From positions 29,821 through 93,820 of the forward strand of contig JBBABZ010000001.1 in NCBI GenBank assembly GCA_041657385.1: a stretch of DNA of 64,000 nucleotides, in the 5' to 3' direction. The notes beneath the pieces are model-generated. The model did not search any database and had not been told where the DNA came from. It saw only the letters and a program-made list of their open reading frames with translations. The translations under genes and the position numbers were made by a program. Positions within the stretch are counted from its first letter, which is position 1. Each line of letters opens with the position of its first letter. This document shows, piece by piece, positions 1 to 64,000 of the stretch. This stretch comes from Minisyncoccota bacterium. GTDB taxonomy: Bacteria; Patescibacteriota; Minisyncoccia; Minisyncoccales; JAQTVQ01.

Positions 1-14
1 TCAATGATATTGAG

Positions 15-1079
15 ATGCGCAAAGCTTTATCGCGCTTCGGAAACTCTTTGGACATCGTCCAGATCAAAAAGAAAATGAAGATCCATATCCATACCGATCT
101 GCCGGACGATGTGATCGCCGCCATAAAACAAAAAGGCCAAATTCTTACTTTGAGGACGGAAGATATGGCTAAAGAAATTGTCGGCGAGCCTTCGATAAAA
201 AAAGTTTCCATTGGATTGATCACCGATCCTCTCGCTAATTTAACCGATAAGATCATCGAACGCTACGATATAGAGATCGTCCAATACGTTTACGACTGGC
301 CGGAAGAAAATATGCTGCGAGGAGAAAATATCTATCAAAAAATGAGAGATGCCGCGAGCAAGGGAATAGCCAATCTGCCAAAAACTTCCCAGCCGAGCCC
401 CAAAGATTTTCTGGATGCTTTCAAGAAAAGGCTTAGCCAGGGATATAAAGAGGTCCTTTGTATTAATTTTTCTTCCAAGCTGTCCGGCGGATACAATTCC
501 GCCTGCCAGGCAAGGAACTTGCTCCCCGAAGAGCAAAAACAAAAAATCCATATATTCGACTCCCTTAATGCCGCCGCGGGCCAGGCTTTGATCGTTTTAA
601 AAGCCATTGAATTTATCCAAATGCAGAAAAATATAAAAGAAATTTTAATTGAGCTTAAAAAAGAATCCGATCGGGTCAAATTATACGGAATGCCCCAAGA
701 TCCGAAATGGCTGGAGTGGGGAGGCCGCATCAGCCACAGCCAAGCCCAATGGCTAAGGCGCCTTCAAAAGATCAGGGTTAACCCTTTGCTGGGGATCAAA
801 AATGGAAAAATAGAAAAGATAGGATTCAGCACCGGAACGAAAGAAATGTCCGAAGCCATTTTTAAAAAAATTCTTTCCGAAACTAAAAAACTTAGAAAAG
901 AGAACAAAAATATCCGAGTGGTCATCACTCATTGCGATAATCTGGAAGGAGCCCAAAAACTTAAAGAGATGCTAAGGCAGGAAAACTTCGAAGTTTCTTT
1001 CGTCAATTTGACCGACTCGATCATCGGAGTCCATGTGGGCCCGGGAGCATTGATAGCGGCATGGACGGAGATCGATTAA
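15..1079 (+). CDS. DegV family (FakB-like) fatty-acid-binding protein. The N-terminus runs to the window edge; the true start may be the internal ATG near position 75.
   Basis: C-terminal IIGVHVGPGALIAAWTEID and central LPKTSQPSP...FSSKLSGGYN blocks are typical of DegV. Paralogous to the ORF at 13873-14742. Confidence 0.7.
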   Translation: MRKALSRFGNSLDIVQIKKKMKIHIHTDLPDDVIAAIKQKGQILTLRTEDMAKEIVGEPSIKKVSIGLITDPLANLTDKIIERYDIEIVQYVYDWPEENMLRGENIYQKMRDAASKGIANLPKTSQPSPKDFLDAFKKRLSQGYKEVLCINFSSKLSGGYNSACQARNLLPEEQKQKIHIFDSLNAAAGQALIVLKAIEFIQMQKNIKEILIELKKESDRVKLYGMPQDPKWLEWGGRISHSQAQWLRRLQKIRVNPLLGIKNGKIEKIGFSTGTKEMSEAIFKKILSETKKLRKENKNIRVVITHCDNLEGAQKLKEMLRQENFEVSFVNLTDSIIGVHVGPGALIAAWTEID

Positions 1080-1113
1080 AAATCAAAAAATTGAAAATTA
1101 AAAATTCACACTT

Positions 1114-2235
1114 ATGTATATAAAAGGAGTAGGAATGACAAAATTCGATTACAGCCAAAAACCATGGTGGAAATTTGCCTATGAAGCGGCTTTGGAAGCG
1201 CTGGAAGATGCAAAGATGAGATCGTCCCAGCTTGATGCCATTGTTTTAAGCACTATTTCCAATGCAGGAGGCGGAGAGCATCAAACTCATAAAATTTCTT
1301 TGATCTCCGATCTATTCAAAACCCACGTCCCTATCATTGAAACTCCTTCCGTTTGCTCGGGCGGAGGAGTGGCCTTTTGGACGGCTAACCGGCTCGGCTT
1401 TAAAAACATTCTGGTTTTGAGCGGAGAAAAAGCGGTGGATAACCGCACTGAAATTACAACCGACCTGATCATGTCGGCCGCCGAACGCACAGTAGAACAA
1501 ACAGAGGGTATGATCTTTCCCGCGCAGAATGCCCTTATCTGGCAGAACTACATGAAAAAATACGGAGCCACAATGGACGATCTTTCCTTGATTGCTTACA
1601 AAAATCACCAAAATGCGGCCCTTAATCCCAAAGCTTATTACTATAAAAGAACGATGACCCTGGAAGATATTAAAAAATCTCCGGAAGTCGCTTCGCCCTT
1701 GCGCTTGATGGATTGCTCTATGTCGATCAACGGGGGAGCGGCCGTGGTCCTAACCCAGGAAAAAACCGAAGTGGAAGTGGCCGGCTCCGGTTTTGCCACC
1801 GATTATTTGCTTACTTTCGGCCGCGAAGAAACCGACCATTTTAAGGCTACGGAATTGGCAGCCAAGATCGCCTACGAACAAGCGGGCATTTCTCCAAAAG
1901 ATATTAATGTCGCCGAACTGCATGATGCTTTCACGCCGATAGAGCTTTTTTCCTACGAAGATCTGGGTTTCGCGCCAAGAGGCCATGGAGCCGAGCTTAT
2001 AAGATCCGGCAAGATAAATTTGGGAGGAGAGTTCCCGATCAATTCTTCCGGCGGATTAAAAGCCAAAGGCCATCCGATCTCGGTTACGGGCTTGGCGCAG
2101 ATCTACGAAATAACGAAACAGCTTCGAGGGCAGTGCGGCGAACGCCAAGCAAAAAACGCCAGCATCGGATTGTGCCAGAATATCGGCGGAGCGGGAGGAA
2201 GCATTACCGTGAATATTTTGAGAAAGGTTAAATAG
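1114..2235 (+). CDS. Thiolase-superfamily protein of SCP-x/archaeal type (acetyl-CoA C-acetyltransferase-like), the type that partners with DUF35 proteins
   Basis: Thiolase-like fold with a CSGGG nucleophile region, a C-terminal GHPISVTGL histidine motif and length near 370 aa. Lies next to a DUF35 gene. Confidence 0.7.
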   Translation: MYIKGVGMTKFDYSQKPWWKFAYEAALEALEDAKMRSSQLDAIVLSTISNAGGGEHQTHKISLISDLFKTHVPIIETPSVCSGGGVAFWTANRLGFKNILVLSGEKAVDNRTEITTDLIMSAAERTVEQTEGMIFPAQNALIWQNYMKKYGATMDDLSLIAYKNHQNAALNPKAYYYKRTMTLEDIKKSPEVASPLRLMDCSMSINGGAAVVLTQEKTEVEVAGSGFATDYLLTFGREETDHFKATELAAKIAYEQAGISPKDINVAELHDAFTPIELFSYEDLGFAPRGHGAELIRSGKINLGGEFPINSSGGLKAKGHPISVTGLAQIYEITKQLRGQCGERQAKNASIGLCQNIGGAGGSITVNILRKVK

Positions 2236-2740
2236 TTTTGAATCTAGAAAGAAGATCGTTGAAATATTTTTTGATCAAGGGGACGACCTCGATGACGCAA
2301 ACGCCTTTACCGGGCTGGCCGTAGACAACGGCCGTTCCTTCTTCGGATAAAAGCACGCAAGGAATGGCAAGCAAGTCTTCTTCCCCTTCAACAAAAACAT
2401 TTTTATTGAAAAAGACGGCTTCCTTGATAACCCCCCAAGCCTCTGACTGGATGGTTCCAGCCGGATTTTTTAGAAAAAGATCATAGCTTATATCTTCAGG
2501 TATCTTCATCCTCCGGGTCTTGCCGTCAAAAATTTTAACGTTGGAAGATAAATTCAAGGAGCAATAATCTCCGACCGTGATCACTTTCTTAAATTTTTTC
2601 CGCCAAGCAAGATGATTAAATTTTACCGCCACTTCTTTATCCGAACCGAAAACAGGCAAGCCAATAGGCTCTTGCAGCTCTCCCCTTAAAGAATCCGGCA
2701 AAATATATGTTTGAAAAAAAATAGGCATAGATATCGGCAA
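2228..2740 (-). CDS. DUF359/COG1909-like protein (resembles the archaeal GTP-dependent dephospho-CoA kinase family)
   Basis: Motifs VGDYCS, IFDGKTRR and VEGEEDLLAIPCVLLSEEGTAVVYGQPGKGV match the conserved blocks of DUF359. Length 170 aa. Confidence 0.5.
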   Translation of the reverse strand: MPISMPIFFQTYILPDSLRGELQEPIGLPVFGSDKEVAVKFNHLAWRKKFKKVITVGDYCSLNLSSNVKIFDGKTRRMKIPEDISYDLFLKNPAGTIQSEAWGVIKEAVFFNKNVFVEGEEDLLAIPCVLLSEEGTAVVYGQPGKGVCVIEVVPLIKKYFNDLLSRFKTI

Positions 2741-2791
2741 CAGATTAAAAATTACCCTGTTTAAAAAACAAAATCAATAGAAATTAAAAAT

Positions 2792-2809
2792 TGCCTGCCG
2801 GCAGGCAGG
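2792..2809. repeat. GC-rich palindrome TGCCTGCCGGCAGGCAGG (short copy of the CCTGCCTGCCGGCAGGCAGG family)
   Basis: Perfect inverted repeat read directly from the sequence, lying about 14 bp upstream of the ATG of the DUF35 gene. Confidence 0.8.
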
Positions 2810-2822
2810 AAAATTAAAGACT

Positions 2823-3854
2823 ATGTTTTATCAATGTCCGAAATGTAAAAAAACCTGGCAGCACCCGATCGAAAAATGTCCGGATTGTTTTGAGCTGTTG
2901 GAAAGGATGGCCAGCCAAAAAATCAAAGTCTCCGCTGTTTCCAAGATCAGCGTGCCTTCGCTGGCCCACCCGAAAATCCCTTATTTTACTTTGATCCTGG
3001 AAGACGAAGCGGGCAACAAATGGGCGCAAAAAAGCTTTAAAGAATATCAAGCAGGCCAAGAATTTTCTTATGCCTCTTCAAAAGACCCGAATGCCGTAGC
3101 GATCTGGCGGATTAAATACGACCTGCTGGAAGCCATTGAAAAGCTGGTTGATCTGCTTGGCGGGCTGGAGATAACACCCGAAACGAAAATATTGGTCCTT
3201 CCTGCTCTAAACGCTCCCAAACATTCTTATTTCGGCGAGAACACCACCCCGGAATTTTTAGAACAAACTATCCAATATTTAATAAGCCGCGGCGCTGGAA
3301 AAGAGAACATCCAGGTCGCCGGCCAAAGCTTCAACGATATTCCGATCGAAGCTTGCGCCCAAAAGTCCGGACTGCTCAAAGTCTGCTTGAAATACAATAT
3401 TGTTCCGCTTGATCTGGCAAAAAACGCTTTTACTAAAAAAAATGGCTTGGAAATCTCTGAAAATATTTTTTCAGCGGACTTGGCCATCAACCTTGCCGCG
3501 CTGAAGATCGGGCAGGCCTGCGCCTCCGAAAATCTGTTTAAGTTTTTGAAAAAAGAAAATTACCTGGGATTGAAATATCTTTACGGCCAAAAAGAAATTT
3601 TTGAAAAAATGGAAAGCGCCCTGCCTAAAATTCTGACCATAGCCGAGGCCGACCGGGTGCAAACTCCGGAAAAATTCATAAGCTTCCTGGGGCTAGCGCT
3701 GGCAGGGTCCAGCTCCCTTAATATAGATGCCGTTTTCAGCCAGCTCCGCCCGGCTAAAGCTTTGCCAGAAATCTTGTCGGATGTTAAAATCGGAGAGGTT
3801 ATAATTGTCGGACGCACAATTGAAGAAGCCCAATTTGATAACAAAAATATTTAA
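2823..3854 (+). CDS. DUF35 zinc-ribbon/OB-fold protein (thiolase/HMG-CoA-synthase scaffold family) fused to a C-terminal domain of about 230 aa with unknown function
   Basis: N-terminus [23 protein letters not shown] is a CxxC...CxxC zinc ribbon. It is followed by an OB-fold-like segment. The remaining 230 aa have no recognisable motif. Confidence 0.55.
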
Positions 3855-3870
3855 TGGTCAAACACAAATT

Positions 3871-4608
3871 ATGAAAAACAAAATTGTTTTGATAACCGGA
3901 GCGTCGCAGGGAATAGGCAAAGCGATCGCCCTGAAATTCGCAGCGCTTGGCGCGCAAATCGCGCTTAACGACATTCCCAGCCAGGAAGAAAATTTAAAGA
4001 CCGCCAAATCGGAAATAGAAAAGCTCGGAGCCAAAGCCGAATATTTTATGGCCGACGTTTCCAAATTCGATGAAGTGGAAAAAATGATGGCCGGCATTAA
4101 AGAAAAATTCGGAGGCCTGGATGTTCTGGTGAACAACGCCGGCATTGCCAAGGATAGGACATTAGCCAAAATGACCGTTGAAGAATGGCAAAAAGTGATT
4201 GATATTGATTTGACTAGCGTTTTTAATTGCTCCAAACTAGCTTTGCCAATGCTTGTCCCGAACCAAGGAAGCATAGTCAGTCTTTCTTCGGTAGTCGGGC
4301 AGGAAGGAAATTTCGGACAGACCAATTACTCCGCAGCCAAAGCTGGCATTATTGGATTCACTAAATCATTGGCCAAAGAAGTCGGAAGGTTCGGCGTCAG
4401 GGTCAATGCGGTTGCTCCCGGATTTATTGAAACAAAAATGGCTGAAGCCATTCCCGAACAATTGAAAGCTACCGTTAAGCAGCTGACCTCTTTAGGAAGG
4501 TTCGGCCGGCCCGAAGAAGTGGCCAGCGTAATTGCCTTTCTTGCTTCGCCGGATGCTAGCTTTGTGACTGGAGTGGTTCTGAACATTGATGGAGGGCTGG
4601 CGATTTAA
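3871..4608 (+). CDS. fabG: 3-oxoacyl-[ACP] reductase / short-chain dehydrogenase
   Basis: Contains the [12 protein letters not shown] Rossmann motif, NNAG, and the S...YSAAKAG catalytic triad region. Start taken at the ATG at 3871, just after the upstream stop. Confidence 0.85.
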
Positions 4609-4710
4609 GCGAAAAGCTAAAAGCGAAAAGTGTAAAATAAACGAACGAATATTTTACGCTTTGCACTTTTGTTTTGCACTTTTCGCTTTACCTGCCTGCC
4701 GGCAGGCAGG
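4609..4710. repeat. Intergenic palindromic element (GCGNAAAG-unit arms) ending in the 20-bp GC palindrome CCTGCCTGCCGGCAGGCAGG (4691-4710)
   Basis: Arms gcgaaaagctaaaagcgaaaagtgtaaaat / attttacgctttgcacttttgttttgcacttttcgcttta are inverted complements. The perfect GC palindrome is at 4691-4710. Confidence 0.8.
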
Positions 4711-4831
4711 CGCTTTCCAAAAATTTAAAGATTAAAATAATAAATAATAATTCCAAAAATCGAACAGCCAGTATCAAATAAATAAACAAAGGTTATTTGA
4801 CATTAGGATTTTGAAATTTGGATTTAAGCAA

Positions 4832-5812
4832 ATGTTAGTGATAAACCAAAAACAGGTCAAAAAACTTCTTCCTTTAAGCGATATTAAAATCGTAGTTAAA
4901 GCGGTAGAGAACGCTTTCGGCGATTATGGCCGCGAGCTGGTCCAGATGCCCTGCAAGCAATACCTTTATTTCACCGAAAATAACGGCGACTTAAGGGTCA
5001 TGCCTTCTTATTCTTCCGTCTTAAAAATGGCCGGAACAAAAATAGTCAATGTTCATCCAGACAATCCTAAAAAGGGCTTAGCCACTGTCATGGCCAGCAT
5101 TATTTTGAACGATCCGAAAAACGGCATGCCCGTAGCGATGATGGATGGAAGTTATATCACCGCCATGAGAACCGGCGCCGCCGGGGCTGTTGCGGCCAAA
5201 TACCTGGCCCGCGAAGACGCGGCCACTCTCGGAATAGTAGGAGCTGGCGTCCAAGCGATCTATCAAATAGCCGCCACTTCCAAAGTGCGCAAATTAAAAG
5301 ACATTGCTGTTTTCGATCCCAATAAAAAAGCTGCCGACAACCTGATCAAAATTTTAGCCAAAGAAGGGATAAAAGTCCGTGCCGCCGATAGCATCGAAGA
5401 AGCTTGCGGAATGGATATCGTCACCACAACCACTCCCGTTAGAAAACCGATCGTCAAAAAAGAATGGATCAAGCCGGGAGCCCACATCAACGCCATCGGA
5501 GCCGATGCCGAAGGCAAAGAAGAGATAGAAGCGGAAGCCTTGAAAGGAATGAAAATAATTATCGATGACTGGGCGCAGGCCAGCCACTCGGGAGAGATCA
5601 ATGTGCCTCTTAAACAAGGCGTTATAACCAAAGAAGATATTTGGGCCGGATTAGGAGATATAATTGCCGGGAAAAAACAAGGCAGAACCAACGCCGAAGA
5701 AATAACCATCTTTGATTCCACCGGTCTCGGGCTCCAAGATCTTTATACCGCCGTGGAAGTAATGAAGCTGGCCAAGAAAGAGGGAGTGGGAAAAGAAATA
5801 GAACTGATCTAA
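4832..5812 (+). CDS. Ornithine cyclodeaminase / mu-crystallin family NAD(P)-dependent enzyme
   Basis: Family-typical layout with a GIVGAGVQA Rossmann segment and overall similarity to the OCD/AlaDH(archaeal)/ketimine reductase family. The ATG at 4832 is preferred over the TTG at 4811. Confidence 0.6.
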   Translation: MLVINQKQVKKLLPLSDIKIVVKAVENAFGDYGRELVQMPCKQYLYFTENNGDLRVMPSYSSVLKMAGTKIVNVHPDNPKKGLATVMASIILNDPKNGMPVAMMDGSYITAMRTGAAGAVAAKYLAREDAATLGIVGAGVQAIYQIAATSKVRKLKDIAVFDPNKKAADNLIKILAKEGIKVRAADSIEEACGMDIVTTTTPVRKPIVKKEWIKPGAHINAIGADAEGKEEIEAEALKGMKIIIDDWAQASHSGEINVPLKQGVITKEDIWAGLGDIIAGKKQGRTNAEEITIFDSTGLGLQDLYTAVEVMKLAKKEGVGKEIELI

Positions 5813-5817
5813 TAACT

Positions 5818-5958
5818 GGCAAAACTAGGTAAAGTGAAAAAGCGTAAAGTGCAAAGCGAAAAGCGCAAAACAACAGTGCAAAATTTAAAATATTCGTTCG
5901 CTGTTTTTAGCTTTTCGCTGTTGCTTTACGCTTTGCGCTTTTAGCTTTACGCTTAATC
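5818..5958. repeat. Intergenic palindromic element of the GCGTAAAG/GCGAAAAG-unit family
   Basis: Left arm aaagcgtaaagtgcaaagcgaaaagcgcaaaacaacagtg, centre aaaatttaaaatattcgttcg, right arm ctgtttttagcttttcgctgttgctttacgctttgcgcttttagctttacgctt. The element ends 3 bp before the next ATG. Confidence 0.8.
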
Positions 5959-5961
5959 TCT

Positions 5962-7461
5962 ATGTTATATTCCAAAGACCAAATCAAAAATATCATTCCC
6001 TATGATGACCCCTTCCTTTGGGTCGATGAGATCGAGAAGATCGAAGGCGATACAATTTTCGGTTCCAAGCAAACTTCTCCCCAAGATCCGTATTTCAAGG
6101 GTCATTTCGTTGATTTTCCGATCATGCCGGGCGTTTTGGTCGTAGAAGGGCTTGCCCAAACTGGAACTCTTTTACTTCGCGAAAGGCTTGGCAGCAGCCA
6201 CCAGCAAAAACATATCCTAGCCTATCAAGTAAGAAGCGCTATATTCTATTCGCCGATACTGCCCGGAGACAAGATCAAATACAAGGTCCGATTGCTCGGT
6301 ATATACGGCTCCAAGATCGCCAACTTCGTGGGAGAAGCTTATGTGGCAGATACTTTAAAATGCGAGCTTAGATTTTCAGCGGCCATTCTCGACAAAAAAG
6401 AGATGCAGGAAAAATTCCTGGCCGACAGAACAAATTCCCAGCCGGAAAAGAAAAAACTGTTCGAGCTTCCAGCGCTAAAAGTAGGAAGATTTACCGCAAA
6501 ATTACCGATCATCCAAGGAGGAATGGCTGTCCGCGTTTCCCTTCATAAACTGGCTGGCAATGTCGCCAAAGAAGGCGGGGTAGGAATAATCGCCGTTTCG
6601 GGAATGAAGGATCCGCAGGAAGTAAAAGATGAGATCAGAAAAGCGCGCGCAATTGCCGGAGAAAACGGAGCGATCGGCATCAATATAATGGGAGTTGTCG
6701 GACAATTCAAACAGCTGGTAACCGCGGCGGTTGAAGAAAAAGTCGACCTGATAATCCAGGGAGCGGGATTCCGCACGGACATTTTCGAAATGACCAGGGA
6801 AAGCTCCATCCCCGTTTTCGCCATGGCTTCATCAGCGAAAGTAGCTAAAAGGGCGGAAGAAGCTGGCGCATCGGCCGTTGTTGTTGAGGGTTGCGATGCC
6901 GGCGGCCACCTTGGATTCCCTCATGGACATCCTTTCCGTAAAACCATAGACATCATAAAGGAGGTCGTTAAAGAAGTGCGCATCCCCGTTATCGCCGCTG
7001 GAGGCATTTTTGATGGAAAGGATATTGTAGAAATGTTAAGAGCCGGAGCGAAAGGCATTCAAATGGCGACCCGATTCGTTTCGACCGAAGAATGCGATGC
7101 TGACATAAAATTCAAAGAAGCGCACATCAACGCAAAAAAAGAAGACATCGTTATCATCCATTCGCCAGTGGGCCTGCCCGGCCGAGCGATCAAAACCCCT
7201 TTTGTTGAAAAACTTTTGAAAGGAACTGCGCCCAAGCCCGACCCGATCGAGTGCCAAGGCTGTATAGGACCAGTTTGCGACAAAAGCTATTGCATCCTGA
7301 AAGTACTGGAAAACGCCCGGAAAGGAGACTTGGAAAACGGCCTGGTCTTTGCCGGAGCCAACGTTTGGAGAGTAAACAAAATGACAACGGTCAAAGCTTT
7401 AATAAAAGAACTGGTAGATGAAGCGAATGAAATACTGGCTAAGGAGCCGTTAATATCATAA
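5962..7461 (+). CDS. Fusion protein: N-terminal FabZ-like 3-hydroxyacyl-ACP dehydratase hotdog domain plus C-terminal FabK-like (NMO/nitronate monooxygenase TIM-barrel) enoyl reductase
   Basis: N-terminus PFLWVDEIEKIEGDT...GHFVDFPIMPGVLVVEGLAQ matches the FabZ/FabA signature including the catalytic His. From about residue 175 onward, LPIIQGGMAVRVS...GAGF...VVEGCDAGGHLG is FabK/NPD-like. Confidence 0.7.
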   Translation: MLYSKDQIKNIIPYDDPFLWVDEIEKIEGDTIFGSKQTSPQDPYFKGHFVDFPIMPGVLVVEGLAQTGTLLLRERLGSSHQQKHILAYQVRSAIFYSPILPGDKIKYKVRLLGIYGSKIANFVGEAYVADTLKCELRFSAAILDKKEMQEKFLADRTNSQPEKKKLFELPALKVGRFTAKLPIIQGGMAVRVSLHKLAGNVAKEGGVGIIAVSGMKDPQEVKDEIRKARAIAGENGAIGINIMGVVGQFKQLVTAAVEEKVDLIIQGAGFRTDIFEMTRESSIPVFAMASSAKVAKRAEEAGASAVVVEGCDAGGHLGFPHGHPFRKTIDIIKEVVKEVRIPVIAAGGIFDGKDIVEMLRAGAKGIQMATRFVSTEECDADIKFKEAHINAKKEDIVIIHSPVGLPGRAIKTPFVEKLLKGTAPKPDPIECQGCIGPVCDKSYCILKVLENARKGDLENGLVFAGANVWRVNKMTTVKALIKELVDEANEILAKEPLIS

Positions 7462-7462
7462 A

Positions 7463-7562
7463 TAAAAAGCGTAAAGTGCAAAGCGAAAAGCGCAAAACAA
7501 CAGTGTAAAGCTAAAAGCAACGAACGGATATTTTACACTTTTCGCTTTACGCTTTGCACTTA
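7463..7562. repeat. Intergenic palindromic element of the GCGTAAAG-unit family
   Basis: aaagcgtaaagtgcaaagcgaaaagcgcaaaacaacagtg ... cgaacggatattttacacttttcgctttacgctttgcact is a near-identical left arm to the copy at 5818. Confidence 0.8.
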
Positions 7563-7571
7563 ATATCTCCT

Positions 7572-8510
7572 ATGTTTGAAACTAACAAACTGACACAACT
7601 TCTCGGCATTGAGTATCCCGTCATCCAAGGCGGTATGGCTGGCATTTCCGAATCAAAACTGGTTTCGGCTGTTTCCAATGCCGGAGGATTAGGCACCATT
7701 GGCGCAGGATTGATGCCGGCTTCTTGGGTGGAGCAGGAGATCCAAAAAACCCGCCAGCTGACTTCAAAACCTTTTGCCGTAAATCTTTTTATGCAAAACC
7801 AGAAGATTGAAGAAATAGTCAAAGCCATCATCAAAAATAAAGTTCCGATCGTCTTCATCGGAGGCGGCAATCCGATGCTGGTTATGCCTTATTTAAAAAG
7901 CGCGGGCATCAAAACGATCCCGGTCGTCCCTTCTCCCAGGCTTGCCAAAAAAATGGAAGAAAACGACGCCGACGCAATAGTTGTTGAAGGGGTAGAATCA
8001 GGAGGCCATCTTGGGCCCAACACCACTTTTTGCTTGATCCCGCAAACCGTAGAGCTGGTTAAAAAAATCCCGATTATTGCCGCCGGAGGCATTTTTGACG
8101 GACAAACCGCGGCGATGGCGATGGCTGCCGGAGCTGACGGCGTCCAAATAGGCACCCGCTTTTTGGCCACCCCTGAATGCATCATCTCCCAAAGCTATAA
8201 GCAAAAGATCGTCGACTCTTCAGCCGATGATATTGAAATTGTTCTGGCTTTTACCGGCCATCCCTTGCGCGTGATCAAAAACAAATGGGCCGAAGATATG
8301 AAAAAATTGGAAACAAAAAATGTTTTTCCCGAAGAGTTGAACGCGGGAAAGATCGCCGGATCCCTAGGAGGAGAAAATGTCGATAATATCCCTCTTTTAG
8401 CCGGGCTTTGCGCGGCCAGCATTAAAGATATAAAATCTTGCCAAGCGATCATTGAAGAGATCGCCAGCTCTTTAAAAAAATATGAACAAAGCCGTATCAA
8501 CGATCTGTAA
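7572..8510 (+). CDS. fabK: Enoyl-[ACP] reductase II / nitronate monooxygenase family
   Basis: YPVIQGGMAGISESKLVSAVSNAGGLGTIGAG and VEGVESGGHLG motifs. The first ATG is at 7572. Confidence 0.7.
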   Translation: MFETNKLTQLLGIEYPVIQGGMAGISESKLVSAVSNAGGLGTIGAGLMPASWVEQEIQKTRQLTSKPFAVNLFMQNQKIEEIVKAIIKNKVPIVFIGGGNPMLVMPYLKSAGIKTIPVVPSPRLAKKMEENDADAIVVEGVESGGHLGPNTTFCLIPQTVELVKKIPIIAAGGIFDGQTAAMAMAAGADGVQIGTRFLATPECIISQSYKQKIVDSSADDIEIVLAFTGHPLRVIKNKWAEDMKKLETKNVFPEELNAGKIAGSLGGENVDNIPLLAGLCAASIKDIKSCQAIIEEIASSLKKYEQSRINDL

Positions 8511-9135
8511 AGTATTGCTCAAACCCCTGATCGACCAATTGTTCATTAAAAAAGTGAATGGATTGGAAAATCTGCCAAAAAGTAATTTCATTTTAGCCGC
8601 AAATCACCAAAGCAATTTGGACCATGTGATCATCGGATCGTTTTGCGTGCCAAGAAGTTTCAAATTCATAGGCCAGGTGGATGGGCACAAGGGAATAAGT
8701 AAATTACTGGTTGATTTATTTTACGGTTTTTTCGGAGTTATTCCCTTAGACCGGGGCGACAGCGGATCTAAAAAATCGGCTATTAAAAAAGCTGTAGAAT
8801 CTTTAAAAAAAGGCTACATCATTGGAATTTATCCAGAAGGCACTCGTACTCGCAGCGGCGAATTGGGAGAAGCTAAGCCTGGCGTGGCTAAAATATTTTT
8901 GGGAAGCGGCGCGCCGATCGTTCCAATAGCGATCAAAGGAACTTTCGAATTATTCCCTCCTCACGGAAAATTGAAAATAAAACGCATAGTGGAAGTCGAG
9001 ATCGGCCGGCCTATTTATTTTAAAAAAGAATTCAAAGCCGCTCAAAATTTGTCTTACCAGTCAGAAAAATATAAAAAACTTTGCCAAGGGATATCCGATA
9101 AAGTAATGGTAAAAATTTCCGATCTGATAAAATAA
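8482..9135 (+). CDS. plsC: 1-acyl-sn-glycerol-3-phosphate acyltransferase
   Basis: HX4D motif (NHQSNLD) and the YPEGTRTRSG block are typical of LPLAT/PlsC. Overlaps the upstream gene by 29 nt. Confidence 0.7.
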   Translation: MNKAVSTICKVLLKPLIDQLFIKKVNGLENLPKSNFILAANHQSNLDHVIIGSFCVPRSFKFIGQVDGHKGISKLLVDLFYGFFGVIPLDRGDSGSKKSAIKKAVESLKKGYIIGIYPEGTRTRSGELGEAKPGVAKIFLGSGAPIVPIAIKGTFELFPPHGKLKIKRIVEVEIGRPIYFKKEFKAAQNLSYQSEKYKKLCQGISDKVMVKISDLIK

Positions 9136-9140
9136 TAGAT

Positions 9141-10676
9141 ATGCCAAAAATAAAAAAAATATTGATCGCCAACAGGGGAGAGGTGGCCCTGCGGGTCATC
9201 CGAACCTGCAAAGAGATGGGGATCAAAACGGTCGCCCTTTGCCCGATGCCGGGCCAGGAAAAATTCTTTTTGGAAACAAAATTAGCCGATGAATATCGAT
9301 TTTTAAATAAAGAAGGGGCTCAAGGCTATCTAGATGCCAAAAAAATCGTCGAAATAGCGAAAGAGGCAGAAGCCGACGCTATCCATCCGGGCTATGGCTT
9401 CCTTTCCGAAAATTGGAAATTCGCCGAACTTTGCCAAAAAAATAAGATCACCTTCATTGGGCCCAGTCCGGCAATTTTGAAAATTTTTGAGGATAAGATC
9501 AAGGCTAAAAAATTCGCCAAGCTTGCGGGCCTGCCCACCTTGCCGGCCAGCGCCGGGTCTGTCAAAACCCAAAAAGATCTTATGAAATGGGCGGAAAAGA
9601 TCGGCTCTCCTTTTGTTCTCAAAGCCCAGCGCGGCGGCGGGGGGATCGGCATAAGAATTATTGATGGAAAAATCACAGTGAACCAAATCTCCGAGATCTC
9701 TTCCGATATCCAAAGACAGATGTCGGTTTCTTTTGCTGACGCCGATTTCTTTTTGGAAAAATATCTGACCGAAGCCAAGCATATTGAATTTCAAATTCTA
9801 GGCGACGGAAAAAATTTCGTCCATCTGGGAGAAAGGGAATGCACCATCCAAAGAAGATTTCAAAAATTGCTGGAGGAAGCCCCGTCTTCTTTTCTTGATG
9901 AAAAATTAAGGAATAAAATGGGAAGCTTGGCGGTCGGCCTCGCCAAAAAATTAGGATATAAGGGCGCCGCCACGGTGGAATTTTTGATAGATAAAAACAA
10001 AAATTTTTATTTTATGGAGGTCAATCCGCGGCTTCAAGTAGAGCACCCGATCACCGAAGCCATTACCGGAGTTGATATCGTAGCCCAGCAGATAAAGATC
10101 AGCCAAGGCGAAGAGCTGGATTTCAAGCAAAAAGATATCCGCTTGAACGGCTGGGCTATAGAGGCCAGGATCAACGCCGAAGATCCCCAAAAAAAATTCC
10201 AGCCCGGGCCGGGCACGGTGCAAAAATACCTGCCGCCGGGAGGCCAGGGAATTTTTATGCATACCTTTTTGCAGCAAGGCCAGAAGATATATCCTCATTT
10301 TGACTCAATGCTGGCCAAGCTGATCGCCTGCGGCAAAACCCGCCAAGAGGCTATTTCCAGGCTCAACCGCGCCTTGGACGAATTGGTCATAGAAGGAGTA
10401 CCCACTACCGCTTCGTTCTTTAAAATCGTCCTCGCGGACAAATGTTTTCTAGGGGGAGATTTTTTTACTAATTTTATTGAACGGGAAGAGATCGTTCAAA
10501 AACTTGCCGAAGGGCCGGCCCAGATCATCTGCGATTCTTGCGACCTAGACGAAGAAGACATCGCCCAGATCATTTTTCAGGTTTATCAAAAAATGAAAAA
10601 AGAAAAAAAGACCGGATCACCGCAAAAAATTTCCAACTGGATCTTGTCCCAAAGGCTGAAAATGCTGGACAATTAG
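9141..10676 (+). CDS. accC: Biotin carboxylase subunit of acetyl-CoA carboxylase
   Basis: N-terminus KKILIANRGEVALRVIRTC, the ATP-grasp glycine loop QRGGGGIGIRI, and EVNPRLQVEHPITE. Confidence 0.9.
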   Translation: MPKIKKILIANRGEVALRVIRTCKEMGIKTVALCPMPGQEKFFLETKLADEYRFLNKEGAQGYLDAKKIVEIAKEAEADAIHPGYGFLSENWKFAELCQKNKITFIGPSPAILKIFEDKIKAKKFAKLAGLPTLPASAGSVKTQKDLMKWAEKIGSPFVLKAQRGGGGIGIRIIDGKITVNQISEISSDIQRQMSVSFADADFFLEKYLTEAKHIEFQILGDGKNFVHLGERECTIQRRFQKLLEEAPSSFLDEKLRNKMGSLAVGLAKKLGYKGAATVEFLIDKNKNFYFMEVNPRLQVEHPITEAITGVDIVAQQIKISQGEELDFKQKDIRLNGWAIEARINAEDPQKKFQPGPGTVQKYLPPGGQGIFMHTFLQQGQKIYPHFDSMLAKLIACGKTRQEAISRLNRALDELVIEGVPTTASFFKIVLADKCFLGGDFFTNFIEREEIVQKLAEGPAQIICDSCDLDEEDIAQIIFQVYQKMKKEKKTGSPQKISNWILSQRLKMLDN

Positions 10677-11120
10677 CTAAATCAAATGTCAAATCTCAAA
10701 AGTCAAAACCACAGCTTAAATCCTAAAAACGAACTAAAATTTCGCCGTTATCGCTTTTCCATTGATATTATCAATGCCAGCAAAGATTTCCCGAAAGAAC
10801 GGACATTTGATATTATCGCCAAACAGTTGCTAAGAAGTTCTACCAGTATAGGCGCGAATATTGTTGAGGTAAAATCTTCAAGCTCCCGCAGGGATTTTAT
10901 TAAATTTTATGAAATCGCTCTAAAATCCGCTAATGAAACAAAATATTGGCTTGGACTTTTAAGAGATGGTTTGAATTTTGACGGAGAAAAAATAAATATA
11001 TTCTTGGCTGAAGACGATGAGATATCAAAAATGATCGCCGCGAGCCTAATCACATTAAAAGGTAAAAGGCTTTAATCTATATGGTTTTGAGATTTGACTT
11101 TTGAGTTTTGAAATAAGCTT
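10676..11120. mobile_element. MITE-like element: inverted terminal repeats built from TCAAA(A/T)CTCAAAAGTCAAAACC subunits, carrying a four-helix-bundle gene
   Basis: Left arm tcaaatgtcaaatctcaaaagtcaaaaccaca (about 10683-10714) and right arm ggttttgagatttgacttttgagttttgaa (about 11081-11110) are inverted copies. An empty copy lies at 12185-12318. Confidence 0.5.
10686..11075 (+). CDS. Four-helix-bundle protein (23S rRNA intervening-sequence protein family, TIGR02436-like)
   Basis: Family blocks FPKERTFDIIAKQLLRSSTSIGANIVE and ALKSANETKYWLGLL. The ATG and first 17 or so codons lie inside the repeat arm. Confidence 0.55.
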   Translation: MSNLKSQNHSLNPKNELKFRRYRFSIDIINASKDFPKERTFDIIAKQLLRSSTSIGANIVEVKSSSSRRDFIKFYEIALKSANETKYWLGLLRDGLNFDGEKINIFLAEDDEISKMIAASLITLKGKRL

Positions 11121-11495
11121 ATGAAAATAAAGATCAAAGATAAAATTTACGATATTGAGATTTCCGAATCGCAAGAGGGGATCGTTATGATCAAGGTTAA
11201 TGATCAAAATTTTGTTTTCCAAGAAAAAAACACTGTTAAAAATATACCGATCAAAGGGTCTAATGAAAGCGCGAAAATAGCTAAAAAAGAAATTAGGGCG
11301 CCGATAACGGGAACTATTTCCAAAATTTTTACCAAAGAAGGAGAGATGATCGAACCGGGACAGAAAATTTTAAGCCTTTCGGCCATGAAAATGGAAAACG
11401 AAATAATTTCCGAAGGCAAAGGCAAGATTAAAAAAATCAATGTAAAGGAAGGGCAGCTGGTAAAGGCGAATGAGCTGCTGGCAGAACTTGAATAA
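11121..11495 (+). CDS. accB: Biotin carboxyl carrier protein (biotinyl/lipoyl domain)
   Basis: C-terminal EGEMIEPGQKILSLSAMKMENEI with the AMKM biotinylation motif. Confidence 0.75.
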   Translation: MKIKIKDKIYDIEISESQEGIVMIKVNDQNFVFQEKNTVKNIPIKGSNESAKIAKKEIRAPITGTISKIFTKEGEMIEPGQKILSLSAMKMENEIISEGKGKIKKINVKEGQLVKANELLAELE

Positions 11496-11529
11496 CTGCG
11501 TAAATTTTCAATTTACAATTCTCAATTTT

Positions 11530-11549
11530 CCTGCCTACCGGCAGGCAGG
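11530..11549. repeat. GC palindrome CCTGCCTACCGGCAGGCAGG (one mismatch), flanked by inverted AT-rich arms (aattttcaatttacaatt / gaaattgaaaattgtaaatt)
   Basis: Read directly from the sequence. The flanking arms at about 11497-11529 and 11606-11640 are inverted copies. Confidence 0.75.
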
Positions 11550-11652
11550 CAATGAATGTTTCAATTTTCAAAAATTCCGTTATCGTCATTGAAGCATTGG
11601 AACATTGTAATTTCATTGGAAATTGAAAATTGTAAATTAAAAATTCACGCTT

Positions 11653-12183
11653 ATGATCATAAAATCATTCTCTCAGCTAGATTCTACCAACACCAAGGCC
11701 AAAGAGCTCGCCCAAAACGGCGCCGCGCCTTGGACTGTTGTCATTGCCGATGAACAAACCAACGGTTATGGCAAAGACCAGCGCGGCTGGTTTTCTCCAA
11801 AAGGCGGCCTTTATTTTTCCATCATCCTTCCTGAAAGCAATATCGACGACCTTCAAACGCTAACCATTTTAGCGGCTTTTGCAGCGGCAAAAACAATAAT
11901 GGAAGAATTCAATTTGCAAACTTTTATCAAGCTGCCGAACGATGTCTGGACGAACAATAAAAAAATAGCGGGCATCCTGACCGAAAACATCATTTCCGGA
12001 AAAAAAATAAAACATTCGGTCATGGGCATAGGCCTCGATACCAATATTGAAAAATTCCCAAAAGAGTTGGCAAGTATCGCCACTTCGCTTAGAATAGAGC
12101 TAGGCAGGGAAGTGGACGATAAAGACCTAATGGAAAAGATAGTAGGAGAACTTAAAAAACAGTTAGAGACGATAAGCAGATAA
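11653..12183 (+). CDS. birA: Biotin-[acetyl-CoA-carboxylase] ligase, catalytic domain only
   Basis: GYGKDQRGWFSPKGGLYFS matches the BirA GRGRxGRxWxSPxGxLYxS signature. No HTH domain is present. Confidence 0.75.
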   Translation: MIIKSFSQLDSTNTKAKELAQNGAAPWTVVIADEQTNGYGKDQRGWFSPKGGLYFSIILPESNIDDLQTLTILAAFAAAKTIMEEFNLQTFIKLPNDVWTNNKKIAGILTENIISGKKIKHSVMGIGLDTNIEKFPKELASIATSLRIELGREVDDKDLMEKIVGELKKQLETISR

Positions 12184-12184
12184 A

Positions 12185-12318
12185 TGGCTCAAAAATCAAA
12201 TCTCAAAATTCAAAACCACAACTAAAAACCAAAAAGCTAAGCGTTATTTAATAAATTATAAAAAGTTAAAAAGTTTTAAATTATAGTTTTGAGCTTTGAC
12301 TTTTAAGTTTTGAATTAG
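12185..12318. repeat. Empty copy of the TCAAATCTCAAAA(G/T)TCAAAACC inverted-repeat (MITE-like) element
   Basis: Left arm tcaaatctcaaaattcaaaaccacaact, right arm agttttgagctttgacttttaagttttgaa, about 60 bp of AT-rich filler between them. Confidence 0.55.
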
Positions 12319-12324
12319 AATACT

Positions 12325-13863
12325 ATGTCTTTTGAAAAACAGATCAAAAAACTAAATGAGGAGATCGCGGCGCTCGACAGTCCGGAGATGGCTGCCAAAC
12401 AGCACCAAAAAGGAAAGCTGACGGCGCGGGAAAGGATCGGCATCCTCTTAGACAAAGATAGTTTCGTTGAACTTAATCCATTCGTCCAATCCCGCTTCAA
12501 TGATTATGGAATGGACCAAAAAAAATTTCCAGGAGACGCGGTGGTCTCCGGTTTTGGCAAGATCAACGGACGGCAAGTCTGCGTCTACAGCCAGGACTTT
12601 TCTAAAATCGGCGGTTCTTTGGGAGAAATGCACGGCCAAAAAATAATTAACGCCATAAAAATGGCCAGGCAAACCGGCTGCCCGACGATCGGGATCATCG
12701 ACAGCGGAGGCGCCCGCATCCAAGAAGGAATAGCCAGCCTTGACGGCTATGCCGGAATTTTCAGGGAGATGGTCAAGGCTTCCGGCATTATTCCTCAAAT
12801 TTCAATTATCCTGGGCCCTTCAGCCGGCGGAGCTTCTTACGCCCCCGGACTTTCCGACTTTATTTTTATGGTTGAAGGAATTTCTCAAATGTATATCACC
12901 GGGCCGGAAGTGATAAAATCCGTAACCGGGGAAAATATTTCTTTTAATGATCTTGGCGGAGCTTCAGTCCACTCTTTGCAAAGCGGATGCGCCCATTTCG
13001 TCTCCCAAAATGAAAACGAATGTTTGGAAGGCGTTAAAAAACTTTTGGGTTATCTGCCGCAAAATAATTTGGAAAATCCTCCGGCTAAAAACTCTTTCGG
13101 CACGGCCGATCTCTGTCCTAAACTCCTGGAAATAGTACCGGAAGAAGAAGGGAAGGGATACGACATGAAAGAAGTGGTTAAGGAAATTTTCGATCTTGAT
13201 TCTTTTTTTGAAGTCCAAGCCGGATTCGCCCCCAACTCTATTGCCGGCTTTGCCCGCTTAGGAGGGCAAACCGTCGGCATCGCGGCCAATCAGACCAAAT
13301 CAATGGCCGGAACCCTGGACGTCAATTCTTCGGATAAGATCGCTAGATTTGTCCGGCTTTGCGATGCTTTTAACATCCCCATCATCAATTTGATCGATAC
13401 CCCCGGATATCTTCCCGGCACCGACCAGGAGCACAAAGGCATTATCCGGCACGGCGCTAAAATCCTGTATGCTTATGCCGAAGCCAGCGTTCCCAAGATC
13501 AGTCTTATTTTAAGAAAAGCCTTCGGCGGAGCCTATATCGCCCTGGCTTCCAAAGAGCTGGGATATGACAAAGTCATTGCCTGGCCTTCCGCCCAGATCG
13601 GAGTGATGGGTCCGAAACAAGCGGTAAAAATAATTTTCCACAGAGAATTGGAAAACAGCCAGGACCCGGACAGGCTTGAAAAAGAAAAAATCCTCGAACT
13701 GTCCGAAACTTTTTTGAGCCCGTGGCAAGCGGCCCGGCTAGGAAAATTAGATTTGATCATCGATCCCCAAGAAACCCGGTCCGTATTATTCAAACTGCTG
13801 GAATCCCTGCTCAACAAACGCGAAAGCAAAGCCCCTAGAAAGCACGGTAATATTCCTCTATAA
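12325..13863 (+). CDS. Acyl-CoA carboxylase carboxyltransferase subunit (fused AccD/AccA-type, PccB-like)
   Basis: 512 aa. Family blocks DSGGARIQEG, the GPSAGGASY oxyanion region, and AFGGAYIAL in the second half. Confidence 0.85.
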   Translation: MSFEKQIKKLNEEIAALDSPEMAAKQHQKGKLTARERIGILLDKDSFVELNPFVQSRFNDYGMDQKKFPGDAVVSGFGKINGRQVCVYSQDFSKIGGSLGEMHGQKIINAIKMARQTGCPTIGIIDSGGARIQEGIASLDGYAGIFREMVKASGIIPQISIILGPSAGGASYAPGLSDFIFMVEGISQMYITGPEVIKSVTGENISFNDLGGASVHSLQSGCAHFVSQNENECLEGVKKLLGYLPQNNLENPPAKNSFGTADLCPKLLEIVPEEEGKGYDMKEVVKEIFDLDSFFEVQAGFAPNSIAGFARLGGQTVGIAANQTKSMAGTLDVNSSDKIARFVRLCDAFNIPIINLIDTPGYLPGTDQEHKGIIRHGAKILYAYAEASVPKISLILRKAFGGAYIALASKELGYDKVIAWPSAQIGVMGPKQAVKIIFHRELENSQDPDRLEKEKILELSETFLSPWQAARLGKLDLIIDPQETRSVLFKLLESLLNKRESKAPRKHGNIPL

Positions 13864-13872
13864 TATCAATAT

Positions 13873-14742
13873 ATGACAAAGATCAGCCTTATTGTCGGCC
13901 AAAGCGCTTCTCTGCCAAAACAAATAATGGAAAGATATTCTCTGACCATGATCCCTTTTATTGTTGATTGGAAAGCCGATAAGGATAACCTTGACCCGAA
14001 AAGCATTTTTCAAAAAATGGCCGATGCCGAAGCTGGCAATGCAAGCGATCTTCCTAAAACATCCCATCCCGCGCCATGGCTCTTCAAGAAATTTTTTGAA
14101 GAAAAAATTACAAATTCCGATTCGGTTCTTTTTATTTCTCTAAGCTCGAAGCTGTCAGCCACTTCCGAGGCCGCCTCATTTGGAAAAGAAATGCTGAAAC
14201 CGGGAGATAAAAAAAAGGTTTTTATTTTCGATTGCCAAAATGCCAGCGCCGGAGAAGGCTTGATCGCAATTAAAGTTGCGGAGCTGATCAGTCAAGGCAG
14301 GCCGGTTGAGGAGGCTGTTAAAGAGCTGGAAATATTCAGACAAAAAGTCTGCACCTTGGCCAGCCTTAAAGATTTGAAATGGCTGGAAAAAGGAGGAAGG
14401 ATAAGCCATTTAACCAAATCAATATTATCCACTTTCCAAAAACTAGGGATCAGCCTTCTTTTCGGGATTAAAAACGGCCGCGTTGAAGCTGTTAGCTTGG
14501 GTTTTAAACAAAAAACTCAAGCCGCGGTTATTTTCGATTTTTTCAAAAAAAACTGCAAAAAGGGGAAATTCCGAATTGCCATAGCTCACGCTCAAAACGA
14601 GCAGGCCGCAGACGAACTTAAAAATTTGATCCAAAAAAAATGTCCCTCATCTGAAATAATTTTCACCGGGCCGATCGATAATATTATTGGAATACATGTC
14701 GGACCAGGCGCCCTGATTTGCGCCTGGCATCCGCTAGACTAA
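13873..14742 (+). CDS. DegV family (FakB-like) fatty-acid-binding protein
   Basis: C-terminal IIGIHVGPGALICAW, internal DLPKTSHP and FISLSSKLSATS blocks. Paralog of the ORF at 15-1079. Confidence 0.8.
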   Translation: MTKISLIVGQSASLPKQIMERYSLTMIPFIVDWKADKDNLDPKSIFQKMADAEAGNASDLPKTSHPAPWLFKKFFEEKITNSDSVLFISLSSKLSATSEAASFGKEMLKPGDKKKVFIFDCQNASAGEGLIAIKVAELISQGRPVEEAVKELEIFRQKVCTLASLKDLKWLEKGGRISHLTKSILSTFQKLGISLLFGIKNGRVEAVSLGFKQKTQAAVIFDFFKKNCKKGKFRIAIAHAQNEQAADELKNLIQKKCPSSEIIFTGPIDNIIGIHVGPGALICAWHPLD

Positions 14743-14746
14743 TACA

Positions 14747-15427
14747 ATGCCCGCTTCTTATTTTTTAATATCCCTTTTCTCTTACCTGCTCGGTTCAATA
14801 CCGGCCGCTATTTTAATTGGAAAACTTTTCACCAAGAAAAATTTTCAAGAAGAGGGAAGCGGCAATCTTGGCGCCACCAACGCTTTAAGAATCGTCAGCA
14901 AAGAAAAAGGGAAATTCTGGGGAACCGCGGCCTTTCTTGCCGTTTTTCTTTTTGACGCCAGCAAAGCAGTGGCCGCTTGTTTGATCGCAACGAACTTTAT
15001 TCCCGATCGGACCGCAGCTTTAACTCTGGCCGCCTTTTTTACCGTTCTTGGCCATAATTATTCATTGTTTTTAAAATTCCGGGGAGGGAGGGGAGCTGCT
15101 TCCTTGCTTGGCGTCCTCTTATTTTTCGATTGGCGCGTCTTTTTAGCTTGGGTTGGAACTTTTTTGGCCGTAGCCGTTATCTTTGAGGCTGTTGAAAGCA
15201 AAAAAATCGACAAAAAAATAGTGGCCAGAGCCGCTAACCGCCAAATTATCGGCCGTCTTGTTGGAGAGGTCTTAGCCCTTATTCCCATCTACCTTCTCAA
15301 TCAAACTCTTTTTTGGCCAACCCTTTTCGCTACGCCATTGATCCTTATCAAACATAAAGAAAGGGTGAAAAGACAGTTGCAAGAGATAGCTGAAAGCGTA
15401 AAGCTAAAAGCGCAAAGCGTAAAGTAA
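14747..15427 (+). CDS. plsY: Glycerol-3-phosphate acyltransferase
   Basis: LLGSIPAAILIGK and GSGNLGATNALR motifs. Polytopic membrane protein. The C-terminal tail of about 25 aa reads into the repeat element. Confidence 0.8.
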   Translation: MPASYFLISLFSYLLGSIPAAILIGKLFTKKNFQEEGSGNLGATNALRIVSKEKGKFWGTAAFLAVFLFDASKAVAACLIATNFIPDRTAALTLAAFFTVLGHNYSLFLKFRGGRGAASLLGVLLFFDWRVFLAWVGTFLAVAVIFEAVESKKIDKKIVARAANRQIIGRLVGEVLALIPIYLLNQTLFWPTLFATPLILIKHKERVKRQLQEIAESVKLKAQSVK

Positions 15428-15552
15428 CAGCGCCTGCCTGCCGGTAGGCAGGTAAAGCTAAAAGCAACGAACGGATATTTTTAGCTTTACGCTTTTGTTT
15501 TGCGCTTTTCGCTTTGCACTTTACGCTTCCTTGCTTTACGCTTCCTTACGCT
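15405..15552. repeat. Intergenic palindromic element (GCGTAAAG-unit arms) with a central GC palindrome CCTGCCTGCCGGTAGGCAGG (15433-15452)
   Basis: gcgtaaagctaaaagcgcaaagcgtaaagtaacagcg - palindrome - taaagctaaaagcaacgaacggatatttttagctttacgcttttgttttgcgcttttcgctttgcactttacgc. Confidence 0.8.
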
Positions 15553-15599
15553 TTTTTGATTTTTTGACGGTTTTCTGATAAAATAACCCTAGAAATTTC

Positions 15600-15673
15600 G
15601 CCCTCGTGGTGTAATGGATAACATGTCTGCCTTCGAAGCAGAAGACTTGCAGGTTCGACTCCTGCCGAGGGCA
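15600..15673 (+). tRNA. tRNA-Arg (anticodon TCG)
   Basis: Manual cloverleaf. Acceptor GCCCTCG/CGAGGGC, D-arm GTGTAATGGATAACAT, anticodon stem TCTGC/GCAGA with loop CTTCGAA, T-arm GCAGG-TTCGACT-CCTGC. Confidence 0.8.
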
Positions 15674-15755
15674 CGTCCGGTCTTGACCGGACGCCCGGTC
15701 GGATGACCGGGCGGATACTGTTGCCGGCTATTAATTTTTAGGTAGCAACCAAACA

Positions 15756-16163
15756 ATGGTCTTGACTAAAAACAAAAAAAATTTCATTATCTTAGCGGGA
15801 GCCCTGTCTCTGTTTTTGTTTTCCGGAGGTGAAGCCTTAGCCGCTGGGATTGTTCCTTGCGGAGGAACGGATTGCACTCTTTGCGATCTCTTTAAAATGG
15901 TTGAGAACATCGTGAACCAGATATTTTATTATCTGGTTCCATCAATCGCCGTTTTGCTTGTTGTTTATGGCGGATTTTTATTAATTACAGCCAGGGGAGA
16001 TGGCAACTCTGAAAATGTGAAAAAAGCTAAAGCCGCTTTAACCGCTGTTGCCGTAGGGTTGCTTATAATTTACGGTTCATATATCGCTGTAAATGAAATA
16101 CTAAGAGCCGTGGGCGTAAAAACAGTCTGGCAGCAAGGGTGGTACCAAATTGATTGCCAGTAA
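15756..16163 (+). CDS. VirB2/TrbC-like pilin-domain protein (signal peptide, PCGG-C-x2-C motif, two-TM hairpin)
   Basis: Cleavable signal ending LAAG, a cysteine cluster, then TM1 LVPSIAVLLVVYGGFLLI, a basic loop and TM2 ALTAVAVGLLIIYGSY. Same architecture as the C-termini of the ORFs at 25162 and 28156. Confidence 0.45.
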   Translation: MVLTKNKKNFIILAGALSLFLFSGGEALAAGIVPCGGTDCTLCDLFKMVENIVNQIFYYLVPSIAVLLVVYGGFLLITARGDGNSENVKKAKAALTAVAVGLLIIYGSYIAVNEILRAVGVKTVWQQGWYQIDCQ

Positions 16164-16168
16164 AAGAA

Positions 16169-16241
16169 GCCCCTATAGCTCAATTGGTAGAGCAGTTGCC
16201 TCTTAAGCAATTGGTTACAGGTTCGAGTCCTGTTGGGGGCA
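16169..16241 (+). tRNA. tRNA-Lys (anticodon CTT)
   Basis: Manual cloverleaf. Acceptor GCCCCTA/TGGGGGC with a G-U pair, anticodon loop CTCTTAA, T-arm ACAGG-TTCGAGT-CCTGT. Confidence 0.8.
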
Positions 16242-16451
16242 CAAATTAGGAATTAGCTTGTATAAAATTATTGAATATTTAATAAAGGTCGACAATTGAA
16301 AAGATTAACTGGGGCATACGATCTGAAACCTGAAATGTTTAGCGATTGCCGCGATCAATGGCTAAAGATCTCAAGTTACAGATTGCGAGTTCCAGAGACC
16401 AAACATTATAGAAAAAGAGAAGATAATAAGAATTAAACAAATACACACAAT

Positions 16452-16712
16452 ATGTTCAAACCAGAAGAAAAAGCCAAGATCATTGGCGAATATAAAATTC
16501 ACGAAACCGATACCGGTTCCGTTGATGTCCAGATCGCCTTGCTGACCGAAGAGATCAAAAGGCTTTTGGAACATTTTAAAACCCACAAAAAAGACCTTCA
16601 TTCCAAGCGCGGCCTTTTAAAAATGGTTGCCAAAAGAAGAAAACTTTTAAAAGTTTTAGCTAAGGAAGACGAAAAAAGGCATAGCGCCCTTGTTAAAAAA
16701 TTAGGCTTATAA
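16452..16712 (+). CDS. rpsO: 30S ribosomal protein S15
   Basis: 86 aa with family-typical sequence (GSVDVQIALLTEEIKRLLEHFKTHKKDLHSKRGLLKMV). Confidence 0.9.
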   Translation: MFKPEEKAKIIGEYKIHETDTGSVDVQIALLTEEIKRLLEHFKTHKKDLHSKRGLLKMVAKRRKLLKVLAKEDEKRHSALVKKLGL

Positions 16713-16714
16713 AA

Positions 16715-17224
16715 TTGATGCCAAAACTTGGACAAAAAGAGCAGAGAGTGGCCGTATTGATCGATGTTCAGAACATGTATTATTCAGCCCGGAACTTATA
16801 CCAGGCGAAGGTTAATTTTACCGAATTGCTCAAAAATGCAGTCAATGGCCGGAAACTTATCCGCGCCATTGCTTATGTCGTCAAAAGCGAAGCCCAGGAT
16901 TCTGATCCGTTTTTCAAAGCTCTCGAACATATCGGCATTGAACTGAAGATGAAAGATTTGCAAATTTTCCCGGGCGGCCTGAAAAAAGGCGACTGGGATG
17001 TTGGTATTGCCATGGATGCAGTCAGGCTAAGCTCTTCAGTAGACTCGATCGTTCTGGTTTCCGGAGACGGAGACTTTTTGCCCTTGGTAGATTACATCAA
17101 AAATGCCACTCCCACCCGCTTAGAAGTAATGGGCTTTGGCCGGACCACTTCCGGAAAGCTGAAAGAAGCGGCTGACAATTATTTTGACTTGGAAGAAAAC
17201 AAACAAAAATATTTAATACCTTAA
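16715..17224 (+). CDS. NYN/LabA-like (DUF88) domain protein, a putative RNase
   Basis: VAVLIDVQNMYYSAR ... IVLVSGDGDF arrangement matches the PIN-like NYN domain. Confidence 0.65.
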   Translation: MMPKLGQKEQRVAVLIDVQNMYYSARNLYQAKVNFTELLKNAVNGRKLIRAIAYVVKSEAQDSDPFFKALEHIGIELKMKDLQIFPGGLKKGDWDVGIAMDAVRLSSSVDSIVLVSGDGDFLPLVDYIKNATPTRLEVMGFGRTTSGKLKEAADNYFDLEENKQKYLIP

Positions 17225-17228
17225 TTTT

Positions 17229-19337
17229 ATGGAAGACAAAATTTTTAAATTAGAGATCGGACCGAAAACGCTAGAGATCAATACGCGCAATTTCGCCAGA
17301 AACGCCAACGGTTCCGTTTTAGTCAAATATGGAGACACAACCGTTTTGGCTACCTGTGTAATGTCAAAAAAACCTTTGGAAAAAATGGATTTTTTCCCTT
17401 TGATGGTTGAATATTCCGAACGGTATTACGCCGCTGGAAAAATTTTAGGATCCAGGTTCATCCGCCGGGAGGGAAGGCCTACCGATGAAGCCATTTTAAT
17501 TTCCAGGATCATTGATCGCACCTTGCGGCCGCTTTTCCCAACAAGCCTCAACCGCGAAGTTCAAATAGTCATCACTTGCTTATCTTGGGACGGAGAAAAC
17601 GATCCTGCAACCTTGGGTCTTTTTGCCGCTTCGCTTGGCCTCTTGATCTCAGATATTCCTTGGAATGGGCCAACCGCCGCTGTCCGGCTTTCCAAAAACG
17701 AACAGATCAAGCTTTTCCCGAATTATCAAGAAAGGGAAGAAGGCATATATGACCTGATCGTAGCGGGAGTCGATTCCGAAAAAGGAATCCTTGTTAATAT
17801 GATCGAAGGGCAAGCAAAAGAAGCATCCGAGCAGGCTATTTTCGAAGCTTTCGATTTTGCCAAGCCGGAAATAAAAAAACTGCTGGATCTCCAAAAAACG
17901 ATCCAAAAAGAAATTGGCAAAGAAAAAATAAAAATAGCCGAAAGAACAATAGACAAAAATTTTAAAGACAGCGTCAAAGAATTTTTGGGCGGAAAGATAG
18001 AACAAGTTATGATGGCCTCGGCAAACAAAGACGGCGCCGCCGATTCCAACGAAATGTCTTTGTCCGATCTTAAAAACAATTTGAAAGAATTTTTGAAAGA
18101 TCAGGATCAAGACAAATTAAATTACGCTTCCGAAATATTTGAAAAAGAAGTGGAGAAAACCTTTGAAGGTAATATTTTAAAAAATGAAAGAAGGCCGGAC
18201 GGCAGAGGACTGGATCAAGTAAGAGAGCTTTCTTGCGAAGTCGCTTTGTTGCCTCGCATGCATGGTTGCGGACTGTTTTCCCGCGGAGAAACCAGCGCCT
18301 TGTCTGTTTTGACCTTAGGCGCCCCGGGCGACCAAAAATTAATGGACGGAATGGAAGTCAGAGGGAAAAAAAGATTTATGCACCATTATAATTTCCTGCC
18401 TTATTGCACCGGAGAAGTAAAACCGATGCGCGGAACCGGCCGCCGCGAGGTAGGGCATGGTATGCTTGGTGAAAAAGCTATTTTGCCAATGCTCCCGACC
18501 GTTGAAGAGTTTCCTTACACTATCCGAATCGTTTCCGAAGTCCTTTCCTCGAACGGATCATCTTCTATGGCTTCAACTTGCGCTGCAAGCTTAGCCTTAA
18601 TGGATGCCGGCGTGCCGATCAAGAGACCGGTAGCCGGAATCGCTATGGGATTGGTCACTGACGGAGAAAACTATAAAATCTTAACCGATATCCAAGGACC
18701 GGAAGACCACCACGGACATATGGACTTTAAAGTGGCTGGAACAAAAGATGGCGTAAATGCCATCCAGCTTGATGTAAAAACATTAGGACTGACCAAACAG
18801 ATATTGGAAGAAACCATGATCAAGGCGAAAAAAGCCCGCGAAACGATCCTGGCCAAAATGCAATCTATCATTGCAGAGCCCCGCAAAGAGCTTTCCAAAT
18901 ACGCCCCCAGGATCTTTATCTTTGTTATAAAGCCGGATAAGATTCGCGAAGTGATCGGTCCCGGAGGCAAAATAATCAATGAGATCATCGACCAATGCAA
19001 TGTTTCCATCGACATTGAAGACGACGGAAAGGTTTTCATTACCGGCGAAAATGAAGAATCGGCTAAAAAAGCTTTAGAATGGGTCAAAAACATCGTCCGC
19101 GAAGTGGAAGTGGGAGAAATTTTCCCAGAGGGGAAAGTAGTAAGAATTTTGGATTTCGGCGCTTTCGTCGAAATCTTGCCGGGACAAGATGGAATGGTGC
19201 ACATCTCCCAGCTGGCTGACCGCCGGGTGGAGAAGGTTACAGATGTGGTAAATATCGGCGATGTCATCCCTGTGAAAGTTATTTCTATTGACCAACAGGG
19301 CCGAATTAATTTATCATTAAAAGAAGCCAAGAGATAG
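17229..19337 (+). CDS. pnp: Polynucleotide phosphorylase
   Basis: 702 aa. Two RNase PH domains, then a KH domain (IREVIGPGGKIINEI) and an S1 domain (GKVVRILDFGAFVEI) at the C-terminus. Confidence 0.9.
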   Translation: MEDKIFKLEIGPKTLEINTRNFARNANGSVLVKYGDTTVLATCVMSKKPLEKMDFFPLMVEYSERYYAAGKILGSRFIRREGRPTDEAILISRIIDRTLRPLFPTSLNREVQIVITCLSWDGENDPATLGLFAASLGLLISDIPWNGPTAAVRLSKNEQIKLFPNYQEREEGIYDLIVAGVDSEKGILVNMIEGQAKEASEQAIFEAFDFAKPEIKKLLDLQKTIQKEIGKEKIKIAERTIDKNFKDSVKEFLGGKIEQVMMASANKDGAADSNEMSLSDLKNNLKEFLKDQDQDKLNYASEIFEKEVEKTFEGNILKNERRPDGRGLDQVRELSCEVALLPRMHGCGLFSRGETSALSVLTLGAPGDQKLMDGMEVRGKKRFMHHYNFLPYCTGEVKPMRGTGRREVGHGMLGEKAILPMLPTVEEFPYTIRIVSEVLSSNGSSSMASTCAASLALMDAGVPIKRPVAGIAMGLVTDGENYKILTDIQGPEDHHGHMDFKVAGTKDGVNAIQLDVKTLGLTKQILEETMIKAKKARETILAKMQSIIAEPRKELSKYAPRIFIFVIKPDKIREVIGPGGKIINEIIDQCNVSIDIEDDGKVFITGENEESAKKALEWVKNIVREVEVGEIFPEGKVVRILDFGAFVEILPGQDGMVHISQLADRRVEKVTDVVNIGDVIPVKVISIDQQGRINLSLKEAKR

Positions 19338-19391
19338 TTCTTGGAAAAAATTCTGCGGCTTAAAAAATAATTAAAAAATCGGCAAACCTCT

Positions 19392-21083
19392 ATGTCAGAA
19401 GAAATCAAAGATCTATTTCAAAGAGAAAATATTAGAACGATGAAAAAAGACTTGAGAGGTCTTGCCGAATTGGAAACTCAAGGCAAAAAAGAGCAGCTCT
19501 TGAATGCTCCGAAAAAAGAAAAAAACGCTGTTCCGATCCCGCCGCTAAACATAAAGATGCCAGTCCCCGGACAGGCAGAAGAAAAGTCTTCAGTATCTGA
19601 TGCCTCTCAACAGCTGGCAAACAGATTCTCTCAGATCAAAAAAGAGCAAGAAGAAAAAGCCAGAATTTTTGAAGAACGGCAGCAAAAAGAATCGGAAGGG
19701 CAAAAAACAGCCGAACAAAAAAAGAAAGAAGAAGAGCAAAAAGAAAAAGAAAGGCTTGAAAAAGCTCTCTCCGCCGCCCAAGAAAATATTATTAATACGG
19801 CAAAGGTCCCGCCCGCTTCTTCCAAAACAGCGCAAGCTCCAGCTGCCGCAACCTCCTCCTCGCCGATTTCCATTACCGTAAAAACTCCCGATCCGGCATC
19901 CCTTAAAAACAACCCTGGCAAAGATCAATATAAAGAAGCGGTAGAAACAGCTGGAAAACCAGAAGATCCTAAAATGTTTGCCAAAAAAGGAATGCCCTTT
20001 TTCAATATTTTCAGACCCCAACAAAAACCAAAAGACCAAGCCTCTCAATCTGCAGCCGTGAAGCAAGAAAACTCAAAAATTCCTTCCGAAGGATCTCCAA
20101 AGAAAAATCAAGAAGTCCAGCTTAAACCGGCAGACCCAATGCCCCAAAAATCAAACGAAAAAAAAGAAAATATTCCCGAAGGAAAGCCGGCGGCCCAGCC
20201 GATCCAAGCCAAGGCAATTAATCCCATTGATGAAAAAGAGATGATCAGATCATTGGACGAGAGGGAAAAAAATATAGATAAAGACCTTTCAAAGATCTCT
20301 CAAGAAAAAATACCGGTAAAGATCAGATCCGAAGAAATTTCCAAAGAAATAGAAAAAATGAGACAAATGCAGCTGCAAGGGATCTTGGCCAAAGAAGCGG
20401 AGGTGGAGTCGGCTATAAAACAGCTCGATCTTAAAGAAAAATCGGCTGCTTCAGCCGATGAAAAAAGAAAAACAGAAGCTGAAAGGCAAGAGATCGAACC
20501 GCGCCGAGAGAAAATAGAAGAGCAAAGATATCAAGTTGAAGACAGCATAAAAAGCCTGGAAGCCCAGCTTAATGAGTGCGAAAACAATTATTTGCGCATT
20601 TCAGAAAAAGAGAAAAAATTGCTTAAGGAAAAGGCTGATATAAAAAACCAAAAAGAAATAATCATCCTTTCCGGCAAAAAAAATGCCTTGGAGCGATCCT
20701 TGAAGGAGCTAAATGAAAAGACAGATTCTTTAAAAAACGGCCTGGCTGCCATTTTAAAAGAAAAAAACGAGCTGGAAGAAAAATTGGTTAGAACATCTAA
20801 GGAAGAGCAAGAAACTGAAGCTAAAATTGAGATACTGGAAAATCAAGAAGCCAGCACCAAAGAACCCATCCATCTTAGAGAGATCGAAGCTCAAAGAAAA
20901 ATATTGGCGGGGAAACGCAAAGAAACGGAAAAAACGAGGTGGGAGGCAGAAGACCAAAAAAAAGGGATAGGAACGAAAGAAAGCGAGATCAAAAAAGAGT
21001 ACCAATCGGCAGTAAAAAAAATAGAGGAAAGCTCAAAGGAATTAAAAACGATCGAAGATAGATTGGACCAATGCAATGGCTAA
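19392..21083 (+). CDS. K/E-rich low-complexity coiled-coil protein (hypothetical)
   Basis: Long ORF with strong codon periodicity, heptad-like KE repeats and P/A/S-rich linkers. No catalytic motif. Confidence 0.5.
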   Translation: MSEEIKDLFQRENIRTMKKDLRGLAELETQGKKEQLLNAPKKEKNAVPIPPLNIKMPVPGQAEEKSSVSDASQQLANRFSQIKKEQEEKARIFEERQQKESEGQKTAEQKKKEEEQKEKERLEKALSAAQENIINTAKVPPASSKTAQAPAAATSSSPISITVKTPDPASLKNNPGKDQYKEAVETAGKPEDPKMFAKKGMPFFNIFRPQQKPKDQASQSAAVKQENSKIPSEGSPKKNQEVQLKPADPMPQKSNEKKENIPEGKPAAQPIQAKAINPIDEKEMIRSLDEREKNIDKDLSKISQEKIPVKIRSEEISKEIEKMRQMQLQGILAKEAEVESAIKQLDLKEKSAASADEKRKTEAERQEIEPRREKIEEQRYQVEDSIKSLEAQLNECENNYLRISEKEKKLLKEKADIKNQKEIIILSGKKNALERSLKELNEKTDSLKNGLAAILKEKNELEEKLVRTSKEEQETEAKIEILENQEASTKEPIHLREIEAQRKILAGKRKETEKTRWEAEDQKKGIGTKESEIKKEYQSAVKKIEESSKELKTIEDRLDQCNG

Positions 21084-21207
21084 ACAATCATCTTTCGTAA
21101 AAATCTTAATCAGACTTTTAATTTTAATAATTTTAGGGGCAATAACAGCTGCGGCGGTATTTTTATTTAAAAAATAATCCAAGCTGGCATTTTGTTCCAA
21201 CTGTAAA

Positions 21208-21567
21208 ATGGCAAATAAGGAATTCTTAGAAAAAATAAAATCGGAACTTGAACAGAAAAAAGATGCTTTGAGAAAAGAACTAAGCGGTTTTGCCAATGAA
21301 AGCCCGGGGGACAAAAAAGATTGGAACGCCCGCTACCCGCAATTTGAGGGGAGCGGACTGGAAGACGAAGCCGACGAGGTGGAAGAATACGGAAGTCTTC
21401 TTTCGATCGAGAAGATCATGGAAAAAAAGCTCAAAGATATCGACGCCGCGCTGGAAAAGATCGAAAAAAATACTTACGGCATCTGCGAAAAATGCGGCGT
21501 GGAAATTTCCCAAGCCAGGCTGGAAGTCTGCCCGGAAGCCCGATGGTGCTCTAGCTGTATTCAATAA
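21208..21567 (+). CDS. DksA/TraR-family C4 zinc-finger protein
   Basis: CEKCGVEIS...CPEARWCSSC four-cysteine finger at the C-terminus with an acidic coiled-coil N-terminus. Confidence 0.6.
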   Translation: MANKEFLEKIKSELEQKKDALRKELSGFANESPGDKKDWNARYPQFEGSGLEDEADEVEEYGSLLSIEKIMEKKLKDIDAALEKIEKNTYGICEKCGVEISQARLEVCPEARWCSSCIQ

Positions 21568-21640
21568 ATTTTTATATCTAACCTTACCCGCAAAAAGGTT
21601 TGAAAATTAAAAATTGAAAATTAAAAATTTTTAGCGGAGG

Positions 21641-23176
21641 ATGCCTATTAAAATTTTCTCGGCTGCCCTGAACGGCCTTGATGCGCAGATCATAGAAGCG
21701 GAGATAGACGCTTCTTATGGTTTGCGCTGTTTTAATATTGTCGGACTGGCCGACAAAACCATCCAAGAATCAAAAGAAAGGATCAGCGCAGCTATTAAAA
21801 GCTCCCATTTAAAAAGCCCCTCATCTCAAGCGATCAAGCTTTTGGTCAGCCTCGCTCCGGCTGGCCTAAAAAAAGAAGGGTCCTTATACGACCTGCCCAT
21901 TGCTCTGGGCTATCTCTTAGCTTCAAAACAAGCTCTTTTTGCAACAACCGGCAAAATAATAATAGGGGAACTGTCCCTTGACGGCGCTCTGCGGCCGATC
22001 AGAGGCAGCCTCATCATCGCCGCCAAAGCCAAAGACGAAGGATTTAAAGAAATAATTTTGCCTCAAGCCAATTCCAAGGAAGCGGCTTTGATAGAGGGCA
22101 TAGAAGTGATCGGGGTTAAAACCCTTGCGGATGCTTTAGCTTATCTGGAAGGCCGGACAGAGATTATTCCGGCTGTTAGCGATCCGCAAAGCTGTGAAAG
22201 CTTATCTTTAGATAAAAATTCTTTTTTAGAAGATTTGGGCTGGATACAAGGCCAAGAACTAGCCAAAAGAGCCTTAGAGGTAGCCGCCGCCGGCGGGCAT
22301 AATCTTTTGATGGAGGGACCTCCCGGCACCGGCAAAACATTATTAGCCAAGGCTATGGCTTCCATTTTACCGCCTCTGTCTTTTGAGGAATCCCTAGAGG
22401 TCACTAAAATTTACAGCGCCAGCGGCCTTCTTCTTGAAAATAATTTTATTCTCAAAAACCGGCCTTTCCGCGCCCCGCACCACACTGCTTCAGGAGCTTC
22501 TTTGATCGGCGGCGGCAATCCTTTGATGCCGGGAGAAATAACTTTAGCCCACCGGGGAATTTTATTTTTAGATGAATTCCCGGAATTCCACCGCGATGTT
22601 TTGGAAAGCCTGCGCCAGCCGATGGAAGAGGGGGCTATTTCCATTTTACGCTCCAATAGCCGCGCCAAACTGCCTGCCCGCTTCACCTTAGTAGCCGCAG
22701 CCAATCCTTGCCCTTGCGGCAATTTCGGCGACCCCGAAAAAGAATGCTCCTGTGCCCCAGGGCAGGTCTTGAAATACCGCCGCAAGCTTTCCGGCCCGAT
22801 AATGGACCGGATCGACCTGTTTATCAAGGTTCCTCAAATAAAATTCGAAAAACTTACGGCCAAAGAAAACAAGAACCAAAGCGAAAAAATAAAAGAAAAG
22901 GTCAGTCAGGCCAGGATCATCCAAAAACAAAGGCTAGAAAAAATCCCCGGGATATTTACCAATAGCGAATTGGCCGTTCCTCAAATAGAAGAGTTTTGCC
23001 AAATAGACAGCGAGTCAAGGGAAATATTGAAAAAGGCGGTTGACTCCGGCAAGCTTTCAGCCCGCAGCTTTCATAAAGTTTTAAAAGTGGCCCGCACCAT
23101 AGCCGATCTGGAAAATTCAACGGGAATAAAAAACTCCCATATAATGGAAGCTTTGATGTATCGGCAAAAAATTTAA
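21641..23176 (+). CDS. Mg-chelatase-like AAA+ ATPase YifB/ComM
   Basis: N-terminal Lon-like domain, Walker A GPPGTGKT, LFLDEFPEF, and a C-terminal ComM tail. Confidence 0.85.
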   Translation: MPIKIFSAALNGLDAQIIEAEIDASYGLRCFNIVGLADKTIQESKERISAAIKSSHLKSPSSQAIKLLVSLAPAGLKKEGSLYDLPIALGYLLASKQALFATTGKIIIGELSLDGALRPIRGSLIIAAKAKDEGFKEIILPQANSKEAALIEGIEVIGVKTLADALAYLEGRTEIIPAVSDPQSCESLSLDKNSFLEDLGWIQGQELAKRALEVAAAGGHNLLMEGPPGTGKTLLAKAMASILPPLSFEESLEVTKIYSASGLLLENNFILKNRPFRAPHHTASGASLIGGGNPLMPGEITLAHRGILFLDEFPEFHRDVLESLRQPMEEGAISILRSNSRAKLPARFTLVAAANPCPCGNFGDPEKECSCAPGQVLKYRRKLSGPIMDRIDLFIKVPQIKFEKLTAKENKNQSEKIKEKVSQARIIQKQRLEKIPGIFTNSELAVPQIEEFCQIDSESREILKKAVDSGKLSARSFHKVLKVARTIADLENSTGIKNSHIMEALMYRQKI

Positions 23177-23180
23177 AAAC

Positions 23181-24164
23181 TTATTTCTTAAAAGACAGGT
23201 TAGAGCCGTATTTATATTTGGCGATGGGATTGGCAGTGCCGCGGACATCGAAATGCAAATGGCAGCCGGTTACGCCGACAACCTGGCCGGTATTGCCTAT
23301 ATATCCGATCAATTGGCCCTGAGAAACATTTTCTCCTGCCAACACCAAAATTTTGGAAAGGTGGGCATAGATAGTGACAACGCTATTCGGATGGATGATA
23401 TTGACATAATTGCCGAACGGCCATTGGTTGGTGGCTATTTGGATTTTCCCGCCGGCGGCGGCAAAAACAGGGGTGCCGCATTGATTGGCAATATCAACAG
23501 CATTAAAGAAATGAAGCGTTTGCGTGATCTTTCCGGTTGTCGGGAGAATAAAGAATCCATCCGGTAAAACATTCCCAACGTTTCGGGCTAGAACCGGAGC
23601 GATGGCGGCCGTAGGAGCCGAGATCTTTCCCTCAGGGACAACTATGATGTCTCCTACCGTTAATGCGGAGTTGGCATTAAGCTGATTAAAAGCGATGATT
23701 TGATCTTGGTCTGCTTTATAGAGCTTGGCTATTTGGGAAATCGTTTCTTTGTCGTTGATAATGTGCATTACGCCCGAAGTCGGCAAAACGACCAACTTCT
23801 GTCCAGCCTTAACGGCCGATCCTTTTTTTAAGTCGTTAGCCCAAAGAATCGTCTCCAAGCTGATCTTAAACTTCTCGGCAAGGCTGGCTAGAGTGTCTCC
23901 TTCTTTTACGGTATACTGGATAATATCGCGCTCTCCTTGCTCTGCCTGGCTTATTTCTTCGCTCAAATCAGCCATGGTCGCCAATGTTTGAGGCTTTACA
24001 AAAATAGGAGAGGGCACGCTTTTTAAGCTGGTGCCCTCTAATATAACTAAATTTTGAGCTGAATCTACAGTGTTTTGAGCGCTCAAAAGCGCGCAAGTAA
24101 GGGATTTTCCAGTTGTTTTTTTAGGGTCAACGCAACTGCTGCCATCGTTAACGGTTTTTGCCAA
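23181..24164 (-). CDS. LysM-domain M23 family peptidoglycan metalloendopeptidase
   Basis: LysM (YTVKEGDTLASLAEKF) plus M23 HxH region (GNTGQVVGVTGCHLHFDV). A hydrophobic signal-anchor is encoded in frame just upstream of the listed start, so the true start is probably non-ATG and further 5'. Confidence 0.8.
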   Translation of the reverse strand: MAKTVNDGSSCVDPKKTTGKSLTCALLSAQNTVDSAQNLVILEGTSLKSVPSPIFVKPQTLATMADLSEEISQAEQGERDIIQYTVKEGDTLASLAEKFKISLETILWANDLKKGSAVKAGQKLVVLPTSGVMHIINDKETISQIAKLYKADQDQIIAFNQLNANSALTVGDIIVVPEGKISAPTAAIAPVLARNVGNVLPDGFFILPTTGKITQTLHFFNAVDIANQCGTPVFAAAGGKIQIATNQWPFGNYVNIIHPNSVVTIYAHLSKILVLAGENVSQGQLIGYIGNTGQVVGVTGCHLHFDVRGTANPIAKYKYGSNLSFKK

Positions 24165-24318
24165 GCTGAAAAAGGCAAAAACAACGAAGACTCCTAAAAA
24201 GCAAAAAAGAAGGCCCTTTTTGTTTAAGCCGCCTTTCGTTCCTCTTAGATTCAGACCCTTAATTAAAGATTGGAAATAATTAGAAATACGTTATATAATT
24301 TAAAGGTTTTAAGCTTAA

Positions 24319-25158
24319 ATGTCAAGCCAATTGTCCACAATTAAACAGACTAAGGAGCTTTTGGAAAAATACGGCTTATCCCCTAGAAAAGGGCTGGGCC
24401 AGAACTTTTTGGTAAATAAAGGAGTGGTTGAAAAATTGATCAAGGCCGGGCAGATAGAAAAAACCGACCTTGTCTTGGAAGTCGGGCCGGGCATCGGCGT
24501 TTTAACCAAAGAGCTGGCCAAAGCATCCCGAAAAGTGATCGCCGTTGAGAAAGATCCTCAAATGGTTGAAATTTTATCCAAAGAGCTAGCCGAGCTTCAA
24601 ATTGATAATGTAGAGATCGTCCAAGATGATATTATGGAATTTTTAGAAAAAGGAGGATTGGCCGGCCAAGAGTATAAGGTTGCCGGAAACATTCCTTTTT
24701 ATTTGACCGCCCATTTGATCCGCCTTCTTTTGGAAATGCCCCAGCCGCCCAAAGATATGGTTTTTGTTTTGCAAAAAGAAGTCGGCCAGCGCATCGCAAG
24801 CCTGCCGCCGAAAATGACCCTGCTCTCCGCATCGGTCCAATTTTACGCCCAGCCCAAGCTGTCCGGCTATATTAAAAGGCATTCCTTCTGGCCGGTCCCG
24901 GCCGTGGACGCGGCAATCATCAGAATCACGCCAAAAAATCCGACGCCGGAGGTTGGCCGCGATCTTTTTTTCAAAATTTTGAAAGCCGGCTTTTCCCAGC
25001 CGCGCAAACAGCTTATTAACAACTTATCAAACTCGTTAAAAACTGATAAAATAGAAATCAATAATTGGCTTTTAAAAAATAACATCCAGCCCGCCCAAAG
25101 AGCGGAAACTTTATCGATAGGGGACTGGATAAATTTAACCCAAAGCTATCATTCTTAA
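24319..25158 (+). CDS. rsmA: 16S rRNA (adenine1518/1519-N6)-dimethyltransferase
   Basis: GQNFLVN, the LEVGPGIGVLT SAM motif, and the NIPFYLT/QKEV blocks of KsgA. Confidence 0.85.
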   Translation: MSSQLSTIKQTKELLEKYGLSPRKGLGQNFLVNKGVVEKLIKAGQIEKTDLVLEVGPGIGVLTKELAKASRKVIAVEKDPQMVEILSKELAELQIDNVEIVQDDIMEFLEKGGLAGQEYKVAGNIPFYLTAHLIRLLLEMPQPPKDMVFVLQKEVGQRIASLPPKMTLLSASVQFYAQPKLSGYIKRHSFWPVPAVDAAIIRITPKNPTPEVGRDLFFKILKAGFSQPRKQLINNLSNSLKTDKIEINNWLLKNNIQPAQRAETLSIGDWINLTQSYHS

Positions 25159-25161
25159 AAA

Positions 25162-27462
25162 ATGACCCGCCGTTCTATTTATTTCGCCGCGATAATAATC
25201 CTCTTTTTTTCTTTGGCCGGGCCATGCCTGGCTGCTTGCGGCAGCTCTTGGTACGGATGCGTAGGAGGCCACAGCAATTCCTGCTCGGACGATCTTTGGT
25301 TTTATACACAATCCTGCGGCGGATATAACGACAAAGGGCAGTGCTTGAGCTGCCTTACCAATCAAGTTTTATCACAGGACTGTTTTGAATGGGAACAATG
25401 CAGCAGCGGCGCGGCTAAATGCCAATGCTGCGGCGATTGCTTCGGCACTCCAAAAAATCCAAGATACTACGACAACCCCACTTATTCCGACCAGCCGGAC
25501 AAAAGCCAAAATTCTCAAAGCATCGATCTTCCCTTAAAGCTGGACTGGGATGACGTCCTCGGCTGGAAAGACGGCTGGACGCAAAACGGAAACAAACAAT
25601 CCTGCTCCAGAAACTGCGCGAATTCTTACCGTTTGACTATCTACGACACAAAGGCAAAAAAAGAAGTCATTAATAAAGTCTTAACAAAGTCAGAATACAA
25701 TATCCGCGAAGACAAAGGGCCCTGTTTTTTAGAATCCAGCCGCACTTATGAATGGCACGTCCAAGCCTGCTGCGATTCTAATGGAACCACTTGCGGCCCG
25801 GCCAGCAATTGGAGTTTTACCACTAGCCTAGCACCGGAATTGGATTCTCCTTACGATCCAGATTGGGCCGGCCCGGAAAAAATAGAGAATGTCGATCTTC
25901 CGGTTTCTTTGAAATGGTGCAAGATCAACGAAACCAATTCCCACGACATAAGATTCTTTCTTGTAAAAAACGGGGTGGAACAATGTCATCCAAGCCTTTT
26001 GAACGGAACCGAATGCACCACTTATCCTTTCAACTTAAAAACTCAAACCAATTCCGAAATAACGGTTTTCCAAGACACTGACCTGAATTTCTTTACTAAA
26101 AGCAGCGAATACCGCTGGGAAATTTCTTCCTGTAAAGGCTATGTAAATTCCGAATGCGAGCTTTTCGGCCAGAAATGGTCTTTTTCCACCAAGGACACCA
26201 ATTTGATTGCCGCTTCGGGCTATCTCCCTTCAAACGATCCGACAGGAGCAACCCCCATCGGCCTTCCGGTAGATTTCAGCTGGGTCAAAACACCCGGAGC
26301 CAACTCTTATATTTTTGAACTGAACCCCGTGAACATTAAAAAGACTCTCAACTCAACTGGCCTGCAAATCGACTCTCCTTCTTTACAGTTGACGTCCTCC
26401 TATAATTGGAGAGTAAAACCTTGCTGGGATTTTGAAGGAAAAGACTGCGAAGATTTCAGCCAAACTTATTATTTCACAACCACCGGCCTGCCGCCGGTTA
26501 ATATCAATGTCGACGCCGTATCGTTTCCGGTTGAGATCGATTGGGGTAATGTCAGCGGAGCGTCTTCTTACTATTATCAGCTAGCTTCGGATGCCGGCTT
26601 TCAAAATATCATTGAAGGAAAGGATGCCAGCCAAAACAAAATAAGTTTTGATTATACTAAGATCAAACAGGAAACCGATTATTGGTTCCGCTTAAAAACC
26701 TGCGCCCATCAAAACGGAGAGCTCTGCGGCGATTGGAGCCAGACAAAAAACTTTAAAACGATCAAACTGGCATCCCCCGCAAACATTAAACCTCAAAATG
26801 GCTCCGTTCTTTCGACGAGCCAAGCGCAAACCTTTTCCTGGAACCCGGTTCCGGCCGCGAAGTATTATAAATATTCTTTAAAATACGCCGAGATGGCTGC
26901 CGAAGAAACCAATGAAAAATGCCCAGCCCTGCTTAACCAACTCCAAGAAAAAATTACAGCCAACACAAATGCCATAGAGATCATGGACTGCAAAGGAAAA
27001 TACCAGCTTCAAGCTCAAGCCTGTATGGAAGCAGATTGCAAGGCCGAGACATCGGGCAGCTGGTCTGCGGTGCAAGAGTTTAGTATAAAATCAGGAGTCG
27101 CTTCAAAAGACCTCCAAGGCAAGGGATTCATCCCTTGCGGCTTGTCAGCCGATGATCCAACAACCCCTTGGGACGAAAGCCAAAGATGCGAGATAAAACA
27201 CTTGTTCATTCTATTGAATATGATCATAAATTTCTTGATGTGGACGCTCGTGCCGATCGTCCTTCTCTTCTTGATGCTGGCTTCCGGAGCGATCTTTTAT
27301 TTCTCGATGGGCAGGGAAGACCCCTTGCCGCGGATCAAGTCTTTATGGAAAGCCGCCGGCATCGGCCTTGGCATTATTTTCTTATCTTGGTTCATTATCA
27401 ATATCAGCTTGTCATTGGTCGGATTTAAATTCGGCGCCTTTGGCAAATGGTGGAATTTTTAA
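25162..27462 (+). CDS. Secreted cysteine-rich protein with about 5 Fn3-like repeats fused to a C-terminal VirB2/TrbC-like two-TM pilin hairpin
   Basis: Signal peptide ending CLAAC and many paired cysteines. Repeated modules each end in W-x-F-(S/T)-T (NWSFTT, KWSFST, TYYFTT, KNFKT, QEFSI). C-terminus IPCG...C then two TM helices, homologous to the ORF at 15756. Confidence 0.5.
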   Translation: MTRRSIYFAAIIILFFSLAGPCLAACGSSWYGCVGGHSNSCSDDLWFYTQSCGGYNDKGQCLSCLTNQVLSQDCFEWEQCSSGAAKCQCCGDCFGTPKNPRYYDNPTYSDQPDKSQNSQSIDLPLKLDWDDVLGWKDGWTQNGNKQSCSRNCANSYRLTIYDTKAKKEVINKVLTKSEYNIREDKGPCFLESSRTYEWHVQACCDSNGTTCGPASNWSFTTSLAPELDSPYDPDWAGPEKIENVDLPVSLKWCKINETNSHDIRFFLVKNGVEQCHPSLLNGTECTTYPFNLKTQTNSEITVFQDTDLNFFTKSSEYRWEISSCKGYVNSECELFGQKWSFSTKDTNLIAASGYLPSNDPTGATPIGLPVDFSWVKTPGANSYIFELNPVNIKKTLNSTGLQIDSPSLQLTSSYNWRVKPCWDFEGKDCEDFSQTYYFTTTGLPPVNINVDAVSFPVEIDWGNVSGASSYYYQLASDAGFQNIIEGKDASQNKISFDYTKIKQETDYWFRLKTCAHQNGELCGDWSQTKNFKTIKLASPANIKPQNGSVLSTSQAQTFSWNPVPAAKYYKYSLKYAEMAAEETNEKCPALLNQLQEKITANTNAIEIMDCKGKYQLQAQACMEADCKAETSGSWSAVQEFSIKSGVASKDLQGKGFIPCGLSADDPTTPWDESQRCEIKHLFILLNMIINFLMWTLVPIVLLFLMLASGAIFYFSMGREDPLPRIKSLWKAAGIGLGIIFLSWFIINISLSLVGFKFGAFGKWWNF

Positions 27463-27466
27463 AATT

Positions 27467-28135
27467 ATGCCTAAACTTAAAATAACATTTCTAATTTTTA
27501 TAGGCCTTATGGCTGTTCTTTTGGTTTCCAATTGGGCGTCAACGAGCTATCTGAAAAATCAAATAAAAAAAATCCAGCCGCAAAACGGCGAGGATCAAAC
27601 TTCTTCCGCAAGCAGCACGCCTCTTTCGATCGAAGAGATTATCAAAGAGAGCAGCTATAAAACCCTTAAAACAGCTGACCAAAAATTATCGATCAAGTGC
27701 CCGATCGATTGGGTTGAAATAGGGGAAGAAAAAATATTAAAATATTTCGACGCTGAAACGGTCAGCCGATATCAGATAAAAATTCCTTTGGCCGCTGTAA
27801 AAAAAGACGGGGCCCAGCTGATGGTCACGGAAATTTTTATGGACTCGACCAGCACTCTCAAAGACGCTCTGTCTGCAAACGAAGAAATATACAAAAAAAC
27901 AGGGCAAGATGTTAATATTTTGTTGCAAAGCGAAAAAGAAAAAGAGCTGTATTTTGAAGCCGAATATACCCAAAAAGAGGAAAAAATGACCAGCCAGGAA
28001 AAAATATTGGAAACTGCGGACGATCAAGAAAAAAAACATTTTTACATTGTTTCGGTTGTCGTTCCAAGCGATCTGTCAAAAAATTATCAAGAAACAGGAA
28101 GCGAGATGCTAAGCTCTATTCAAATTAATAATTAA
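27467..28135 (+). CDS. Membrane-anchored hypothetical protein (size and topology compatible with a VirB8-like T4SS component)
   Basis: Single N-terminal TM (ITFLIFIGLMAVLLV) followed by a soluble domain of about 190 aa. Start taken at the ATG at 27467, after the upstream gene's stop. Confidence 0.4.
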   Translation: MPKLKITFLIFIGLMAVLLVSNWASTSYLKNQIKKIQPQNGEDQTSSASSTPLSIEEIIKESSYKTLKTADQKLSIKCPIDWVEIGEEKILKYFDAETVSRYQIKIPLAAVKKDGAQLMVTEIFMDSTSTLKDALSANEEIYKKTGQDVNILLQSEKEKELYFEAEYTQKEEKMTSQEKILETADDQEKKHFYIVSVVVPSDLSKNYQETGSEMLSSIQINN

Positions 28136-28155
28136 TTTGTGGTATAATATCGGCA

Positions 28156-29142
28156 ATGAAAATAGCAAAAAAAATTATTTTTTCTTTAATGGTTTTGGGC
28201 CTACTGGCCCCTTTAAAAATTTTTGCGCTGGAAATAGATTGGCCGGCTTCTCCGGCTGGCACAAATCTGTCAGATCAAAGCACTCTCACAGAGCTGACCA
28301 AATACTCTTACGAATGGGCGATAACACTGGGCATCTTGGCTTTTTTTGTTTCAATAGTTATTAACGGAGTTAAGTATATGACCTCAACCGGTGATCCCGG
28401 CAAAACTGCGAATGTGCGCAAAAGAATACAATCCTCGGCCGCGGGACTGGGCTTACTTCTTGGCTCTTGGATCCTTTTAAACTTCTTGAACCCAAGATTA
28501 ACCACTCTTTTTATTCCTGATCCAAACCAAGATTTAGCCACGCAAATGATTGAATATGAAGACTTCAGCAAACTTAAAGAAAACTCCTGCGATCTTATAA
28601 TTATTTATCCTAAAAAAAATTACGAAGAAGATAGTAACTTTGATCCACCAAAAGAAGTTCTTTATAACAGCGCAAAATCTCCCATAGATTTCAAAGTAAG
28701 TTTTTTTCCTCATTCTTTAAAAGTGTTGAAACAAATTAAAGGAGACGAACAATTAGTCTTAATGGACCAAGCAAACAGGCTGATCAGGGAAGAAAATGAA
28801 AAAATCAGAAAAGCAAATGAAGAAATGGTAAGATCGGGAGTTCAGGGGCCACCACAAGTGGAAAAACCGGAAAAAACTTTAAACGAGGCCATAAAAGAAA
28901 AATACGGTTCTGACCCTTTTCCTTATAGTGGGGGGCTTTTTGTTGATGCCCCTCCTGGCTGTGTTGCATACTTCTACAGAAAAGACCCTAAATATTTGTC
29001 GACGAGCATCTTTGGAACAGAGGATGTTCTAGCTTTTCAAATGTATGGCAGTAATCCTGATTTTAATACTCTTTATTCTGAAAACGAACTGAATCAGATT
29101 AAAAAATTCAGAGTGGTTATCCCTGGTACTGTGAGTGAGTAA
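28156..29142 (+). CDS. VirB2/TrbC-like pilin-domain protein with a C-terminal extension of about 200 aa
   Basis: Signal peptide, then YEWAITLGILAFFVSIVINGV - basic loop - AAGLGLLLGSWILLNF two-TM hairpin. Paralog of the 15756 ORF and of the 25162 C-terminus. Confidence 0.45.
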   Translation: MKIAKKIIFSLMVLGLLAPLKIFALEIDWPASPAGTNLSDQSTLTELTKYSYEWAITLGILAFFVSIVINGVKYMTSTGDPGKTANVRKRIQSSAAGLGLLLGSWILLNFLNPRLTTLFIPDPNQDLATQMIEYEDFSKLKENSCDLIIIYPKKNYEEDSNFDPPKEVLYNSAKSPIDFKVSFFPHSLKVLKQIKGDEQLVLMDQANRLIREENEKIRKANEEMVRSGVQGPPQVEKPEKTLNEAIKEKYGSDPFPYSGGLFVDAPPGCVAYFYRKDPKYLSTSIFGTEDVLAFQMYGSNPDFNTLYSENELNQIKKFRVVIPGTVSE

Positions 29143-29186
29143 TTAATTAACTTCTTGCTTCTATTTTTTTTAGGACTAAAAATAAC

Positions 29187-31409
29187 ATGATCCCAAAAAA
29201 ATATTATTATTTTCTCGCAATTTTCATCGCTTTTTTTGGCTTGTTTTTTGTTGTAAAAACAGCTTCCGCCGGCGGGATACCTTTTATTTCAGAGCTTCCC
29301 TCCAGTGAAGGATTTTTAAGCTCAATCGAAGAAATAGCCGGCCCCATCCTGCAAGAAGCAATAGGTCTTTTTACTGCGATCATCAAAGCCTTTGTAATGG
29401 TTTTTGTATCCGCCCATCTCTTGGATTGGGCGATGACCCAGCCCATAGGCCTTGATGATAAACTCGTGACAACAGGCTGGGCCTTTACTTTAGCTCTGAC
29501 AAATTTGATCTTTATTTTTATCATCCTTTATATCGCCATAAAGCAGATCGTCAGCGACGAAGGAGATATGAACTCTATTAAAAAATACCTTCCCAGATTA
29601 ATAACCACTATTCTACTGGTAAATTTTGGCGTGGTTTTTATAAAAATGGCGATCGATATCGCCTTTATTTTGCAAAGGAGCATGGTTCCCTCTGATTCAA
29701 GCCTGGCTTTTAACAGCCTATCCGGATTGGAACAACAGATTAGCGGGATTTTAATAAGTTATGGACTCTACTTTGGCGCAGGGATTCTTGCTTCTTTCCT
29801 GCCGTCAGCCGCAGCTGTCTGGCAAGGATTAGCCTGGCCGACATATATTTTAATGGCGCCGGCAAGGATCAGCGCCGAGATCCAAATTTATGTTTGCAAC
29901 ACTTTGGCAGGCATTTATTTTCTTTATGCCTTATATTTTATAATAAGGATCTATGTAATTAAAATTTTAACCATAATTTTCCCTTTAGCTTTTGCCTGTT
30001 ACGCCATCCCAAGCGAAGGCGCCCAAAAATTATGGAAACAATGGTCTAACTTTTTTATCACTTGGGTCTTTTTCCCTATACCCTTGCTCTTTTTCCTGGT
30101 CCTCGGGCTTAAATTGCTTCAAGACATAATGCCGGCTGGAATGGCTGCAATGGCAACCCCCCTTGCTTTCTGGCAAATAGCTACAAATGGAAATTTGCTC
30201 AGCCCAGCTGTAAACTACTATATCGCCCTTATCGCTTACCTTGCCACTTTAGCTTATCTGAAAGTTAAATTTTCGCCAAGCCTCGATATTGGAGGAATAA
30301 AGGGAGGGGCACTGATAGACAAGGGGAAAAACTTTGTTCTTAACAGGGCTAAACAATCCTTCGCCGGGGCCGCTGTCAACCAGCGGGCAAGAGAAAAAAC
30401 CGTACAGGCAGAAGAAGCAAGCGGCAAAAAATCAGGATGGATGAAAAGAACGGGGATGATGGCCGGCTCTCTTGCTGCGGGAGTGGTAGAAAATGAATTT
30501 AGAAGCTCCGGAACTACTTCCAACATAGAGCTTGCCAAGGCTATTAAAGAAAAAAAAGAAGAATACAAAAAACAATTCGGAGAAGATATGGAAAGCGCCT
30601 CAAAATTTTTCAACGACCCTTCGTCAGCTCCGAAGACAGATCTCGAAAAAAGAGCTTTTTCTTCATACCTTGTTGATAATGCCAAAAGCGGCGAAGACTT
30701 AAAAAAGGCTTTGGACGGCGGCGGATTTTTAAAGAGATCTTTTAAGATAGAAAATCTCAAAGAAAGAAAAGCCAGAGTAACGATGAAAGTGGAGGACCTG
30801 CTCAAGGCCTCGGACGAAAAAACCGCAGATGCCTTAAAAAGGAGTATGATCGGCGAAACAGTTGTTGAATCAAAATTGTGGAATTTGACCGGCGGCAGCA
30901 AAGATATCAAGTCAAAATTCACACTCGCTGAAGAAGAGGTTAAAAAGGTCGTTGGAGGAGCCAAAAGCGAGGAAGACATGAAGCAGTTTATCCCAGGCTT
31001 TGAAAAAGACCCAGCCGCTCTTGAAAAAATAATGGAATTTGACGTTGAACAGCTTACGGCGCTAGCGAAAACCCATCGCTCCGCGCTTAAAGAATATGTC
31101 AAAAAGGTCAATGAAAAAGGCGTTGAAGATTTTGCAAAAGACCACGCCAGCCAGATGATGTTTATAGTTGGAACCGCCGGCCAAGCCGTCTTGCGGGATA
31201 AAGACAACAATGTCCTTGATAAAAAAGCGATTCAAGAAATGATAAGCGGAGTTAAAAAACACCAAGAGGACCCACCTATAGCTGGGTTTGCGCCAGAGAA
31301 AAAAGAGGCCTCGCCCGAACCTCCCAAAACGACAGAAGAAAAGGTAGAAGGGACGGGGGGCAGAAAATCTACAGCCGAAAGGATAAACGAAAAAAGAAAT
31401 AAGGGATAA
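29187..31409 (+). CDS. VirB6/TrbL-like polytopic membrane protein with a long K/E-rich C-terminal domain
   Basis: Signal peptide, 7 or more predicted TM helices over the first 360 aa or so, then a hydrophilic tail of about 380 aa. Confidence 0.5.
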   Translation: MIPKKYYYFLAIFIAFFGLFFVVKTASAGGIPFISELPSSEGFLSSIEEIAGPILQEAIGLFTAIIKAFVMVFVSAHLLDWAMTQPIGLDDKLVTTGWAFTLALTNLIFIFIILYIAIKQIVSDEGDMNSIKKYLPRLITTILLVNFGVVFIKMAIDIAFILQRSMVPSDSSLAFNSLSGLEQQISGILISYGLYFGAGILASFLPSAAAVWQGLAWPTYILMAPARISAEIQIYVCNTLAGIYFLYALYFIIRIYVIKILTIIFPLAFACYAIPSEGAQKLWKQWSNFFITWVFFPIPLLFFLVLGLKLLQDIMPAGMAAMATPLAFWQIATNGNLLSPAVNYYIALIAYLATLAYLKVKFSPSLDIGGIKGGALIDKGKNFVLNRAKQSFAGAAVNQRAREKTVQAEEASGKKSGWMKRTGMMAGSLAAGVVENEFRSSGTTSNIELAKAIKEKKEEYKKQFGEDMESASKFFNDPSSAPKTDLEKRAFSSYLVDNAKSGEDLKKALDGGGFLKRSFKIENLKERKARVTMKVEDLLKASDEKTADALKRSMIGETVVESKLWNLTGGSKDIKSKFTLAEEEVKKVVGGAKSEEDMKQFIPGFEKDPAALEKIMEFDVEQLTALAKTHRSALKEYVKKVNEKGVEDFAKDHASQMMFIVGTAGQAVLRDKDNNVLDKKAIQEMISGVKKHQEDPPIAGFAPEKKEASPEPPKTTEEKVEGTGGRKSTAERINEKRNKG

Positions 31410-31421
31410 AAACGTCAAAAC

Positions 31422-31452
31422 AAAAGAGGCCGATTAAATTGGCCTCTTTTTT
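31422..31452. terminator. Bidirectional intrinsic terminator hairpin
   Basis: aaaagaggccgattaaattggcctctttttt lies between convergent genes. Confidence 0.6.
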
Positions 31453-31460
31453 GTTGTTCT

Positions 31461-32540
31461 TTAACCCTTTCTTTTGTCTGGCTTTTTCGTCAAGCTCTTA
31501 GCAATTTCGGGGAAATTAGATCCTATCCCGCGTATATGCTCGCTCTTCAAATCCACCACTAAAGATGAGACTGTAAGCAACGCCGTCTGATAAATAGCCG
31601 CTCCTTCTTCCTTCCCAAACCTTTCTATCAACATCTTGATCATCGCCTCTTCTCCATCTTTATAGAGAAACGCTGCCGCCTTACTTCCCTCCGCTTTCAA
31701 GATAGCGGCTTTTTTTTCTCCTTCAGCCTTTTCGATTGCTGCCTCCTTTTCTTTGGTCGCGATATATTTCGCGGCAATGATCTTCTCCCAATCTGGCGGA
31801 GGCATGATATTCTGCACTTGAATATCGGAAAGTTCTATTCCATAATCAATCAACAATTCCTCAATAATGGACCTTTCGTTGGAATATCCGGCTCCTTTTT
31901 TCTTTTCTTCACTGTTGCCTTTAGAATCTTCGGGCAGTCTTTTTTCTCTTAACATCTTCATAAAAGTAGCACCCAAATCTCCCTTTTCTTTGACCATTGA
32001 TTCTAGCGTCTTCTCTCCGATAACGTCTCGGATAACCGGTCCGGTTTTGTTAACCAACATTTCCATCCAATTTTCACAGTCGAAAAGCGCTTTCTTGGGG
32101 TTAACCACTTTGGCCGTATAAATTATCCCCACTGAAGCTAGCCTGACCTGGTTAGAATCTAATGGCGCAAGAATATCCGCATAATACAAGTCACTTTTGA
32201 GGAAGACATAATCTATTATTCTCAAGTCATGGTGATCTTTTTCTCCTCTCTGATTGACCGACGTCCATTCCCAAGGATATTCATAAATATAATCCAGCGG
32301 ATTAATGCTGAAAAATCTTATTCCTCCTAAAAAATGGCCATGACTTTTCTCTCCAGGGGAGAGGGGAACTATATTCCATTCACGATCAAACTTATACCCG
32401 TCATAATTCAAAAGCCCTCCTCTGAATTCTCCATATCTTACAATAATTTTGCAATAACCATTCTCGATTTGCGTATAGAATCTCCGCTTTTTATAATCAG
32501 CTATTTTTTCCTTTGACTTTAGTGTTGCTTCTCCTTCCAT
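31461..32540 (-). CDS. SPFH/band-7 (stomatin/prohibitin-like) domain protein
   Basis: IDYGIELSDIQVQNIMPP and a downstream A/E/K-rich coiled coil are characteristic of the SPFH C-terminal region. Confidence 0.6.
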   Translation of the reverse strand: MEGEATLKSKEKIADYKKRRFYTQIENGYCKIIVRYGEFRGGLLNYDGYKFDREWNIVPLSPGEKSHGHFLGGIRFFSINPLDYIYEYPWEWTSVNQRGEKDHHDLRIIDYVFLKSDLYYADILAPLDSNQVRLASVGIIYTAKVVNPKKALFDCENWMEMLVNKTGPVIRDVIGEKTLESMVKEKGDLGATFMKMLREKRLPEDSKGNSEEKKKGAGYSNERSIIEELLIDYGIELSDIQVQNIMPPPDWEKIIAAKYIATKEKEAAIEKAEGEKKAAILKAEGSKAAAFLYKDGEEAMIKMLIERFGKEEGAAIYQTALLTVSSLVVDLKSEHIRGIGSNFPEIAKSLTKKPDKRKG

Positions 32541-32775
32541 ATTTCTTTCTTTAAAAGATCTTCTTCAGCCTTGGCGTTACCCTTGGCTGAAAAGATAACC
32601 CTTTAAAGGTTACGTTTATTATTTCAGCCTTGGTTTAAGCCAAGTTTAGATGATTATTTTATACAATATTTTAGTTATTCTGTCAAATATTTTTATAAAC
32701 TAAAAACCCTCCAAAAAACACGCTCAACTCTGCGAGTAAGTTGAAATTTTTACAGGATAGGGGAAAAATCTGCTT

Positions 32776-32805
32776 TTGACAAAAGCGGATTTATGTTAAA
32801 ATATT
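32776..32805 (+). promoter_or_regulatory. Sigma70-like promoter candidate (TTGACA, about 15 nt, TGtTAAAAT)
   Basis: ttgacaaaagcggatttatgttaaaat lies 8 bp upstream of the ATG at 32813. Confidence 0.4.
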
Positions 32806-32812
32806 TTTAAGC

Positions 32813-33313
32813 ATGCAAAAAGAAATTTCAGAACAACAATTTTGGGAGGCATACGATGCTATCCCCGCTGAATTGCAGGATGCGATTTTTTCCGAAAAAA
32901 CGGCAAAAGCCATTTTCAATGCTTGTGTCGAAAATGGCATAGAAGATGAAAGAATATCTAAGGTCGCTAAAAACGTCGGAGATGTCCTTTTGGGCCTTCT
33001 TTCTCCTGAACAATTACAGCCAACGCTGGAACTTGATCTAAATTTAGAGTCGCAAGCATCGGAAAATATCTGCCAAGCGATATATAATACTATCTTTGAA
33101 CCAGTCCGCTCGCAGCTCGCAGAGCTTTATCTCCATAATAATGAAGAGAGAAAAGAAACAAAAATAAAAATAGAGGTCGAACCAAAAATAGAGAAACCTT
33201 CATCTGAAGATGTACTAGGTAACAATCCTAAAAAAGAAGACAAAAAACCTATCCCTGCCAAATCGGCGACAGAAAAGTCTTCTTCTGTTTCCTACCGCGA
33301 GCCAATCGGCTAA
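32813..33313 (+). CDS. Hypothetical acidic protein
   Basis: ORF with good coding periodicity and no recognisable motifs. Lies in the T4SS-like cluster. Confidence 0.4.
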   Translation: MQKEISEQQFWEAYDAIPAELQDAIFSEKTAKAIFNACVENGIEDERISKVAKNVGDVLLGLLSPEQLQPTLELDLNLESQASENICQAIYNTIFEPVRSQLAELYLHNNEERKETKIKIEVEPKIEKPSSEDVLGNNPKKEDKKPIPAKSATEKSSSVSYREPIG

Positions 33314-33327
33314 CCTCAAATCAAACT

Positions 33328-33744
33328 ATGCAATTCCAAGTTCCTCAATTCATAGAACACGAAGCAAAAATTTTAGGACCCCTGACTTTCAGGCAGACTA
33401 TTTTTATGGGCATTGCCGCCATGGTCTGCTTTATGCTTTATTTTGCTTTTGGCAAAACTAATTTCTTTTTATTCATCTTGTCATCTATCTTGATCGTAGG
33501 AGGAACGGCAGCTCTGGCTTTTGTCAAAATTAGCGGGCAGACCTTATCTTTGATCGTAAAAAATTTTTTCATTTTCAGCCTAGCCCCGAAACTCTATCTT
33601 TGGAAAAGGAAGGAGACTGCGGTATATTTTGAAAAATCTCCAATTAAGCCCGTTGGAAAAGAAGAGCCGAAAAACTCTCCGCTTAAAATAGTGAAAGGCA
33701 GCAATATAAAAGATTTAAGTAAAAAATTGGATTTCGGCGGATAA
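33328..33744 (+). CDS. PrgI/VirB3-like small two-TM membrane protein
   Basis: 138 aa with two adjacent TM helices (FMGIAAMVCFMLYFAF, FFLFILSSILIVGGTAALAF). Lies immediately upstream of the VirB4-like gene, as in Gram-positive T4SS. Confidence 0.45.
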   Translation: MQFQVPQFIEHEAKILGPLTFRQTIFMGIAAMVCFMLYFAFGKTNFFLFILSSILIVGGTAALAFVKISGQTLSLIVKNFFIFSLAPKLYLWKRKETAVYFEKSPIKPVGKEEPKNSPLKIVKGSNIKDLSKKLDFGG

Positions 33745-33751
33745 ATTTATT

Positions 33752-34393
33752 ATGGCAAAGATCGCAACCCAACAATTTCTTCCCATCGACCAAATCAGAG
33801 AAGGAGTACTGCTCTTAAAAGACAGATCTATGAGGGGGGTCATTATGATCTCTTCTTTGAATTTCGCCTTGAAATCGGAAGATGAACAAACGGCCATCAT
33901 CTACCAATTCCAAAATTTCCTAAATTCTCTGGATTTTTCCTGCCAAATAATCGCTCAATCTCGAAAATTAAACATAACCGGATACCTCGAAAAGCTCAAA
34001 GAGATAGAAAAGGCCCAGCAAAACGAACTTCTCAAAACGCAGACGGCTGAATATCGCAAATTCATTGAACAAATAATAAGCGGGGGATCGATCATGTCAA
34101 AAAGTTTTTATACCGTTGTCCCTTATTATCCTTTAATAGATATTCCTGGAGCTCCTGGAGCAAAACAAAAAAAAGATGCCAGCAGGGCTAGTTTGACCGA
34201 AGAAAAATTCCAGCGCGGAAAATATCAGTTATGGCAAAGGATGGAATATGTTGTTTTGGGGTTAAGGCGCTGCGGCTTAAGAGGAAGCCCTCTCAACACC
34301 CCTGAACTGATCGAATTGCTTTGGGCCCATCATCATCCAAAAGAAGCAGAATCCGGATATTATCCTGAATTGCCCCCGGAAATGTTAATTTAA
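33752..34393 (+). CDS. VirB4/TrbE-like protein, N-terminal fragment (split gene or frameshift)
   Basis: Resembles the CagE/TrbE/VirB N-terminal domain (LPIDQIREGVLLLKDRSMRGVIMISS...). Ends 24 bp before the ATPase ORF, which is in a different frame. Confidence 0.45.
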   Translation: MAKIATQQFLPIDQIREGVLLLKDRSMRGVIMISSLNFALKSEDEQTAIIYQFQNFLNSLDFSCQIIAQSRKLNITGYLEKLKEIEKAQQNELLKTQTAEYRKFIEQIISGGSIMSKSFYTVVPYYPLIDIPGAPGAKQKKDASRASLTEEKFQRGKYQLWQRMEYVVLGLRRCGLRGSPLNTPELIELLWAHHHPKEAESGYYPELPPEMLI

Positions 34394-34416
34394 TATATTA
34401 AAAAGCCTTAATCTCA

Positions 34417-36186
34417 ATGAATTTTCTTAAAAAAGGTGAACGGGAGAAATTTTTTGAAGCGGAAAAGATGGACGCAAAAGACATCATCGCCCCCGCCTCG
34501 ATCGAGATCAAACAAAGCAATATAAAGTTAGGCGAAAAATTAGCTAAAACCTACTTTGTTTTTTCCTATCCAAGATACCTTACTACCGGCTGGCTTTCCC
34601 CGATCATTAATTTAGATATTCCCCTGGATATCTCTTTCTTTTTTCATCCAGTGGAAACCGGCGATGTCTTAAAAAAAATGCGTCGCAAAGTTACCGAAAT
34701 ACAGGCCGAACTTTTAGAGAGGGAAGAAAAAGGGTTGGTTCGCGATCCTTCGCTCGAAACCGCTTACAATGACTTGGAGAACCTGCGCGACAGCCTCCAA
34801 ACCGCGCAAGAAAAAATGTTTAAATTTGGATTATATATTACCGTCTACGCCGACACCGAAGCCCAGCTCACAGATGTTGAGACGACCCTAAGATCAGTGC
34901 TTGAATCGCGTTTGATCTATCTAAAGCCGGCTCTCTGCCAGCAAAAAGAAGGATTTATCTCTGTCTCGCCATACGCTATAGACCAATTGCAAGTCCACAC
35001 CAGCATCAATACCGGCCCATTGTCTTCTGTTTTTCCTTTTGTTTCTTTTGACCTTAGCTCTAATGAAGGAATTTTGTACGGCATGAATAAGCATAATAAT
35101 TCCCTGGTTCTGTTCGACCGCTTTACCCTGGAAAACGCCAATATGGTCATTTTCGCCAAATCCGGATCAGGAAAATCTTACGCGGTCAAACTAGAGGTAT
35201 TGCGATCTTTAATGATGGGAGTGGAAGGGATTATCGTTGACCCGGAAAACGAATATGAAATGCTTTCCGATTCGGTTGGAGGCTCCTTTTTTAAAATCTC
35301 TTTAAGCTCGGATGATCATATCAATCCTTTTGATCTGCCGATCCCCCGCGAAGATGAAAAAGCGGAAGATGTTTTAAGGTCAAACATCATCAACCTTGTT
35401 GGGCTTATCAGGATCATGCTTGGAGGGCTGAACCCGGAGGAGGATGCGATCATCGACCGCGCGCTGGCTGAAACTTATGCCGCCAAAGATATCACGCCGG
35501 ATTCCGACCAATCAAAATGGAAAGAGAATACCCCGATCTTATCGGATTTGGAATCAGTTTTGGAAACAATGCAAGGAGCGGAATCACTGGTCCAAAGAAT
35601 AAGAAAATTCACTCGCGGAACATTTTCTTCTTTCTTTAATCAGCAATCCAATATTTCTATGGATAAACAGTTGGTTGTTTTCGGGATCAGAGATATGGAA
35701 GACGAGTTAAGGCCGATGGCAATGTTTATTATTATGCGCTATATTTGGAACGAGATCCGATCCGAATTGAAAAAAAGGATATTAGTGATCGATGAGGCTT
35801 GGTGGCTGATGCAGTCCGAAGACGGAGCCTCTTTCTTATATGGCATGGCCAAGCGCGCCCGCAAATATTGGCTGGGAGTAACCACTATCACTCAAGATGT
35901 TTCCGATTTTATGAAATCTTCCTATGGCAAACCGATCATCACTAATTCCTCTCTCCAGCTTCTTCTCAAACAGAGCCCAGCTACTGTTGATATTCTTCAG
36001 CAAACTTTTAACCTGACCGACCAAGAAAAATTTTTACTGCTTGAAACGCCGATAGGAGAGGGAATTTTTTTCGCCGGACAAAAACATGTATCTATTAAAA
36101 TAGTCGCTTCTTATACAGAGGACCAGATTATAACCTCCAGTCCAGAGCAAATCTTAAAGATCAAAGAAGCTAAAAAAAATATCTGA
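34417..36186 (+). CDS. VirB4/TrbE-like T4SS ATPase (central and C-terminal part)
   Basis: Walker A in MVIFAKSGSGKSY and the RKYW...TQDVSDF C-terminal blocks typical of VirB4-family ATPases. Confidence 0.75.
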   Translation: MNFLKKGEREKFFEAEKMDAKDIIAPASIEIKQSNIKLGEKLAKTYFVFSYPRYLTTGWLSPIINLDIPLDISFFFHPVETGDVLKKMRRKVTEIQAELLEREEKGLVRDPSLETAYNDLENLRDSLQTAQEKMFKFGLYITVYADTEAQLTDVETTLRSVLESRLIYLKPALCQQKEGFISVSPYAIDQLQVHTSINTGPLSSVFPFVSFDLSSNEGILYGMNKHNNSLVLFDRFTLENANMVIFAKSGSGKSYAVKLEVLRSLMMGVEGIIVDPENEYEMLSDSVGGSFFKISLSSDDHINPFDLPIPREDEKAEDVLRSNIINLVGLIRIMLGGLNPEEDAIIDRALAETYAAKDITPDSDQSKWKENTPILSDLESVLETMQGAESLVQRIRKFTRGTFSSFFNQQSNISMDKQLVVFGIRDMEDELRPMAMFIIMRYIWNEIRSELKKRILVIDEAWWLMQSEDGASFLYGMAKRARKYWLGVTTITQDVSDFMKSSYGKPIITNSSLQLLLKQSPATVDILQQTFNLTDQEKFLLLETPIGEGIFFAGQKHVSIKIVASYTEDQIITSSPEQILKIKEAKKNI

Positions 36187-36189
36187 AAA

Positions 36190-36213
36190 CAAAAAAGCCC
36201 TTAAGGGCTTTTT
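36190..36213. terminator. Bidirectional intrinsic terminator hairpin
   Basis: aaaaaagcccttaagggctttttt lies between convergent genes. Confidence 0.65.
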
Positions 36214-36303
36214 TGTTTTCAGAATAAATTTTATAATTTCCATTTGGCTCTGCTGTCGGGAGGGGCAACTCGCTCCCCGAGGCGGAAGCCCGCCCCGATA
36301 AAA

Positions 36304-36747
36304 TTAAACTGGTCTGACCACGATTCTCCTCTCTGGATTTTCTCCCACGCTTTCTGTTTTTATATCGGTTCGGTTGGCCAGCTCCATATGGACTATGCGG
36401 CGGTCAAAAGCGGAAAGGGGAGGCATCAACTTTTCTCTCTTAGATGAAGCCACTTCATCCGCCGCGGTTCGAGCAATGTCTTTTAAATAATCTATTTTCC
36501 TTTTTTTGTAATCTTCTATATCTAAATTTAAAAATATTTCTTCTTTTAAGGCTTTTTTAATGATCTTGGCTAAAAGATGCTGAAGGTCGGCCAATGTTTG
36601 GCCGTTTTGCCCGATCAAGATCCTGGCTTCCTCCGATTTTAGGCCAATATTCAAAACTCCGTCTTTTAAAGAAACTTCCGCGGACACAAGGCAATCCATT
36701 TTTTCAAAAAAAGTTCTTACTATTTCTTCTGAAATTTTTATGTCCAT
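36304..36747 (-). CDS. jag: Jag/KhpB-like RNA-binding protein (KH plus R3H domains)
   Basis: KH-like segment and a C-terminal R3H segment (SAFDRRIVHMELANRTDIKTESVGE). Conserved position downstream of yidC. Confidence 0.75.
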   Translation of the reverse strand: MDIKISEEIVRTFFEKMDCLVSAEVSLKDGVLNIGLKSEEARILIGQNGQTLADLQHLLAKIIKKALKEEIFLNLDIEDYKKRKIDYLKDIARTAADEVASSKREKLMPPLSAFDRRIVHMELANRTDIKTESVGENPERRIVVRPV

Positions 36748-36748
36748 T

Positions 36749-37474
36749 TTATTGAACTGTTTTTTTATTAAAAACCAAATAATTTTGGCCGATGGAAAGA
36801 ACCGTGTTCACCAGCCAATAAAGCCCTAAGCCGGATGGAAGGGAGGCTAATATCATTATAGTCATAATGGGGAAGAAATAAAGGATATATTTTTGCATCA
36901 TAGAAGAGAACTGGCCCATTTGGTCGCCGCTAACCGGTTTTGGAGGATTGGCTGGCAGGCTGGTTTTAGTTTGAAAGTATTGCGCAATGCCGACTACAAC
37001 CGCAAGAAAAATATTAGCCTTGGAAAGATCCATGCCTAAGAACATCTGGTTTATCTCTTGAGGCCTCGGCACGAAAGAGTACAAAAGATCTAAATGGCTT
37101 TGGCCTATTCCAGTTTGGAATATTTGATAGAGCGCTATAAAAATCGGCAGTTGGATCAAAAGGGGTAAAAATCCGGCAAAGGGATTGAACTTTTTTTCTT
37201 TGTAAAGCTTCATCATCTCCTCTGCCTGTTTTTGCTTGTCATCCTTGTATTTTTTTTGGAGATCGTTTATCTTCGGCTGCAACTCATTCATTGTTTTCTG
37301 GGACTTTAAAGATTGCTGGGTGGAAGGGAAAAGGACTATTTTAAGCAATAAAGTGATCAAAATGATCGCGATTCCTAAATTTTGGCCGGGGATAAAAACA
37401 TAAAGAGCTATTAAAAGATTGACCAGCGGCTGATAGAAAAAAAGATGAAAAAAATTGCCGATAAACTGAAACAT
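36749..37474 (-). CDS. yidC: Membrane protein insertase YidC (short form)
   Basis: LLKIVLFPST, QPKINDLQKKYKDDKQK and NPFAGFLPLLIQLPIFIALY blocks. Lies in the rnpA-yidC-jag arrangement. Confidence 0.85.
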   Translation of the reverse strand: MFQFIGNFFHLFFYQPLVNLLIALYVFIPGQNLGIAIILITLLLKIVLFPSTQQSLKSQKTMNELQPKINDLQKKYKDDKQKQAEEMMKLYKEKKFNPFAGFLPLLIQLPIFIALYQIFQTGIGQSHLDLLYSFVPRPQEINQMFLGMDLSKANIFLAVVVGIAQYFQTKTSLPANPPKPVSGDQMGQFSSMMQKYILYFFPIMTIMILASLPSGLGLYWLVNTVLSIGQNYLVFNKKTVQ

Positions 37475-37477
37475 AGG

Positions 37478-37822
37478 TTATTTTTTTAAAAAACTGATTT
37501 TTTGAAGGCTGCTTTCTATGATAGAAAGCTTTTCTTGATACCCTTCGTTTTTTATAAGGGGCCAGGCTATAAAAACCAGATCATATCCCTTCTTTATTTT
37601 ATTAATGTTTTTCCAAATAATTTCTCTTATTTGGCGCTTGATCTTGTTGCGGTCAACCGCTTTTTTCGCCGTCTTCTTACTGACGATTATCCCAAAACGG
37701 CTCTGGGGAAGATTATTTTCAACGGTTTTTAAAAAAAGGGTTTTTTGTTTAAACCCTTTTCCTTGTTTCAAAACTTTTTCAAAGTCCCTCTTTTTTACTA
37801 GCCTGTTCTCTTTCGGCAGCAT
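37478..37822 (-). CDS. rnpA: Ribonuclease P protein component
   Basis: 114 aa, basic. FGIIVSKKTAKKAVDRNKIKRQIRE block. Position between rpmH and yidC. Confidence 0.8.
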   Translation of the reverse strand: MLPKENRLVKKRDFEKVLKQGKGFKQKTLFLKTVENNLPQSRFGIIVSKKTAKKAVDRNKIKRQIREIIWKNINKIKKGYDLVFIAWPLIKNEGYQEKLSIIESSLQKISFLKK

Positions 37823-37875
37823 ATTGAGTCTTTTTGGCTTTGACTAAAATTAAAACCGCCTTGATAAAAAAGATC

Positions 37876-38010
37876 CTAGACGGTTAATTGCCAGCGGCCC
37901 TTTTGTCTTCTTCTTGCTAAAGTCCTTTGGCCTCCTTTGGTGTTTTTTCTAGCCAAAAATCCATGGGTCCTTGCTCTTTTTTTCTTTTTGGGATTATAGG
38001 TTACGCTCAT
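37876..38010 (-). CDS. rpmH: 50S ribosomal protein L34
   Basis: Translated by hand from the minus strand as [44 protein letters not shown]. Not in the ORF track (44 aa). Confidence 0.8.
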
Positions 38011-38274
38011 GCACCTAAATATAGCAAAAATTGGGTTTTTGTCAATTTGTTTTTACCAGAGAAAAGATAATAACAGTTTTTCCACAGCTCTTGCACAGAA
38101 ATTTAAAAAACATAAAGAATGCCTCATTCTTTACTTATCCACAGCTTATGCTCTATAATAATTTCACCCGCTAAAAGTTTCATTTTTTGCTGAAATATCT
38201 TCTAAAAATCATCCCAGCGATTAGCCGATCCTAAAAATTAACAGGTAACTTCATTTAAGATTTAAGGCAAATCT
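38011..38274. promoter_or_regulatory. dnaA upstream region with DnaA boxes (ori-associated)
   Basis: TTATCCACA in cttacttatccacagctt (about 38137) and the near-box TTTTCCACA (about 38085). AT-rich context. Confidence 0.5.
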
Positions 38275-39639
38275 ATGACATACCAAGAACTCTGGCAAAC
38301 CGTATTGGCGCAAATCCAGCTTAATATTTCTCCTGCTAATTTCGCGACGTGGTTCGCAAGCACCAAGATCGCTTCCCAGGAAGAGGGGATGATAATCGTT
38401 TCTGTGCCAAACTCCTTTGCCAAAGAATGGCTGGAGCAAAAATACAACAAAGAGATCTTAAAAATATTAAGGGCCTTAGATTCAAGCATTAAAGAAATAA
38501 GCTATCAAATAGATTTTCCGGCGGTAAAAATAAAGGAGCTAGTAAAGCAGCCCGAGCCCCAAGAACTTCCAATGGAGCAGCTCGGGTTTGCCGAGCTGGA
38601 AACAGATAAAGAAACAAACCTTAATCCAAAATATAATTTTCAAAATTTTATAGTCGGACCCTTTAATGAATTGGCATATGCCGCAGCCAAAGCTATTGTT
38701 AAGGAGCCTGGAAAGGTTTATAACCCGCTGTTTATTTACGGCGGGGTAGGATTGGGAAAAACCCATTTATTACAAGCTGTCGGGAACGAGCTGTCTAAAA
38801 AAAATCCGCCGTGCAAGGTTAAATACGTCCCGTCCGACAAATTGATCTCCGCTATCGTTAGTTCTATCCGAAACAATAGCATTGAAGATTTAAAAGCCAG
38901 CTTAAGAAAGGTTGATGTTTTAATAGTAGATGATGTCCAATTTTTTGCCGGAAAAGAAAAAACCCAAGAAGAATTTTTCCACACGTTTAACGATCTCTAC
39001 CAAAGAGGAAAACAAATAATCCTTTCTTCCGACCGCCCTCCTAAAGCCATCCCGGCGATCACGGAAAGATTAAAATCAAGATTTGAGGGGGGGATGGTGG
39101 CCGATGTCAGCCTGCCGGATTACGAAACAAGGCTGGCTATTTTAAAGCAAAAAACAGTGGAAAAAAACGCTGAAGTCCCGGAAAAGGCCTTGGAATATAT
39201 CGCGGCTAATATCCAAAAAAACGTCAGAGAGATTGAAAGCGCTTTGAATAGGCTTTTGATTTTTCAAAAGATAAACAATAAGGTTCCCAGTTTTGAAGAA
39301 GCAAAAAAACTTTTAAGGAATATTATTGTTTCTCCGTCTAAATTCACCAATCCAACCCATATACTCCAAACCATAAGCGAATTTTACGACCTTGACGACA
39401 AAAATTTATTTTATTCTTCCCGCAAAAAAGAGTTTGTTAAACCTCGCCAACTGGCTATGTATTTATTGAGAAAAGAATTAAGCTTCTCTTTTCCGGCTAT
39501 CGGCCGAAAATTCGGAGGAAAAGACCACACAACTGTAATGCATGCCTGCCAATTAATAGACCGCGAAATACAAGAAAGTGAAAAATTTTCCCAGGAAGTT
39601 GATTTGATCCTGCAAAAAATTTACACGCTGGACGCATAG
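38275..39639 (+). CDS. dnaA: Chromosomal replication initiator protein DnaA
   Basis: Walker A GGVGLGKTHL, VLIVDDVQF, and a C-terminal DNA-binding domain (KDHTTVMHA). Confidence 0.95.
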   Translation: MTYQELWQTVLAQIQLNISPANFATWFASTKIASQEEGMIIVSVPNSFAKEWLEQKYNKEILKILRALDSSIKEISYQIDFPAVKIKELVKQPEPQELPMEQLGFAELETDKETNLNPKYNFQNFIVGPFNELAYAAAKAIVKEPGKVYNPLFIYGGVGLGKTHLLQAVGNELSKKNPPCKVKYVPSDKLISAIVSSIRNNSIEDLKASLRKVDVLIVDDVQFFAGKEKTQEEFFHTFNDLYQRGKQIILSSDRPPKAIPAITERLKSRFEGGMVADVSLPDYETRLAILKQKTVEKNAEVPEKALEYIAANIQKNVREIESALNRLLIFQKINNKVPSFEEAKKLLRNIIVSPSKFTNPTHILQTISEFYDLDDKNLFYSSRKKEFVKPRQLAMYLLRKELSFSFPAIGRKFGGKDHTTVMHACQLIDREIQESEKFSQEVDLILQKIYTLDA

Positions 39640-39912
39640 TTATTTTTAAAAAACTGTGGATTATTTGTTAAGAAAACATTCATAACTCATTGTGAGAAAT
39701 AGGGGATAAAAAGGGCTTATTTTTTTTCTAAATTATCACCTCGATTTCTATCCATTAATTCAACACGGCTTCCCACTTATTTTTCCACCATCTATCCATA
39801 AATATTTTTTACCATAAGGCTTTCAAAGATTGGATTTCCAGATATTATCCACAGAAAAAAAGCTCAATATAATAACAATAAATAAAATAAATTTTTAATA
39901 AATTATTATATT
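39640..39912. promoter_or_regulatory. Probable oriC: DnaA-box cluster plus an AT-rich unwinding element between dnaA and dnaN
   Basis: Boxes tgtggatta (reverse orientation), ttatccaca at about 39845, and near-boxes ctatccat/tttccacc/ctatccata. These are followed by aataaataaaataaatttttaataaattattatatt. Confidence 0.6.
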
Positions 39913-41058
39913 ATGAAAATTACTTTATTAACCAAGACTCTGAAAAAAGGGCTGGCCGTGGTCGAAAAAATTGCCGGCAGGGTTTCGACCTTGCCCATCT
40001 TAAATAACGTTTTAATTGAGGTGTCTCCGAATTTTATAAAATTATCCACAACTGATTTGGAGTTGGGAGCTCAATGGTGGGGTCTTTGCAAGACCGAAAA
40101 AGACGGAAAAATAACCATTCCGGCCAAGTTTTTTTCACAACTGGTAAACTCCTTAAGCGATGAGAAAATAGAGATTGAAGAGAAAAATAAAACAATTTTT
40201 ATTGAAAGCAAAAATTATAAAACCCAAATTAAGGGTTTTTCCGCCGACGACTTTCCAATTATCCCCTCTTTTTCCAAAGATACCTTTATTGAAATAAATA
40301 GTAAAAAACTAAAAGACGGATTATCTGAAGTTATTGATTTTACCAGCCTGTCCCAAGTTAGGCCGGAAATTTCCGGAGTCTATTTTTTATTCAACAATGA
40401 TGGATTAAAACTAGTGACTACCGACAGTTTTCGTTTAGCTGAAAAAACAATAACCTTTTCGGAAAAAAAAGAAGAATATAAAAATCTTTTTGAGAAAGAA
40501 ATAAACTTTATACTTCCGCAAAAAACAGCAAAAGAATTAATTGCTATTCTGGGCGATACCGTAAAAAACACTAGAATTTATTTATCCGAATCGCAGGTTA
40601 TGTTTGAAACGTTATTGCAAGAAACAGACCACCCGGAAGTTAATCTGGTTTCCCGCCTAATAGAAGGGGAATACCCGACCTATCAAGAGATCATCCCAAA
40701 AGAAAGCCAGACAAAAATAACGATCAATAAAGATGAATTTATCAAACAGTTGAAAATAGCCAGCTTATTTGGAGGGAAAATAAATGAAATAAAAATAAAA
40801 GCCGATGCCGAAACGAAAGAATTTGAAATTTTAAGCCAAGACCCCGACCTGGGAGAAAGCAAGTCTAATATTGCCGCCAAAATAGAAGGGGAAAAAGCGG
40901 ATATTTCTTTTAATTGGAGATTTGTTTTAGACGGTCTGGCCCATATTAAAAGCTCGGAAGTATTTTTCGGCCTGCATGATAATAAGGGCCCGGCGATATT
41001 AAAGCCGATCGGCGACGCAAGCTATCTTTACGTGGTAATGCCGATCAATCCTGACTAA
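39913..41058 (+). CDS. dnaN: DNA polymerase III beta sliding clamp
   Basis: 381 aa with three-domain organisation. Conserved position after dnaA. Confidence 0.9.
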   Translation: MKITLLTKTLKKGLAVVEKIAGRVSTLPILNNVLIEVSPNFIKLSTTDLELGAQWWGLCKTEKDGKITIPAKFFSQLVNSLSDEKIEIEEKNKTIFIESKNYKTQIKGFSADDFPIIPSFSKDTFIEINSKKLKDGLSEVIDFTSLSQVRPEISGVYFLFNNDGLKLVTTDSFRLAEKTITFSEKKEEYKNLFEKEINFILPQKTAKELIAILGDTVKNTRIYLSESQVMFETLLQETDHPEVNLVSRLIEGEYPTYQEIIPKESQTKITINKDEFIKQLKIASLFGGKINEIKIKADAETKEFEILSQDPDLGESKSNIAAKIEGEKADISFNWRFVLDGLAHIKSSEVFFGLHDNKGPAILKPIGDASYLYVVMPINPD

Positions 41059-41107
41059 TCGCGATTAGAATTTTTAATTCCGCCGAATGGCGGATCAATT
41101 TTCAAAC

Positions 41108-41135
41108 AAAAAAATCCGCTATAGCGGATTTTTTT
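41108..41135. terminator. Bidirectional intrinsic terminator hairpin
   Basis: aaaaaaatccgctatagcggattttttt lies between convergent dnaN and PBP genes. Confidence 0.65.
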
Positions 41136-41141
41136 ACTTTT

Positions 41142-43175
41142 TTAGAGTTTTTCTCCAGTTGTAGTATTGTAAAGGGCTTTGACCGGGGCGGTTATGGGCG
41201 TTCCGGTTGTTGTTGTGGCTGTTGTAGAGGAGTTATTCTCTATTGGCAGGTTTATCATCGGCTCTCCTAGCTTAGGCAGCGCCTGGAGCATAAATGCTCG
41301 CCAGATCGGGCCGGCCATGGCCTCGCTGATCTTTTGCATTGGGGCGCGGTTATTGTTCCCAGTCCAAACTCCGACAGCTAAACGGGGGGTGAATCCGATG
41401 GTCCAGCCGTCTTTATTCTCTTGGGTGGTTCCGGTCTTAACTGAAACCTTATAGTTTTCAAAATAAAGATTTGAATGGTACCCGAATATCGGAGCCCGGG
41501 CATTATTATCCGACAAAATATCGGTCATAAGGTCGCAGACATTTTTTTCCAAAACTTTTTTTGGAGTGGGATTGTTCTCGTAAAGAACATTTTTGTCGGC
41601 GTCTTCTATTTTTAATATGGCCGAGGCGGGAATGCGGTATCCGCCATTGGCAAAAACACTGTAGCCGGAAACCATATCGATCAATTTAACGTCTCCTGCG
41701 CCGAGCACTAATGGCAAGCCATAAAAAGAAGACGGCTCATTGAGGGTCGAAATACCCATTGATTTTGCCAGGGCGATGCTATCATCTAGTCCAGCCATAT
41801 CCCGTAAGACCTTTAAGGCTGGAATATTTAATGATTGGGCTAGCGCGTTTCTTAAAGTGATGGGGCCGCGAAACCTGCCATCGTAATTTGAAGGGATATA
41901 ATGTTTGCCTCCGAAAACTCCAAAATCTGTCTGCTCGTCAACAACAATACTGTTGCCGGTGAAGCCTTTGCGAAAAGCTTCAGCGTAAACAAAAGGTTTA
42001 AAAGATGAACCAGGCTGGCGGTTTCCTTGGGTGGCAACATTAAAGTCGGGGACGAATTTACAGGTGGTTGCCGGATCGCATCCTTCAGGGTAAGGACTTC
42101 CTTCTGGATCGGCCGAGCCAACCATGGCGAGCACTTCTCCGGTTTTTGGATCAATTGCAACTAGGGCGCCGTTATATGCGCCATAAGCTTTGTTCTTTTC
42201 TGTTCCTTCTTTAACTTCTTTTTCCGCGGCGCGCTGCAGATCCCAATCAAGGGTGGTATAGATCTTTAATCCTTTGGTTTCTAAAAAGGATTGGCCGTAT
42301 TTATTTTCCAGCTGCTGTTTAACGTAATTAACAAAATGAGGGGAAAGGGTTTTGGGAAGTTTGTCAAAAGTTAAAACTTCTTTTTTAGCCGTTTCAGCTT
42401 CATCTTTTGTTATATAGTTTTCTTGGGCCATTCTGTCTAAAACATAATCTTTCCTTATTAAAAGACCGTCCAAGTGGCTGCCATAAGGATTGTAATAGCT
42501 AGGGATTTGAATAACCGCAGCTAAAAGGGCGGCTTGGGCCAGGCTTATTTCAGAAACAGGCTTATTAAAATAAGATAAAGAAGCTTCTTGAGCGCCGTAA
42601 ATATTTACGCCAAACGGCACTTGGTTTAAATACCATTCTAATATTTGCGTTTTGGAATATTTACTGTCCAGCTCAATCGACAAGACAGCCTCTTTAATTT
42701 TTCTGTCGATACTTTTTGTATTAGTTAATAGAGAAGACCTGATCAGCTGTTGGGTAATAGTGGAAGCTCCTTGCTTAGCTTCTTTGGTCTCGATGTCTAC
42801 TTTTATCGCCCTGGCTAATCCTTGAAAATCAATGCCGTGATGCTGGTAAAATCTGGCATCTTCAACAGCCACTACCGCTTCTTGTAAATTTTTAGGAAGT
42901 TTATCAATGGTCAAATATGTCCTTTTCTCTTCTCCGTAAATGCTGGATAAAACAATTGCTCCAGTCCGGTCGTAAATTTTTGTCGCTTGATTGATTATGT
43001 TTTCGTTGAAATTTTCAGGCCTAGGCAAGTCTTTTGTGTAAATAAAAAATAAAGTTGCGGTCAAGAGGCCCCCAAGCACGATCGCGCCAAGGGTGATCTT
43101 TAAAATAAAAAACAGGCCTTTTCCGAGACCGTTTATCGTTTTATAAACTATTAAAGATCTTTTTCTCTGAACCAT
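41142..43175 (-). CDS. Class A penicillin-binding protein (glycosyltransferase plus transpeptidase), PBP1A-like
   Basis: GT51 motifs EDARFYQHHGID and TITQQL, transpeptidase STFK-equivalent SSFKP, and KTGTT. Confidence 0.85.
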   Translation of the reverse strand: MVQRKRSLIVYKTINGLGKGLFFILKITLGAIVLGGLLTATLFFIYTKDLPRPENFNENIINQATKIYDRTGAIVLSSIYGEEKRTYLTIDKLPKNLQEAVVAVEDARFYQHHGIDFQGLARAIKVDIETKEAKQGASTITQQLIRSSLLTNTKSIDRKIKEAVLSIELDSKYSKTQILEWYLNQVPFGVNIYGAQEASLSYFNKPVSEISLAQAALLAAVIQIPSYYNPYGSHLDGLLIRKDYVLDRMAQENYITKDEAETAKKEVLTFDKLPKTLSPHFVNYVKQQLENKYGQSFLETKGLKIYTTLDWDLQRAAEKEVKEGTEKNKAYGAYNGALVAIDPKTGEVLAMVGSADPEGSPYPEGCDPATTCKFVPDFNVATQGNRQPGSSFKPFVYAEAFRKGFTGNSIVVDEQTDFGVFGGKHYIPSNYDGRFRGPITLRNALAQSLNIPALKVLRDMAGLDDSIALAKSMGISTLNEPSSFYGLPLVLGAGDVKLIDMVSGYSVFANGGYRIPASAILKIEDADKNVLYENNPTPKKVLEKNVCDLMTDILSDNNARAPIFGYHSNLYFENYKVSVKTGTTQENKDGWTIGFTPRLAVGVWTGNNNRAPMQKISEAMAGPIWRAFMLQALPKLGEPMINLPIENNSSTTATTTTGTPITAPVKALYNTTTGEKL

Positions 43176-43396
43176 ATTTTAGGCCTTTTAACTTTGTTTG
43201 TTGGGGCAAGCATTCGAGGCTTGCACCAAGAGGATTCCAAAGGGGCGGTTTCCTTTGGCCGCAAGATCGGGGCTAAGACCCCGATCGAGGAATCCGTGGA
43301 AATTATAAGATTTATTTTATCACTATAAGCCAAAACATCAACCGGAAAATTTTTACAAAAACTATTTTTTAAGATAAGCTGGAAAAGTAAAATTAT

Positions 43397-44614
43397 ATGA
43401 AAAACAACATTTCTAAACAAGAAAAAATAGAAGAGATATTAACCAGGGGAGTAGAGCAGGTTTTTGATCTTGAGCATTTGAAAAAAGCGCTGGCTGGCGA
43501 AAAATTGAATATTAAGCATGGCGTGGACCCGACCGGGCCGAAGATCCATCTAGGCAGAGCTTCTGCTCTTTTGAAATTAAAGGATCTGCAAGACCTCGGA
43601 CATCAGATCATTTTGATCATCGGCGACTTTACCGCCCAGATTGGCGATGCTTCCGATAAAACAGCTATGCGGAAAGATCTTTCAGAAGAAGAAATAAAGA
43701 AAAATATGGCCGATTATTTGCCTCAAATCGGAAGAGTTTTGGACATGGAAAAGACGAAGGTCTATTATAATGGAGAATGGTTAAGCCGTCTTGCCATCAA
43801 AAACCTATTTTTGATCGCGCAGAATTTTACCGCCCAGCAAATGATCCAGCGCAGGAATTTTAAAGAGCGTTGGGACCAAGATAAGCCGATCGGGCTGCAC
43901 GAACTCTTATATCCTCTTTTCCAAGGGTATGATTCAGTGGCGATCAGGGCTGACTTGGAAGTGGGCGGGTATGACCAGCTATTTAATATTCAAACGGGCC
44001 GCGAGGTTCAAAAGTTTTTCGGCCAAAAACAGCAAGATATAATGTCTTTAAAAATGCTTATCGGGCCGGATGGGCGCAAAATGTCAACGAGTTGGGGGAA
44101 TGTTATTAATATTATTGATGCTCCCCAGCAAATATACGGGATGATCATGTCTATGAGAGACGAGCTGATGTTTGATTATTTTGAGATATGCACCCGCGTC
44201 CCAATGTCCAGAGTCGCTGAATTAAAAAAGGAAATGAAAGAAGAAAAGATCAACCCTCGCGACATTAAAAAAGAGCTGGCCAGGGAGATCGTAAATATCT
44301 TCCACGGGCCAGAGGCAGCGGCTTTAGCCGAGCAGGAATTTGAGAATGTTTTTAAAGACAAAAAGCTCCCTTCGGAAATTACTCAAATAGGAATAAGCGG
44401 TAAAGAAGATATTGGCATTTCAGATTTGCTTGTGGCTTTAGGTTTGGCGCCGTCAAAAGCCGAAGCCAAGCGCTTAATAGGGCAAAAAGGAGTAAAAATG
44501 GGAGAAGGAGAAAACCTTATAGTTAAAGAAGATTGGCAGGAGAAAATAAAGATCGAGGATGGGATGATCATCCAGGTGGGAAAAAGGAAATTTGCTAAAA
44601 TTAAAAAAGTTTAG
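43397..44614 (+). CDS. tyrS: Tyrosyl-tRNA synthetase
   Basis: GVDPTGPKIHLG (HIGH region), KMSTS (KMSKS) and a C-terminal S4 domain. Confidence 0.9.
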   Translation: MKNNISKQEKIEEILTRGVEQVFDLEHLKKALAGEKLNIKHGVDPTGPKIHLGRASALLKLKDLQDLGHQIILIIGDFTAQIGDASDKTAMRKDLSEEEIKKNMADYLPQIGRVLDMEKTKVYYNGEWLSRLAIKNLFLIAQNFTAQQMIQRRNFKERWDQDKPIGLHELLYPLFQGYDSVAIRADLEVGGYDQLFNIQTGREVQKFFGQKQQDIMSLKMLIGPDGRKMSTSWGNVINIIDAPQQIYGMIMSMRDELMFDYFEICTRVPMSRVAELKKEMKEEKINPRDIKKELAREIVNIFHGPEAAALAEQEFENVFKDKKLPSEITQIGISGKEDIGISDLLVALGLAPSKAEAKRLIGQKGVKMGEGENLIVKEDWQEKIKIEDGMIIQVGKRKFAKIKKV

Positions 44615-45111
44615 CGTTTTATAATTTTCAAGGCATCAGATCCGCAAATCGCAGCTGCTAGAGCGTCCGCCGCATCGTCGGGCTTTGGCAGCTCTTTTAA
44701 ATTTAAAAGAAGCTGGACCATTTTTTGGACTTGCATTTTTTCCGCCCGTCCGTATCCGCAAACACTGCTTTTTATTTGCAAAGGAGTGAACTCGTAGATA
44801 TCAACTCCTTTTTTAGCTATTTCCAATAAAATAACCCCGCGCGCTTGGCTGACGGGCAGAGCTGTTTTTAAGTTTTTGAAAAAAAAGAGGCTTTCAACAA
44901 CTACGGCTTGCGGCTTGTATCTTTCCAGCAGTTTTATCAGATCAGAGCTGATCTGCATCAGTCTTTTTGCCGTTTCTATCTTCGGACTGGTTTTAATGAC
45001 GCCATAGCCGATACAGGCCAAAGTTTTTTCTTTTTTATTTTTTGGGATCTTGCTTTCAATGATCCCATAGCCGGTAGTGGCTGTGCCCGGATCGATTCCC
45101 AGAATGATCAT
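44611..45111 (-). CDS. ruvC: Holliday junction resolvase RuvC
   Basis: MIILGIDPGTATTGYGIIE N-terminus. The internal ATG at 45111 is preferred over the upstream ATG at 45141. Confidence 0.85.
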   Translation of the reverse strand: MIILGIDPGTATTGYGIIESKIPKNKKEKTLACIGYGVIKTSPKIETAKRLMQISSDLIKLLERYKPQAVVVESLFFFKNLKTALPVSQARGVILLEIAKKGVDIYEFTPLQIKSSVCGYGRAEKMQVQKMVQLLLNLKELPKPDDAADALAAAICGSDALKIIKR

Positions 45112-45160
45112 TTTTGGGCCAATTAGCAATTTGTCCCGCATAGCGGGACAAACAATTTAT

Positions 45161-45892
45161 TTAGAATTTTAAATTTGAGAAAGCCCTTGAGATATCATCT
45201 CCGCCCTCTAGCTCCTCCAGAAGTTTTTGATTGGCAGCCATAATTTTTTCATCAGCGGCAACTTCTTCTTTTGGAAACCAGCCAAGAGAAACTTCTTCGG
45301 TCTTTATTCCTTTTGCTTCAATAGTTTTTTTAATCTGTCCCAGTTCTTCTGATTTTGTGTAAATTTCCAAGATGTCTTCATCCCAGCTGGTATTTTCCGC
45401 TCCAGCCTCAATAGCCACCATTTCAAGATCTTCTTTCGATTGGTTCTCGGGGGATTGATTTTTAGCATCGATAACTATATATCCTTTGTTGTCAAACATC
45501 CAGCGGATAGCTCCTTCATTTACAATCTTGCCATTATTTTTATTAAGAACCATCCTTGCTTCGCCCAAGGATCTGTTTTTGTTGTCGGTGATGCCTTCTG
45601 CTATTATCGCTATCCCTCCGGGGCCATAGGCTTCCACGGAAAATTCTTCAAGGGCCGCTCCCGGCAGTTTGCCGGCTCCTCTTAAAATTGCGCGTTCAAT
45701 ATTTTCGCGAGGCATATTAAAGCCATGAGCTTTATCAATGACCGCTTTTAGCTTGTAGTTAGTCTCCGGGTTTTCGCCGGATTTAGCTTCAACTGAAATT
45801 TCCCTAGCTAATTTGGAAAAAACAGAACTGCGCTGCGCATCGGCTAACCCTTTTTTATGTTTTATTCCTGCCCAATGAGAATGACCGCTCAT
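45161..45892 (-). CDS. YebC/PmpR family DNA-binding regulator
   Basis: MSGHSHWAGIKHKKG N-terminus and the family-typical three-domain length (243 aa). Confidence 0.85.
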   Translation of the reverse strand: MSGHSHWAGIKHKKGLADAQRSSVFSKLAREISVEAKSGENPETNYKLKAVIDKAHGFNMPRENIERAILRGAGKLPGAALEEFSVEAYGPGGIAIIAEGITDNKNRSLGEARMVLNKNNGKIVNEGAIRWMFDNKGYIVIDAKNQSPENQSKEDLEMVAIEAGAENTSWDEDILEIYTKSEELGQIKKTIEAKGIKTEEVSLGWFPKEEVAADEKIMAANQKLLEELEGGDDISRAFSNLKF

Positions 45893-45953
45893 AAGTTCTT
45901 CGCCTCGCCGTAGTCCTGAGTTTATCGAAGGACGAAGGCGGGTTTTTAATTAT

Positions 45954-46709
45954 TTAATTAATTTTTTGTTTTAAACTCCTTTTTAAAACTATAATAATTA
46001 TTCCGTTGAAAATTGCAAGGATAAACGCCCAAACTTTTGTTTTCAAACTGATCATTTGGAAATTCTTGGCACTATTATCCATACTGGCATTAAGATCGGC
46101 AGAGTTAATCGTTTCGATTTTTTCCAGTTTTGCTGATCCAAGCTTAGCTTTTTGGACAACCAAGCTGTTTTGAAATTTAGGCGTGCCCCCGAGGGGAATG
46201 CTCGTTTGCCAGTTGCTGGCGGAGGATCCATCTTTTTCAGGGCTGATCCTTTCCATGGTTTGTTTGGAGACATTGTCGCCGCCAAACCAACCTTGGGAGC
46301 AATCGATTTCGTCAACAAGAATTCCTGCCTTATTATAGAGACCGATTTTTTGCCCCTTATTAACTAAAGAGCCCTTAAAGATCATATCAGCTGGGATATT
46401 TGGTAAAGTTTGGTCGTCAGATCTTTCTAAAAGGTAAAAACCCTTAGCGGGAATCATCCCTTTTAAATTAACCTGAAAAGAGTCTTGGACCATTAAGCTC
46501 CAGCCGTTTAAGTTTATACCATAATTAGCGTTATTGTAAAGCTCCAGCCACTCGTCGCTGGCTGTTTTTTCGGTTCCCATCCAGGACACTTCATTAATTG
46601 CGATTTCTTTATTTTCCGCGGCAGAACATTGAGAAGCCAGGGAAAAAACCCAAGAAGAGAAAACAAAAACCAAGATTAGATCAAGTAAAACTGTTGGTCT
46701 TGCTGCCAT
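45954..46709 (-). CDS. Secreted lamin-tail-domain (LTD) protein
   Basis: Signal peptide, then AINEVSWMGTEKTASDEWLELYN...GWSL...LYNKAGILVDE, characteristic of LTD. Confidence 0.55.
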   Translation of the reverse strand: MAARPTVLLDLILVFVFSSWVFSLASQCSAAENKEIAINEVSWMGTEKTASDEWLELYNNANYGINLNGWSLMVQDSFQVNLKGMIPAKGFYLLERSDDQTLPNIPADMIFKGSLVNKGQKIGLYNKAGILVDEIDCSQGWFGGDNVSKQTMERISPEKDGSSASNWQTSIPLGGTPKFQNSLVVQKAKLGSAKLEKIETINSADLNASMDNSAKNFQMISLKTKVWAFILAIFNGIIIIVLKRSLKQKIN

Positions 46710-47692
46710 TTTATTTTTAGATGGTCATATGCCAGCTTAGTGGCGACGCGGCCCTGGGTTGTCCTTTCGACCAGCCCTAATTGCATTAAATAAGGCTCGT
46801 AGAGATTTAAAATAGTATCTTCTTCTTCTGCCGAGGCCGCGGCCAATGATTTTATCCCTACCGGCCCCCCTTGGAATTTATTGATCAGAATTTCTAAAAG
46901 CCTTCGATCGGACGGTCCCAACCCGATCTCGTCGATCTCTAAAAATCCCAGAGAGCTTTTGACGATTTCTTTAGTGACGATCCCTTGTCCTTCCACTTCG
47001 GCAAAATCGCGGACGCGTTTTAACAAGTTATTGGCTATGCGGGGAGTGAAACGGGAACTGCGGGCTAAAATATACAAAGCGTCAGATTCGATCTTTACCT
47101 TGAGAATGTCGGCTGATCTTTGTAATATTTTTTCCAGCTCCGTCTGCCCGTAAAAATTCAATTGATAAACTCCGCCAAAGCGGCTGCGAAGAGGAGGGGA
47201 GATGAGCCCCACTCTGGTGGTGGCTCCGATCAAGGTGAATTTCGGCAAATTAAGCTCAAGCGTTTTAGCCATCGGGCCCTTGCCAAGAACGATGTTCATT
47301 CTAAAATCTTCAATGGCCGGGTAGAGATATTCTTCAACGGTTTTGCAGATGCGGTGGATCTCATCAATAAATAAAACATCCCCTTCGGAAAGGTTGGTTA
47401 AAAGGGCGGCCAAGTCTCCGATTTTTTCGATGGCTGGACCGGAGGTTGTCTTTATGTTAGAATCTAGCTCCTTAGCAATAAGATAAGCTAGGCTGGTTTT
47501 TCCTAAGCCCGCATTGCCGTAAAAAAGCAGGTGGTCGGGCGGTTCTTTTCGTTTCTTCGCCGCGTCGATCATCACCTTAACATTCTTTTTTATTTTCTCC
47601 TGGCCAATATAATCATTCCAAGCTTGAGGCCTTAAAGTTGAATCTATTTTTTCGTCCACTTCTTCGATTGAGAGTTTTTTCTTGACAGACAT
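46676..47692 (-). CDS. ruvB: Holliday junction branch-migration ATPase RuvB
   Basis: LLFYGNAGLGKTSLA Walker A, DEIHR, and a C-terminal winged helix. Confidence 0.9.
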   Translation of the reverse strand: MSVKKKLSIEEVDEKIDSTLRPQAWNDYIGQEKIKKNVKVMIDAAKKRKEPPDHLLFYGNAGLGKTSLAYLIAKELDSNIKTTSGPAIEKIGDLAALLTNLSEGDVLFIDEIHRICKTVEEYLYPAIEDFRMNIVLGKGPMAKTLELNLPKFTLIGATTRVGLISPPLRSRFGGVYQLNFYGQTELEKILQRSADILKVKIESDALYILARSSRFTPRIANNLLKRVRDFAEVEGQGIVTKEIVKSSLGFLEIDEIGLGPSDRRLLEILINKFQGGPVGIKSLAAASAEEEDTILNLYEPYLMQLGLVERTTQGRVATKLAYDHLKIKWQQDQQFYLI

Positions 47693-47724
47693 TTTGAATT
47701 GTGTTATATTGGGAAAACAAAAAC

Positions 47725-47850
47725 AACTTCTAGACTGGGGGTAGGGATTTCTTCTGATTTGGACAATCTGGATTCGTCTGGGCTGCTCCTCAAAGAAATT
47801 CTGCGCCTTAGTAAGCCTATACTAAAGTCCCCCAGTCCAGGGGTTGTTTT
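47725..47850 (+). ncRNA. Candidate structured small RNA of unknown family
   Basis: In a 170-bp intergenic gap, GACTGGGGG (47732-47740) pairs with CCCCCAGTC (47830-47838) to enclose about 90 nt with internal hairpins. It is followed by CAGGGGTTGTTTTTTT (47839-47854). Confidence 0.3.
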
Positions 47851-47862
47851 TTTATATAAAAA

Positions 47863-49158
47863 CTAACCGACCGCTTTTTCTATCTCTTCGATAGTGGTTG
47901 ATCCTTCTAAGACCTTTAAAAATCCGTCTGTTTTCATCGGGATCATCCCTTTTTCTTTAGCTTTTTTGGCTAGCTCAGAGATAGTGGGGTTAATGGCTAT
48001 GAAGTTTTCCAGCTCGCTATCCATTTTAATAGCTTCGTATATGCCGATCCGGCCCTTGTATCCGGTAGAATTACAGTATTCGCAGCCCTTTGGTTCATAA
48101 ACAACAAGGTCTTCTGTTTTTGGATAGTTTTTAAGGACCTCTGCTGGAGCGTCTTTCAGAAATTCTTCCACCTTTTTAATTTCTTCCGGAGCGGCCGGCC
48201 GAGGCTCTGCGCATTTTTTGCAAATTTTTCTAACCAGTCTTTGGGCAATGATCAAATTGATAGCCGGCCCAATGTTGTAAGCCTTTACTTCCATGCTGGT
48301 CAAACGGGAGATAGTGCCGGCGGCATTGTTCGTGTGTAGAGTGCTGAAAACCAAATGTCCGGTCAAGGAAGCTTGAAGGGATATCTCGGCAGTCTCCAAA
48401 TCTCTTATTTCTCCGACCAGTATGACGTCGGGGTCCTGCCTCACGATCGATTTCAGGCCGGAAGCGAAGTCATAGCCTTTTTCCGGAGCTACCTGCGTTT
48501 GGGAAATATCGTCTAAATGGTATTCGATCGGATCTTCAATGGTAATGATCTTAATTTCAGGATCCCTTATCTTTTTTAAAAAGGCGTAAAGGGTGGTTGT
48601 TTTTCCTGATCCTGTCGGTCCGGTAACGATGATCATTCCGTTGGGTTTTTTGATCTCTTTAGTAAATATCTCATAAAGATCGTTTCTTAACCCAAGGTCT
48701 TCCAAACTGATCAAACTTTTCGGATTTAAAATTCTTAAGACAGCCGTTTCGCCGTATTGAGTGGGGAGGGTTGAGGATCTTATCTCTATCTCAAGGTCGG
48801 GCAGAGAGATCGAGAACCGTCCATCTTGAGGTTTGTCTTCAATGTTGAGCTTGAGCCCGGATAAGAGCTTGATCCTTGAAGTCAATAAAGCCTGTTTTTC
48901 AGGTTCGAAAATTATAACATCATGCAGGCAGCCGTCTAATCTGACCCTTAATTTGGCTTGTTTCTCTTGGGCTTCCAAATGCAAGTCGGAGCAGCCGAGA
49001 GAGATGGCCCCGGCTAAAATAGTTTTCAGGATAGAAGAAGTATCTTTTTCCAGCGATGCGTTAATAGATCCTTGGAAATCAGTTAAATTTTTGACTTCAA
49101 TGTCCACTTGGTCCAAGAGGTCTTTTTCGATTTGAATTTTTCCGCTGATTTGCTGCAT
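47863..49158 (-). CDS. Type II/IV secretion-system ATPase (PilB/GspE family), short form lacking the N-terminal domain
   Basis: Walker A TGPTGSGKTT, the VGEIRD Asp box, and a C-terminal zinc-binding CEYC...C. Confidence 0.8.
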   Translation of the reverse strand: MQQISGKIQIEKDLLDQVDIEVKNLTDFQGSINASLEKDTSSILKTILAGAISLGCSDLHLEAQEKQAKLRVRLDGCLHDVIIFEPEKQALLTSRIKLLSGLKLNIEDKPQDGRFSISLPDLEIEIRSSTLPTQYGETAVLRILNPKSLISLEDLGLRNDLYEIFTKEIKKPNGMIIVTGPTGSGKTTTLYAFLKKIRDPEIKIITIEDPIEYHLDDISQTQVAPEKGYDFASGLKSIVRQDPDVILVGEIRDLETAEISLQASLTGHLVFSTLHTNNAAGTISRLTSMEVKAYNIGPAINLIIAQRLVRKICKKCAEPRPAAPEEIKKVEEFLKDAPAEVLKNYPKTEDLVVYEPKGCEYCNSTGYKGRIGIYEAIKMDSELENFIAINPTISELAKKAKEKGMIPMKTDGFLKVLEGSTTIEEIEKAVG

Positions 49159-49195
49159 GTGATTAATTTACCACAGATGAAGCCGGCGGCCTAGC

Positions 49196-50323
49196 TTATT
49201 GGCGGCCGATAGCGTTCAGCGCTTCTTTTTTAGCTGACGCCAGATCTGATTGCCGGGACAAAAAGACAAGGCCCGTTCCCTTTTTCCTCCCTTCGAAATA
49301 TTGATTCATTTTTTCAACGTATTCCTCTTTGTCCGAGTAAAAAATACCCATGATCTTATTTGATCCGTTTTTAGCTTCCGCTTTCCATAGGAGCAGAAAA
49401 GACGGGAGGAAAAGCCGTGTCTTGATCTTGGAGATAACAAACCCAAGATCTTTTGGCGACGCTCCGGCCGATTCAAAATCTTTTTCAGCCAAAGCGGAAC
49501 AGTAAAAACCGGCATCGCCGCAAAATTCTATTTTTTTAAAAGTTTCAGCTAAAAGGTTTTGCTTGGGAGCCTCTTTTTCCTCGTCCGCCCACAAAGAAAA
49601 ATCTGCTCCATTTTTTGCGAGCCAGCTTAAAAACAATATCGATCCTTGCCGGCTGGCTTGTTTTGAGCCCTTTAAGAAAGATGCAAATCCATATAAAAGT
49701 GCATTAGAAACATCTTTATCGACGAGGCTGCTGCCGAAATTTTTTAAAAAATGGGCGCAAGACTGAGAGAGGGTGGAGTTTTTTTCCACCAAGTTAAAAT
49801 CAGCGTATTTTTGGTTAAGGTCGCGGTTGTCGATGTTGATAATTTTTATTTGAGGAAGATATTGATCCGGATTTTTTTCGATCGTTTTTTCAATAGTCTG
49901 AAAATTTTCTATGCCCAGAGAGATTAAAAGGTCAGCCGGTTTTTTTTCTTGGTTTATTTCTGAAAAGCCATCGATATCGCGGCTGGTGATGGCCCCGAAA
50001 GAGAAGTCTTCCAGCTTGATACTTTCTTTTTTTGATTTTATATACAGCTTAACTTCGCCGTCTTTTTTTTCATAATAAATTTCGGAAACATTTTTTTTTA
50101 ACGATATCAAAAAAGTTTTTTGCTCTTCTTTCCTTGCGAGAAGGGCGATCGGTTCGGGAATATTTCGCAGAGAGGGGATGTTTACAATTTTATTAATATT
50201 TTTTAAACTAAAAAAAAGAGCCAAGGCGGCGCCGGCGGCGTCCTGGCTAGGATCATCATGAGTAAGGATGGCTATTCTATTGGCGCCATAAATGGCCTCT
50301 TTTATCTTTTTAAAATCATCCAT
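49196..50323 (-). CDS. Hypothetical protein, possibly a degenerate DHH/NrnA-like phosphoesterase
   Basis: Only weak resemblance (IAILTHDDPSQDAAGAALAL) to DHH motif I/II. No DHH triad was found. Confidence 0.3.
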   Translation of the reverse strand: MDDFKKIKEAIYGANRIAILTHDDPSQDAAGAALALFFSLKNINKIVNIPSLRNIPEPIALLARKEEQKTFLISLKKNVSEIYYEKKDGEVKLYIKSKKESIKLEDFSFGAITSRDIDGFSEINQEKKPADLLISLGIENFQTIEKTIEKNPDQYLPQIKIINIDNRDLNQKYADFNLVEKNSTLSQSCAHFLKNFGSSLVDKDVSNALLYGFASFLKGSKQASRQGSILFLSWLAKNGADFSLWADEEKEAPKQNLLAETFKKIEFCGDAGFYCSALAEKDFESAGASPKDLGFVISKIKTRLFLPSFLLLWKAEAKNGSNKIMGIFYSDKEEYVEKMNQYFEGRKKGTGLVFLSRQSDLASAKKEALNAIGRQ

Positions 50324-50364
50324 AAACTTAATCCAAACTACTTCATTCCTGCTTAAAAGTCAAT

Positions 50365-50892
50365 TTGGGAAATGAGTCTGACTCTGCAGAAAAATTGATG
50401 GAAATACAAACGACCGGGTATAAAAAAACTCAAGAACTTGGCAATATTTTTGCCCAGGAAATTTTAAGGAAGGGGCCGCAGGAAAAAGCGGTCGTTCTAG
50501 CATTATCTGGCGACCTGGGAGGAGGGAAAACCACTTTTTCCCAGGGTTTTGCGAAGGGGCTGGGAGTCAAAAATAGAATAACAAGCCCCACCTTTACGAT
50601 TTTTAAAAGGTTTAAGATCAGTTTGGTCCGCGGCAGGGTTCCTCAAAAAATAGATTTTGAAAGTTTTTATCATTTCGATTGTTATCGGCTTTTGGGGCCG
50701 AAAGATATTTTAGAGTTGGGATTTAAGGAGATTGTTTCATCCCCTAAAAATATTATTTTACTGGAATGGGCGGAAAGAGTTAAGAAGGTATTGCCGAAAG
50801 AAACCATCTGGCTGAATTTTGACTTTGTGAGCCCGAACAAAAGGAAGATCGTGTTAAGCGAAAAGCGCAAAGCGAAAAGCGCAAAACAATAG
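50365..50892 (+). CDS. tsaE: tRNA threonylcarbamoyladenosine biosynthesis protein TsaE
   Basis: LSGDLGGGKTTFSQG P-loop, SPTFTI, and HFDCYRL. Confidence 0.75.
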   Translation: MGNESDSAEKLMEIQTTGYKKTQELGNIFAQEILRKGPQEKAVVLALSGDLGGGKTTFSQGFAKGLGVKNRITSPTFTIFKRFKISLVRGRVPQKIDFESFYHFDCYRLLGPKDILELGFKEIVSSPKNIILLEWAERVKKVLPKETIWLNFDFVSPNKRKIVLSEKRKAKSAKQ

Positions 50893-50975
50893 CGCCTGCC
50901 TGCCGGTAGGCAGGTAAAGTTTAAAATATCCGTTTGTTGCTTTACGCTTTTCGCTTTTAGCTTTACGCTTAACAA
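50857..50975. repeat. Intergenic palindromic element (GCGAAAAG-unit arms) with a central GC palindrome CCTGCCTGCCGGTAGGCAGG (50895-50914)
   Basis: gcgaaaagcgcaaagcgaaaagcgcaaaacaatagcg - palindrome - taaagtttaaaatatccgtttgttgctttacgcttttcgcttttagctttacgctt. The left arm encodes the C-terminal tail of TsaE. Confidence 0.8.
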
Positions 50976-50978
50976 GTT

Positions 50979-51938
50979 ATGATTGCCGATAAAAAAACAT
51001 TAGTCATTTTTGACAGCAACGCTATCATCCATCGCGCCTATCACGCCTTGCCTCCGCTGACAAATAAATCGGGGGAGCAGACGGGAGCGGCTTATGGATT
51101 TTTGCTTGCTTTTTTCAAAACCCTTAACGATTTCAACCCAAGTTATCTGGCTGCTTGTTTCGATTTTCCCGCGCCTAGCTTTAGGAGGGAAATATCAAAA
51201 GACTATAAGGCCAACCGGCCAAAGGCCGATCCGGAGCTTTACGCGCAGATACCCCTTGTTAAAAAAATATTAACCGCTCTTGGGGTAAAAGTTTTTGAAA
51301 AACAAGGGTTCGAGGCTGATGATCTGATCGGCACGATCGCTCGCGCTTCTTCAGCCGGATCCGGCTCCCATATTGAAAGTATTATTTTGAGCGGAGATCA
51401 TGATGTTTTGCAATTAATTGACAGCCATACGTCGGTTTGCCTATTGAGAAAAGGGGTTAAAGACACAGCGCTTTTTGATGCTAAGGCTGTTATAGAGAAA
51501 TACGGGATAGAGCCTATTCAGCTTATTGACTATAAGGCCTTGAGAGGTGATCCGACAGATAATATTTCCGGGATAAAAGGCATCGGCCCAAAAACCGCCA
51601 CAGAACTATTGCAAAAATTTCAAAATTTGGACCGGGTCTACCAGGAAATCGAGGAAGGATTGAAGGGGGGAAAGATAAGCCTAAAAATGAGAGAGATGCT
51701 TTTATCCCAAAAAGGGGAGTGTTTGACAAGCCGCGTTCTCGGGAAGATCGTGACCGATGTCCCGATCGGTTTTGATCTTGAAGATTGCCAATGGCATGAT
51801 TTAGATAAGGAAAAAATAGCAAAAACATTAGAAAATTTTGAATTTTTCAGTTTGGCCAAGAGGATCAGGGTCGGGGACAAAATTGAAAAGCCGAAAGACC
51901 CGCCCCCTAGTTTTAAAAAAAATTTGAAATTGTGGTAA
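50979..51938 (+). CDS. 5'-3' exonuclease (FEN-like, PolA N-terminal domain homologue)
   Basis: LVIFDSNAIIHRAYHAL, FDFPAPSFRRE, ILSGDHDVLQL and the H3TH GIKGIGPKTA. Confidence 0.8.
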   Translation: MIADKKTLVIFDSNAIIHRAYHALPPLTNKSGEQTGAAYGFLLAFFKTLNDFNPSYLAACFDFPAPSFRREISKDYKANRPKADPELYAQIPLVKKILTALGVKVFEKQGFEADDLIGTIARASSAGSGSHIESIILSGDHDVLQLIDSHTSVCLLRKGVKDTALFDAKAVIEKYGIEPIQLIDYKALRGDPTDNISGIKGIGPKTATELLQKFQNLDRVYQEIEEGLKGGKISLKMREMLLSQKGECLTSRVLGKIVTDVPIGFDLEDCQWHDLDKEKIAKTLENFEFFSLAKRIRVGDKIEKPKDPPPSFKKNLKLW

Positions 51939-52044
51939 GATAAAATAACCATGCCGTATGGCTAGTCCTTGCCGTCCGCTAATCGGCGAAAATCGGGATA
52001 TTTTGGCAAGCTAATAAAATTTATTTTAAGTCCATATTTTAAAA

Positions 52045-53058
52045 ATGAAATTCGGATATCTGCGTTTTAAAATAATCGGAGGGATCGTCTTTCTTTGCTC
52101 TTTGATCTTTTTCCTGGTCTTTTATCTGATAATTTTTTATCAAAAAGAGACTTTTTTTGATTTGGAAAAAATACAAGCTTACTCTTCTTCCGAGCATTTG
52201 CAATCCGTTTTTACCCAGCCGAAAGATTTCACTGACAAAACAAGGGTGCAGGAAATTATTTACAGTTTAAAATCTTCTTATCCCGATCTAGCCAAAGCTG
52301 ATATTAATTTGATGCAAAACGGCAAGATAATAACCGTTTCCTCTCTGGAATTCGGATCGATCGGCAAAGAAGCGACCCCTGAGAACTATGAGGTTTTCCG
52401 ATCTGGCACATCGGAAGAAATGGAATCTGCCGCACCTGTTTTTAGCGGCTCAAAGAGTTTTTTTAAAATTATCACTCCTATTATGTTTTCTGGCGTCAGC
52501 TACGGCACCTATGAGATATCTATATCTCTCGGGTCTTTTCAGAAGTCTTTTAACATTGTCCAGGAAAAAACATTGCAAATCATGACATTGGGGCTGGTTC
52601 TTCTGGCATTGCTTCTATTTCTTCTTTTGGAGTATCTAGTTTTGAGGCCGATAAAAAAGTTGGAAAAAGGGATAGGCTTTTTTTCCAAAGGGAAATTCGA
52701 TTATAAGATCGAAGAAAAAGGATCAGATGAATTCGGCCGGCTGGCGAAGGGGCTCAATGAAATGTCAAAAGAGCTTTATAGGTCTTATGATTCTTTAGAG
52801 GACGCCATTGAACAAAGGACCAAAGAATTAGAGGAGGCTCGCACAGTATTAGAGATCAAAGTGGGAGCCAGGACCAGACAGCTTCAAGAGGTCAACGAAA
52901 CCTTGGAAAAACAAGTTAAGGAAAAAACAGTTGAGCTCCAGGGCAAGATCAAAGACCTGGAAAGATTCAATAAATTGATGATCGATCGCGAGTTAAGAAT
53001 GATCGAGTTGAAAAATGAGATTAAAAAATTAACGGAAAAAGAGAGCAAAAAGAAATAA
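52045..53058 (+). CDS. Membrane sensor protein with two TM helices, a HAMP domain and a C-terminal coiled-coil signalling helix, and no kinase domain
   Basis: TM1 near the N-terminus, a periplasmic-like segment of about 150 aa, TM2, HAMP (LRPIKKLEKGIGFFSKGKFDY...FGRLAKGLNEM), then ERTKEL...RELRMIELKNEIKKL. Confidence 0.55.
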   Translation: MKFGYLRFKIIGGIVFLCSLIFFLVFYLIIFYQKETFFDLEKIQAYSSSEHLQSVFTQPKDFTDKTRVQEIIYSLKSSYPDLAKADINLMQNGKIITVSSLEFGSIGKEATPENYEVFRSGTSEEMESAAPVFSGSKSFFKIITPIMFSGVSYGTYEISISLGSFQKSFNIVQEKTLQIMTLGLVLLALLLFLLLEYLVLRPIKKLEKGIGFFSKGKFDYKIEEKGSDEFGRLAKGLNEMSKELYRSYDSLEDAIEQRTKELEEARTVLEIKVGARTRQLQEVNETLEKQVKEKTVELQGKIKDLERFNKLMIDRELRMIELKNEIKKLTEKESKKK

Positions 53059-53091
53059 AAACAACCAACAACGATAAATAGATAAAAATTC

Positions 53092-53133
53092 ATTTATTTT
53101 ACGCTTTTAGCTTTACGCTTTTAGCTTAAATGA
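53092..53133. repeat. Short copy of the CTTTACGC/GCGTAAAG repeat family
   Basis: ttacgcttttagctttacgcttttagctt lies immediately upstream of the HK gene. Confidence 0.6.
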
Positions 53134-53136
53134 GCT

Positions 53137-54333
53137 ATGGCCCTGGAGGAAGAGAAAAAAGAAATCAACCTTGGCGGAGAATCTTATCAGGAAACGGAAA
53201 ATGATTTGAGGGTGGCCCGCAGCGCCCTTTTGAATATTCTGGACGATACAGAAATGGCCAGAAGGATCGCCGTTGAGGAAAAAAATAAAACTTTGGCCAT
53301 CGTCCAGAATTTTTCCGATGCTATTTTGGTTTTTGATGAAGATAATATTCTTGAGCTGGTGAACCCCTTAGCGGAGGATTACCTCGATGAAAAAAAAGAG
53401 AACCTTATAGGCCAGAGAACGGACGAACTTTTAATCTTGCCGAAAACAAAAGGACTGATGGCTCTTTTGGAAATTTTAGAAGGGTCGCCGATCAAGCAGG
53501 TCTTTAGAAAGGAATTTATAGCCAGGCCTAATTTTTATTTAGAGGTCACATCTGTCATACTGATAATAGATTCCAAACCAAAAGGAACGCTATTGGTTCT
53601 CCACGATATTACTCGAGAGAAAAATATTGAGAAAATGAAAACTGAGTTTGTTTCGATCTCCGCCCATCAGCTCCGCACGCCGCTTTCGGCGATAAAATGG
53701 ACATTAAGGATGGTTCTCGATCAAGACGTAGGATCTATCACATTGGAACAGAGAGAGATCTTGGAAAAAAGCTATACCAGCAACGAAAGAATGATCAATT
53801 TAGTGAACGATCTTTTAAATGTTACTCGCATTGAAGAGGGCCGTTTTTTGCAGAAGCCCGAGCTGGCCCAGATAGAAGAATTGATCCAAGTAACCGTTGA
53901 CAACCTGCAAGAGGAGGCAGAAAGAAGAAAAATATCTTTAAGTTTCACTAGCGCCGGCAAGCCATTATTACCCATGGTTAAGCTTGATAAAGAAAAAATG
54001 AAAATGGCTTTAGACAATCTGATTACCAATGCCTTGAAATACAACAACAATAAAGATGGGAAAGTAGAAGTCTCCATTGGAGAGAACGAAAAAAGAGAGG
54101 CGCAAGTTGAGGTGAAAGACAATGGGTTGGGGATACCGATAAGCCAGCAATCCAGAATCTTTACCAAGTTTTTTAGAGGGGAAAACGTTGTCAGGCTGGA
54201 AGTTGACGGATCCGGCTTAGGACTTTATACGGTTAAAAATATTGTTGAGGCGCATGGAGGAAAAATTTGGTTTAAATCCGAAGAGGGAAAGGGAACCACA
54301 TTTTATCTTGTCTTGCCTCTCCCGCAGGCCTAA
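53137..54333 (+). CDS. Cytoplasmic sensor histidine kinase (coiled coil, PAS, HisKA, HATPase_c)
   Basis: H-box SISAHQLRTPLSAI, N-box NLITNALKY, and G-boxes DNGLGIP / GSGLGLYTVKNIVEAHGGKIW. No TM segment. Confidence 0.8.
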   Translation: MALEEEKKEINLGGESYQETENDLRVARSALLNILDDTEMARRIAVEEKNKTLAIVQNFSDAILVFDEDNILELVNPLAEDYLDEKKENLIGQRTDELLILPKTKGLMALLEILEGSPIKQVFRKEFIARPNFYLEVTSVILIIDSKPKGTLLVLHDITREKNIEKMKTEFVSISAHQLRTPLSAIKWTLRMVLDQDVGSITLEQREILEKSYTSNERMINLVNDLLNVTRIEEGRFLQKPELAQIEELIQVTVDNLQEEAERRKISLSFTSAGKPLLPMVKLDKEKMKMALDNLITNALKYNNNKDGKVEVSIGENEKREAQVEVKDNGLGIPISQQSRIFTKFFRGENVVRLEVDGSGLGLYTVKNIVEAHGGKIWFKSEEGKGTTFYLVLPLPQA

Positions 54334-54401
54334 GTATGTGGACAAACTATTTACTTCCAGCGAAAAAATAAGTAAAATATATTATATCTTAGTGAAATTT
54401 T

Positions 54402-54773
54402 ATGGCTAAAAAGATTTTGATCATCGAAGACGAGGAAATAATGCTGAATTTGCTTGAGAAAAAACTTAAGACAGCTGGTTACGACGTCGTAACGGCGGAA
54501 AACGGCCAAGAGGGTTTAGATATATTAAAAAGCCAATCTTTTGATTTGGTTTTATCGGATATCATAATGCCGAGATTGGGAGGGCTTGAAGTAATGGAAA
54601 AAATGAGCCAAGATCCGGAGCTTAAAAAAATTCCCATAATTGTTATCTCTAATTCCGGCCAGCCGGTAGAAATAGACCAAGCTAAAAGATTTGGAGCCAA
54701 AGATTGGCTGGTTAAGACCGAATTCGACCCTCAAGAGGTCATAGCCAAAGTCAAAAAATTGTTTGGAGAATAA
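54402..54773 (+). CDS. Single-domain response regulator (receiver only)
   Basis: ILIIEDEE ... DLVLSDIIMP ... the Lys region (KDWLVK). 123 aa with no output domain. Confidence 0.8.
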   Translation: MAKKILIIEDEEIMLNLLEKKLKTAGYDVVTAENGQEGLDILKSQSFDLVLSDIIMPRLGGLEVMEKMSQDPELKKIPIIVISNSGQPVEIDQAKRFGAKDWLVKTEFDPQEVIAKVKKLFGE

Positions 54774-54826
54774 ATCTTGGCGGGGGGCCGGACCGAAGCC
54801 ATAATTAATTTAGCTAAAAATAAAGT

Positions 54827-55195
54827 ATGTCTCATAAAATTTTGTTAGTAGAAGACGACCGTTTTTTGAGAGAGCTAATGAGCCAGAAGATTTTAAAAAT
54901 GGGCAATGATTTGGTTGTTGCTGTTGATGGAGAAGAAGGAGTGAGCAAAACAAAAGAAGAAAAACCGGAGATAGTTTTATTAGACTTAATGTTGCCGGGC
55001 ATTGATGGTTTTGGCGTTCTAAGCCAGATCAAAGCCGACCCGGAAACAGCCGGAATACCGGTAATAATCCTCTCCAACCTTGGACAAAAAGAAGATATAG
55101 ATAGGGCTCTTAAGCTTGGCGCAGTCGATTTTCTGGTTAAGGCTCACTTCACACCGCAAGAGATCATCGACAAGATAGAACAATATTTAAAATAG
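54827..55195 (+). CDS. Single-domain response regulator (receiver only)
   Basis: ILLVEDDRFLREL ... IVLLDLMLPGIDG ... VDFLVKAHF. 122 aa. Confidence 0.8.
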   Translation: MSHKILLVEDDRFLRELMSQKILKMGNDLVVAVDGEEGVSKTKEEKPEIVLLDLMLPGIDGFGVLSQIKADPETAGIPVIILSNLGQKEDIDRALKLGAVDFLVKAHFTPQEIIDKIEQYLK

Positions 55196-55197
55196 CA

Positions 55198-56073
55198 ATG
55201 CCCGAGCTTCCTGAAGTGGAAACAATAGTCAAGGGTTTGAGATCAAAGGTCCTTCAAAGGACCTTTATTGATCTTTGGACGGACGCGGAAAAATTAATAA
55301 AATTTCCTAAAGATTTTAGTAAATTTAAAAAATCGGCTATCGGGCTGAAGATCGAAAATGTCAGCCGCCGCGGAAAGAATATTATTTTTGATCTATCGGA
55401 AGGAAAAATTCTTTTGATCCATCAAAAAATGACAGGACATTTATTATTGGGAAAATGGGAAAAAGCGGGATTAGGCTGGAGGGCTGCGGTTTTTGGGCCG
55501 ATAGCCGATGATCCGATGAACAGATTTTTGCATTTGATCTTTATGCTGGACAACGGCCAGATGCTTGCCTTGTCCGATGTGCGTAAATTTGCCAAAGTAG
55601 AATTGCGCGAGGCTAAAGATTTTTACTCTTCGAAATATTTTAATGACCTTGGCCCGGAGCCGCTGGACCGAAAATTTTCTTTGGAAATTTTCAAAATCAG
55701 GATTCAAGGGAAGACAGGGAAGATCAAGCAGATCCTTATGGATCAAAGCGTGATAGCGGGAATAGGCAATATCTATGCCGATGAGATCCTGTGGCAGGCA
55801 AAGATAAGTCCTTTCAGGCCCGCGAACAAGATTTCCGATCAAGAGATGGAATTAATTTATTCAGCGATGAAAGAAATTTTAAAAAAAGCCATTAAAGCCA
55901 AGGGGTCCAGCATGTCCGATTACCGAACGCTTTCAGGGGAAAAAGGAAAATTCCAATTGATGAGAAAGGTTTATCGCCGTACCGGAGAGGAATGCCCGGC
56001 GTGCAAAGGGAAAATAAAAAGAGAAGTAATAGGAGGCCGGTCAGCTCATTTCTGTCCTGTATGCCAGAAGTAA
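55198..56073 (+). CDS. mutM: Formamidopyrimidine-DNA glycosylase
   Basis: MPELPEVETI N-terminus, H2TH region, and a C-terminal zinc finger CPACKGKI...C. Confidence 0.85.
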   Translation: MPELPEVETIVKGLRSKVLQRTFIDLWTDAEKLIKFPKDFSKFKKSAIGLKIENVSRRGKNIIFDLSEGKILLIHQKMTGHLLLGKWEKAGLGWRAAVFGPIADDPMNRFLHLIFMLDNGQMLALSDVRKFAKVELREAKDFYSSKYFNDLGPEPLDRKFSLEIFKIRIQGKTGKIKQILMDQSVIAGIGNIYADEILWQAKISPFRPANKISDQEMELIYSAMKEILKKAIKAKGSSMSDYRTLSGEKGKFQLMRKVYRRTGEECPACKGKIKREVIGGRSAHFCPVCQK

Positions 56074-56173
56074 GGAGTTAGGAGCCAGGAATTAGGAATT
56101 AGCTTGTAGGCGTTTCATTTCGCGAAAGGAAAAATACGAAGGCAAGCCCCTACAAGCTACAAGCTCGCAAATT

Positions 56174-57127
56174 ATGATCATTTTTTTATACGGTCCGGAT
56201 ACTTATCGCAGCCGGAAAAAACTTGGCGAAATTATTGAAAGCTATAAAAAAGCCCATAAAAACGGCTTGAGTTTGAGCATTTTTGAGGGGCAGAATCTTT
56301 CTTTTCAGGAATTGAAGAGTCAAATGCAATCGATGTCGATGTTTAGAGAAAAGAAATTAGCGATCGTTAAAAACGCCCTGGCTAACAAAAAATTTAAAGA
56401 AGATTTTTTGAACGACAAAGAAGTTTTTCTAAAAACAGAGGACATCGTTGTTTTTTTTGAAGAAGGGAAGCTGCCAGCCAAAGACGCTTTAGCTTCTTTC
56501 TTAGAGGAAAAGGCTTCAAAAAGCCAAGAGTTCGAATTTTTATCCGGAGCCCGGCTTAAGAATTGGATAAAAAAGGAGTTGGACGGATATCAATCCGAAG
56601 CCGATTCCCAGGTTGTTGAAAAATTAGTCCAGGATGTCGGCGGAGACCTTTGGCAAATGTCTAACGAGATCAAAAAATTGGCCAGTTTCAGATATAAGGA
56701 AAAAATTACAGTCAAAGATGTCGATCTGCTAGTAAGGCCCAAAATTGAAACAGATATTTTTAAAACCATCGACTATATCGGCCAAAAGGATAAAAGAAAC
56801 GCCTTTCTTTTGATAAAGAAGCATCTAGAAAAAGGAGAATCCCCTTTCTACATTTTTTCAATGATCAATTTCCAGTTTAGAAATTTAATTATGGCCAAAG
56901 CCAAATGCCAGGAAGGGGATCCGGATGCTCCCGGCCAATTCAATATTTGGGCCAAAGAGCTCGGAATGCATCCTTTTGTTTTCAGAAAGGCTTTTTACCA
57001 ATCCCAGCATTTTAAAACGGAAGAGCTTAAAAAGATATATCAAAATATTTTTAAAATAGATCTGGCAACAAAAACCGGAGAATTAACCCCGGAAATTGCT
57101 TTAGATATTTTTGTGGCCCAGATCTAG
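56174..57127 (+). CDS. holA: DNA polymerase III delta subunit
   Basis: N-terminus MIIFLYGPDTY, size and three-domain layout typical of HolA. Confidence 0.6.
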   Translation: MIIFLYGPDTYRSRKKLGEIIESYKKAHKNGLSLSIFEGQNLSFQELKSQMQSMSMFREKKLAIVKNALANKKFKEDFLNDKEVFLKTEDIVVFFEEGKLPAKDALASFLEEKASKSQEFEFLSGARLKNWIKKELDGYQSEADSQVVEKLVQDVGGDLWQMSNEIKKLASFRYKEKITVKDVDLLVRPKIETDIFKTIDYIGQKDKRNAFLLIKKHLEKGESPFYIFSMINFQFRNLIMAKAKCQEGDPDAPGQFNIWAKELGMHPFVFRKAFYQSQHFKTEELKKIYQNIFKIDLATKTGELTPEIALDIFVAQI

Positions 57128-57132
57128 TTTTT

Positions 57133-57399
57133 TTACTTGCCGACTTTAGCGGCGAATATTGAGATCCTTGATTTTCTGCGGCTGGCGTTGTTTTTTTTGA
57201 TGACGCCGGCTTTAGCGGCTTTATCAAGAGCTTTGTAGACTTGAGGTAATATTTTCTGTAATTCCTCGCCCTTTTTAGCAGCAGCCAAAACCCTAACCTG
57301 TTTCAAAACTTCTTTGATCTCTTTCTTATATTGCAGGTTTCCGAGTTTTCTCTTTACGGATTGGCGCTGTGCTTTTTTGGCTGATTTTGTTATGGCCAT
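57133..57399 (-). CDS. rpsT: 30S ribosomal protein S20
   Basis: MAITKSAKKAQRQSVKRKLGN N-terminus. 88 aa, basic. Confidence 0.85.
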   Translation of the reverse strand: MAITKSAKKAQRQSVKRKLGNLQYKKEIKEVLKQVRVLAAAKKGEELQKILPQVYKALDKAAKAGVIKKNNASRRKSRISIFAAKVGK

Positions 57400-57445
57400 A
57401 TTCTTTTGCGGAATTTAAGTAATTTAACGATTAACAAAAAAATCA

Positions 57446-57598
57446 TAGCATAAATGCGTGAAAGCGTAAAGTGAAAAGCGAAAAGCGTAAAACAAAAGCG
57501 TAAAATTTAAAATATTCGCTTCTTCGTCATTCGTTGCTTTTAGCTTTACGCTGTTATTTTACGCTTTGCTTTTTTAGCTTTACGCTTTTAGGGAAGAT
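57446..57598. repeat. Intergenic palindromic element of the GCGTAAAG-unit family
   Basis: gcgtgaaagcgtaaagtgaaaagcgaaaagcgtaaaacaaaagcgtaaaatttaaaatattcg ... gcttttagctttacgctgttattttacgctttgcttttttagctttacgcttttag. Confidence 0.8.
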
Positions 57599-57632
57599 GG
57601 CAAGGTCTCCGCGATAATGTATAATGTAAATA

Positions 57633-58199
57633 ATGTTCAACTATATTTCCGGCACCATCACAGATAAAGACAGCAGGAAAGCGGTTTTAGAAAACCAAGG
57701 GATCGGGTTTGAGATTTTTTGTTCGGCTAAGACCTTGGAGAAATTGATTGTCGGGCAAAAAGCGAAGATATATGCTTTTTTAAATGTAAGCGACCGGGCT
57801 TTAGATCTTTATGGTTTTTTAACTAAAGAAGAACAAGAATCTTTTCACCTCTTAAATAATGTTTCCGGTATCGGCCCAAAGACAGCTTTGGGTTTGGCAG
57901 CCATCGGCCCGATGGACAAGATCAAAGACGATCTGGAGAATGGAAGGATCCCGGCCGATGTTAAGGGCTTGGGCCAAAAAAGACTGCAAAAAATTCTTTT
58001 AGAGCTGACCGGCAAAATTCAGGAAATTTCCAAGCAAAAAAGCGGCAAGTCCGCAGTTCAGGACGACGCCTTGGAAGCGTTGGTGGTTTTAGGATTCGCC
58101 AGACAGGAAGCTAAAGAGGCTTTGGCAGGTTTGCCGACGGACGTGCAAGAAACAGGGTCCAGAGTAAAAGAAGCGTTAAAAATATTAGGGAGAAAATAA
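57633..58199 (+). CDS. ruvA: Holliday junction DNA helicase subunit RuvA
   Basis: MFNYISGTI N-terminus (OB fold) and the HhH pair GIGPKTALGLAA / GLGQKRLQKILLEL. Confidence 0.85.
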   Translation: MFNYISGTITDKDSRKAVLENQGIGFEIFCSAKTLEKLIVGQKAKIYAFLNVSDRALDLYGFLTKEEQESFHLLNNVSGIGPKTALGLAAIGPMDKIKDDLENGRIPADVKGLGQKRLQKILLELTGKIQEISKQKSGKSAVQDDALEALVVLGFARQEAKEALAGLPTDVQETGSRVKEALKILGRK

Positions 58200-58200
58200 A

Positions 58201-59238
58201 ATGGACATTTCTCAAACCAGAGGGTTCATAATGTTTATTTGTGCGGCTATCGACCTGTTTTTTGCTTTGATCGTTTGGAGCAAAAGCAAAGAAAACAGAT
58301 TAGCCTTTCATTTAGGATTTCTTGCTTTCTTTGCCGCGCTGTTTTCTTTTACTTATGGCTTTTTTTTCTTTTTCGATTGGCAAAGACTTTTTTGGGTCCG
58401 CTGCACTTGGACGGGGGTTTTAGTGGTCGCTTCTTACGTGAGCTTTGTTTATGTTTTTACGGGTAATTTAAAGAATTTCAGATTTAAATCCGCTGCTTGG
58501 TATTCTTTAGCTATTGCCATAATTGCAACAGCCATTTTTACTCCTTATATCGTGAGAAATATTTCCAACCAGTATCCTTATGTCGGTGTCGAATCCGGCG
58601 GGGATTATGGTCCATTGGCTTTTTTGGGAAGGATCTACATAGTGGCGGGATTGTTTTTCAGCTTATTTTGTCTGTGGAAACATTATTTAAAAATTGAAGA
58701 TCCGGTAAAACGAAGACAATTGCAATATTTTATTGCTGGATTGGTCTTTTATACTTTTGTGGGGGTTTTGGCGGGAGGGGTTATTCCTATATTCAATCCA
58801 AACTTTGACCTTGTGGATATTTCTGCTCTTTTTTCCGTCCCTTGGGTCGGATTGACTGTCTATGCCATATTTAGAAACAAGCTGTTTGATATAAAATTCT
58901 TTTTAACCGAAGTGCTGGTCTATTTTTTTGGCTTATTATTGCTCGCCCAATTATTTTTTAAAGGCCCTTCTTGGAACATTTTTGTTCAATGGGCCAGCTT
59001 TATTTTATTCTGTTTTATCGGTTACCTTTTGATCAAGGCCAATCGAAAAGAGATCCAAAAAAGCGAGGTCTTGGAAGAAAAAGTCGCCGAGAGAACCAAA
59101 GAGCTGCAGGCTTCCAACCAGGGGTTGAAAGAGAGAGAAGAAGAGCTGACCAAGTTTTACAATTTGACTGTGGGGAGGGAAGTTAGAATGGCGGAGCTAA
59201 AGGAAAAAATAAAAAGCCTTGAAGAGAAAAATAAATGA
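58201..59238 (+). CDS. Polytopic (7-8 TM) membrane protein ending in the same coiled-coil signalling helix as the ORF at 52045
   Basis: Seven or more hydrophobic helices, then AERTKELQASNQGL...FYNLTVGREVRMAELKEKIKSL. No enzymatic domain. Confidence 0.45.
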   Translation: MDISQTRGFIMFICAAIDLFFALIVWSKSKENRLAFHLGFLAFFAALFSFTYGFFFFFDWQRLFWVRCTWTGVLVVASYVSFVYVFTGNLKNFRFKSAAWYSLAIAIIATAIFTPYIVRNISNQYPYVGVESGGDYGPLAFLGRIYIVAGLFFSLFCLWKHYLKIEDPVKRRQLQYFIAGLVFYTFVGVLAGGVIPIFNPNFDLVDISALFSVPWVGLTVYAIFRNKLFDIKFFLTEVLVYFFGLLLLAQLFFKGPSWNIFVQWASFILFCFIGYLLIKANRKEIQKSEVLEEKVAERTKELQASNQGLKEREEELTKFYNLTVGREVRMAELKEKIKSLEEKNK

Positions 59239-60509
59239 CAGTTAAAAATTTTGTTAAAAAATTTGCTCCTAAGTCTTTGATCAGTTTGTACCATTTCAAA
59301 CTGGCCTTTTTAGGCGCTTTGAGATACGGTTTTCCTGCGCGCCGGCTGGAGGTTATCGGTGTAACCGGCACCAGCGGCAAGTCCACGACCGTCAATTTGA
59401 TCTCAAATATCCTTGAAGAAGCGGGGGGGATGGTTGCATCGACCTCGTCTATCAGGTTTAGAATAAATGGAAAGGAACAGCCCAACCTTTTAAAAATGAC
59501 CATGCCTGGCCGCTGGCGCATCCAGAAGTTTTTAAAAGAAGCGGCTGACAGCGGTTGTAAAACGGCAATTGTGGAAGTAACATCCGAAGGCATTGTCCAG
59601 CACCGCCACCGGTTTATAAATTTTAAAATGGCTTTATTCAATAATCTGGCCTTGGAGCATATCGAATCCCACGGCAGTTTTGAGAATTACCGCAAAGCCA
59701 AAGAAAAGCTTTTTCAAGCTGTAAAAGGGATCCATATCCTTAATCTTGACGATGATAATGTTGAGCATTTTTTGAAATACCCAGCCGAAAAAAAGTACGG
59801 TTATACTATTAAAGGAAAAGCTATAGAAAGAGTGGAAATTATCTCTGCCAAAAATATTAAAAGTGTTGCAGGAGGATCTGAATTTGAGATCAATGGAATG
59901 AAAATTTATTTACCGCTCCAAGGAGATTTTAATGTCTGCAATGCTTTGGCCGCTATTTGCGTGGGCGCGGCCAAAGGAATTAGCTTGCCGATAATGAAGA
60001 AAGCTTTAGAAAAAACAGCGACAGTCCCGGGCCATATGGAAGAAATAATTTTAGAGCCATTCTCCGTTTTTGTTGATTACGCTTTTATTCCGAGCACTTT
60101 GGAAAAAGTCCAAGGAACTTTGAAAGCCAAGGCAGCGGCCAGGGGAGGCAGGCTGATCGGCGTCTTGGGATCGTGCGGCGGCGGCCGCGATAAATGGAAG
60201 AGGCCGATTTTGGGCGAGATCGCCAAAAAATATTGCGATGAGATCATTATTACCAATGAAGATCCTTATGACGAGGATCCGCAAGAGATCATTGATCAAG
60301 TGGCCAAGGGCGCGGGAGAGAAGGCTAGGAAAATATTAGACAGGCGCGAAGCGATCGGCCAAGCCTTGAAGCTGGCCAAGCCAGGGGATGTGGTCATTTT
60401 AACCGGCAAGGGTTGCGAGCCTTGGATCTGCGTGGCTGACGGCAAAAAAGTTGCTTGGGACGAAAAAAAAGTTACGCTGGAAGAATATCAAAAATTATTT
60501 TCTAAATAA
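59235..60509 (+). CDS. Mur ligase family protein (MurE-like UDP-MurNAc-tripeptide synthetase)
   Basis: P-loop IGVTGTSGKSTT, a central Mur ligase domain and a C-terminal domain. 424 aa, shorter than canonical MurE. Confidence 0.55.
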   Translation: MTVKNFVKKFAPKSLISLYHFKLAFLGALRYGFPARRLEVIGVTGTSGKSTTVNLISNILEEAGGMVASTSSIRFRINGKEQPNLLKMTMPGRWRIQKFLKEAADSGCKTAIVEVTSEGIVQHRHRFINFKMALFNNLALEHIESHGSFENYRKAKEKLFQAVKGIHILNLDDDNVEHFLKYPAEKKYGYTIKGKAIERVEIISAKNIKSVAGGSEFEINGMKIYLPLQGDFNVCNALAAICVGAAKGISLPIMKKALEKTATVPGHMEEIILEPFSVFVDYAFIPSTLEKVQGTLKAKAAARGGRLIGVLGSCGGGRDKWKRPILGEIAKKYCDEIIITNEDPYDEDPQEIIDQVAKGAGEKARKILDRREAIGQALKLAKPGDVVILTGKGCEPWICVADGKKVAWDEKKVTLEEYQKLFSK

Positions 60510-60545
60510 TCTTTAACTTGCGGGAAGGCTTAACTTCTTTGTTTT

Positions 60546-61625
60546 ATGTATGAAAGGATAGTTGCGCTTCAGGAGGTTCTGCGCGAAGAAAAATTGGAGT
60601 CAATATTGGTCACAGATCCGGCCAATGTTTTTTATTTGACTGGCTTGTGGGATCAAGTAGGAAAGGGGTTCTGGGTTTTTGTCTGCCAGAATAATTTTTG
60701 GGTGATAACTTCTGTTTTTTATAAAAATATAATCGAGGAGAAGGTTTCGGCAAGCCATTTAATAATGTGCTCGGCAGAAGCTTCTCGTTCTCAAAAACTT
60801 TTAGGCTTGGCGGGAGAAATAAATAAAATCGCTTTTGAAAAAGAGAGCTTGTCTTACGCTGAATATGAATTTTTTGAAAAAGTTTTAAGCAGCAAAGAGC
60901 TTGTGCCTTGCGCTGGGCTGGTTGAAAAGATCAGGAAAATAAAAGACCAAAAAGAAATTCAGAAAATAAAAAAAGCGGTTAAAATAACCGATCAAGCGTT
61001 TGAAAGCGCTTTAAAGATTATTAAGCCAGGAGTAAGTGAAATTTTTATTGGCCGCAAAATCAGGGAAATAATGGAAGACATGGGAGCGGAGGGCACCGCC
61101 TTCGACTCGATTGTTGCCAGCGGAAAGAACGGAGCGGACATCCACCACACTTGCTCCCAGAAAAAGATTAAAACAGGAGAAATGGTTATTATCGATATTG
61201 GCGCTAAATACAAAGAATACTGTGCGGATTTTACCAGAACAATTTTTATCGGCAAGGCCACCCCGAAATTTAAGAATATTTATCAAATTGTTTTGGAAGT
61301 TCAAAAAAATTCGATTAGCCGATGCAATGCCGGCTCTTCAATTGGTGGAAGTTTTTCAGCAGTTGTGGATGATTTTAAAAAATATGGAGAGAGTGAAAAT
61401 TTTATTCATGCTTTGGGCCATGGGGTAGGGGTCGAGATTCATGAATTGCCTCATATCGGCAGATACGATAATCAAGGTAGCTTTGAAGATGGAATGGTTG
61501 TGGCAATAGAACCAGGGCTTTACTATAAAGATTTTGGAGGTGTTAGAATCGAAGATTTGTGTTTGATTGCCGGCAAGTGCAAGCCAATGAGCAAAGTCTC
61601 GAAAGAACTAATAGAAATATTATAG
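60546..61625 (+). CDS. M24 family Xaa-Pro aminopeptidase
   Basis: Metal-binding blocks DIGAKYKEYCADFTRT, HALGHGVGVEIHELP and IEPGLY. Confidence 0.8.
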   Translation: MYERIVALQEVLREEKLESILVTDPANVFYLTGLWDQVGKGFWVFVCQNNFWVITSVFYKNIIEEKVSASHLIMCSAEASRSQKLLGLAGEINKIAFEKESLSYAEYEFFEKVLSSKELVPCAGLVEKIRKIKDQKEIQKIKKAVKITDQAFESALKIIKPGVSEIFIGRKIREIMEDMGAEGTAFDSIVASGKNGADIHHTCSQKKIKTGEMVIIDIGAKYKEYCADFTRTIFIGKATPKFKNIYQIVLEVQKNSISRCNAGSSIGGSFSAVVDDFKKYGESENFIHALGHGVGVEIHELPHIGRYDNQGSFEDGMVVAIEPGLYYKDFGGVRIEDLCLIAGKCKPMSKVSKELIEIL

Positions 61626-61762
61626 CCCACAGGTTATCCACAGGATTTACACAAGCATTCCTCGTGTCGCTATTGGCTACAAGTTTGACTTTTACTGTTT
61701 TAAGCTCTAAAGTTGAGGAATTCGGGAACAATGGCATTATTAATAATTTTTTATTGAACATT

Positions 61763-61948
61763 ATGGAATTTTTAAAACTCAATTTACCTAAAAGTTTAAG
61801 CAAGCATGTCCGTACCGAGAAAAACCGCATCCGCAAGCTGATCGGCAGCACGGACGAAAAGAAGAAACTCGTCGATGAACTTTACAAAAAAGTTTTAAAA
61901 ATAAAAAAATCGGCTGCTGAGAAGAAAGAGAAGCCGGCCAAAAAATAA
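61763..61948 (+). CDS. Possible small lysine-rich protein (hypothetical)
   Basis: A 61-aa ORF starting from the ATG at 61763 with a K-rich C-terminus. Weak support only. Confidence 0.2.
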   Translation: MEFLKLNLPKSLSKHVRTEKNRIRKLIGSTDEKKKLVDELYKKVLKIKKSAAEKKEKPAKK

Positions 61949-62012
61949 ATTCAACAATGTTTTTACAAGGCTGTGTCCATTAAATGGGCGCAGCTTTTTT
62001 GTTTTTTGGAAG

Positions 62013-63614
62013 CTACAGGTTTTTGACCATATAAAGCTCTTTGAGCTTGAAGCCGGATCTTTTGAAATATTCTCTGGCTCCGACGGACGAGATGGCCGCT
62101 AGCTTTTTCAAGCAGAATTCTTTTTGGGCTATTTTTTCAGCGGCTTTTATCAACTTATCTCCCAGGCCCTTGTGCTGGGCGGAAACTTTTTTGTTACTGG
62201 AAATAGGAGTAAGTATGCCGTAAGTGTGCATTTCCCTGATTATTCCGGTATTTTCAAGAACCTTGAAAATCTGTTTTTGACCTTTGTTGTAATTGGACGA
62301 GGGGATCCGTAATCTTAACAAGCTGAATATCTTTTCCCTGCTTTTGTTCTCAAAACTTAAGAATATCTCCTGCCCGCCGGAAGCAGGGTAGTCGTGGCGG
62401 AAAAGAAAAACTTTTTCTTTGGGGTCGTATTCTGATTTTATTTCCCGGCAGCGGATGCATTGGCATTTAAAGTTTTCAGACTTGAGCTTCTTTTCAATAA
62501 CTTGTCTTAAATTGGAGATCTTAGCCGGCCCCTCCACTATGGTTTTGGAAGAGATATCGCGGATGACCCTTTCGATCCTTACATAGGGCGGCACTATTTT
62601 TTTGATCTTCACGATGGTCTCGATCAGATCTTCGGCGCTGCATGGCTGGTATTTTTTATCAAGATACCATTGGTAAAGCGGCGCTTCTTTGACCAAAGCA
62701 CAAGGATAAATTTTTAAGCTGTCCGGCTGGAAATCAGGATTAGAGAAAAGCTCTTTGAACATCTCCGCATCTCTTTCCGGATTAGAGCCGGGAAGGTCCA
62801 ACATCATCTGGTAGGAAATTTTAAAACCAGCATCTTTTAACAAGCGGGTGGCTTTTACGGTTGAGTCTATTAAATGTCCTCTTCTACTTAACTGTAAAAC
62901 ATCGTCATAAAGGGACTGGACTCCAAGCTCGACCTTGGTAACGCCATAATTTCTTAGTCTTTTTATCTCTTTTTCATTTATGAAATCCGGCCTGGTTTCA
63001 ACAGAAAGCCGCGAAATGCGATGTTTGGCTTTTTCGTTTTTCTTTTGAGAAGCTTCTAGATTTTTAGAAGCGATTTTTTTTCTGTTTTCTGCATCATTAC
63101 AGGCATCAAAGCATTTTTTGATAAAACTTTCCTGATAGGTTTTAGGATAAAAACTCCAAGTGCCGCCGATGATTCTTAGCTCTATTTTTTCAGTAGTATG
63201 GCCTTCGGCTTCCAGCATTTCCAACCTTTGCCGTACTTGCAAATAAGGATCATACTTCAGCTTTCTGGCGCGCTCCACTGCCGGTTCTCCCGAAAGGTAG
63301 CTCTTGGGGATGCCGGTTTCGTTTGGGCAGTAAAGGCAATTTCCGGGGCAGGGATAAGGCTTGGCCAAAACCGAAACATTGACTATGCCGGAAAGAGAGC
63401 GGACCGGCCGGGTTTTTAAAATAAGCTCCAGTATTTTTGAAGGCTTGATGCTTTTGCTCAGCAATAATTCGTGATAAGCTTTGAGCAAATCCATATTGCT
63501 CGGGCAGGCGGTCTTACAAAGCTTGGAATATTTTCTTTTGGCGCGCGCCAAATCGTTCAAGGTCTTGGCCCTGTCTTTCAATAAATTTTTGATTATAAAC
63601 TGGTTATTGTCCAT
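62013..63614 (-). CDS. Elp3-family radical-SAM/GNAT protein (tRNA carboxymethyluridine synthase homologue)
   Basis: Radical-SAM cysteine cluster PYPCPGNCLYCP, a TIM-barrel-like core (ELRIIGGTWSFYP), and a C-terminal GNAT fold (QHKGLGDKLIKAAEKIA). 533 aa. Confidence 0.7.
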   Translation of the reverse strand: MDNNQFIIKNLLKDRAKTLNDLARAKRKYSKLCKTACPSNMDLLKAYHELLLSKSIKPSKILELILKTRPVRSLSGIVNVSVLAKPYPCPGNCLYCPNETGIPKSYLSGEPAVERARKLKYDPYLQVRQRLEMLEAEGHTTEKIELRIIGGTWSFYPKTYQESFIKKCFDACNDAENRKKIASKNLEASQKKNEKAKHRISRLSVETRPDFINEKEIKRLRNYGVTKVELGVQSLYDDVLQLSRRGHLIDSTVKATRLLKDAGFKISYQMMLDLPGSNPERDAEMFKELFSNPDFQPDSLKIYPCALVKEAPLYQWYLDKKYQPCSAEDLIETIVKIKKIVPPYVRIERVIRDISSKTIVEGPAKISNLRQVIEKKLKSENFKCQCIRCREIKSEYDPKEKVFLFRHDYPASGGQEIFLSFENKSREKIFSLLRLRIPSSNYNKGQKQIFKVLENTGIIREMHTYGILTPISSNKKVSAQHKGLGDKLIKAAEKIAQKEFCLKKLAAISSVGAREYFKRSGFKLKELYMVKNL

Positions 63615-63624
63615 ATTTTTTTAA

Positions 63625-64000
63625 ATGGAAAAATATTTTGCCGAGTATCTGCTTAAAGAAGGAGCGAAAAATTACGATATCATCGCTTCTGATTATGCTC
63701 GCACGCGCCGTTACAATTCGCAAGACCTGATCGACTTGGCCGTTTTAGCCAAACCGGGCGAAAAAGTTTTGGATCTGGGCTGCGCCAACGGCAGGATGAT
63801 AGAACTGTTTGATCCGAAAAATATAGAATATCACGGAGTTGATATTTCAGGGAAGCTGATTGAGATCGCCAAGAAGCTTTATCCGGCCGGCCATTTCCAG
63901 ATTGGAGATGCCTTGAACATTCCTTTTCCCGATAATGCTTTTGATAAGGTCTATTCTATTTCAGTTTTACATCATATTCCTTCCGAAGAATTCCGGCAAA
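63625..64000 (+). CDS. Class I SAM-dependent methyltransferase, Trm9/Methyltransf_11-like. The 3' end is truncated by the window.
   Basis: VLDLGCANG (motif I), HGVDISGKLIEIAK, and LNIPFPDNAFDKVYSISVLHHIPS, which closely resembles the Trm9 LPFRDxSFDAxISIxVIHH block. Confidence 0.65.
   Translation, partial: MEKYFAEYLLKEGAKNYDIIASDYARTRRYNSQDLIDLAVLAKPGEKVLDLGCANGRMIELFDPKNIEYHGVDISGKLIEIAKKLYPAGHFQIGDALNIPFPDNAFDKVYSISVLHHIPSEEFRQ

What the first reader, a model, noticed from the sequence alone, without database searches (positions are those of the whole stretch)
33752..36186. VirB4 ATPase split into two adjacent ORFs in different reading frames
ORF 33752-34393 (213 aa) resembles the VirB4 N-terminal domain and stops 24 bp before ORF 34417-36186 (589 aa), which holds the Walker A/B ATPase core. 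Together they total about 800 aa, the normal VirB4 length. This is either a genuine two-part VirB4, programmed frameshifting, or a frameshift mutation or pseudogenisation.
Basis: seen in the sequence. Interest (0 to 1): 0.5.

Follow-up and report, generated by a model that had tools for sequence, protein, structure and literature searches.

The report
Naturally two-gene VirB4 secretion ATPase
The two adjacent reading frames are a genuine, widely conserved two-gene form of the VirB4 motor of a type IV secretion system in an ultra-small (Patescibacteria) bacterium, not a frameshift or sequencing error, and this arrangement is already described in the literature.

Summary
ORF1 (33752-34393, 213 aa) and ORF2 (34417-36186, 589 aa) lie 23 nt apart in different frames. 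Together they cover a full-length VirB4.

The error and recoding readings are refuted:
- In 85 of 85 testable related loci, which include 78 of the 80 species-representative genomes fetched, the N-terminal part ends at its own stop and the ATPase part starts at its own ATG.
- The relative frames across those loci are 0/+1/+2 = 22/33/30, and the spacers run from an ATGA overlap to 177 nt.
- Both genes are under strong purifying selection.
- In the window, stops in both frames (34391 and 34399) block any single-shift fusion.

ORF1 is a TrsD-family protein, that is, a detached first half of the VirB4 N-terminal domain. The same break point occurs in TrsD/TrsE of staphylococcal pSK41 and in Bacillota plasmids. 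A sister clade (Colwellbacteria) has the two parts fused into about 790 aa at the same chromosomal locus.

Quinonero-Coronel et al. 2025 (PMC12102498) already report TrsD homologues next to virB4, near dnaA, as the most abundant T4SS component in Patescibacteria. The finding is therefore real, functional and ordinary for this lineage. The two products most likely assemble non-covalently into one VirB4 motor; that step is inferred, not shown.

The parts
33752..34393 (+). ORF1, 213 aa: a TrsD-like stand-alone protein equal to the first half of the VirB4 N-terminal domain (Pfam PF26593 'TraC-like' in its relatives).
   Evidence: AF2 model pLDDT 70.7; its top 13 PDB fold hits are all TrwK/VirB4. 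It aligns to aa 5-213 of the fused 797-aa P0230.
34394..34416 (+). 23-nt AT-rich spacer between the two genes. It contains TAA in the ORF2 frame at 34399-34401.
   Evidence: No terminator-like site lies in the spacer.
34417..36186 (+). ORF2, 589 aa: the VirB4 ATPase subunit. Aa 1-214 are the second half of the N-terminal domain and aa 215-574 the C-terminal ATPase domain.
   Evidence: NCBIfam conju_CD1110 E 1.2e-110, 370.9 bits against a cut-off of 325. Pfam P-loop_TraG, AAA_10, DUF87 and CagE_TrbE_VirB. PDB 4AG5 VirB4 C-terminal domain, E 2.8e-40 over aa 215-574.
35155..35178 (+). Walker A motif AKSGSGKS (ORF2 aa 247-254).
35779..35802 (+). Walker B motif ILVIDEAW (ORF2 aa 455-462).
33328..33744 (+). 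PrgI-family (VirB3-like) small membrane protein, 138 aa, immediately upstream of ORF1.
   Evidence: Pfam PF12666, E 1.4e-9. The same position is conserved in L003, L005, L088, L089 and L091.
32813..33313 (+). 166-aa protein of unknown family, the first gene of the putative operon.
   Evidence: A gene of 156-209 aa holds the same position in L001 and L005.
32776..32805 (+). Promoter-like site (TTGACA, 18 nt, AATATT) upstream of the operon. This is a consensus match only.
36182..36223 (.). Perfect 19-bp-stem hairpin that works as a bidirectional terminator, overlapping the ORF2 stop and facing the convergent jag gene.
29187..31409 (+). 740-aa polytopic membrane protein, VirB6/TrbL-like. Assigned through its orthologue.
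   Evidence: The orthologous 730-aa gene in L006 carries PF19590 TrbL_3. The window protein itself has no hit in local Pfam.
28156..29142 (+). 328-aa protein with a T4SS pilin (VirB2-like) domain.
   Evidence: PF18895, E 4e-9.

Best explanation
This is a natural two-subunit VirB4, the motor ATPase of the chromosomal type IV secretion system typical of Patescibacteria (class Paceibacteria). ORF1 encodes a TrsD-family protein that equals the first ~200 residues of the VirB4 N-terminal domain. ORF2 encodes the rest of that domain plus the P-loop ATPase domain. The two genes are co-transcribed with the VirB3-like prgI gene, are each translated from their own ATG, and most likely reassemble non-covalently into a VirB4-like unit. 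That unit would dock on PrgI/VirB3 and VirB6 at the membrane and power secretion or pilus biogenesis.

Shown here: the homology of each part, the colinearity with full-length VirB4, the conservation of the split, purifying selection, and the identical break point in pSK41 TrsD/TrsE.

Inferred: physical association of the two products, and their role in the machine.
For: 1. Split conserved. All 85 loci that hold both parts, including 78 of 80 species-representative genomes, have a stop after the ORF1 homologue and an ATG start for the ORF2 homologue. Frame offsets are 22/33/30. Spacers run from -4 to 177 nt, with 4 and 1 nt the most common.

2. Stand-alone length conserved. The best 120 of 6907 homologues are all 202-220 aa. 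Of the best 150 clusters at 50% identity, 149 are not fused.

3. Purifying selection. For ORF1, pN is 0.11-0.21 against pS 0.75-0.83. For ORF2, pN is 0.06-0.18.

4. Colinearity with full-length VirB4. ORF1 aa 5-200 equal P0230 aa 7-213, and ORF2 aa 20-585 equal P0230 aa 230-794. P0230 sits at the orthologous locus: PrgI, VirB4, jag, yidC, rnpA, dnaA, dnaN. Its AF2 model superposes end to end on R388 TrwK/VirB4 (TM 0.61, 817 columns, E 4e-24).

5. Same break point in known systems. ORF2 aa 1-562 align with pSK41 TrsE aa 3-617 (E 3e-42). The ORF1 family profile aligns with pSK41 TrsD aa 40-217 (hhalign probability 76%, E 2e-5). Of 84 relatives, 77 hit NCBIfam TrsD. Plasmids of Pontibacillus, Geobacillus and C. 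perfringens show PrgI, an ORF1-like 274-318 aa protein, then a 621-641 aa ATPase.

6. Operon. There is no terminator between the genes; a promoter-like site precedes the operon and a strong hairpin follows it. Most genes in the window lack a Shine-Dalgarno sequence, so its absence before ORF2 is normal here.

7. Literature. TrsD homologues, described as remotely homologous to the VirB4 N-terminus, are reported as the most abundant T4SS component in Patescibacteria. Of 2272, 1664 lie next to virB4, often near dnaA, dnaN, rnpA, rpmH and ksgA. The homologue in Southlakia epibionticum is listed as essential (PMC12102498).
Against: No direct evidence shows that the two polypeptides bind each other or that both are expressed. 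No proteomic or transcript data were available, and no multimer model could be run.

The ORF1 structure model is of moderate confidence (pLDDT 70.7), and its fold match to VirB4 is weak in TM terms (0.36-0.45, E 0.015).

The link to TrsD itself is remote: 17 bits for the window protein against a curated cut-off of 200.
Confidence: 0.9

Rival explanations
1. A frameshift mutation or a sequencing or assembly indel has broken a single ~800-aa virB4 gene. The gene would then be a pseudogene or an artefact.
For: The two ORFs are adjacent, in different frames, and sum to 802 aa. A fused ~790-aa form exists in a sister clade. A CCCCC run lies at 34373 near the end of ORF1.
Against: The same split is found in 85 of 85 independent loci, with all three frame relations and with variable spacers.

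In the window, a shift into the ORF2 frame anywhere before the ORF1 stop meets TAA at 34399 or an earlier stop (34066, 34189, 34303, 34366). At least two changes would therefore be needed.

Purifying selection acts on both parts.

Real artefacts look different. The 600-aa 'VirB4s' P0289 and P0385 in the fused clade are interrupted by runs of 100 N.
Confidence: 0.02
2. Programmed ribosomal frameshifting, or another recoding event, joins ORF1 and ORF2 into one polypeptide.
For: ORF2 lies in the -1 frame relative to ORF1. Three X_XXY_YYZ heptamers occur in ORF1, at 33913, 34168 (A7) and 34255.
Against: The two open frames do not overlap: the ORF2 frame is closed at 34399-34401, downstream of the ORF1 stop.

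Shifts at the three heptamers would terminate at 34066, 34189 and 34303.

The frame relation is not conserved among orthologues (22 in frame, 33 at +1, 30 at +2). Many orthologues have a stop and start separated by 1-4 nt or an ATGA overlap, the pattern of translational coupling between separate genes.
Confidence: 0.01
3. ORF1 is an independent accessory protein that descends from a VirB4 N-terminus but now does something else, for example acting as a regulator or adaptor. It would not serve as the missing part of the ATPase.
For: The literature assigns no function to TrsD (PMC12102498).

In other CPR lineages the ORF1 relatives have acquired long low-complexity C-terminal tails.

In Gracilibacteria, TrsD homologues are reported not to be next to virB4.

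The split clade has its own invariant C-terminal motif AExGYYPxLPPE.
Against: ORF2 lacks exactly the segment that ORF1 supplies: conju_CD1110 model positions 2-107 against 180-734.

The fused sister clade at the same locus shows that the two parts work as one chain.

The two genes were adjacent in every locus that could be tested.
Confidence: 0.07

Closest known systems
TrsD + TrsE (TraD + TraE) of staphylococcal conjugative plasmids pGO1/pSK41 (MPF-FATA subclass pGO1)
   Same: The gene order is the same: a VirB3-like small membrane protein, then a ~210-230 aa TrsD, then a shortened VirB4 ATPase (pSK41 25492-28602). The break point is the same: ORF2 aa 1 aligns with TrsE aa 3. The ORF1 family profile aligns colinearly with TrsD.
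   Different: Sequence similarity is remote: ORF1 scores 17 bits on NF041427 against a cut-off of 200, and ORF2 is 26% identical to TrsE. TrsE is 672 aa against 589. The pSK41 system is plasmid-borne and conjugative, with a relaxase and a coupling protein. The window locus is chromosomal, beside the replication origin genes, and no relaxase was seen in the region examined.
The Patescibacteria T4SS described by Quinonero-Coronel et al. 2025 (PMC12102498), shown essential in Southlakia epibionticum by Wang et al. 2023 as cited there
   Same: The components and context match: VirB2-like pilin, VirB6-like protein, PrgI/VirB3, a TrsD homologue and VirB4, next to jag, yidC, rnpA, rpmH, dnaA and dnaN, with ksgA nearby.
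   Different: Nothing of substance differs. The paper lists TrsD as a separate component with no assigned function and does not use the words 'split' or 'two genes' (0 occurrences each). The analysis here adds the shared break point and the fused sister clade.
Full-length VirB4/TraC/TrbE/CagE ATPases (R388 TrwK, PDB 7O41/8RTD; CD1110 family; Colwellbacteria ~790-aa proteins such as P0230)
   Same: ORF1 plus ORF2 are colinear with these proteins over their whole length, and the ATPase motifs are intact.
   Different: Those are single polypeptides. Here the chain is interrupted about 200 residues in, inside the N-terminal domain rather than at the boundary between the N- and C-terminal domains.
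VirB3-VirB4 fusion proteins of some conjugative systems
   Same: They show that the covalent connectivity of the VirB3, VirB4 N-terminal and VirB4 ATPase modules varies in evolution.
   Different: The change runs the opposite way, fusion rather than fission. No VirB3-VirB4 fusions were found in Patescibacteria (PMC12102498).

Membership tests
VirB4/TraC/CagE type IV secretion ATPase | C-terminal P-loop ATPase domain with Walker A and B motifs, homologous to solved VirB4 C-terminal domains | tested here: met
   ORF2 aa 215-574 match 4AG5, E 2.8e-40. Walker A lies at aa 247-254 and Walker B at aa 455-462. NCBIfam conju_CD1110 scores 370.9 bits against a cut-off of 325.
VirB4/TraC/CagE type IV secretion ATPase | VirB4-type N-terminal domain preceding the ATPase domain in one ~800-aa polypeptide | tested here: not met
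   The domain is present but is divided between ORF1 (model positions 2-107) and ORF2 (from position 180). The two parts are separated by stops in both frames. The single-chain form is met only in the sister clade.
VirB4/TraC/CagE type IV secretion ATPase | Encoded beside other T4SS inner-membrane components (VirB3, VirB6) | tested here: met
   PrgI lies at 33328-33744. A VirB6/TrbL_3-like gene at 29187-31409 is assigned through its orthologue in L006. A T4SS pilin domain lies at 28156-29142.
TrsD/TraD family conjugative transfer protein (NCBIfam NF041427) | Score at or above the curated cut-off of the family model (200 bits) | tested here: not met
   ORF1 scores 17.1 bits, E 0.0037. It is therefore a remote relative and not a member by NCBI's threshold. 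Of 84 relatives, 77 hit the model at E <= 0.01, with a best E of 8.5e-13.
TrsD/TraD family conjugative transfer protein (NCBIfam NF041427) | A stand-alone protein of ~200-230 aa encoded between a VirB3-like gene and a shortened VirB4 gene | tested here: met
   The window order is PrgI, ORF1, ORF2. This compares with pSK41 25492-25899, trsD 25886-26569 and the gene at 26584-28602. hhalign of profile A2 against pSK41 TrsD gives probability 76%, E 2.3e-5.
Pfam PF26593 'TraC-like' domain | A match to the Pfam model | not testable with these tools
   The local Pfam copy returned no PF26593 hit and seems not to hold the model. All 120 listed homologues, including the 95%-identical P0001, carry a precomputed PF26593 hit.
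Programmed -1/+1 ribosomal frameshift site | Overlap of the two open frames that contains a slippery sequence, with the frame relation conserved in orthologues | tested here: not met
   There is no overlap: the ORF2 frame is closed at 34399, after the ORF1 stop at 34391. The heptamers at 33913, 34168 and 34255 lead to early stops. Frame relations across orthologues are 22/33/30.
Frameshifted pseudogene or assembly artefact | Close relatives with an intact single gene, relaxed constraint, and a single indel that restores the ORF | tested here: not met
   None of 85 related loci in the window's clade is fused. pN is far below pS. No single indel restores one ORF.

The most novel reading that the evidence does not exclude
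The split may be the ancestral state of the whole Patescibacteria T4SS, shared by descent with pGO1/pSK41-type Bacillota systems, which break at the same point. The ~790-aa Colwellbacteria protein would then be a secondary re-fusion.

That would give TrsD its first functional assignment: the trans-acting N-terminal subdomain of VirB4 that docks on VirB3.

A bolder version is that a detached subdomain lets the cell set its stoichiometry or assembly independently of the ATPase ring. That could matter because the solved R388 VirB4 assemblies are built from dimers (trimer-of-dimers entry 7O42), and, from my own reading of the R388 structural work, not all copies contact VirB3.
Probability: 0.15. 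Interest if true: 0.4.

Novelty: already known. Interest (0 to 1): 0.15.

Why it matters
For annotation, gene pairs like this in Patescibacteria should not be flagged as frameshifted pseudogenes or merged into one gene. The 213-aa 'hypothetical protein' should be named a TrsD-like VirB4 N-terminal subunit.

For biology, the T4SS is reported as essential for the epibiotic lifestyle in a cultivated Patescibacteria member (PMC12102498; PMC12857230). Knowing that its motor has two chains bears on structural and biochemical work. The natural fused and split forms at the same locus offer a ready test of what TrsD does. None of this would surprise a T4SS specialist.

Tried and rejected
- **PDB sequence search with ORF1 alone.** It found nothing meaningful (BibA, E 0.25). 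Fold search was needed instead.
- **Shallow profile against pSK41 TrsD.** Profile A1 (Neff 1.9) gave only 3.8% probability. The deeper profile A2 raised it to 76%.
- **Local Pfam on ORF1.** It gave only a sub-threshold TraC_F_IV hit (E 0.069).
- **Guglielmini et al. 2014 (PMC4027160).** I looked for the original statement of TrsD-VirB4 homology. The main text held here does not contain 'TrsD', so that attribution rests on PMC12102498.
- **Recent splits inside the fused clade.** I considered that the 600-aa proteins P0289 and P0385 were such splits. They are artefacts of 100-N gaps.
- **Relatives of 280-443 aa as truncated fusions.** They are not. Their extra sequence is low-complexity tail with no similarity to ORF2.
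- **Alternative genetic code.** The ORF1 stop is TAA, so a UGA-recoding code is irrelevant here.
- **Rfam scan of the window.** It found only two tRNAs and nothing at the junction.
Full report

Yes. The ORF table and the sequence show ORF1 at 33752-34393 (+, ATG, 213 aa, stop TAA at 34391-34393). They show ORF2 at 34417-36186 (+, ATG, 589 aa). The starts are 2 and 1 modulo 3, so ORF2 lies in the -1 frame relative to ORF1. The spacer is 23 nt (34394-34416).

ORF1 matches the N-termini of full-length VirB4 models:
- NCBIfam VirB4_plasma positions 104-215 of 894, E 1.6e-10.
- conju_CD1110 positions 2-107 of 752, E 2.8e-5.
- PRK13853 VirB4 positions 14-177.

ORF2 matches conju_CD1110 positions 180-734 with 370.9 bits, above the curated cut-off of 325. 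It also has the Pfam domains P-loop_TraG, AAA_10, DUF87 and a partial CagE_TrbE_VirB. ORF2 aa 215-574 correspond to the solved VirB4 C-terminal domain 4AG5 (E 2.8e-40). Walker A (AKSGSGKS, aa 247-254) and Walker B (ILVIDEAW, aa 455-462) are intact.

The break therefore lies inside the VirB4 N-terminal domain, about 200 residues in, and not at the boundary between the N- and C-terminal domains.

**2. Is it an error, a recoding site, or a real two-gene arrangement?**

Four lines of evidence point the same way.

(a) *Sequence logic in the window.*
- The ORF2 frame carries stops at 34066, 34189, 34303, 34366 and 34399.
- The last of these lies downstream of the ORF1 stop, so the two open frames never overlap.
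- The three X_XXY_YYZ heptamers in ORF1 (33913, 34168, 34255) would each lead to an early stop.
- Even an indel in the CCCCC run at 34373 would run into TAA at 34399.
- No single ribosomal or mutational shift can join the ORFs.

(b) *Length of homologues.*
- ORF1 has 6907 homologues in the large protein collection. The best 120 (62-95% identity) are all 202-220 aa, from Paceibacterota, Nealsonbacteria and Parcubacteria MAGs.
- A full HMMER scan of 1.84 billion cluster representatives found 1944 hits. Of the best 150, only one (P0230, 797 aa) also contains ORF2-like sequence.

(c) *Junctions in related genomes.* I fetched 80 species-representative genome loci and six metagenome loci, and analysed every junction.
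- In all 85 loci that hold both parts, the ORF1 homologue ends at a stop and the ORF2 homologue begins at its own ATG.
- The two loci that could not be tested (L039, L058) are cut by contig ends.
- The frame offset is 0, +1 or +2 in 22, 33 and 30 loci.
- Spacers range from a 4-nt ATGA overlap to 177 nt. The most common are 4 nt (14 loci), 1 nt (10) and -4 nt (8).
- This is the pattern of two translationally coupled genes, not of a conserved recoding site.

(d) *Selection.* Against six orthologous loci, synonymous sites are saturated (pS 0.75-0.85). Non-synonymous differences are 0.11-0.21 for ORF1 and 0.06-0.18 for ORF2. Both genes are under strong purifying selection.

For contrast, the only apparent 600-aa 'truncated' VirB4s in the fused sister clade (P0289, P0385) are interrupted by 100-N scaffold gaps. 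That is what an artefact looks like.

**3. What is ORF1?**

- The AlphaFold2 model built from 54 homologues is moderately confident (pLDDT 70.7).
- Its 13 best PDB fold matches are all chains of R388 TrwK/VirB4 (best E 0.015, probability 0.99, TM 0.36-0.45).
- Across 84 diverse relatives (28-60% identity to ORF1), 84 hit the N-terminus of the mycoplasma ICE VirB4 model. Of the same 84, 77 hit NCBIfam TrsD/TraD (best E 8.5e-13) and 72 hit the CD1110 VirB4 N-terminus.
- A profile of these relatives aligns colinearly with pSK41 TrsD aa 40-217 (hhalign probability 76%, E 2.3e-5).
- The window protein itself scores only 17 bits on the TrsD model, far below the curated 200 bits. It is a remote relative and not a member by NCBI's threshold.

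**4. The same break point elsewhere.**

- pSK41 encodes a VirB3-like protein (25492-25899), trsD (25886-26569, 227 aa) and a DUF87 ATPase (26584-28602, 672 aa). From my own knowledge, that ATPase is TraE/TrsE.
- ORF2 aligns with this ATPase from its residue 1 to the ATPase's residue 3 onward (aa 1-562 against 3-617, E 3e-42). The chain is cut at the same place.
- The nearest plasmid relatives of ORF1 are stand-alone 'hypothetical proteins' in Bacillota plasmids.
- In Pontibacillus, Geobacillus and Clostridium perfringens the order is PrgI, an ORF1-like protein of 274-318 aa, then a VirB4-like ATPase of 621-641 aa.

**5. A fused sister clade.**

- P0230 (797 aa) aligns with ORF1 over aa 5-213 (hhalign probability 99.9%) and with ORF2 over aa 230-794.
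- It lies at the orthologous locus: PrgI, VirB4, jag, yidC, rnpA, dnaA, dnaN.
- At least 115 clusters at 90% identity, of 775-807 aa and mostly labelled Candidatus Colwellbacteria, share this fused form.
- The AF2 model of P0230 (pLDDT 72.4) superposes end to end on TrwK/VirB4 in the R388 machine (8RTD, TM 0.61-0.62, 817 columns, E 3.9e-24).
- So ORF1 plus ORF2 equals one complete VirB4, and the two parts can work as one chain.
- In the fused protein the junction reads ...NPATIEKRGEVIGRQGMGGVASIEDVVAPASVE.... It retains a Met about where the ORF2-type start would be.
- With 149 of the best 150 clusters unfused and the Bacillota relatives split at the same point, parsimony favours the split as the older state and the Colwellbacteria form as a re-fusion. 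This is an inference. I did not build a rooted tree.

**6. Context and expression.**

The locus is the typical Paceibacteria T4SS island beside the replication origin genes. In order:
- ksgA (24319-25158).
- A 766-aa Ig-like protein.
- A VirB2-like pilin-domain protein (28156-29142).
- A VirB6/TrbL-like protein (29187-31409).
- A Band_7 gene on the opposite strand.
- A 166-aa unknown protein, then PrgI, ORF1 and ORF2.
- Convergent jag, yidC, rnpA and rpmH, followed by dnaA and dnaN.

A promoter-like site lies at 32776-32805. Strong hairpin terminators at 31422-31450 and 36182-36223 bracket a putative four-gene operon, and no terminator lies between ORF1 and ORF2. These are consensus matches only. 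ORF2 has no Shine-Dalgarno sequence, but neither do most other genes here.

**7. Mechanism.**

The best-supported reading is a two-subunit VirB4. The TrsD-like chain supplies the first subdomain of the N-terminal domain. From my own knowledge of the R388 structural work, in single-chain VirB4s that subdomain contacts VirB3 and the membrane; this was not tested here. The second chain supplies the rest of the N-terminal domain and the ATPase ring. The two would associate non-covalently.

Homology, colinearity, conservation and co-occurrence are shown. Binding and function are inferred.

A clade-specific invariant C-terminal motif in ORF1 (AExGYYPxLPPE, aa 199-210) is absent from the fused clade. 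It could be a docking element, but this is speculation.

**8. Comparison with what is known.**

Quinonero-Coronel et al. 2025 (PMC12102498) report the following:
- There are 2272 homologues, 1664 of them associated with virB4.
- The Southlakia epibionticum homologue is listed as essential.
- The T4SS sits near dnaA, dnaN, rnpA, rpmH and ksgA in Paceibacteria.

The window matches that description in every respect. The paper says TrsD has no assigned function and does not use the words 'split' or 'two genes' (0 occurrences each).

The shared break point and the fused sister clade shown here are a modest refinement, not a new kind of system.

**Verdict.** It is a genuine, conserved, functional two-gene VirB4 and is already known. 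Interest is low.

Noticed in passing
P0134, P0159, P0176 (relatives of ORF1 from other CPR lineages): About 30 of the best 150 cluster representatives are 280-443 aa. The three sequences I read (P0134, P0159, P0176) have long P/A/Q/T-rich low-complexity C-terminal tails. None of the seven scanned has a Pfam hit in the extra sequence, and none of these longer proteins resembles ORF2. They are stand-alone TrsD-like proteins that have grown tails of their own.
   Followed up: partly
window 36182-36223: A perfect 19-bp-stem palindromic hairpin with T-runs on both strands overlaps the ORF2 stop codon. It probably acts as a bidirectional terminator between the convergent virB4 and jag genes.
   Followed up: no
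window 33752-34393, aa 199-210 of ORF1: The C-terminal tail motif AExGYYPxLPPE is invariant among 54 split-clade homologues. In the fused Colwellbacteria clade it is replaced by different sequence. It may be a docking peptide specific to the split form.
   Followed up: partly
L029, L034, L041, L057, L061 (spacers between the ORF1 and ORF2 homologues): A few orthologous loci have long spacers of 39-177 nt that contain GC-rich inverted repeats, for example GGAGGTTCGACCTCC in L061. These may be small inserted hairpin elements or internal attenuators.
   Followed up: no
window 28156-29142 and 25162-27462: A 328-aa protein has a T4SS pilin (PF18895) domain only at aa 41-111, so it is much longer than usual VirB2 pilins. 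A neighbouring 766-aa protein has a weak Ig-like hit. Both lie just upstream of the VirB6-like gene and may be surface components of the same machine.
   Followed up: partly
window, upstream regions of 12 genes between 29187 and 39913: Almost no gene has a Shine-Dalgarno motif. The leaders are AT-rich, so translation initiation in this organism seems largely independent of Shine-Dalgarno pairing.
   Followed up: partly
L092 1212-1668 and L093 1170-2053: Two public MAG assemblies in the fused clade carry 100-N gaps inside virB4. Gene callers therefore report a false 600-aa 'short VirB4'.
   Followed up: yes
window 31461-32540 (- strand): An SPFH/Band_7 gene sits on the opposite strand between the VirB6-like gene and the PrgI-TrsD-VirB4 operon. 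It holds the same place in L003, L005 and L006, which suggests a conserved association with the T4SS island.
   Followed up: no

Follow-up and report, generated by a model that had tools for sequence, protein, structure and literature searches.

What occupies the gap between ruvB and pilB (47693–47862), two minus-strand genes in the 64-kb window analysed here (the whole stretch of DNA, to which all positions refer)? By the affinity of its RuvB, the window belongs to Candidatus Paceibacterota, within the CPR/Patescibacteria. CPR bacteria account for a large part of bacterial diversity and have tiny genomes, and to our knowledge almost no lineage-specific non-coding RNAs are known from them; the literature on CPR, Patescibacteria and Parcubacteria non-coding RNAs and on the ruvB/pilB locus yielded no relevant description. 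A first-pass annotation had proposed that the gap holds a stand-alone, terminator-ended small structured RNA, either a housekeeping RNA (SRP RNA or 6S-like) or the representative of a novel family. By comparative analysis we show that 47717–47853 (+) is an independent gene, with predicted ends, for a putative non-coding and highly structured RNA of ~135 nt, and that this RNA is the local member of a conserved Paceibacterota (CPR) family that is absent from Rfam 15 and apparently undescribed. To the whole of our explanation, in which an independent gene of a conserved family is joined to a proposed protein-docking role in trans, we assign a probability of about 0.6.

A closed, multi-hairpin RNA is predicted in the ruvB-pilB gap

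The plus strand of the gap folds at −54.2 kcal/mol (z = −4.0), a value that none of 200 shuffled sequences equalled, while the minus strand folds less well (−47.5 kcal/mol). The predicted RNA lies opposite in orientation to both ruvB and pilB, and is single-copy within the window; its parts are listed in Table 1. The 9-bp long-range stem seen in the first pass is present, with complementary halves GACTGGGGG (47733–47741) and CCCCCAGTC (47829–47837), but it forms only the inner end of a longer closing helix of 23 bp, P1, whose 23-nt arms were found by the repeat finder to be 87% complementary and 87 nt apart. Further hairpins suspected inside this stem were recovered by the fold as a long P3a/P3b hairpin tipped by UUCG and a smaller one, P4, which corresponds to the variable module of the family described below. 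P1 is joined to P3a by 2 nt. The P3b core reads GGA-N5-UGG-N-UUCG-N-CUG-N5-C-UCC-UC, with the tip at 47773–47776 and a bulged C at 47786, and contains a tandem U·G/G·U. A run of seven T had been noted behind a separate G-rich hairpin. The T run is real; the hairpin is better read as outer P1, in which AGGGG (47839–47843) pairs with CUUCU (47727–47731) via G·U, and this pairing covaries across the family. The terminator scan also called a CCCC..GGGG hairpin here. Within P1 of the window, A47732 stands opposite C47838 as an A·C mismatch.

Table 1. Parts of the RNA gene and its flanking genes, in window positions
Feature	Position	Strand	Basis or remark
Predicted RNA	47717..47853	+	Start set by position of the −10 element, end by the U-run (both inferred)
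−35 hexamer TTGACA	47682..47687	+	Promoter scan; within the first ruvB codons of the other strand
Extended −10 element TGtTATATT	47702..47710	+	Promoter scan
P1 5' arm AAAAACAACUUCUAGACUGGGGG	47719..47741	+	Repeat finder, fold; covaries across the family
P3a 5' strand GGGAUUUCUU	47744..47753	+	Fold, family alignment, covariation
Asymmetric internal loop, 5' side, CUGAUUU	47754..47760	+	UAGNNNN in most relatives
P3b conserved hairpin core	47761..47791	+	Fold, family alignment, covariation
P3a 3' strand AAGAAAUUCU	47793..47802	+	Fold, family alignment, covariation
P4 small hairpin, UUAGUA / UACUAA plus two closing pairs	47805..47828	+	Fold
P1 3' arm CCCCCAGUCCAGGGGUUGUUUUU, also terminator stem	47829..47851	+	Repeat finder, fold, covariation
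T7 run, terminator tail	47847..47853	+	Sequence, terminator scan
ruvB, divergent neighbour	46676..47692	-	RuvB_N, AAA_lid_4 and RuvB_C domains
pilB / GspE-type (T2SSE) ATPase, convergent neighbour	47863..49158	-	Stop codon ~10 nt from the RNA 3' end

The RNA promoter is interlocked with the start of ruvB

Upstream of P1 the promoter scan called TTGACA-17-TGtTATATT (47682–47710, +), a near-consensus extended −10 promoter of the sigma-70 type that scores 11/12 with the TG extension and places the predicted RNA start ~2 nt before P1. The boundaries first assigned to the element, 47725–47855, are therefore slightly short on the 5' side: the RNA is predicted to start at ~47717, and its promoter reaches back to 47682. 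Two sites in the 64-kb window combine TTGACA with a TG-extended −10 element at a score of at least 11/12. Because the only other one drives rpmH-rnpA, the RNA promoter would belong to the strongest class used by this genome. That second site reads into the rpmH (L34)-rnpA operon (38045–37478, minus strand). Its −10 element is followed after 7–8 nt by the rpmH ATG, so that the mRNA seems to lack a leader, and the rnpA gene points to a conventional RNase P RNA encoded elsewhere in this genome.

The ruvB start codon (47690–47692) sits 3 nt from the −35 hexamer of the RNA. No Shine-Dalgarno sequence was found upstream of this codon, and the promoter scan called nothing of the sigma-70 type for ruvB on the minus strand. 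A −10-like TATAAC on the minus strand (47708–47703) overlaps the TATATT of the RNA (47705–47710), and the predicted plus- and minus-strand starts fall ~20 bp apart, leaving ruvB essentially without a leader. Bidirectional promoters with symmetric −10 elements are an established concept in bacteria, and the arrangement here resembles them in its overlapping, opposed −10 elements, its close predicted starts and its nearly leaderless divergent gene. It differs from them in that one arm drives a conserved structured RNA and in that the minus-strand element, which the scan did not call, is putative. Overlapping −10 elements serving as a bidirectional promoter, with a near-leaderless ruvB mRNA, are thus possible. 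Because the −35 hexamer is embedded in the opening codons of the divergent gene, an RNA polymerase occupying the strong RNA promoter probably competes with initiation at the ruvB operon.

The genes around the RNA encode RuvC, YebC, an LTD (lamin-tail-domain) protein, RuvB and PilB. The last 34 nt of ruvB (46676–46709) are shared with the beginning of the next ORF, which encodes the LTD-domain protein (45954–46709), an overlap that suggests translational coupling in a ruvB-LTD-yebC-ruvC operon.

The RNA belongs to a family with two groups

Conservation in related genomes, one of the checks named in the first-pass annotation, was borne out: the RNA or a variant of it was present at 21 of 24 Paceibacterota-like ruvB loci, and in all 21 a strong promoter divergent from ruvB precedes a structured RNA that has a long closing stem and ends in a U-run. 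In the two closest genomes, whose RuvB is 94% and 87% identical to that of the window, the RNA is 96.5% and 93.4% identical. Compensatory changes are already visible at this distance, with A47765-U47784 replaced by G-C in P3b of one relative (L002) and U47809-A47824 replaced by A-U in P4 of another (L001).

The loci found through ruvB split into group A, to which the window belongs, and group B. Group B RNAs have another P1 sequence and a longer, variable hairpin tip, and share the identical frame GGA-N5-UGG...CUG-N5-N-UCC, the N positions of which covary. On the strength of their common position, orientation and P3b frame, the two groups are taken to be homologous. The group B members (L003–L007, L009–L013 and L015–L017) all lie upstream of ruvB. 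Their P1 is highly conserved (CAUAAAUCUCUAAGCAAUC / GAUUGCUUAGAGAUUUAUG), and they have an extra 5' hairpin, a P3b tip of variable length and often a 5' leader of 40–130 nt; a C·U mismatch and a bulged A occupy the place where group A has a pair and a bulged C. CUCCUC as a family-wide anti-Shine-Dalgarno mimic was considered and rejected, because the group B sequence is AUCCU and because the UCC is engaged in pairing.

Metagenome contigs scanned with the group-A core pattern gave at least 119 loci, one of them an evident false positive inside a GC-rich coding region; the same pattern had no match in viral contigs. Together with the genome loci, the metagenome matches listed provided 91 unique full-length RNAs of 110–195 nt (median 153). 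The common plan of these 91 RNAs, among the matches listed, comprises P1, an optional P2 hairpin, P3a, an asymmetric loop, P3b, one or two variable hairpins and the 3' arm of P1. P1 measures 15–34 bp and is variable in its outer part, while its inner part is conserved as C-U-G-N-G-G-G / C-C-C-N-C-A-G, often preceded by an A·C or C·A mismatch. The P1-P3a junction has 0–4 nt on the 5' strand in most of the 91 members listed, the asymmetric loop sets UAGNNNN opposite UC, and P3b carries the bulged C, the tandem U·G/G·U and a UNCG tip. In the window, 47744–47802 fits exactly the group-A frame, in which P3a flanks the P3b core GGA-N5-UGG-N-UNCG-N-CUG-N5-C-UCC-UC; P1 has the inner motif as CUGGGGG / CCCCCAG followed by the T7 run; and the group-A context, a TTGACA / extended −10 promoter with ruvB (or the next operon gene) divergent and pilB convergent, is present.

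A covariance model, R1, was built from a linker-free pseudo-alignment; it recognises the P3 domain only (~30–36 bits) and cannot span the variable insert of 13–90 nt to P1. R1 matches the window at 47734–47812 (30 bits, E 1.6e-4), and its search left group B undetected. One locus (L030 1711–1771, minus strand; contig QYPD01000013.1), binned as 'Spirochaetia bacterium', has a Paceibacterota-type RNA upstream of its RuvB, which shares 54% identity with that of the window, and the contig is probably mis-binned CPR DNA.

Covariation supports the fold on the plus strand

Plain MAFFT alignment of nine group-A RNAs aligned only the core, and a segment-anchored alignment, A2, was therefore used (64 sequences, 98 columns, 44 pairs). 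Standard pairs fill 94.5% of the A2 cells, versus 75.4% after shuffling and 37–53% with partners slid, the observed percentage being inflated because the P1 and P3a registers were chosen for each sequence by the helix finder. None of 500 shuffles reached any of the observed measures. Changes on both sides occur in 34 of the 44 pairs, in a set in which 21 fixed pattern positions cannot vary. As the metagenome pattern fixes these 21 core positions, their invariance, including that of the tandem G·U and of CUCCUC, is by construction, and the independent view of it comes from the smaller, ruvB-found set only. Two lines of evidence are free of the helix-finder bias. The N positions of the fixed P3b frame, which were not fitted, show three to six pair types each, and a MAFFT plus RNAalifold run on 14 real sequences recovered P1, P3a and P3b independently, with 31 of 44 pairs compensatory.

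G·U cells outnumber A·C cells by 537 to 101, or by 367 to 101 without the two forced wobble columns, and the plus strand is therefore the strand selected as RNA. A minus-strand reading was rejected: its fold is weaker, and the G·U pairs would become C·A mismatches in it. Since homologous RNAs with compensatory changes occur at more than 100 other loci, the element is far beyond chance. Its own promoter, an end formed by a helix and U-run, an orientation opposite to both neighbours and this covariation together bear out the proposal of a stand-alone, terminator-ended small RNA.

An A·C or C·A opposition recurs in P1, 8–9 bp from the junction (A2 columns 10/89). C·A was seen in P1 of 28 of 85 sequences among the matches listed, and the window has its A·C one position further out. 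It may mark a determinant for RNase III, or else a position where pairing is possible on the opposite strand alone.

The gene keeps its position and survives the loss of ruvB

When neighbours were examined with the RNA alone as the probe, a divergent ruvB was present no more than 500 nt upstream in 92 of the 104 loci that could be tested, and a convergent pilB no more than 600 nt downstream in 84 of 89 loci, in both cases among the matches listed. The promoter is similarly constant. Among the matches listed, 88 of 91 unique family RNAs have one scoring at least 9/12, with a mean −35 score of 5.81/6, the TG extension in 77 of 91, and a −10 element that ends a median of 10 nt before P1.

In ~12% of the loci among the matches listed (L085, L133, L156, L086, L123 and L149, for example), ruvB is absent upstream of the RNA. 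Where it is missing, the LTD gene, which follows ruvB in the window, adjoins the RNA and is followed by YebC, with the LTD start codon again inside the RNA promoter. The first LTD codons (M-x-x-L-S-R; TTGTCA, the complement of TGACAA) encode the −35 hexamer of the RNA. As the RNA and its promoter persist beside the next gene, the RNA survives the loss of ruvB and the interlocked divergent arrangement is kept.

A protein-docking role in trans is favoured over a purely cis effect

In the mechanism that we propose, P1 and the U-run would act as an intrinsic terminator, and P1 would seal both ends of the RNA against exonucleases to give a stable and abundant molecule. The part constrained in sequence appears to be the inner 8 bp of P1, the junction and the bulged, tandem-G·U P3b, which may together form a docking surface for a protein. 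Because no conserved single-stranded seed is present, we favour a role in trans as a subunit or decoy of a ribonucleoprotein over pairing with mRNAs, and the RNA is probably protein-binding. The variable outer P1, a perfect duplex of 15–34 bp, may be an RNase III processing stem. We put forward more tentatively a wider picture, possible but on balance doubtful, in which the RNA would be the subunit of a housekeeping RNP, made from a promoter of the strongest class, with a shared bidirectional promoter inversely coupling RNA output and Holliday-junction repair. If true, this would be a clade-wide Paceibacterota RNP comparable in rank to 6S, SRP or Y RNAs.

The main alternative is that the element acts mainly in cis, as an antisense RNA, a source of transcriptional interference and an insulator for a pilB -> ruvB transcription unit, and we judge it unlikely. 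On this view, mRNA reading through from pilB into ruvB would be cut or silenced by convergent transcription and by forming a perfect duplex with the RNA; the strong promoter would block initiation at the ruvB operon, and stabilising the RNA would be the sole purpose of its internal structure. Such a role would suit the tight synteny with ruvB and pilB (92/104 and 84/89 among the matches listed) and a −35 hexamer that overlaps the opening codons of the divergent gene even at loci with LTD in place of ruvB. It would also suit a ruvB with neither a called minus-strand sigma-70-like promoter nor a Shine-Dalgarno sequence, and the C·A mismatch in P1 (28/85, among the matches listed) becomes a U·G pair on the minus strand. 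What a cis effect leaves unexplained is the fixed P3b frame common to groups A and B across RuvB identities of 50–60%, as well as the conserved sequence of inner P1. The large excess of G·U over A·C indicates a fold optimised for the plus-strand transcript, and the A-runs before P1, which would form a terminator tail on the minus strand, are unconserved (at least five A in 8 nt in 16 of 91 RNAs among the matches listed). The conservation of P3b and the plus-strand wobbles thus argue against a cis effect as the whole story.

The RNA matches no known family

Of the identities first suggested for the RNA, the novel family stands, while SRP RNA and a 6S-like RNA fall away, as Rfam 15 has no match and the defining features are absent. 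The Rfam search, likewise named as a check in the first pass, matched no known family in the gap. At the gathering score, Rfam 15 found two tRNAs only in the whole window, and at E≤10 a search of 47600–47950 (351 nt) gave no SRP, 6S, Y RNA or tmRNA match and nothing meaningful. Searches of relatives (19 at the gathering score and 10 at E≤10) and of 11 metagenomic loci at the gathering score returned tRNAs and chance matches only. A RAGATH-25 match was dismissed, having 13.5 bits against a gathering score of 49 and consisting of a 20-nt chance match to the CCCC/GGGG segment.

A highly divergent form of a known housekeeping RNA (a 6S-like decoy, SRP 4.5S or Y RNA) that the models miss in CPR would share the size of 110–195 nt (median 153, among the matches listed), the paired ends, a promoter matching a ribosomal-protein operon's in strength and a single copy per locus. 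Rfam also gave no 6S or SRP match in ~0.4 Mb of Paceibacterota DNA, so that these roles are not visibly filled there. We nevertheless regard this explanation as improbable, since no model matches even at E≤10 on a search space of 351 nt, and since the GNAR tetraloop and domain-IV loops of SRP RNA, the large central bubble of 6S and a Ro/Rsr-like neighbour are lacking.

6S RNA is abundant and independently transcribed, and its ends are paired in a long closing stem. The RNA described here resembles 6S (SsrS; RF00013) in its length, which is 130–190 nt in 6S, its paired ends and its second long, irregular helix with a hairpin tip, and both are single-copy with a conserved gene context. The centre is where they part: in place of the large central bubble, the RNA has a 3- or 4-way junction with hairpins, and its P1 is a perfect or near-perfect duplex whereas the 6S helix is broken by bulges. 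6S was therefore rejected, on the lack of a model match in the window or its relatives and of a large, 5'-single-stranded central bubble; an uninterrupted P1 and a junction of 0–4 nt in most members leave no place for a bubble of the 6S type.

SRP 4.5S RNA (Bacteria_small_SRP) is also small, stable and dominated by a hairpin, and it too combines an asymmetric internal loop with a tetraloop at the tip. It has a GNAR tetraloop and conserved symmetric and asymmetric loops in domain IV (..GGAAG.AGCA..), whereas the tip here is UUCG/UNCG, with neither a GNAR tetraloop nor the domain-IV loops. Neither Bacteria_small_SRP nor Bacteria_large_SRP matched, the region contains no domain-IV string, and a regular expression for the domain-IV motif had no match in 1.18 Mb of collected loci, which at less than two genome equivalents is too little to be informative.

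Y RNAs have a terminal stem formed from both ends, a conserved inner helix, a variable multi-hairpin module and a U-rich tail. Y RNA/YrlA and the present RNA are alike in the variable outer stem, the mismatch or bulge, the conserved inner helix beside variable hairpins and the U-rich 3' tail, and unlike in the sequence of the conserved helix and in the tRNA-like module, which is absent here. Y RNA/YrlA was rejected in view of the missing Rfam match, the lack of a tRNA-like module by ARAGORN and the lack of an adjacent rsr (Ro) gene, no Ro/Rsr-like protein being encoded among the seven flanking ORFs scanned. ARAGORN found no tRNA or tmRNA gene in 47500–48000, and tmRNA, which is defined by a tRNA-like domain and a tag reading frame, was discarded on this result and for want of an Rfam match.

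Other candidates were set aside on context. A retron msr-msd RNA is disfavoured by the downstream gene, a convergent T2SSE/PilB ATPase in 84 of 89 loci among the matches listed and not a co-oriented reverse transcriptase. A riboswitch or cis-regulatory leader would have a co-oriented downstream gene, which is absent, and a P1 of 15–34 bp would be too stable for a switch. A simple intrinsic terminator, a short G+C-rich hairpin with a loop of 3–8 nt before a U-run, would account for the U-run, yet the helix encloses 87 nt of covarying structure and the element has its own promoter.

That the element is not an RNA gene at all, but a bidirectional terminator, DNA palindrome, riboswitch or leader, mobile inverted-repeat element or small protein gene, is highly improbable. 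In its favour are terminator-like hairpin calls on either strand, arms that form inverted repeats and a 55-aa plus-strand ORF (47699–47866) that spans the region, but the helix encloses 87 nt that are conserved and covary, the G·U pairs would be mismatches in DNA, no co-oriented downstream gene is there to be regulated, the element occurs once in the window, invariably occupies this locus and has no match in viral contigs, and the ORF is non-coding because a 2-nt indel in L002 shifts its frame.

Significance and other repeats in the window

This compact RNA, with covariation of textbook quality, is present in over 100 independent environmental genomes and in most of them at the same site, and selection has clearly kept it in genomes that shed much else. 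It offers a concrete target for metatranscriptomics, for pull-downs in the few co-cultures that can be grown and for structural biology, and a covariance model of it would improve the annotation of thousands of MAGs. If a protein partner exists, the RNA defines a new RNP; if it is cis-acting, it represents an unusually conserved promoter interlock controlling a DNA-repair operon.

The window also contains long imperfect palindromes at 4613–4716, 5833–5961, 7449–7586, 15388–15554, 50852–50974 and 57461–57589. They are built of tandem AAAGCG / AAAGTG / AAAGCT units and their complements, several with an inner GCCTGCCTGCCGGTAGGCAGG mini-palindrome, and the six sites look like a lineage-specific REP-like or terminator repeat.

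Follow-up and report, generated by a model that had tools for sequence, protein, structure and literature searches.

A divergent gene pair at the end of the window

The window, i.e. the whole stretch of DNA analysed here, comprises 64,000 nucleotides from a candidate-phyla Paceibacterota bacterium. Towards its end, a minus-strand gene for a homolog of Elp3 and a plus-strand gene for a Trm9-like methyltransferase lie divergently, start codon to start codon (Table 1). The plus-strand ATG follows after a spacer of exactly the 10 bp given in an earlier sequence-only reading, which is too short for an intergenic promoter or a Shine-Dalgarno sequence. Promoter-like matches in a scan of positions 61900-64000 were no commoner than in shuffled sequence. 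Because the intergenic region is almost non-existent, expression of the two genes probably relies on divergent promoters that overlap each other or on leaderless transcripts.

On the far side of the Elp3 gene, a terminator-like hairpin sits within the 64 nt that separate the end of the upstream plus-strand ORF (position 61948) from the Elp3 stop codon (position 62013), where the two genes converge. It may serve as the end of both convergent transcripts; its role for Elp3 is a putative one, since the T-run lies on the plus strand. The tail of the window (60000-64000) is identical to the public contig ENA ERZ27247350 k141_210802 (L001). This contig carries the methyltransferase gene beyond the window end, and the full 235-residue protein was taken from its positions 4333-5037.

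Table 1 Features of the locus and of the window-encoded U34 tRNA, in window coordinates
Feature	Position	Strand	Remarks
Elp3 gene, 533 aa plus stop	62013..63614	-	radical-SAM + KAT/GNAT tRNA U34 carboxymethylase homolog
Basic N-terminal extension, Elp3 residues 1-75	63390..63614	-	17 K/R, 6 D/E; within the TIGR01211 match from residue 7
Radical-SAM Fe-S motif CPGNCLYCP, C89/C93/C96 (Cx3Cx2C), residues 89-97	63324..63350	-	read directly
Zinc-binding cysteines C384, C386, C389 (CQCIRC), rSAM-KAT linker	62448..62465	-	present in the window protein; invariant in alignment A1 (13 CPR Elp3 sequences)
KAT (GNAT) acetyl-CoA domain, ~residues 395-533	62016..62432	-	E461, H463, Q480-x-x-G483-x-G485, Y516
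Spacer ATTTTTTTAA	63615..63624		exactly 10 nt between divergent start codons, read from the sequence
Trm9-like class I SAM methyltransferase, first 125 codons of 235 aa	63625..64000	+	ATG at 63625; cut by window end
Terminator-like hairpin with T-run	61967..61997	+	14-pair stem, then TTTGTTTTTT; consensus match alone
tRNA-Arg(UCG), U34 tRNA	15600..15674	+	ARAGORN and Rfam

The minus-strand gene encodes a full-length Elp3

Sequence comparison identifies the radical-SAM protein as a genuine full-length Elp3. The NCBIfam model TIGR01211 (ELP3) matched it with 536.4 bits against a cut-off of 350, aligning residues 7-533 to model positions 2-522 of 522, while the second-best model, MnmL/YtqA, reached 78.5 bits against a cut-off of 180; the protein thus grouped with Elp3 and not with another radical-SAM family. 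Its best solved relatives in the PDB are the archaeal MinElp3 (6iaz, 1.5e-125) and the bacterial DmcElp3 (5l7j, 6e-115), with alignments spanning ~484 residues, and the NCBI annotation of an identical protein already reads Elp3.

The catalytic features support this assignment in detail. The radical-SAM cysteine cluster, recognized in the sequence-only reading, is in place, and its C89, C93 and C96 are invariant in A1. The three-cysteine zinc motif, also present, is conserved in bacterial and archaeal Elp3 (PMC6367351). Pairwise alignment placed the MinElp3 residues K150, K266, Q461, H463 and Y517 (residue list from PMC6367351) on K143, K265, E461, H463 and Y516 of the window protein, where K143 and K265 of the rSAM part complete the acetyl-CoA pocket. 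Across A1, K265, E461 and Y516 never vary and K143 hardly does; the window protein has H463 too, at a column that is not among the conserved ones of A1. The GNAT C-terminus proposed earlier held up at the level of the family model, being inside the end-to-end TIGR01211 match, but Pfam GNAT models matched it weakly (Acetyltransf_10, 18.8 bits, under the cut-off of 23.6). At the other end, the protein carries the basic extension that MinElp3 requires for binding of tRNA and of the anticodon stem-loop (PMC6367351).

It is very improbable that this Elp3 homolog acts on something other than tRNA, as a protein acetyltransferase or other radical-SAM enzyme whose pathway the methyltransferase would serve. 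Such a role would fit with the observation that the in vivo product of a bacterial Elp3 has never been identified (PMC7663514), yet the protein retains every tRNA-pathway residue as well as the tRNA-binding N-terminus, the bacterial, archaeal and yeast enzymes hydrolyze acetyl-CoA only upon triggering by tRNA (PMC6367351), and the neighboring methyltransferase looks like an enzyme for tRNA U34.

The plus-strand gene encodes a Trm9-like methyltransferase

The plus-strand ORF contains IPFPDNAFDKVYSISVLHHIPS, the SAM motif set that had suggested a Trm9-like enzyme. Pfam assigned Methyltransf_11 and Methyltransf_25 with ~60 bits each, and the AF2 model had a pLDDT of 94.9. The best PDB sequence match was Yarrowia Trm9 (5cm2_Z, 7e-15), with an alignment that extends beyond the Rossmann core into the Trm9-specific 'PW...RY(Y/F)H' region, and the same protein ranked first among solved structures in Foldseek. 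Across 208 columns, hhalign matched the CPR family to fungal Trm9 with a probability of 99.9% (E 2e-31). A fungal Trm9 HMM run against every ORF of the window and 80 loci hit only these methyltransferases (E 2e-15 to 2e-33), two homologs of which carry the JGI label TRM9.

The active site is conserved as well. Residues Y18, R29, D72, H115 and H116 of ScTrm9 correspond to Y17, R28, D73, H116 and H117 of the window protein, and W145, W168, R241, Y242 and N271 to W146, W181, R192, Y193 and N226. Encoded within the window itself are Y17, R28 (63706-63708), D50-G52-G56 of motif I, D73 (63841-63843) and H116-H117 (63970-63975). Each of the Trm9 positions is kept in 56 to 73 of 73 Elp3-adjacent homologs, the SAM-binding aspartate D73 in all of them, and H117 is replaced by Q in nine. 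Eight ScTrm9 residues are essential by mutagenesis (R29, D72, H116, W145, W168, R241, Y243 and N271); the window protein has seven of them unchanged (R28, D73, H117, W146, W181, R192 and N226) and F194 in place of the eighth, Y243. At this position Y is commonest among the 73 relatives (31), followed by F (19) and V (10). By these comparisons, Trm9 is the methyltransferase family nearest to this protein, which is not UbiE-like.

The pair is conserved across Patescibacteria

At least 586 Elp3-encoding stretches were confirmed in GTDB species-representative genomes. Elp3 is common in Patescibacteria and belongs to the regular gene set of this very large group of bacteria; the earlier statement that bacterial Elp3 homologs are rare is wrong for this lineage. 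Anchoring the search on Elp3, we found the methyltransferase directly divergent in ~70 of 79 testable GTDB species-representative loci, with methyltransferase identities down to 33%. Searching from the methyltransferase, Elp3 adjoined it in 72 of 78 metagenome loci. The divergent pair is therefore kept in ~90% of loci in both search directions. The spacer is mostly even shorter than in the window, with overlapping starts (CATG) in 32 and abutting starts (CATATG) in 12 of 71 loci. No other conserved neighbor genes were found at these loci. Where the methyltransferase is displaced (L020, L049, L073 and L078), the genes between it and Elp3 (metallo-beta-lactamase, radical-SAM protein, NUDIX, ClpB and permease) are unrelated insertions.

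The conserved linkage also bears on a generic UbiE/Methyltransf_11-type small-molecule enzyme whose position next to Elp3 would have no functional meaning. This explanation is strongly disfavored and has a very small chance of being correct. Head-to-head adjacency in ~90% of loci persists across deep divergence, Trm9-specific residues are conserved, and the UbiE/MenG models scored far below their cut-offs (TIGR01934, 42.4 bits versus 158; PRK00216 models, ~42.7 bits versus 216-327). Pfam Ubie_methyltran fell short more narrowly (17 versus 20.1 bits).

Reviews of the Elongator field treat Elp3 in bacteria as an oddity of Dehalococcoides and document no xcm5U in bacteria (PMC7663514, PMC6367351), while a 2026 paper already speaks of Elp3 in 'numerous bacteria'. 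Literature searches gave nothing relevant on Elp3, Trm9, cm5U or mcm5U in Patescibacteria, Parcubacteria or the Candidate Phyla Radiation, the single match concerning Thorarchaeia, and nothing was found on MnmE/MnmG in Patescibacteria. Both genes are recognizable members of known families; a report of their pairing as a conserved feature of bacteria did not turn up in the literature that could be searched.

A PP-loop enzyme takes the place of the methyltransferase at few loci

Five loci were without the methyltransferase, and in four of them a PP-loop ATP-pyrophosphatase occupied the same side of Elp3. Three of these proteins belong to the uncharacterized MJ0690/DUF7411 family, and the fourth has an asparagine-synthetase domain; no conserved cysteine was found in the four. 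We tentatively consider, as a speculative and rather unlikely extension, that Elp3 of Paceibacteria is the hub of an exchangeable 'cm5U-tailoring' module, completed mostly by a Trm112-independent Trm9 (mcm5U) and otherwise by a PP-loop enzyme (ncm5U/cnm5U). The latter could adenylate the cm5U carboxylate and then amidate it to ncm5U, and could next dehydrate the amide to the nitrile cnm5U, in the manner of QueC, which carries out an amide-to-nitrile dehydration in its own pathway. To our knowledge, ncm5U and cnm5U are wobble modifications whose enzymes are still missing. M. jannaschii, the source of MJ0690 itself, is reported to contain cnm5U. The PP-loop protein that replaces the methyltransferase at a few loci would be a candidate for the long-missing ncm5U/cnm5U enzyme.

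The Trm112-docking patch is not conserved

All Trm9 enzymes known to us need Trm112. The Trm112-docking patch comprises the positions Yl V59, F78, V102, A110, P112 and F116. The V59 position is K/R in 59 and the F78 position D/E/N in 53 of 73 relatives, whereas both are hydrophobic in 20-22 of 22 fungal Trm9 sequences; the V102 position is variable and holds Q in the window protein. The methyltransferase thus appears to lack the hydrophobic Trm112-binding patch. A regex search of the window and the loci returned no Trm112-like zinc knuckle, which is only a weak negative. From these sequence features, we infer that the methyltransferase probably dispenses with a Trm112 partner.

The altered patch could also mean that the methyltransferase, while functionally tied to Elp3, is not a cm5U carboxyl methylase, so that the end product would not be mcm5U; it might methylate the wobble nucleotide at a different atom, the tRNA at a different position, or the Elp3 protein. 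Linkage is the only relation between the two genes directly shown, the Y243 and H117 positions vary among the relatives, and U34 chemistry in H. volcanii is unexpectedly complex, with a trm9 deletion accumulating no cm5U (PMC6144793). We nevertheless regard this as unlikely: the residues most conserved outside the SAM site are R29, H115/H116, R241, N271 and W145, to which modelling assigns the binding of the cm5U carboxylate and of the uracil ring.

A predicted two-gene pathway to mcm5U34

Our preferred reading, which we consider likely, is that Elp3 and the Trm9-like enzyme form a two-gene module for tRNA wobble-uridine modification (cm5U34 to mcm5U34). Elp3 would use SAM, a [4Fe-4S] cluster and acetyl-CoA to place a carboxymethyl group on C5 of U34, yielding cm5U34; it would act alone, as in archaea, and hold the tRNA via its basic N-terminus. 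The Trm9-like enzyme would then methyl-esterify the carboxylate of cm5U34 in a SAM-dependent reaction to give mcm5U34, which a separate thiolase could turn into mcm5s2U34. The window-encoded tRNA-Arg(UCG) is, by inference only, a candidate substrate; in H. volcanii, this tRNA is among those with an uncharacterized U34 modification (PMC6144793). No MnmE/MnmG-type Pfam domain was found in the annotated parts of the window, which lie outside ~34-47 kb.

A (m)cm5U pathway, already suggested by the pairing in the sequence-only reading, gains support from the conservation of the pair across Patescibacteria and stays a prediction for this bacterium. Since the pair recurs in hundreds of related species, many members of the lineage probably have such an archaeal/eukaryotic-type pathway. 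As a precedent, HvoTrm9 makes mcm5U (PMC6144793). Counting against it, xcm5U derivatives have not been shown in any bacterium and DmcElp3 is weakly active in vitro (PMC7663514), and an earlier sequence-based Trm9 prediction, HVO_0574, proved inactive (PMC6144793). The missing Trm112, the non-conserved docking patch, the F at the Y243 position and the Q at H117 in nine relatives weigh in the same direction.

Elp3 almost always stands start to start with a Trm9-type enzyme predicted to keep the cm5U-binding active site. So far as we are aware, mcm5U has been thought absent from Bacteria. If the prediction is true, mcm5U-type wobble chemistry would not be confined to archaea and eukaryotes, Trm9 would be able to work without Trm112, and small soluble stand-alone versions of both enzymes would be at hand for mechanistic work.

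Comparison with known systems

A close counterpart is the eukaryotic and archaeal pathway of Elp3 and Trm9-Trm112 (S. cerevisiae; HvoTrm9-Trm112 of Haloferax volcanii), in which the same two families act in the same sequence. Catalytic residues of Elp3 are kept, as are R29, D72, H115, H116, W145, W168, R241, Y242 and N271 of Trm9. In contrast to that pathway, the host is bacterial and the genes are head to head. As in archaea, the subunits Elp1, 2 and 4-6 are absent; a Trm112 was not found, and the core hydrophobic contacts Yl V59 and F78 are replaced by K/R and D/E/N.

DmcElp3 of Dehalococcoides mccartyi (PDB 5L7J), the only characterized bacterial Elp3, is likewise a stand-alone enzyme. Its Fe-S loop CPGKCIYCP aligns without gaps to CPGNCLYCP of the window protein (CPGxCxYCP, no insertions), whereas the loop of MinElp3 reads CPHGKCIFCP and carries an additional insertion of 5 residues. 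DmcElp3 also shares the zinc cysteines and has E (E386) at the position of MinElp3 Q461, as does the window protein (E461). However, DmcElp3 lacks the ~75-residue basic N-terminal extension, which gives MinElp3 its tRNA affinity (PMC6367351), and MinElp3 is the higher-scoring match of the window Elp3 (423 bits, versus 388 bits for DmcElp3).

Physical linkage of Elp3 with a Trm9-family gene in a prokaryote has been described for Sulfolobus solfataricus, where the two are clustered (Grosjean et al. 2008, PMC2584109). That cluster is archaeal and was described for one species, whereas the pair reported here spans a bacterial class in ~90% of loci and has overlapping or abutting divergent start codons. 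Finally, the bacterial enzymes MnmE/MnmG (cmnm5U34) and CmoM (carboxyl methylation of cmo5U34) are functional analogs, being the usual means by which bacteria obtain xm5U34 and a wobble uridine with a methyl ester, but their protein families and chemistry are unrelated to those of the Elp3/Trm9-like pair.

An Elp3 gene and its divergent neighbour

The sequence-only reading had placed a minus-strand gene carrying CPGNCLYCP 10 bp from a plus-strand gene. Both were read in the sequence, which confirms the observation behind the Elp3/Trm9-like pair. An exact-protein look-up found the window Elp3 in two public contigs. NCBI lists the identical proteins under a Candidatus Paceibacterota (Patescibacteria/CPR) MAG. 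The public contig L001 (ENA ERZ27247350 k141_210802) is identical to window positions 60000-64000, and from it we read the complete methyltransferase of 235 aa, whose continuation beyond the window that reading had wanted checked.

An Elp3 HMM search, proposed there as a further check, gave an end-to-end match of the window protein to TIGR01211 (ELP3, NCBIfam) with 536 bits (cut-off 350), and the related model MnmL/YtqA reached 78 bits against a cut-off of 180. Among solved structures, it comes closest to archaeal MinElp3 (1.5e-125), Dehalococcoides mccartyi DmcElp3 (6e-115) and eukaryotic Elp3 (~1e-97). The window protein has the three radical-SAM cysteines (C89/C93/C96) and the three zinc cysteines of prokaryote type (C384/C386/C389), and none of the six varies across 13 homologues from Patescibacteria (CPR). 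Mutagenesis of MinElp3 identified the KAT-site residues K150, K266, Q461, H463 and Y517 (PMC6367351); all five are present in the window Elp3, as K143, K265, E461, H463 and Y516. Among the 13 homologues, K265, E461 and Y516 never vary, K143 is nearly invariant, and H463 lies outside the conserved columns. The window protein qualifies as an intact Elp3 by every sequence criterion.

Table. Coordinates of genes and sites, and conservation of methyltransferase residues among 73 Elp3-adjacent homologues, each from a different GTDB species (window positions unless a locus is named; ScTrm9, S. cerevisiae Trm9)
Feature	Position	Strand	Remark
Elp3 ORF	62013..63614	-	533 aa; includes CPGNCLYCP
Elp3 start codon	63612-63614	-	ten bases from methyltransferase ORF start
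Divergent starts	63612-63627		10 nt apart
Elp3 Fe-S loop	63324-63350		Cx3Cx2C
Methyltransferase ORF	starts 63625	+	includes IPFPDNAFDKVYSISVLHHIPS; window end cuts after 125 codons
LDcluster4 protein	L001:2912-3496	-	30/80 loci
MJ0043_C protein	L001:966-2228	-	26/80 loci
PP-loop gene	L044:5374-5976	-	
PP-loop gene	L056:4794-5420	-	
PP-loop gene	L042:4217-4819	-	
PP-loop gene	L065:5153-5968	-	
Lipid/fatty-acid cluster	1-15427		
Type IV secretion/conjugation-like genes	~27300-36200; 16.6-17.0 kb		
Y17 (ScTrm9 Y18)			
R28 (R29)			73/73
D73 (D72)			73/73
H116 (H115)			72/73
H117 (H116)			62/73; Q in 9
W146 (W145)			73/73
W181 (W168)			62/73; F in 6
R192 (R241)			56/73
Y193 (Y242)			67/73; F in 6
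F194 (Y243)			Y in 31/73, F in 19/73
N226 (N271)			69/73

The methyltransferase resembles Trm9

Pfam and NCBIfam recognise just a generic class I fold in the methyltransferase. A UbiE-type enzyme lacking Trm9 affinity was the alternative that the sequence-only reading named; the UbiE/MenG models score far under their own cut-offs. The 125-codon window fragment is by itself non-discriminating, with Trm9 ranking tenth. With the full-length protein, Yarrowia Trm9 (5cm2_Z, 7e-15) ranks first among PDB sequences, in an alignment extending beyond the Rossmann core into 'PW...RY(Y/F)HL(F/Y)..GE', and Trm9 is also Foldseek rank 1 for the AlphaFold model (pLDDT 94.9). For profile comparison, fungal Trm9 sequences were retrieved with the Yarrowia fragment from the PDB search and 22 of them aligned; hhalign against a 40-sequence CPR profile matched 208 columns, almost the full length of the protein, with 99.9% probability (E 2e-31). 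Combining this alignment with the mutants tabulated by Letoquart et al. 2015 (PMC4678810), we mapped the ScTrm9 residues onto the methyltransferase (Table). In fungal Trm9, the positions matching the R28-N226 set are all invariant or nearly so. A fungal Trm9 HMM run over all ORFs of the window and 80 loci gave 73 matches (E 2e-15 to 2e-33), solely to Elp3-linked methyltransferases, with zero matches to other methyltransferases up to E 10. Taken together, these results bear out the earlier description of the plus-strand gene as Trm9-like.

The two genes are linked across Patescibacteria

The sequence-only reading regarded bacterial Elp3 as rare, which does not hold for this lineage: a CPR Elp3 alignment, scanned against the species-representative genomes of GTDB, gave at least 586 confirmed matches, and the best 80 are all from Patescibacteria, judged by record title or context. 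In ~70 of 79 testable GTDB loci the methyltransferase lies directly upstream of and divergent from Elp3, within 152 nt, even as its identity drops to 33%. Conversely, Elp3 adjoins the methyltransferase in 72 of 78 metagenome loci found via the latter. No further neighbour gene is conserved, the next commonest family being present in 38 loci. Beyond the window end, two genes downstream of the methyltransferase encode a SLOG/LOG-like 'LDcluster4' protein and an MJ0043_C protein of PHP type; their linkage is looser than that of the pair.

Relatives of the window locus (~140 loci, L003-L165) mostly have overlapping or abutting starts. Among 71 loci with both protein alignments reaching residue 1, start codons overlap (CATG) in 32, abut (CATATG) in 12 and are separated by at most 10 nt in 62. 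Such an arrangement would place promoters and ribosome-binding signals inside the partner's coding sequence, or imply leaderless mRNAs.

A PP-loop gene where the methyltransferase is missing

Five GTDB loci lack the methyltransferase, and in four of them a PP-loop ATP-pyrophosphatase gene occupies the divergent side of Elp3, compared with none of ~155 methyltransferase-bearing loci (Fisher's exact test, p = 3e-6). Three of the four proteins belong to DUF7411/NF011155, orthologues of the uncharacterised MJ0690 (PDB 3K32, 4e-40); the fourth is an asparagine-synthetase domain alone. No cysteine is conserved among the three DUF7411 proteins, an argument against a thiolase, and they resemble characterised PP-loop families only within the PP-loop motif. 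No enzyme has yet been assigned to the making of ncm5U or cnm5U, the latter of which is found in M. jannaschii (PMC7694415). The four loci make it an attractive hypothesis that the PP-loop enzyme uses ATP to amidate the cm5U carboxylate or to turn it into a nitrile. The PP-loop gene may represent an alternative tailoring of cm5U, to ncm5U or cnm5U.

Other gene clusters in the window

The window also holds a dense lipid/fatty-acid cluster (FakA-like/DegV, thiolase, SDR, FabA+NMO fusion, NMO, PlsC-type acyltransferase, biotin carboxylase, BCCP, biotin ligase, carboxyltransferase, DegV, PlsY), an unexpected find in CPR bacteria, which as a rule are said to have no lipid synthesis. Elsewhere it carries type IV secretion/conjugation-like genes (T4SS_pilin, PrgI, TraC-like, large Pfam-negative proteins), of a kind recently described for Patescibacteria.

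Comparison with known systems

Clustering of Elp3 and Trm9 genes has already been noted in Sulfolobus (PMC2584109), and mcm5U is made by HvoTrm9-Trm112 (PMC6144793). Reviews portray Elp3 in bacteria as rare or Dehalococcoides-only, and evidence for bacterial xcm5U as absent (PMC6367351, PMC7663514); a 2026 paper reports Elp3 in 'numerous bacteria'. The searchable literature yielded no paper tying Elp3, Trm9 or mcm5U to Patescibacteria. Existing annotation names the window Elp3 (NCBI) and labels two methyltransferase homologues TRM9 (JGI). New here are the lineage-wide conservation of the pair and the methyltransferase's probable independence from Trm112.

Eukaryotic and archaeal Trm9 require Trm112, which covers a hydrophobic patch (Yarrowia V59, F78, V102, A110, P112, F116). 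In fungal Trm9 the V59 and F78 positions are both hydrophobic, whereas the CPR methyltransferases carry K/R at the former in 59/73 and D/E/N at the latter in 53/73. A crude motif search of the window and loci found no Trm112-like gene near the pair. From the changes at these two positions and the negative motif search, we infer that the CPR enzyme probably works without Trm112. The Elp3 match, the Trm9 residues and the linkage support, at the level of sequence, the earlier suggestion that the pairing marks an (m)cm5U pathway in this lineage; we consider it quite likely that Elp3 would form cm5U34, which the Trm9-like enzyme would then methyl-esterify to mcm5U34.

The Fe-S loop of the window Elp3 aligns gapless with that of DmcElp3, whereas MinElp3 has insertions of +1 and +5 residues; against PDB 5L7J and 6IA8 it shows the Dehalococcoides-type indel pattern, with no 5-residue insertion. 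Unlike DmcElp3, the window Elp3 retains a basic N-terminus (~75 residues, 17 K/R), which in MinElp3 confers tRNA binding (PMC6367351) and which in CPR Elp3 is long and of the archaeal/eukaryotic type. CPR Elp3 thus combines traits of both solved prokaryotic forms.
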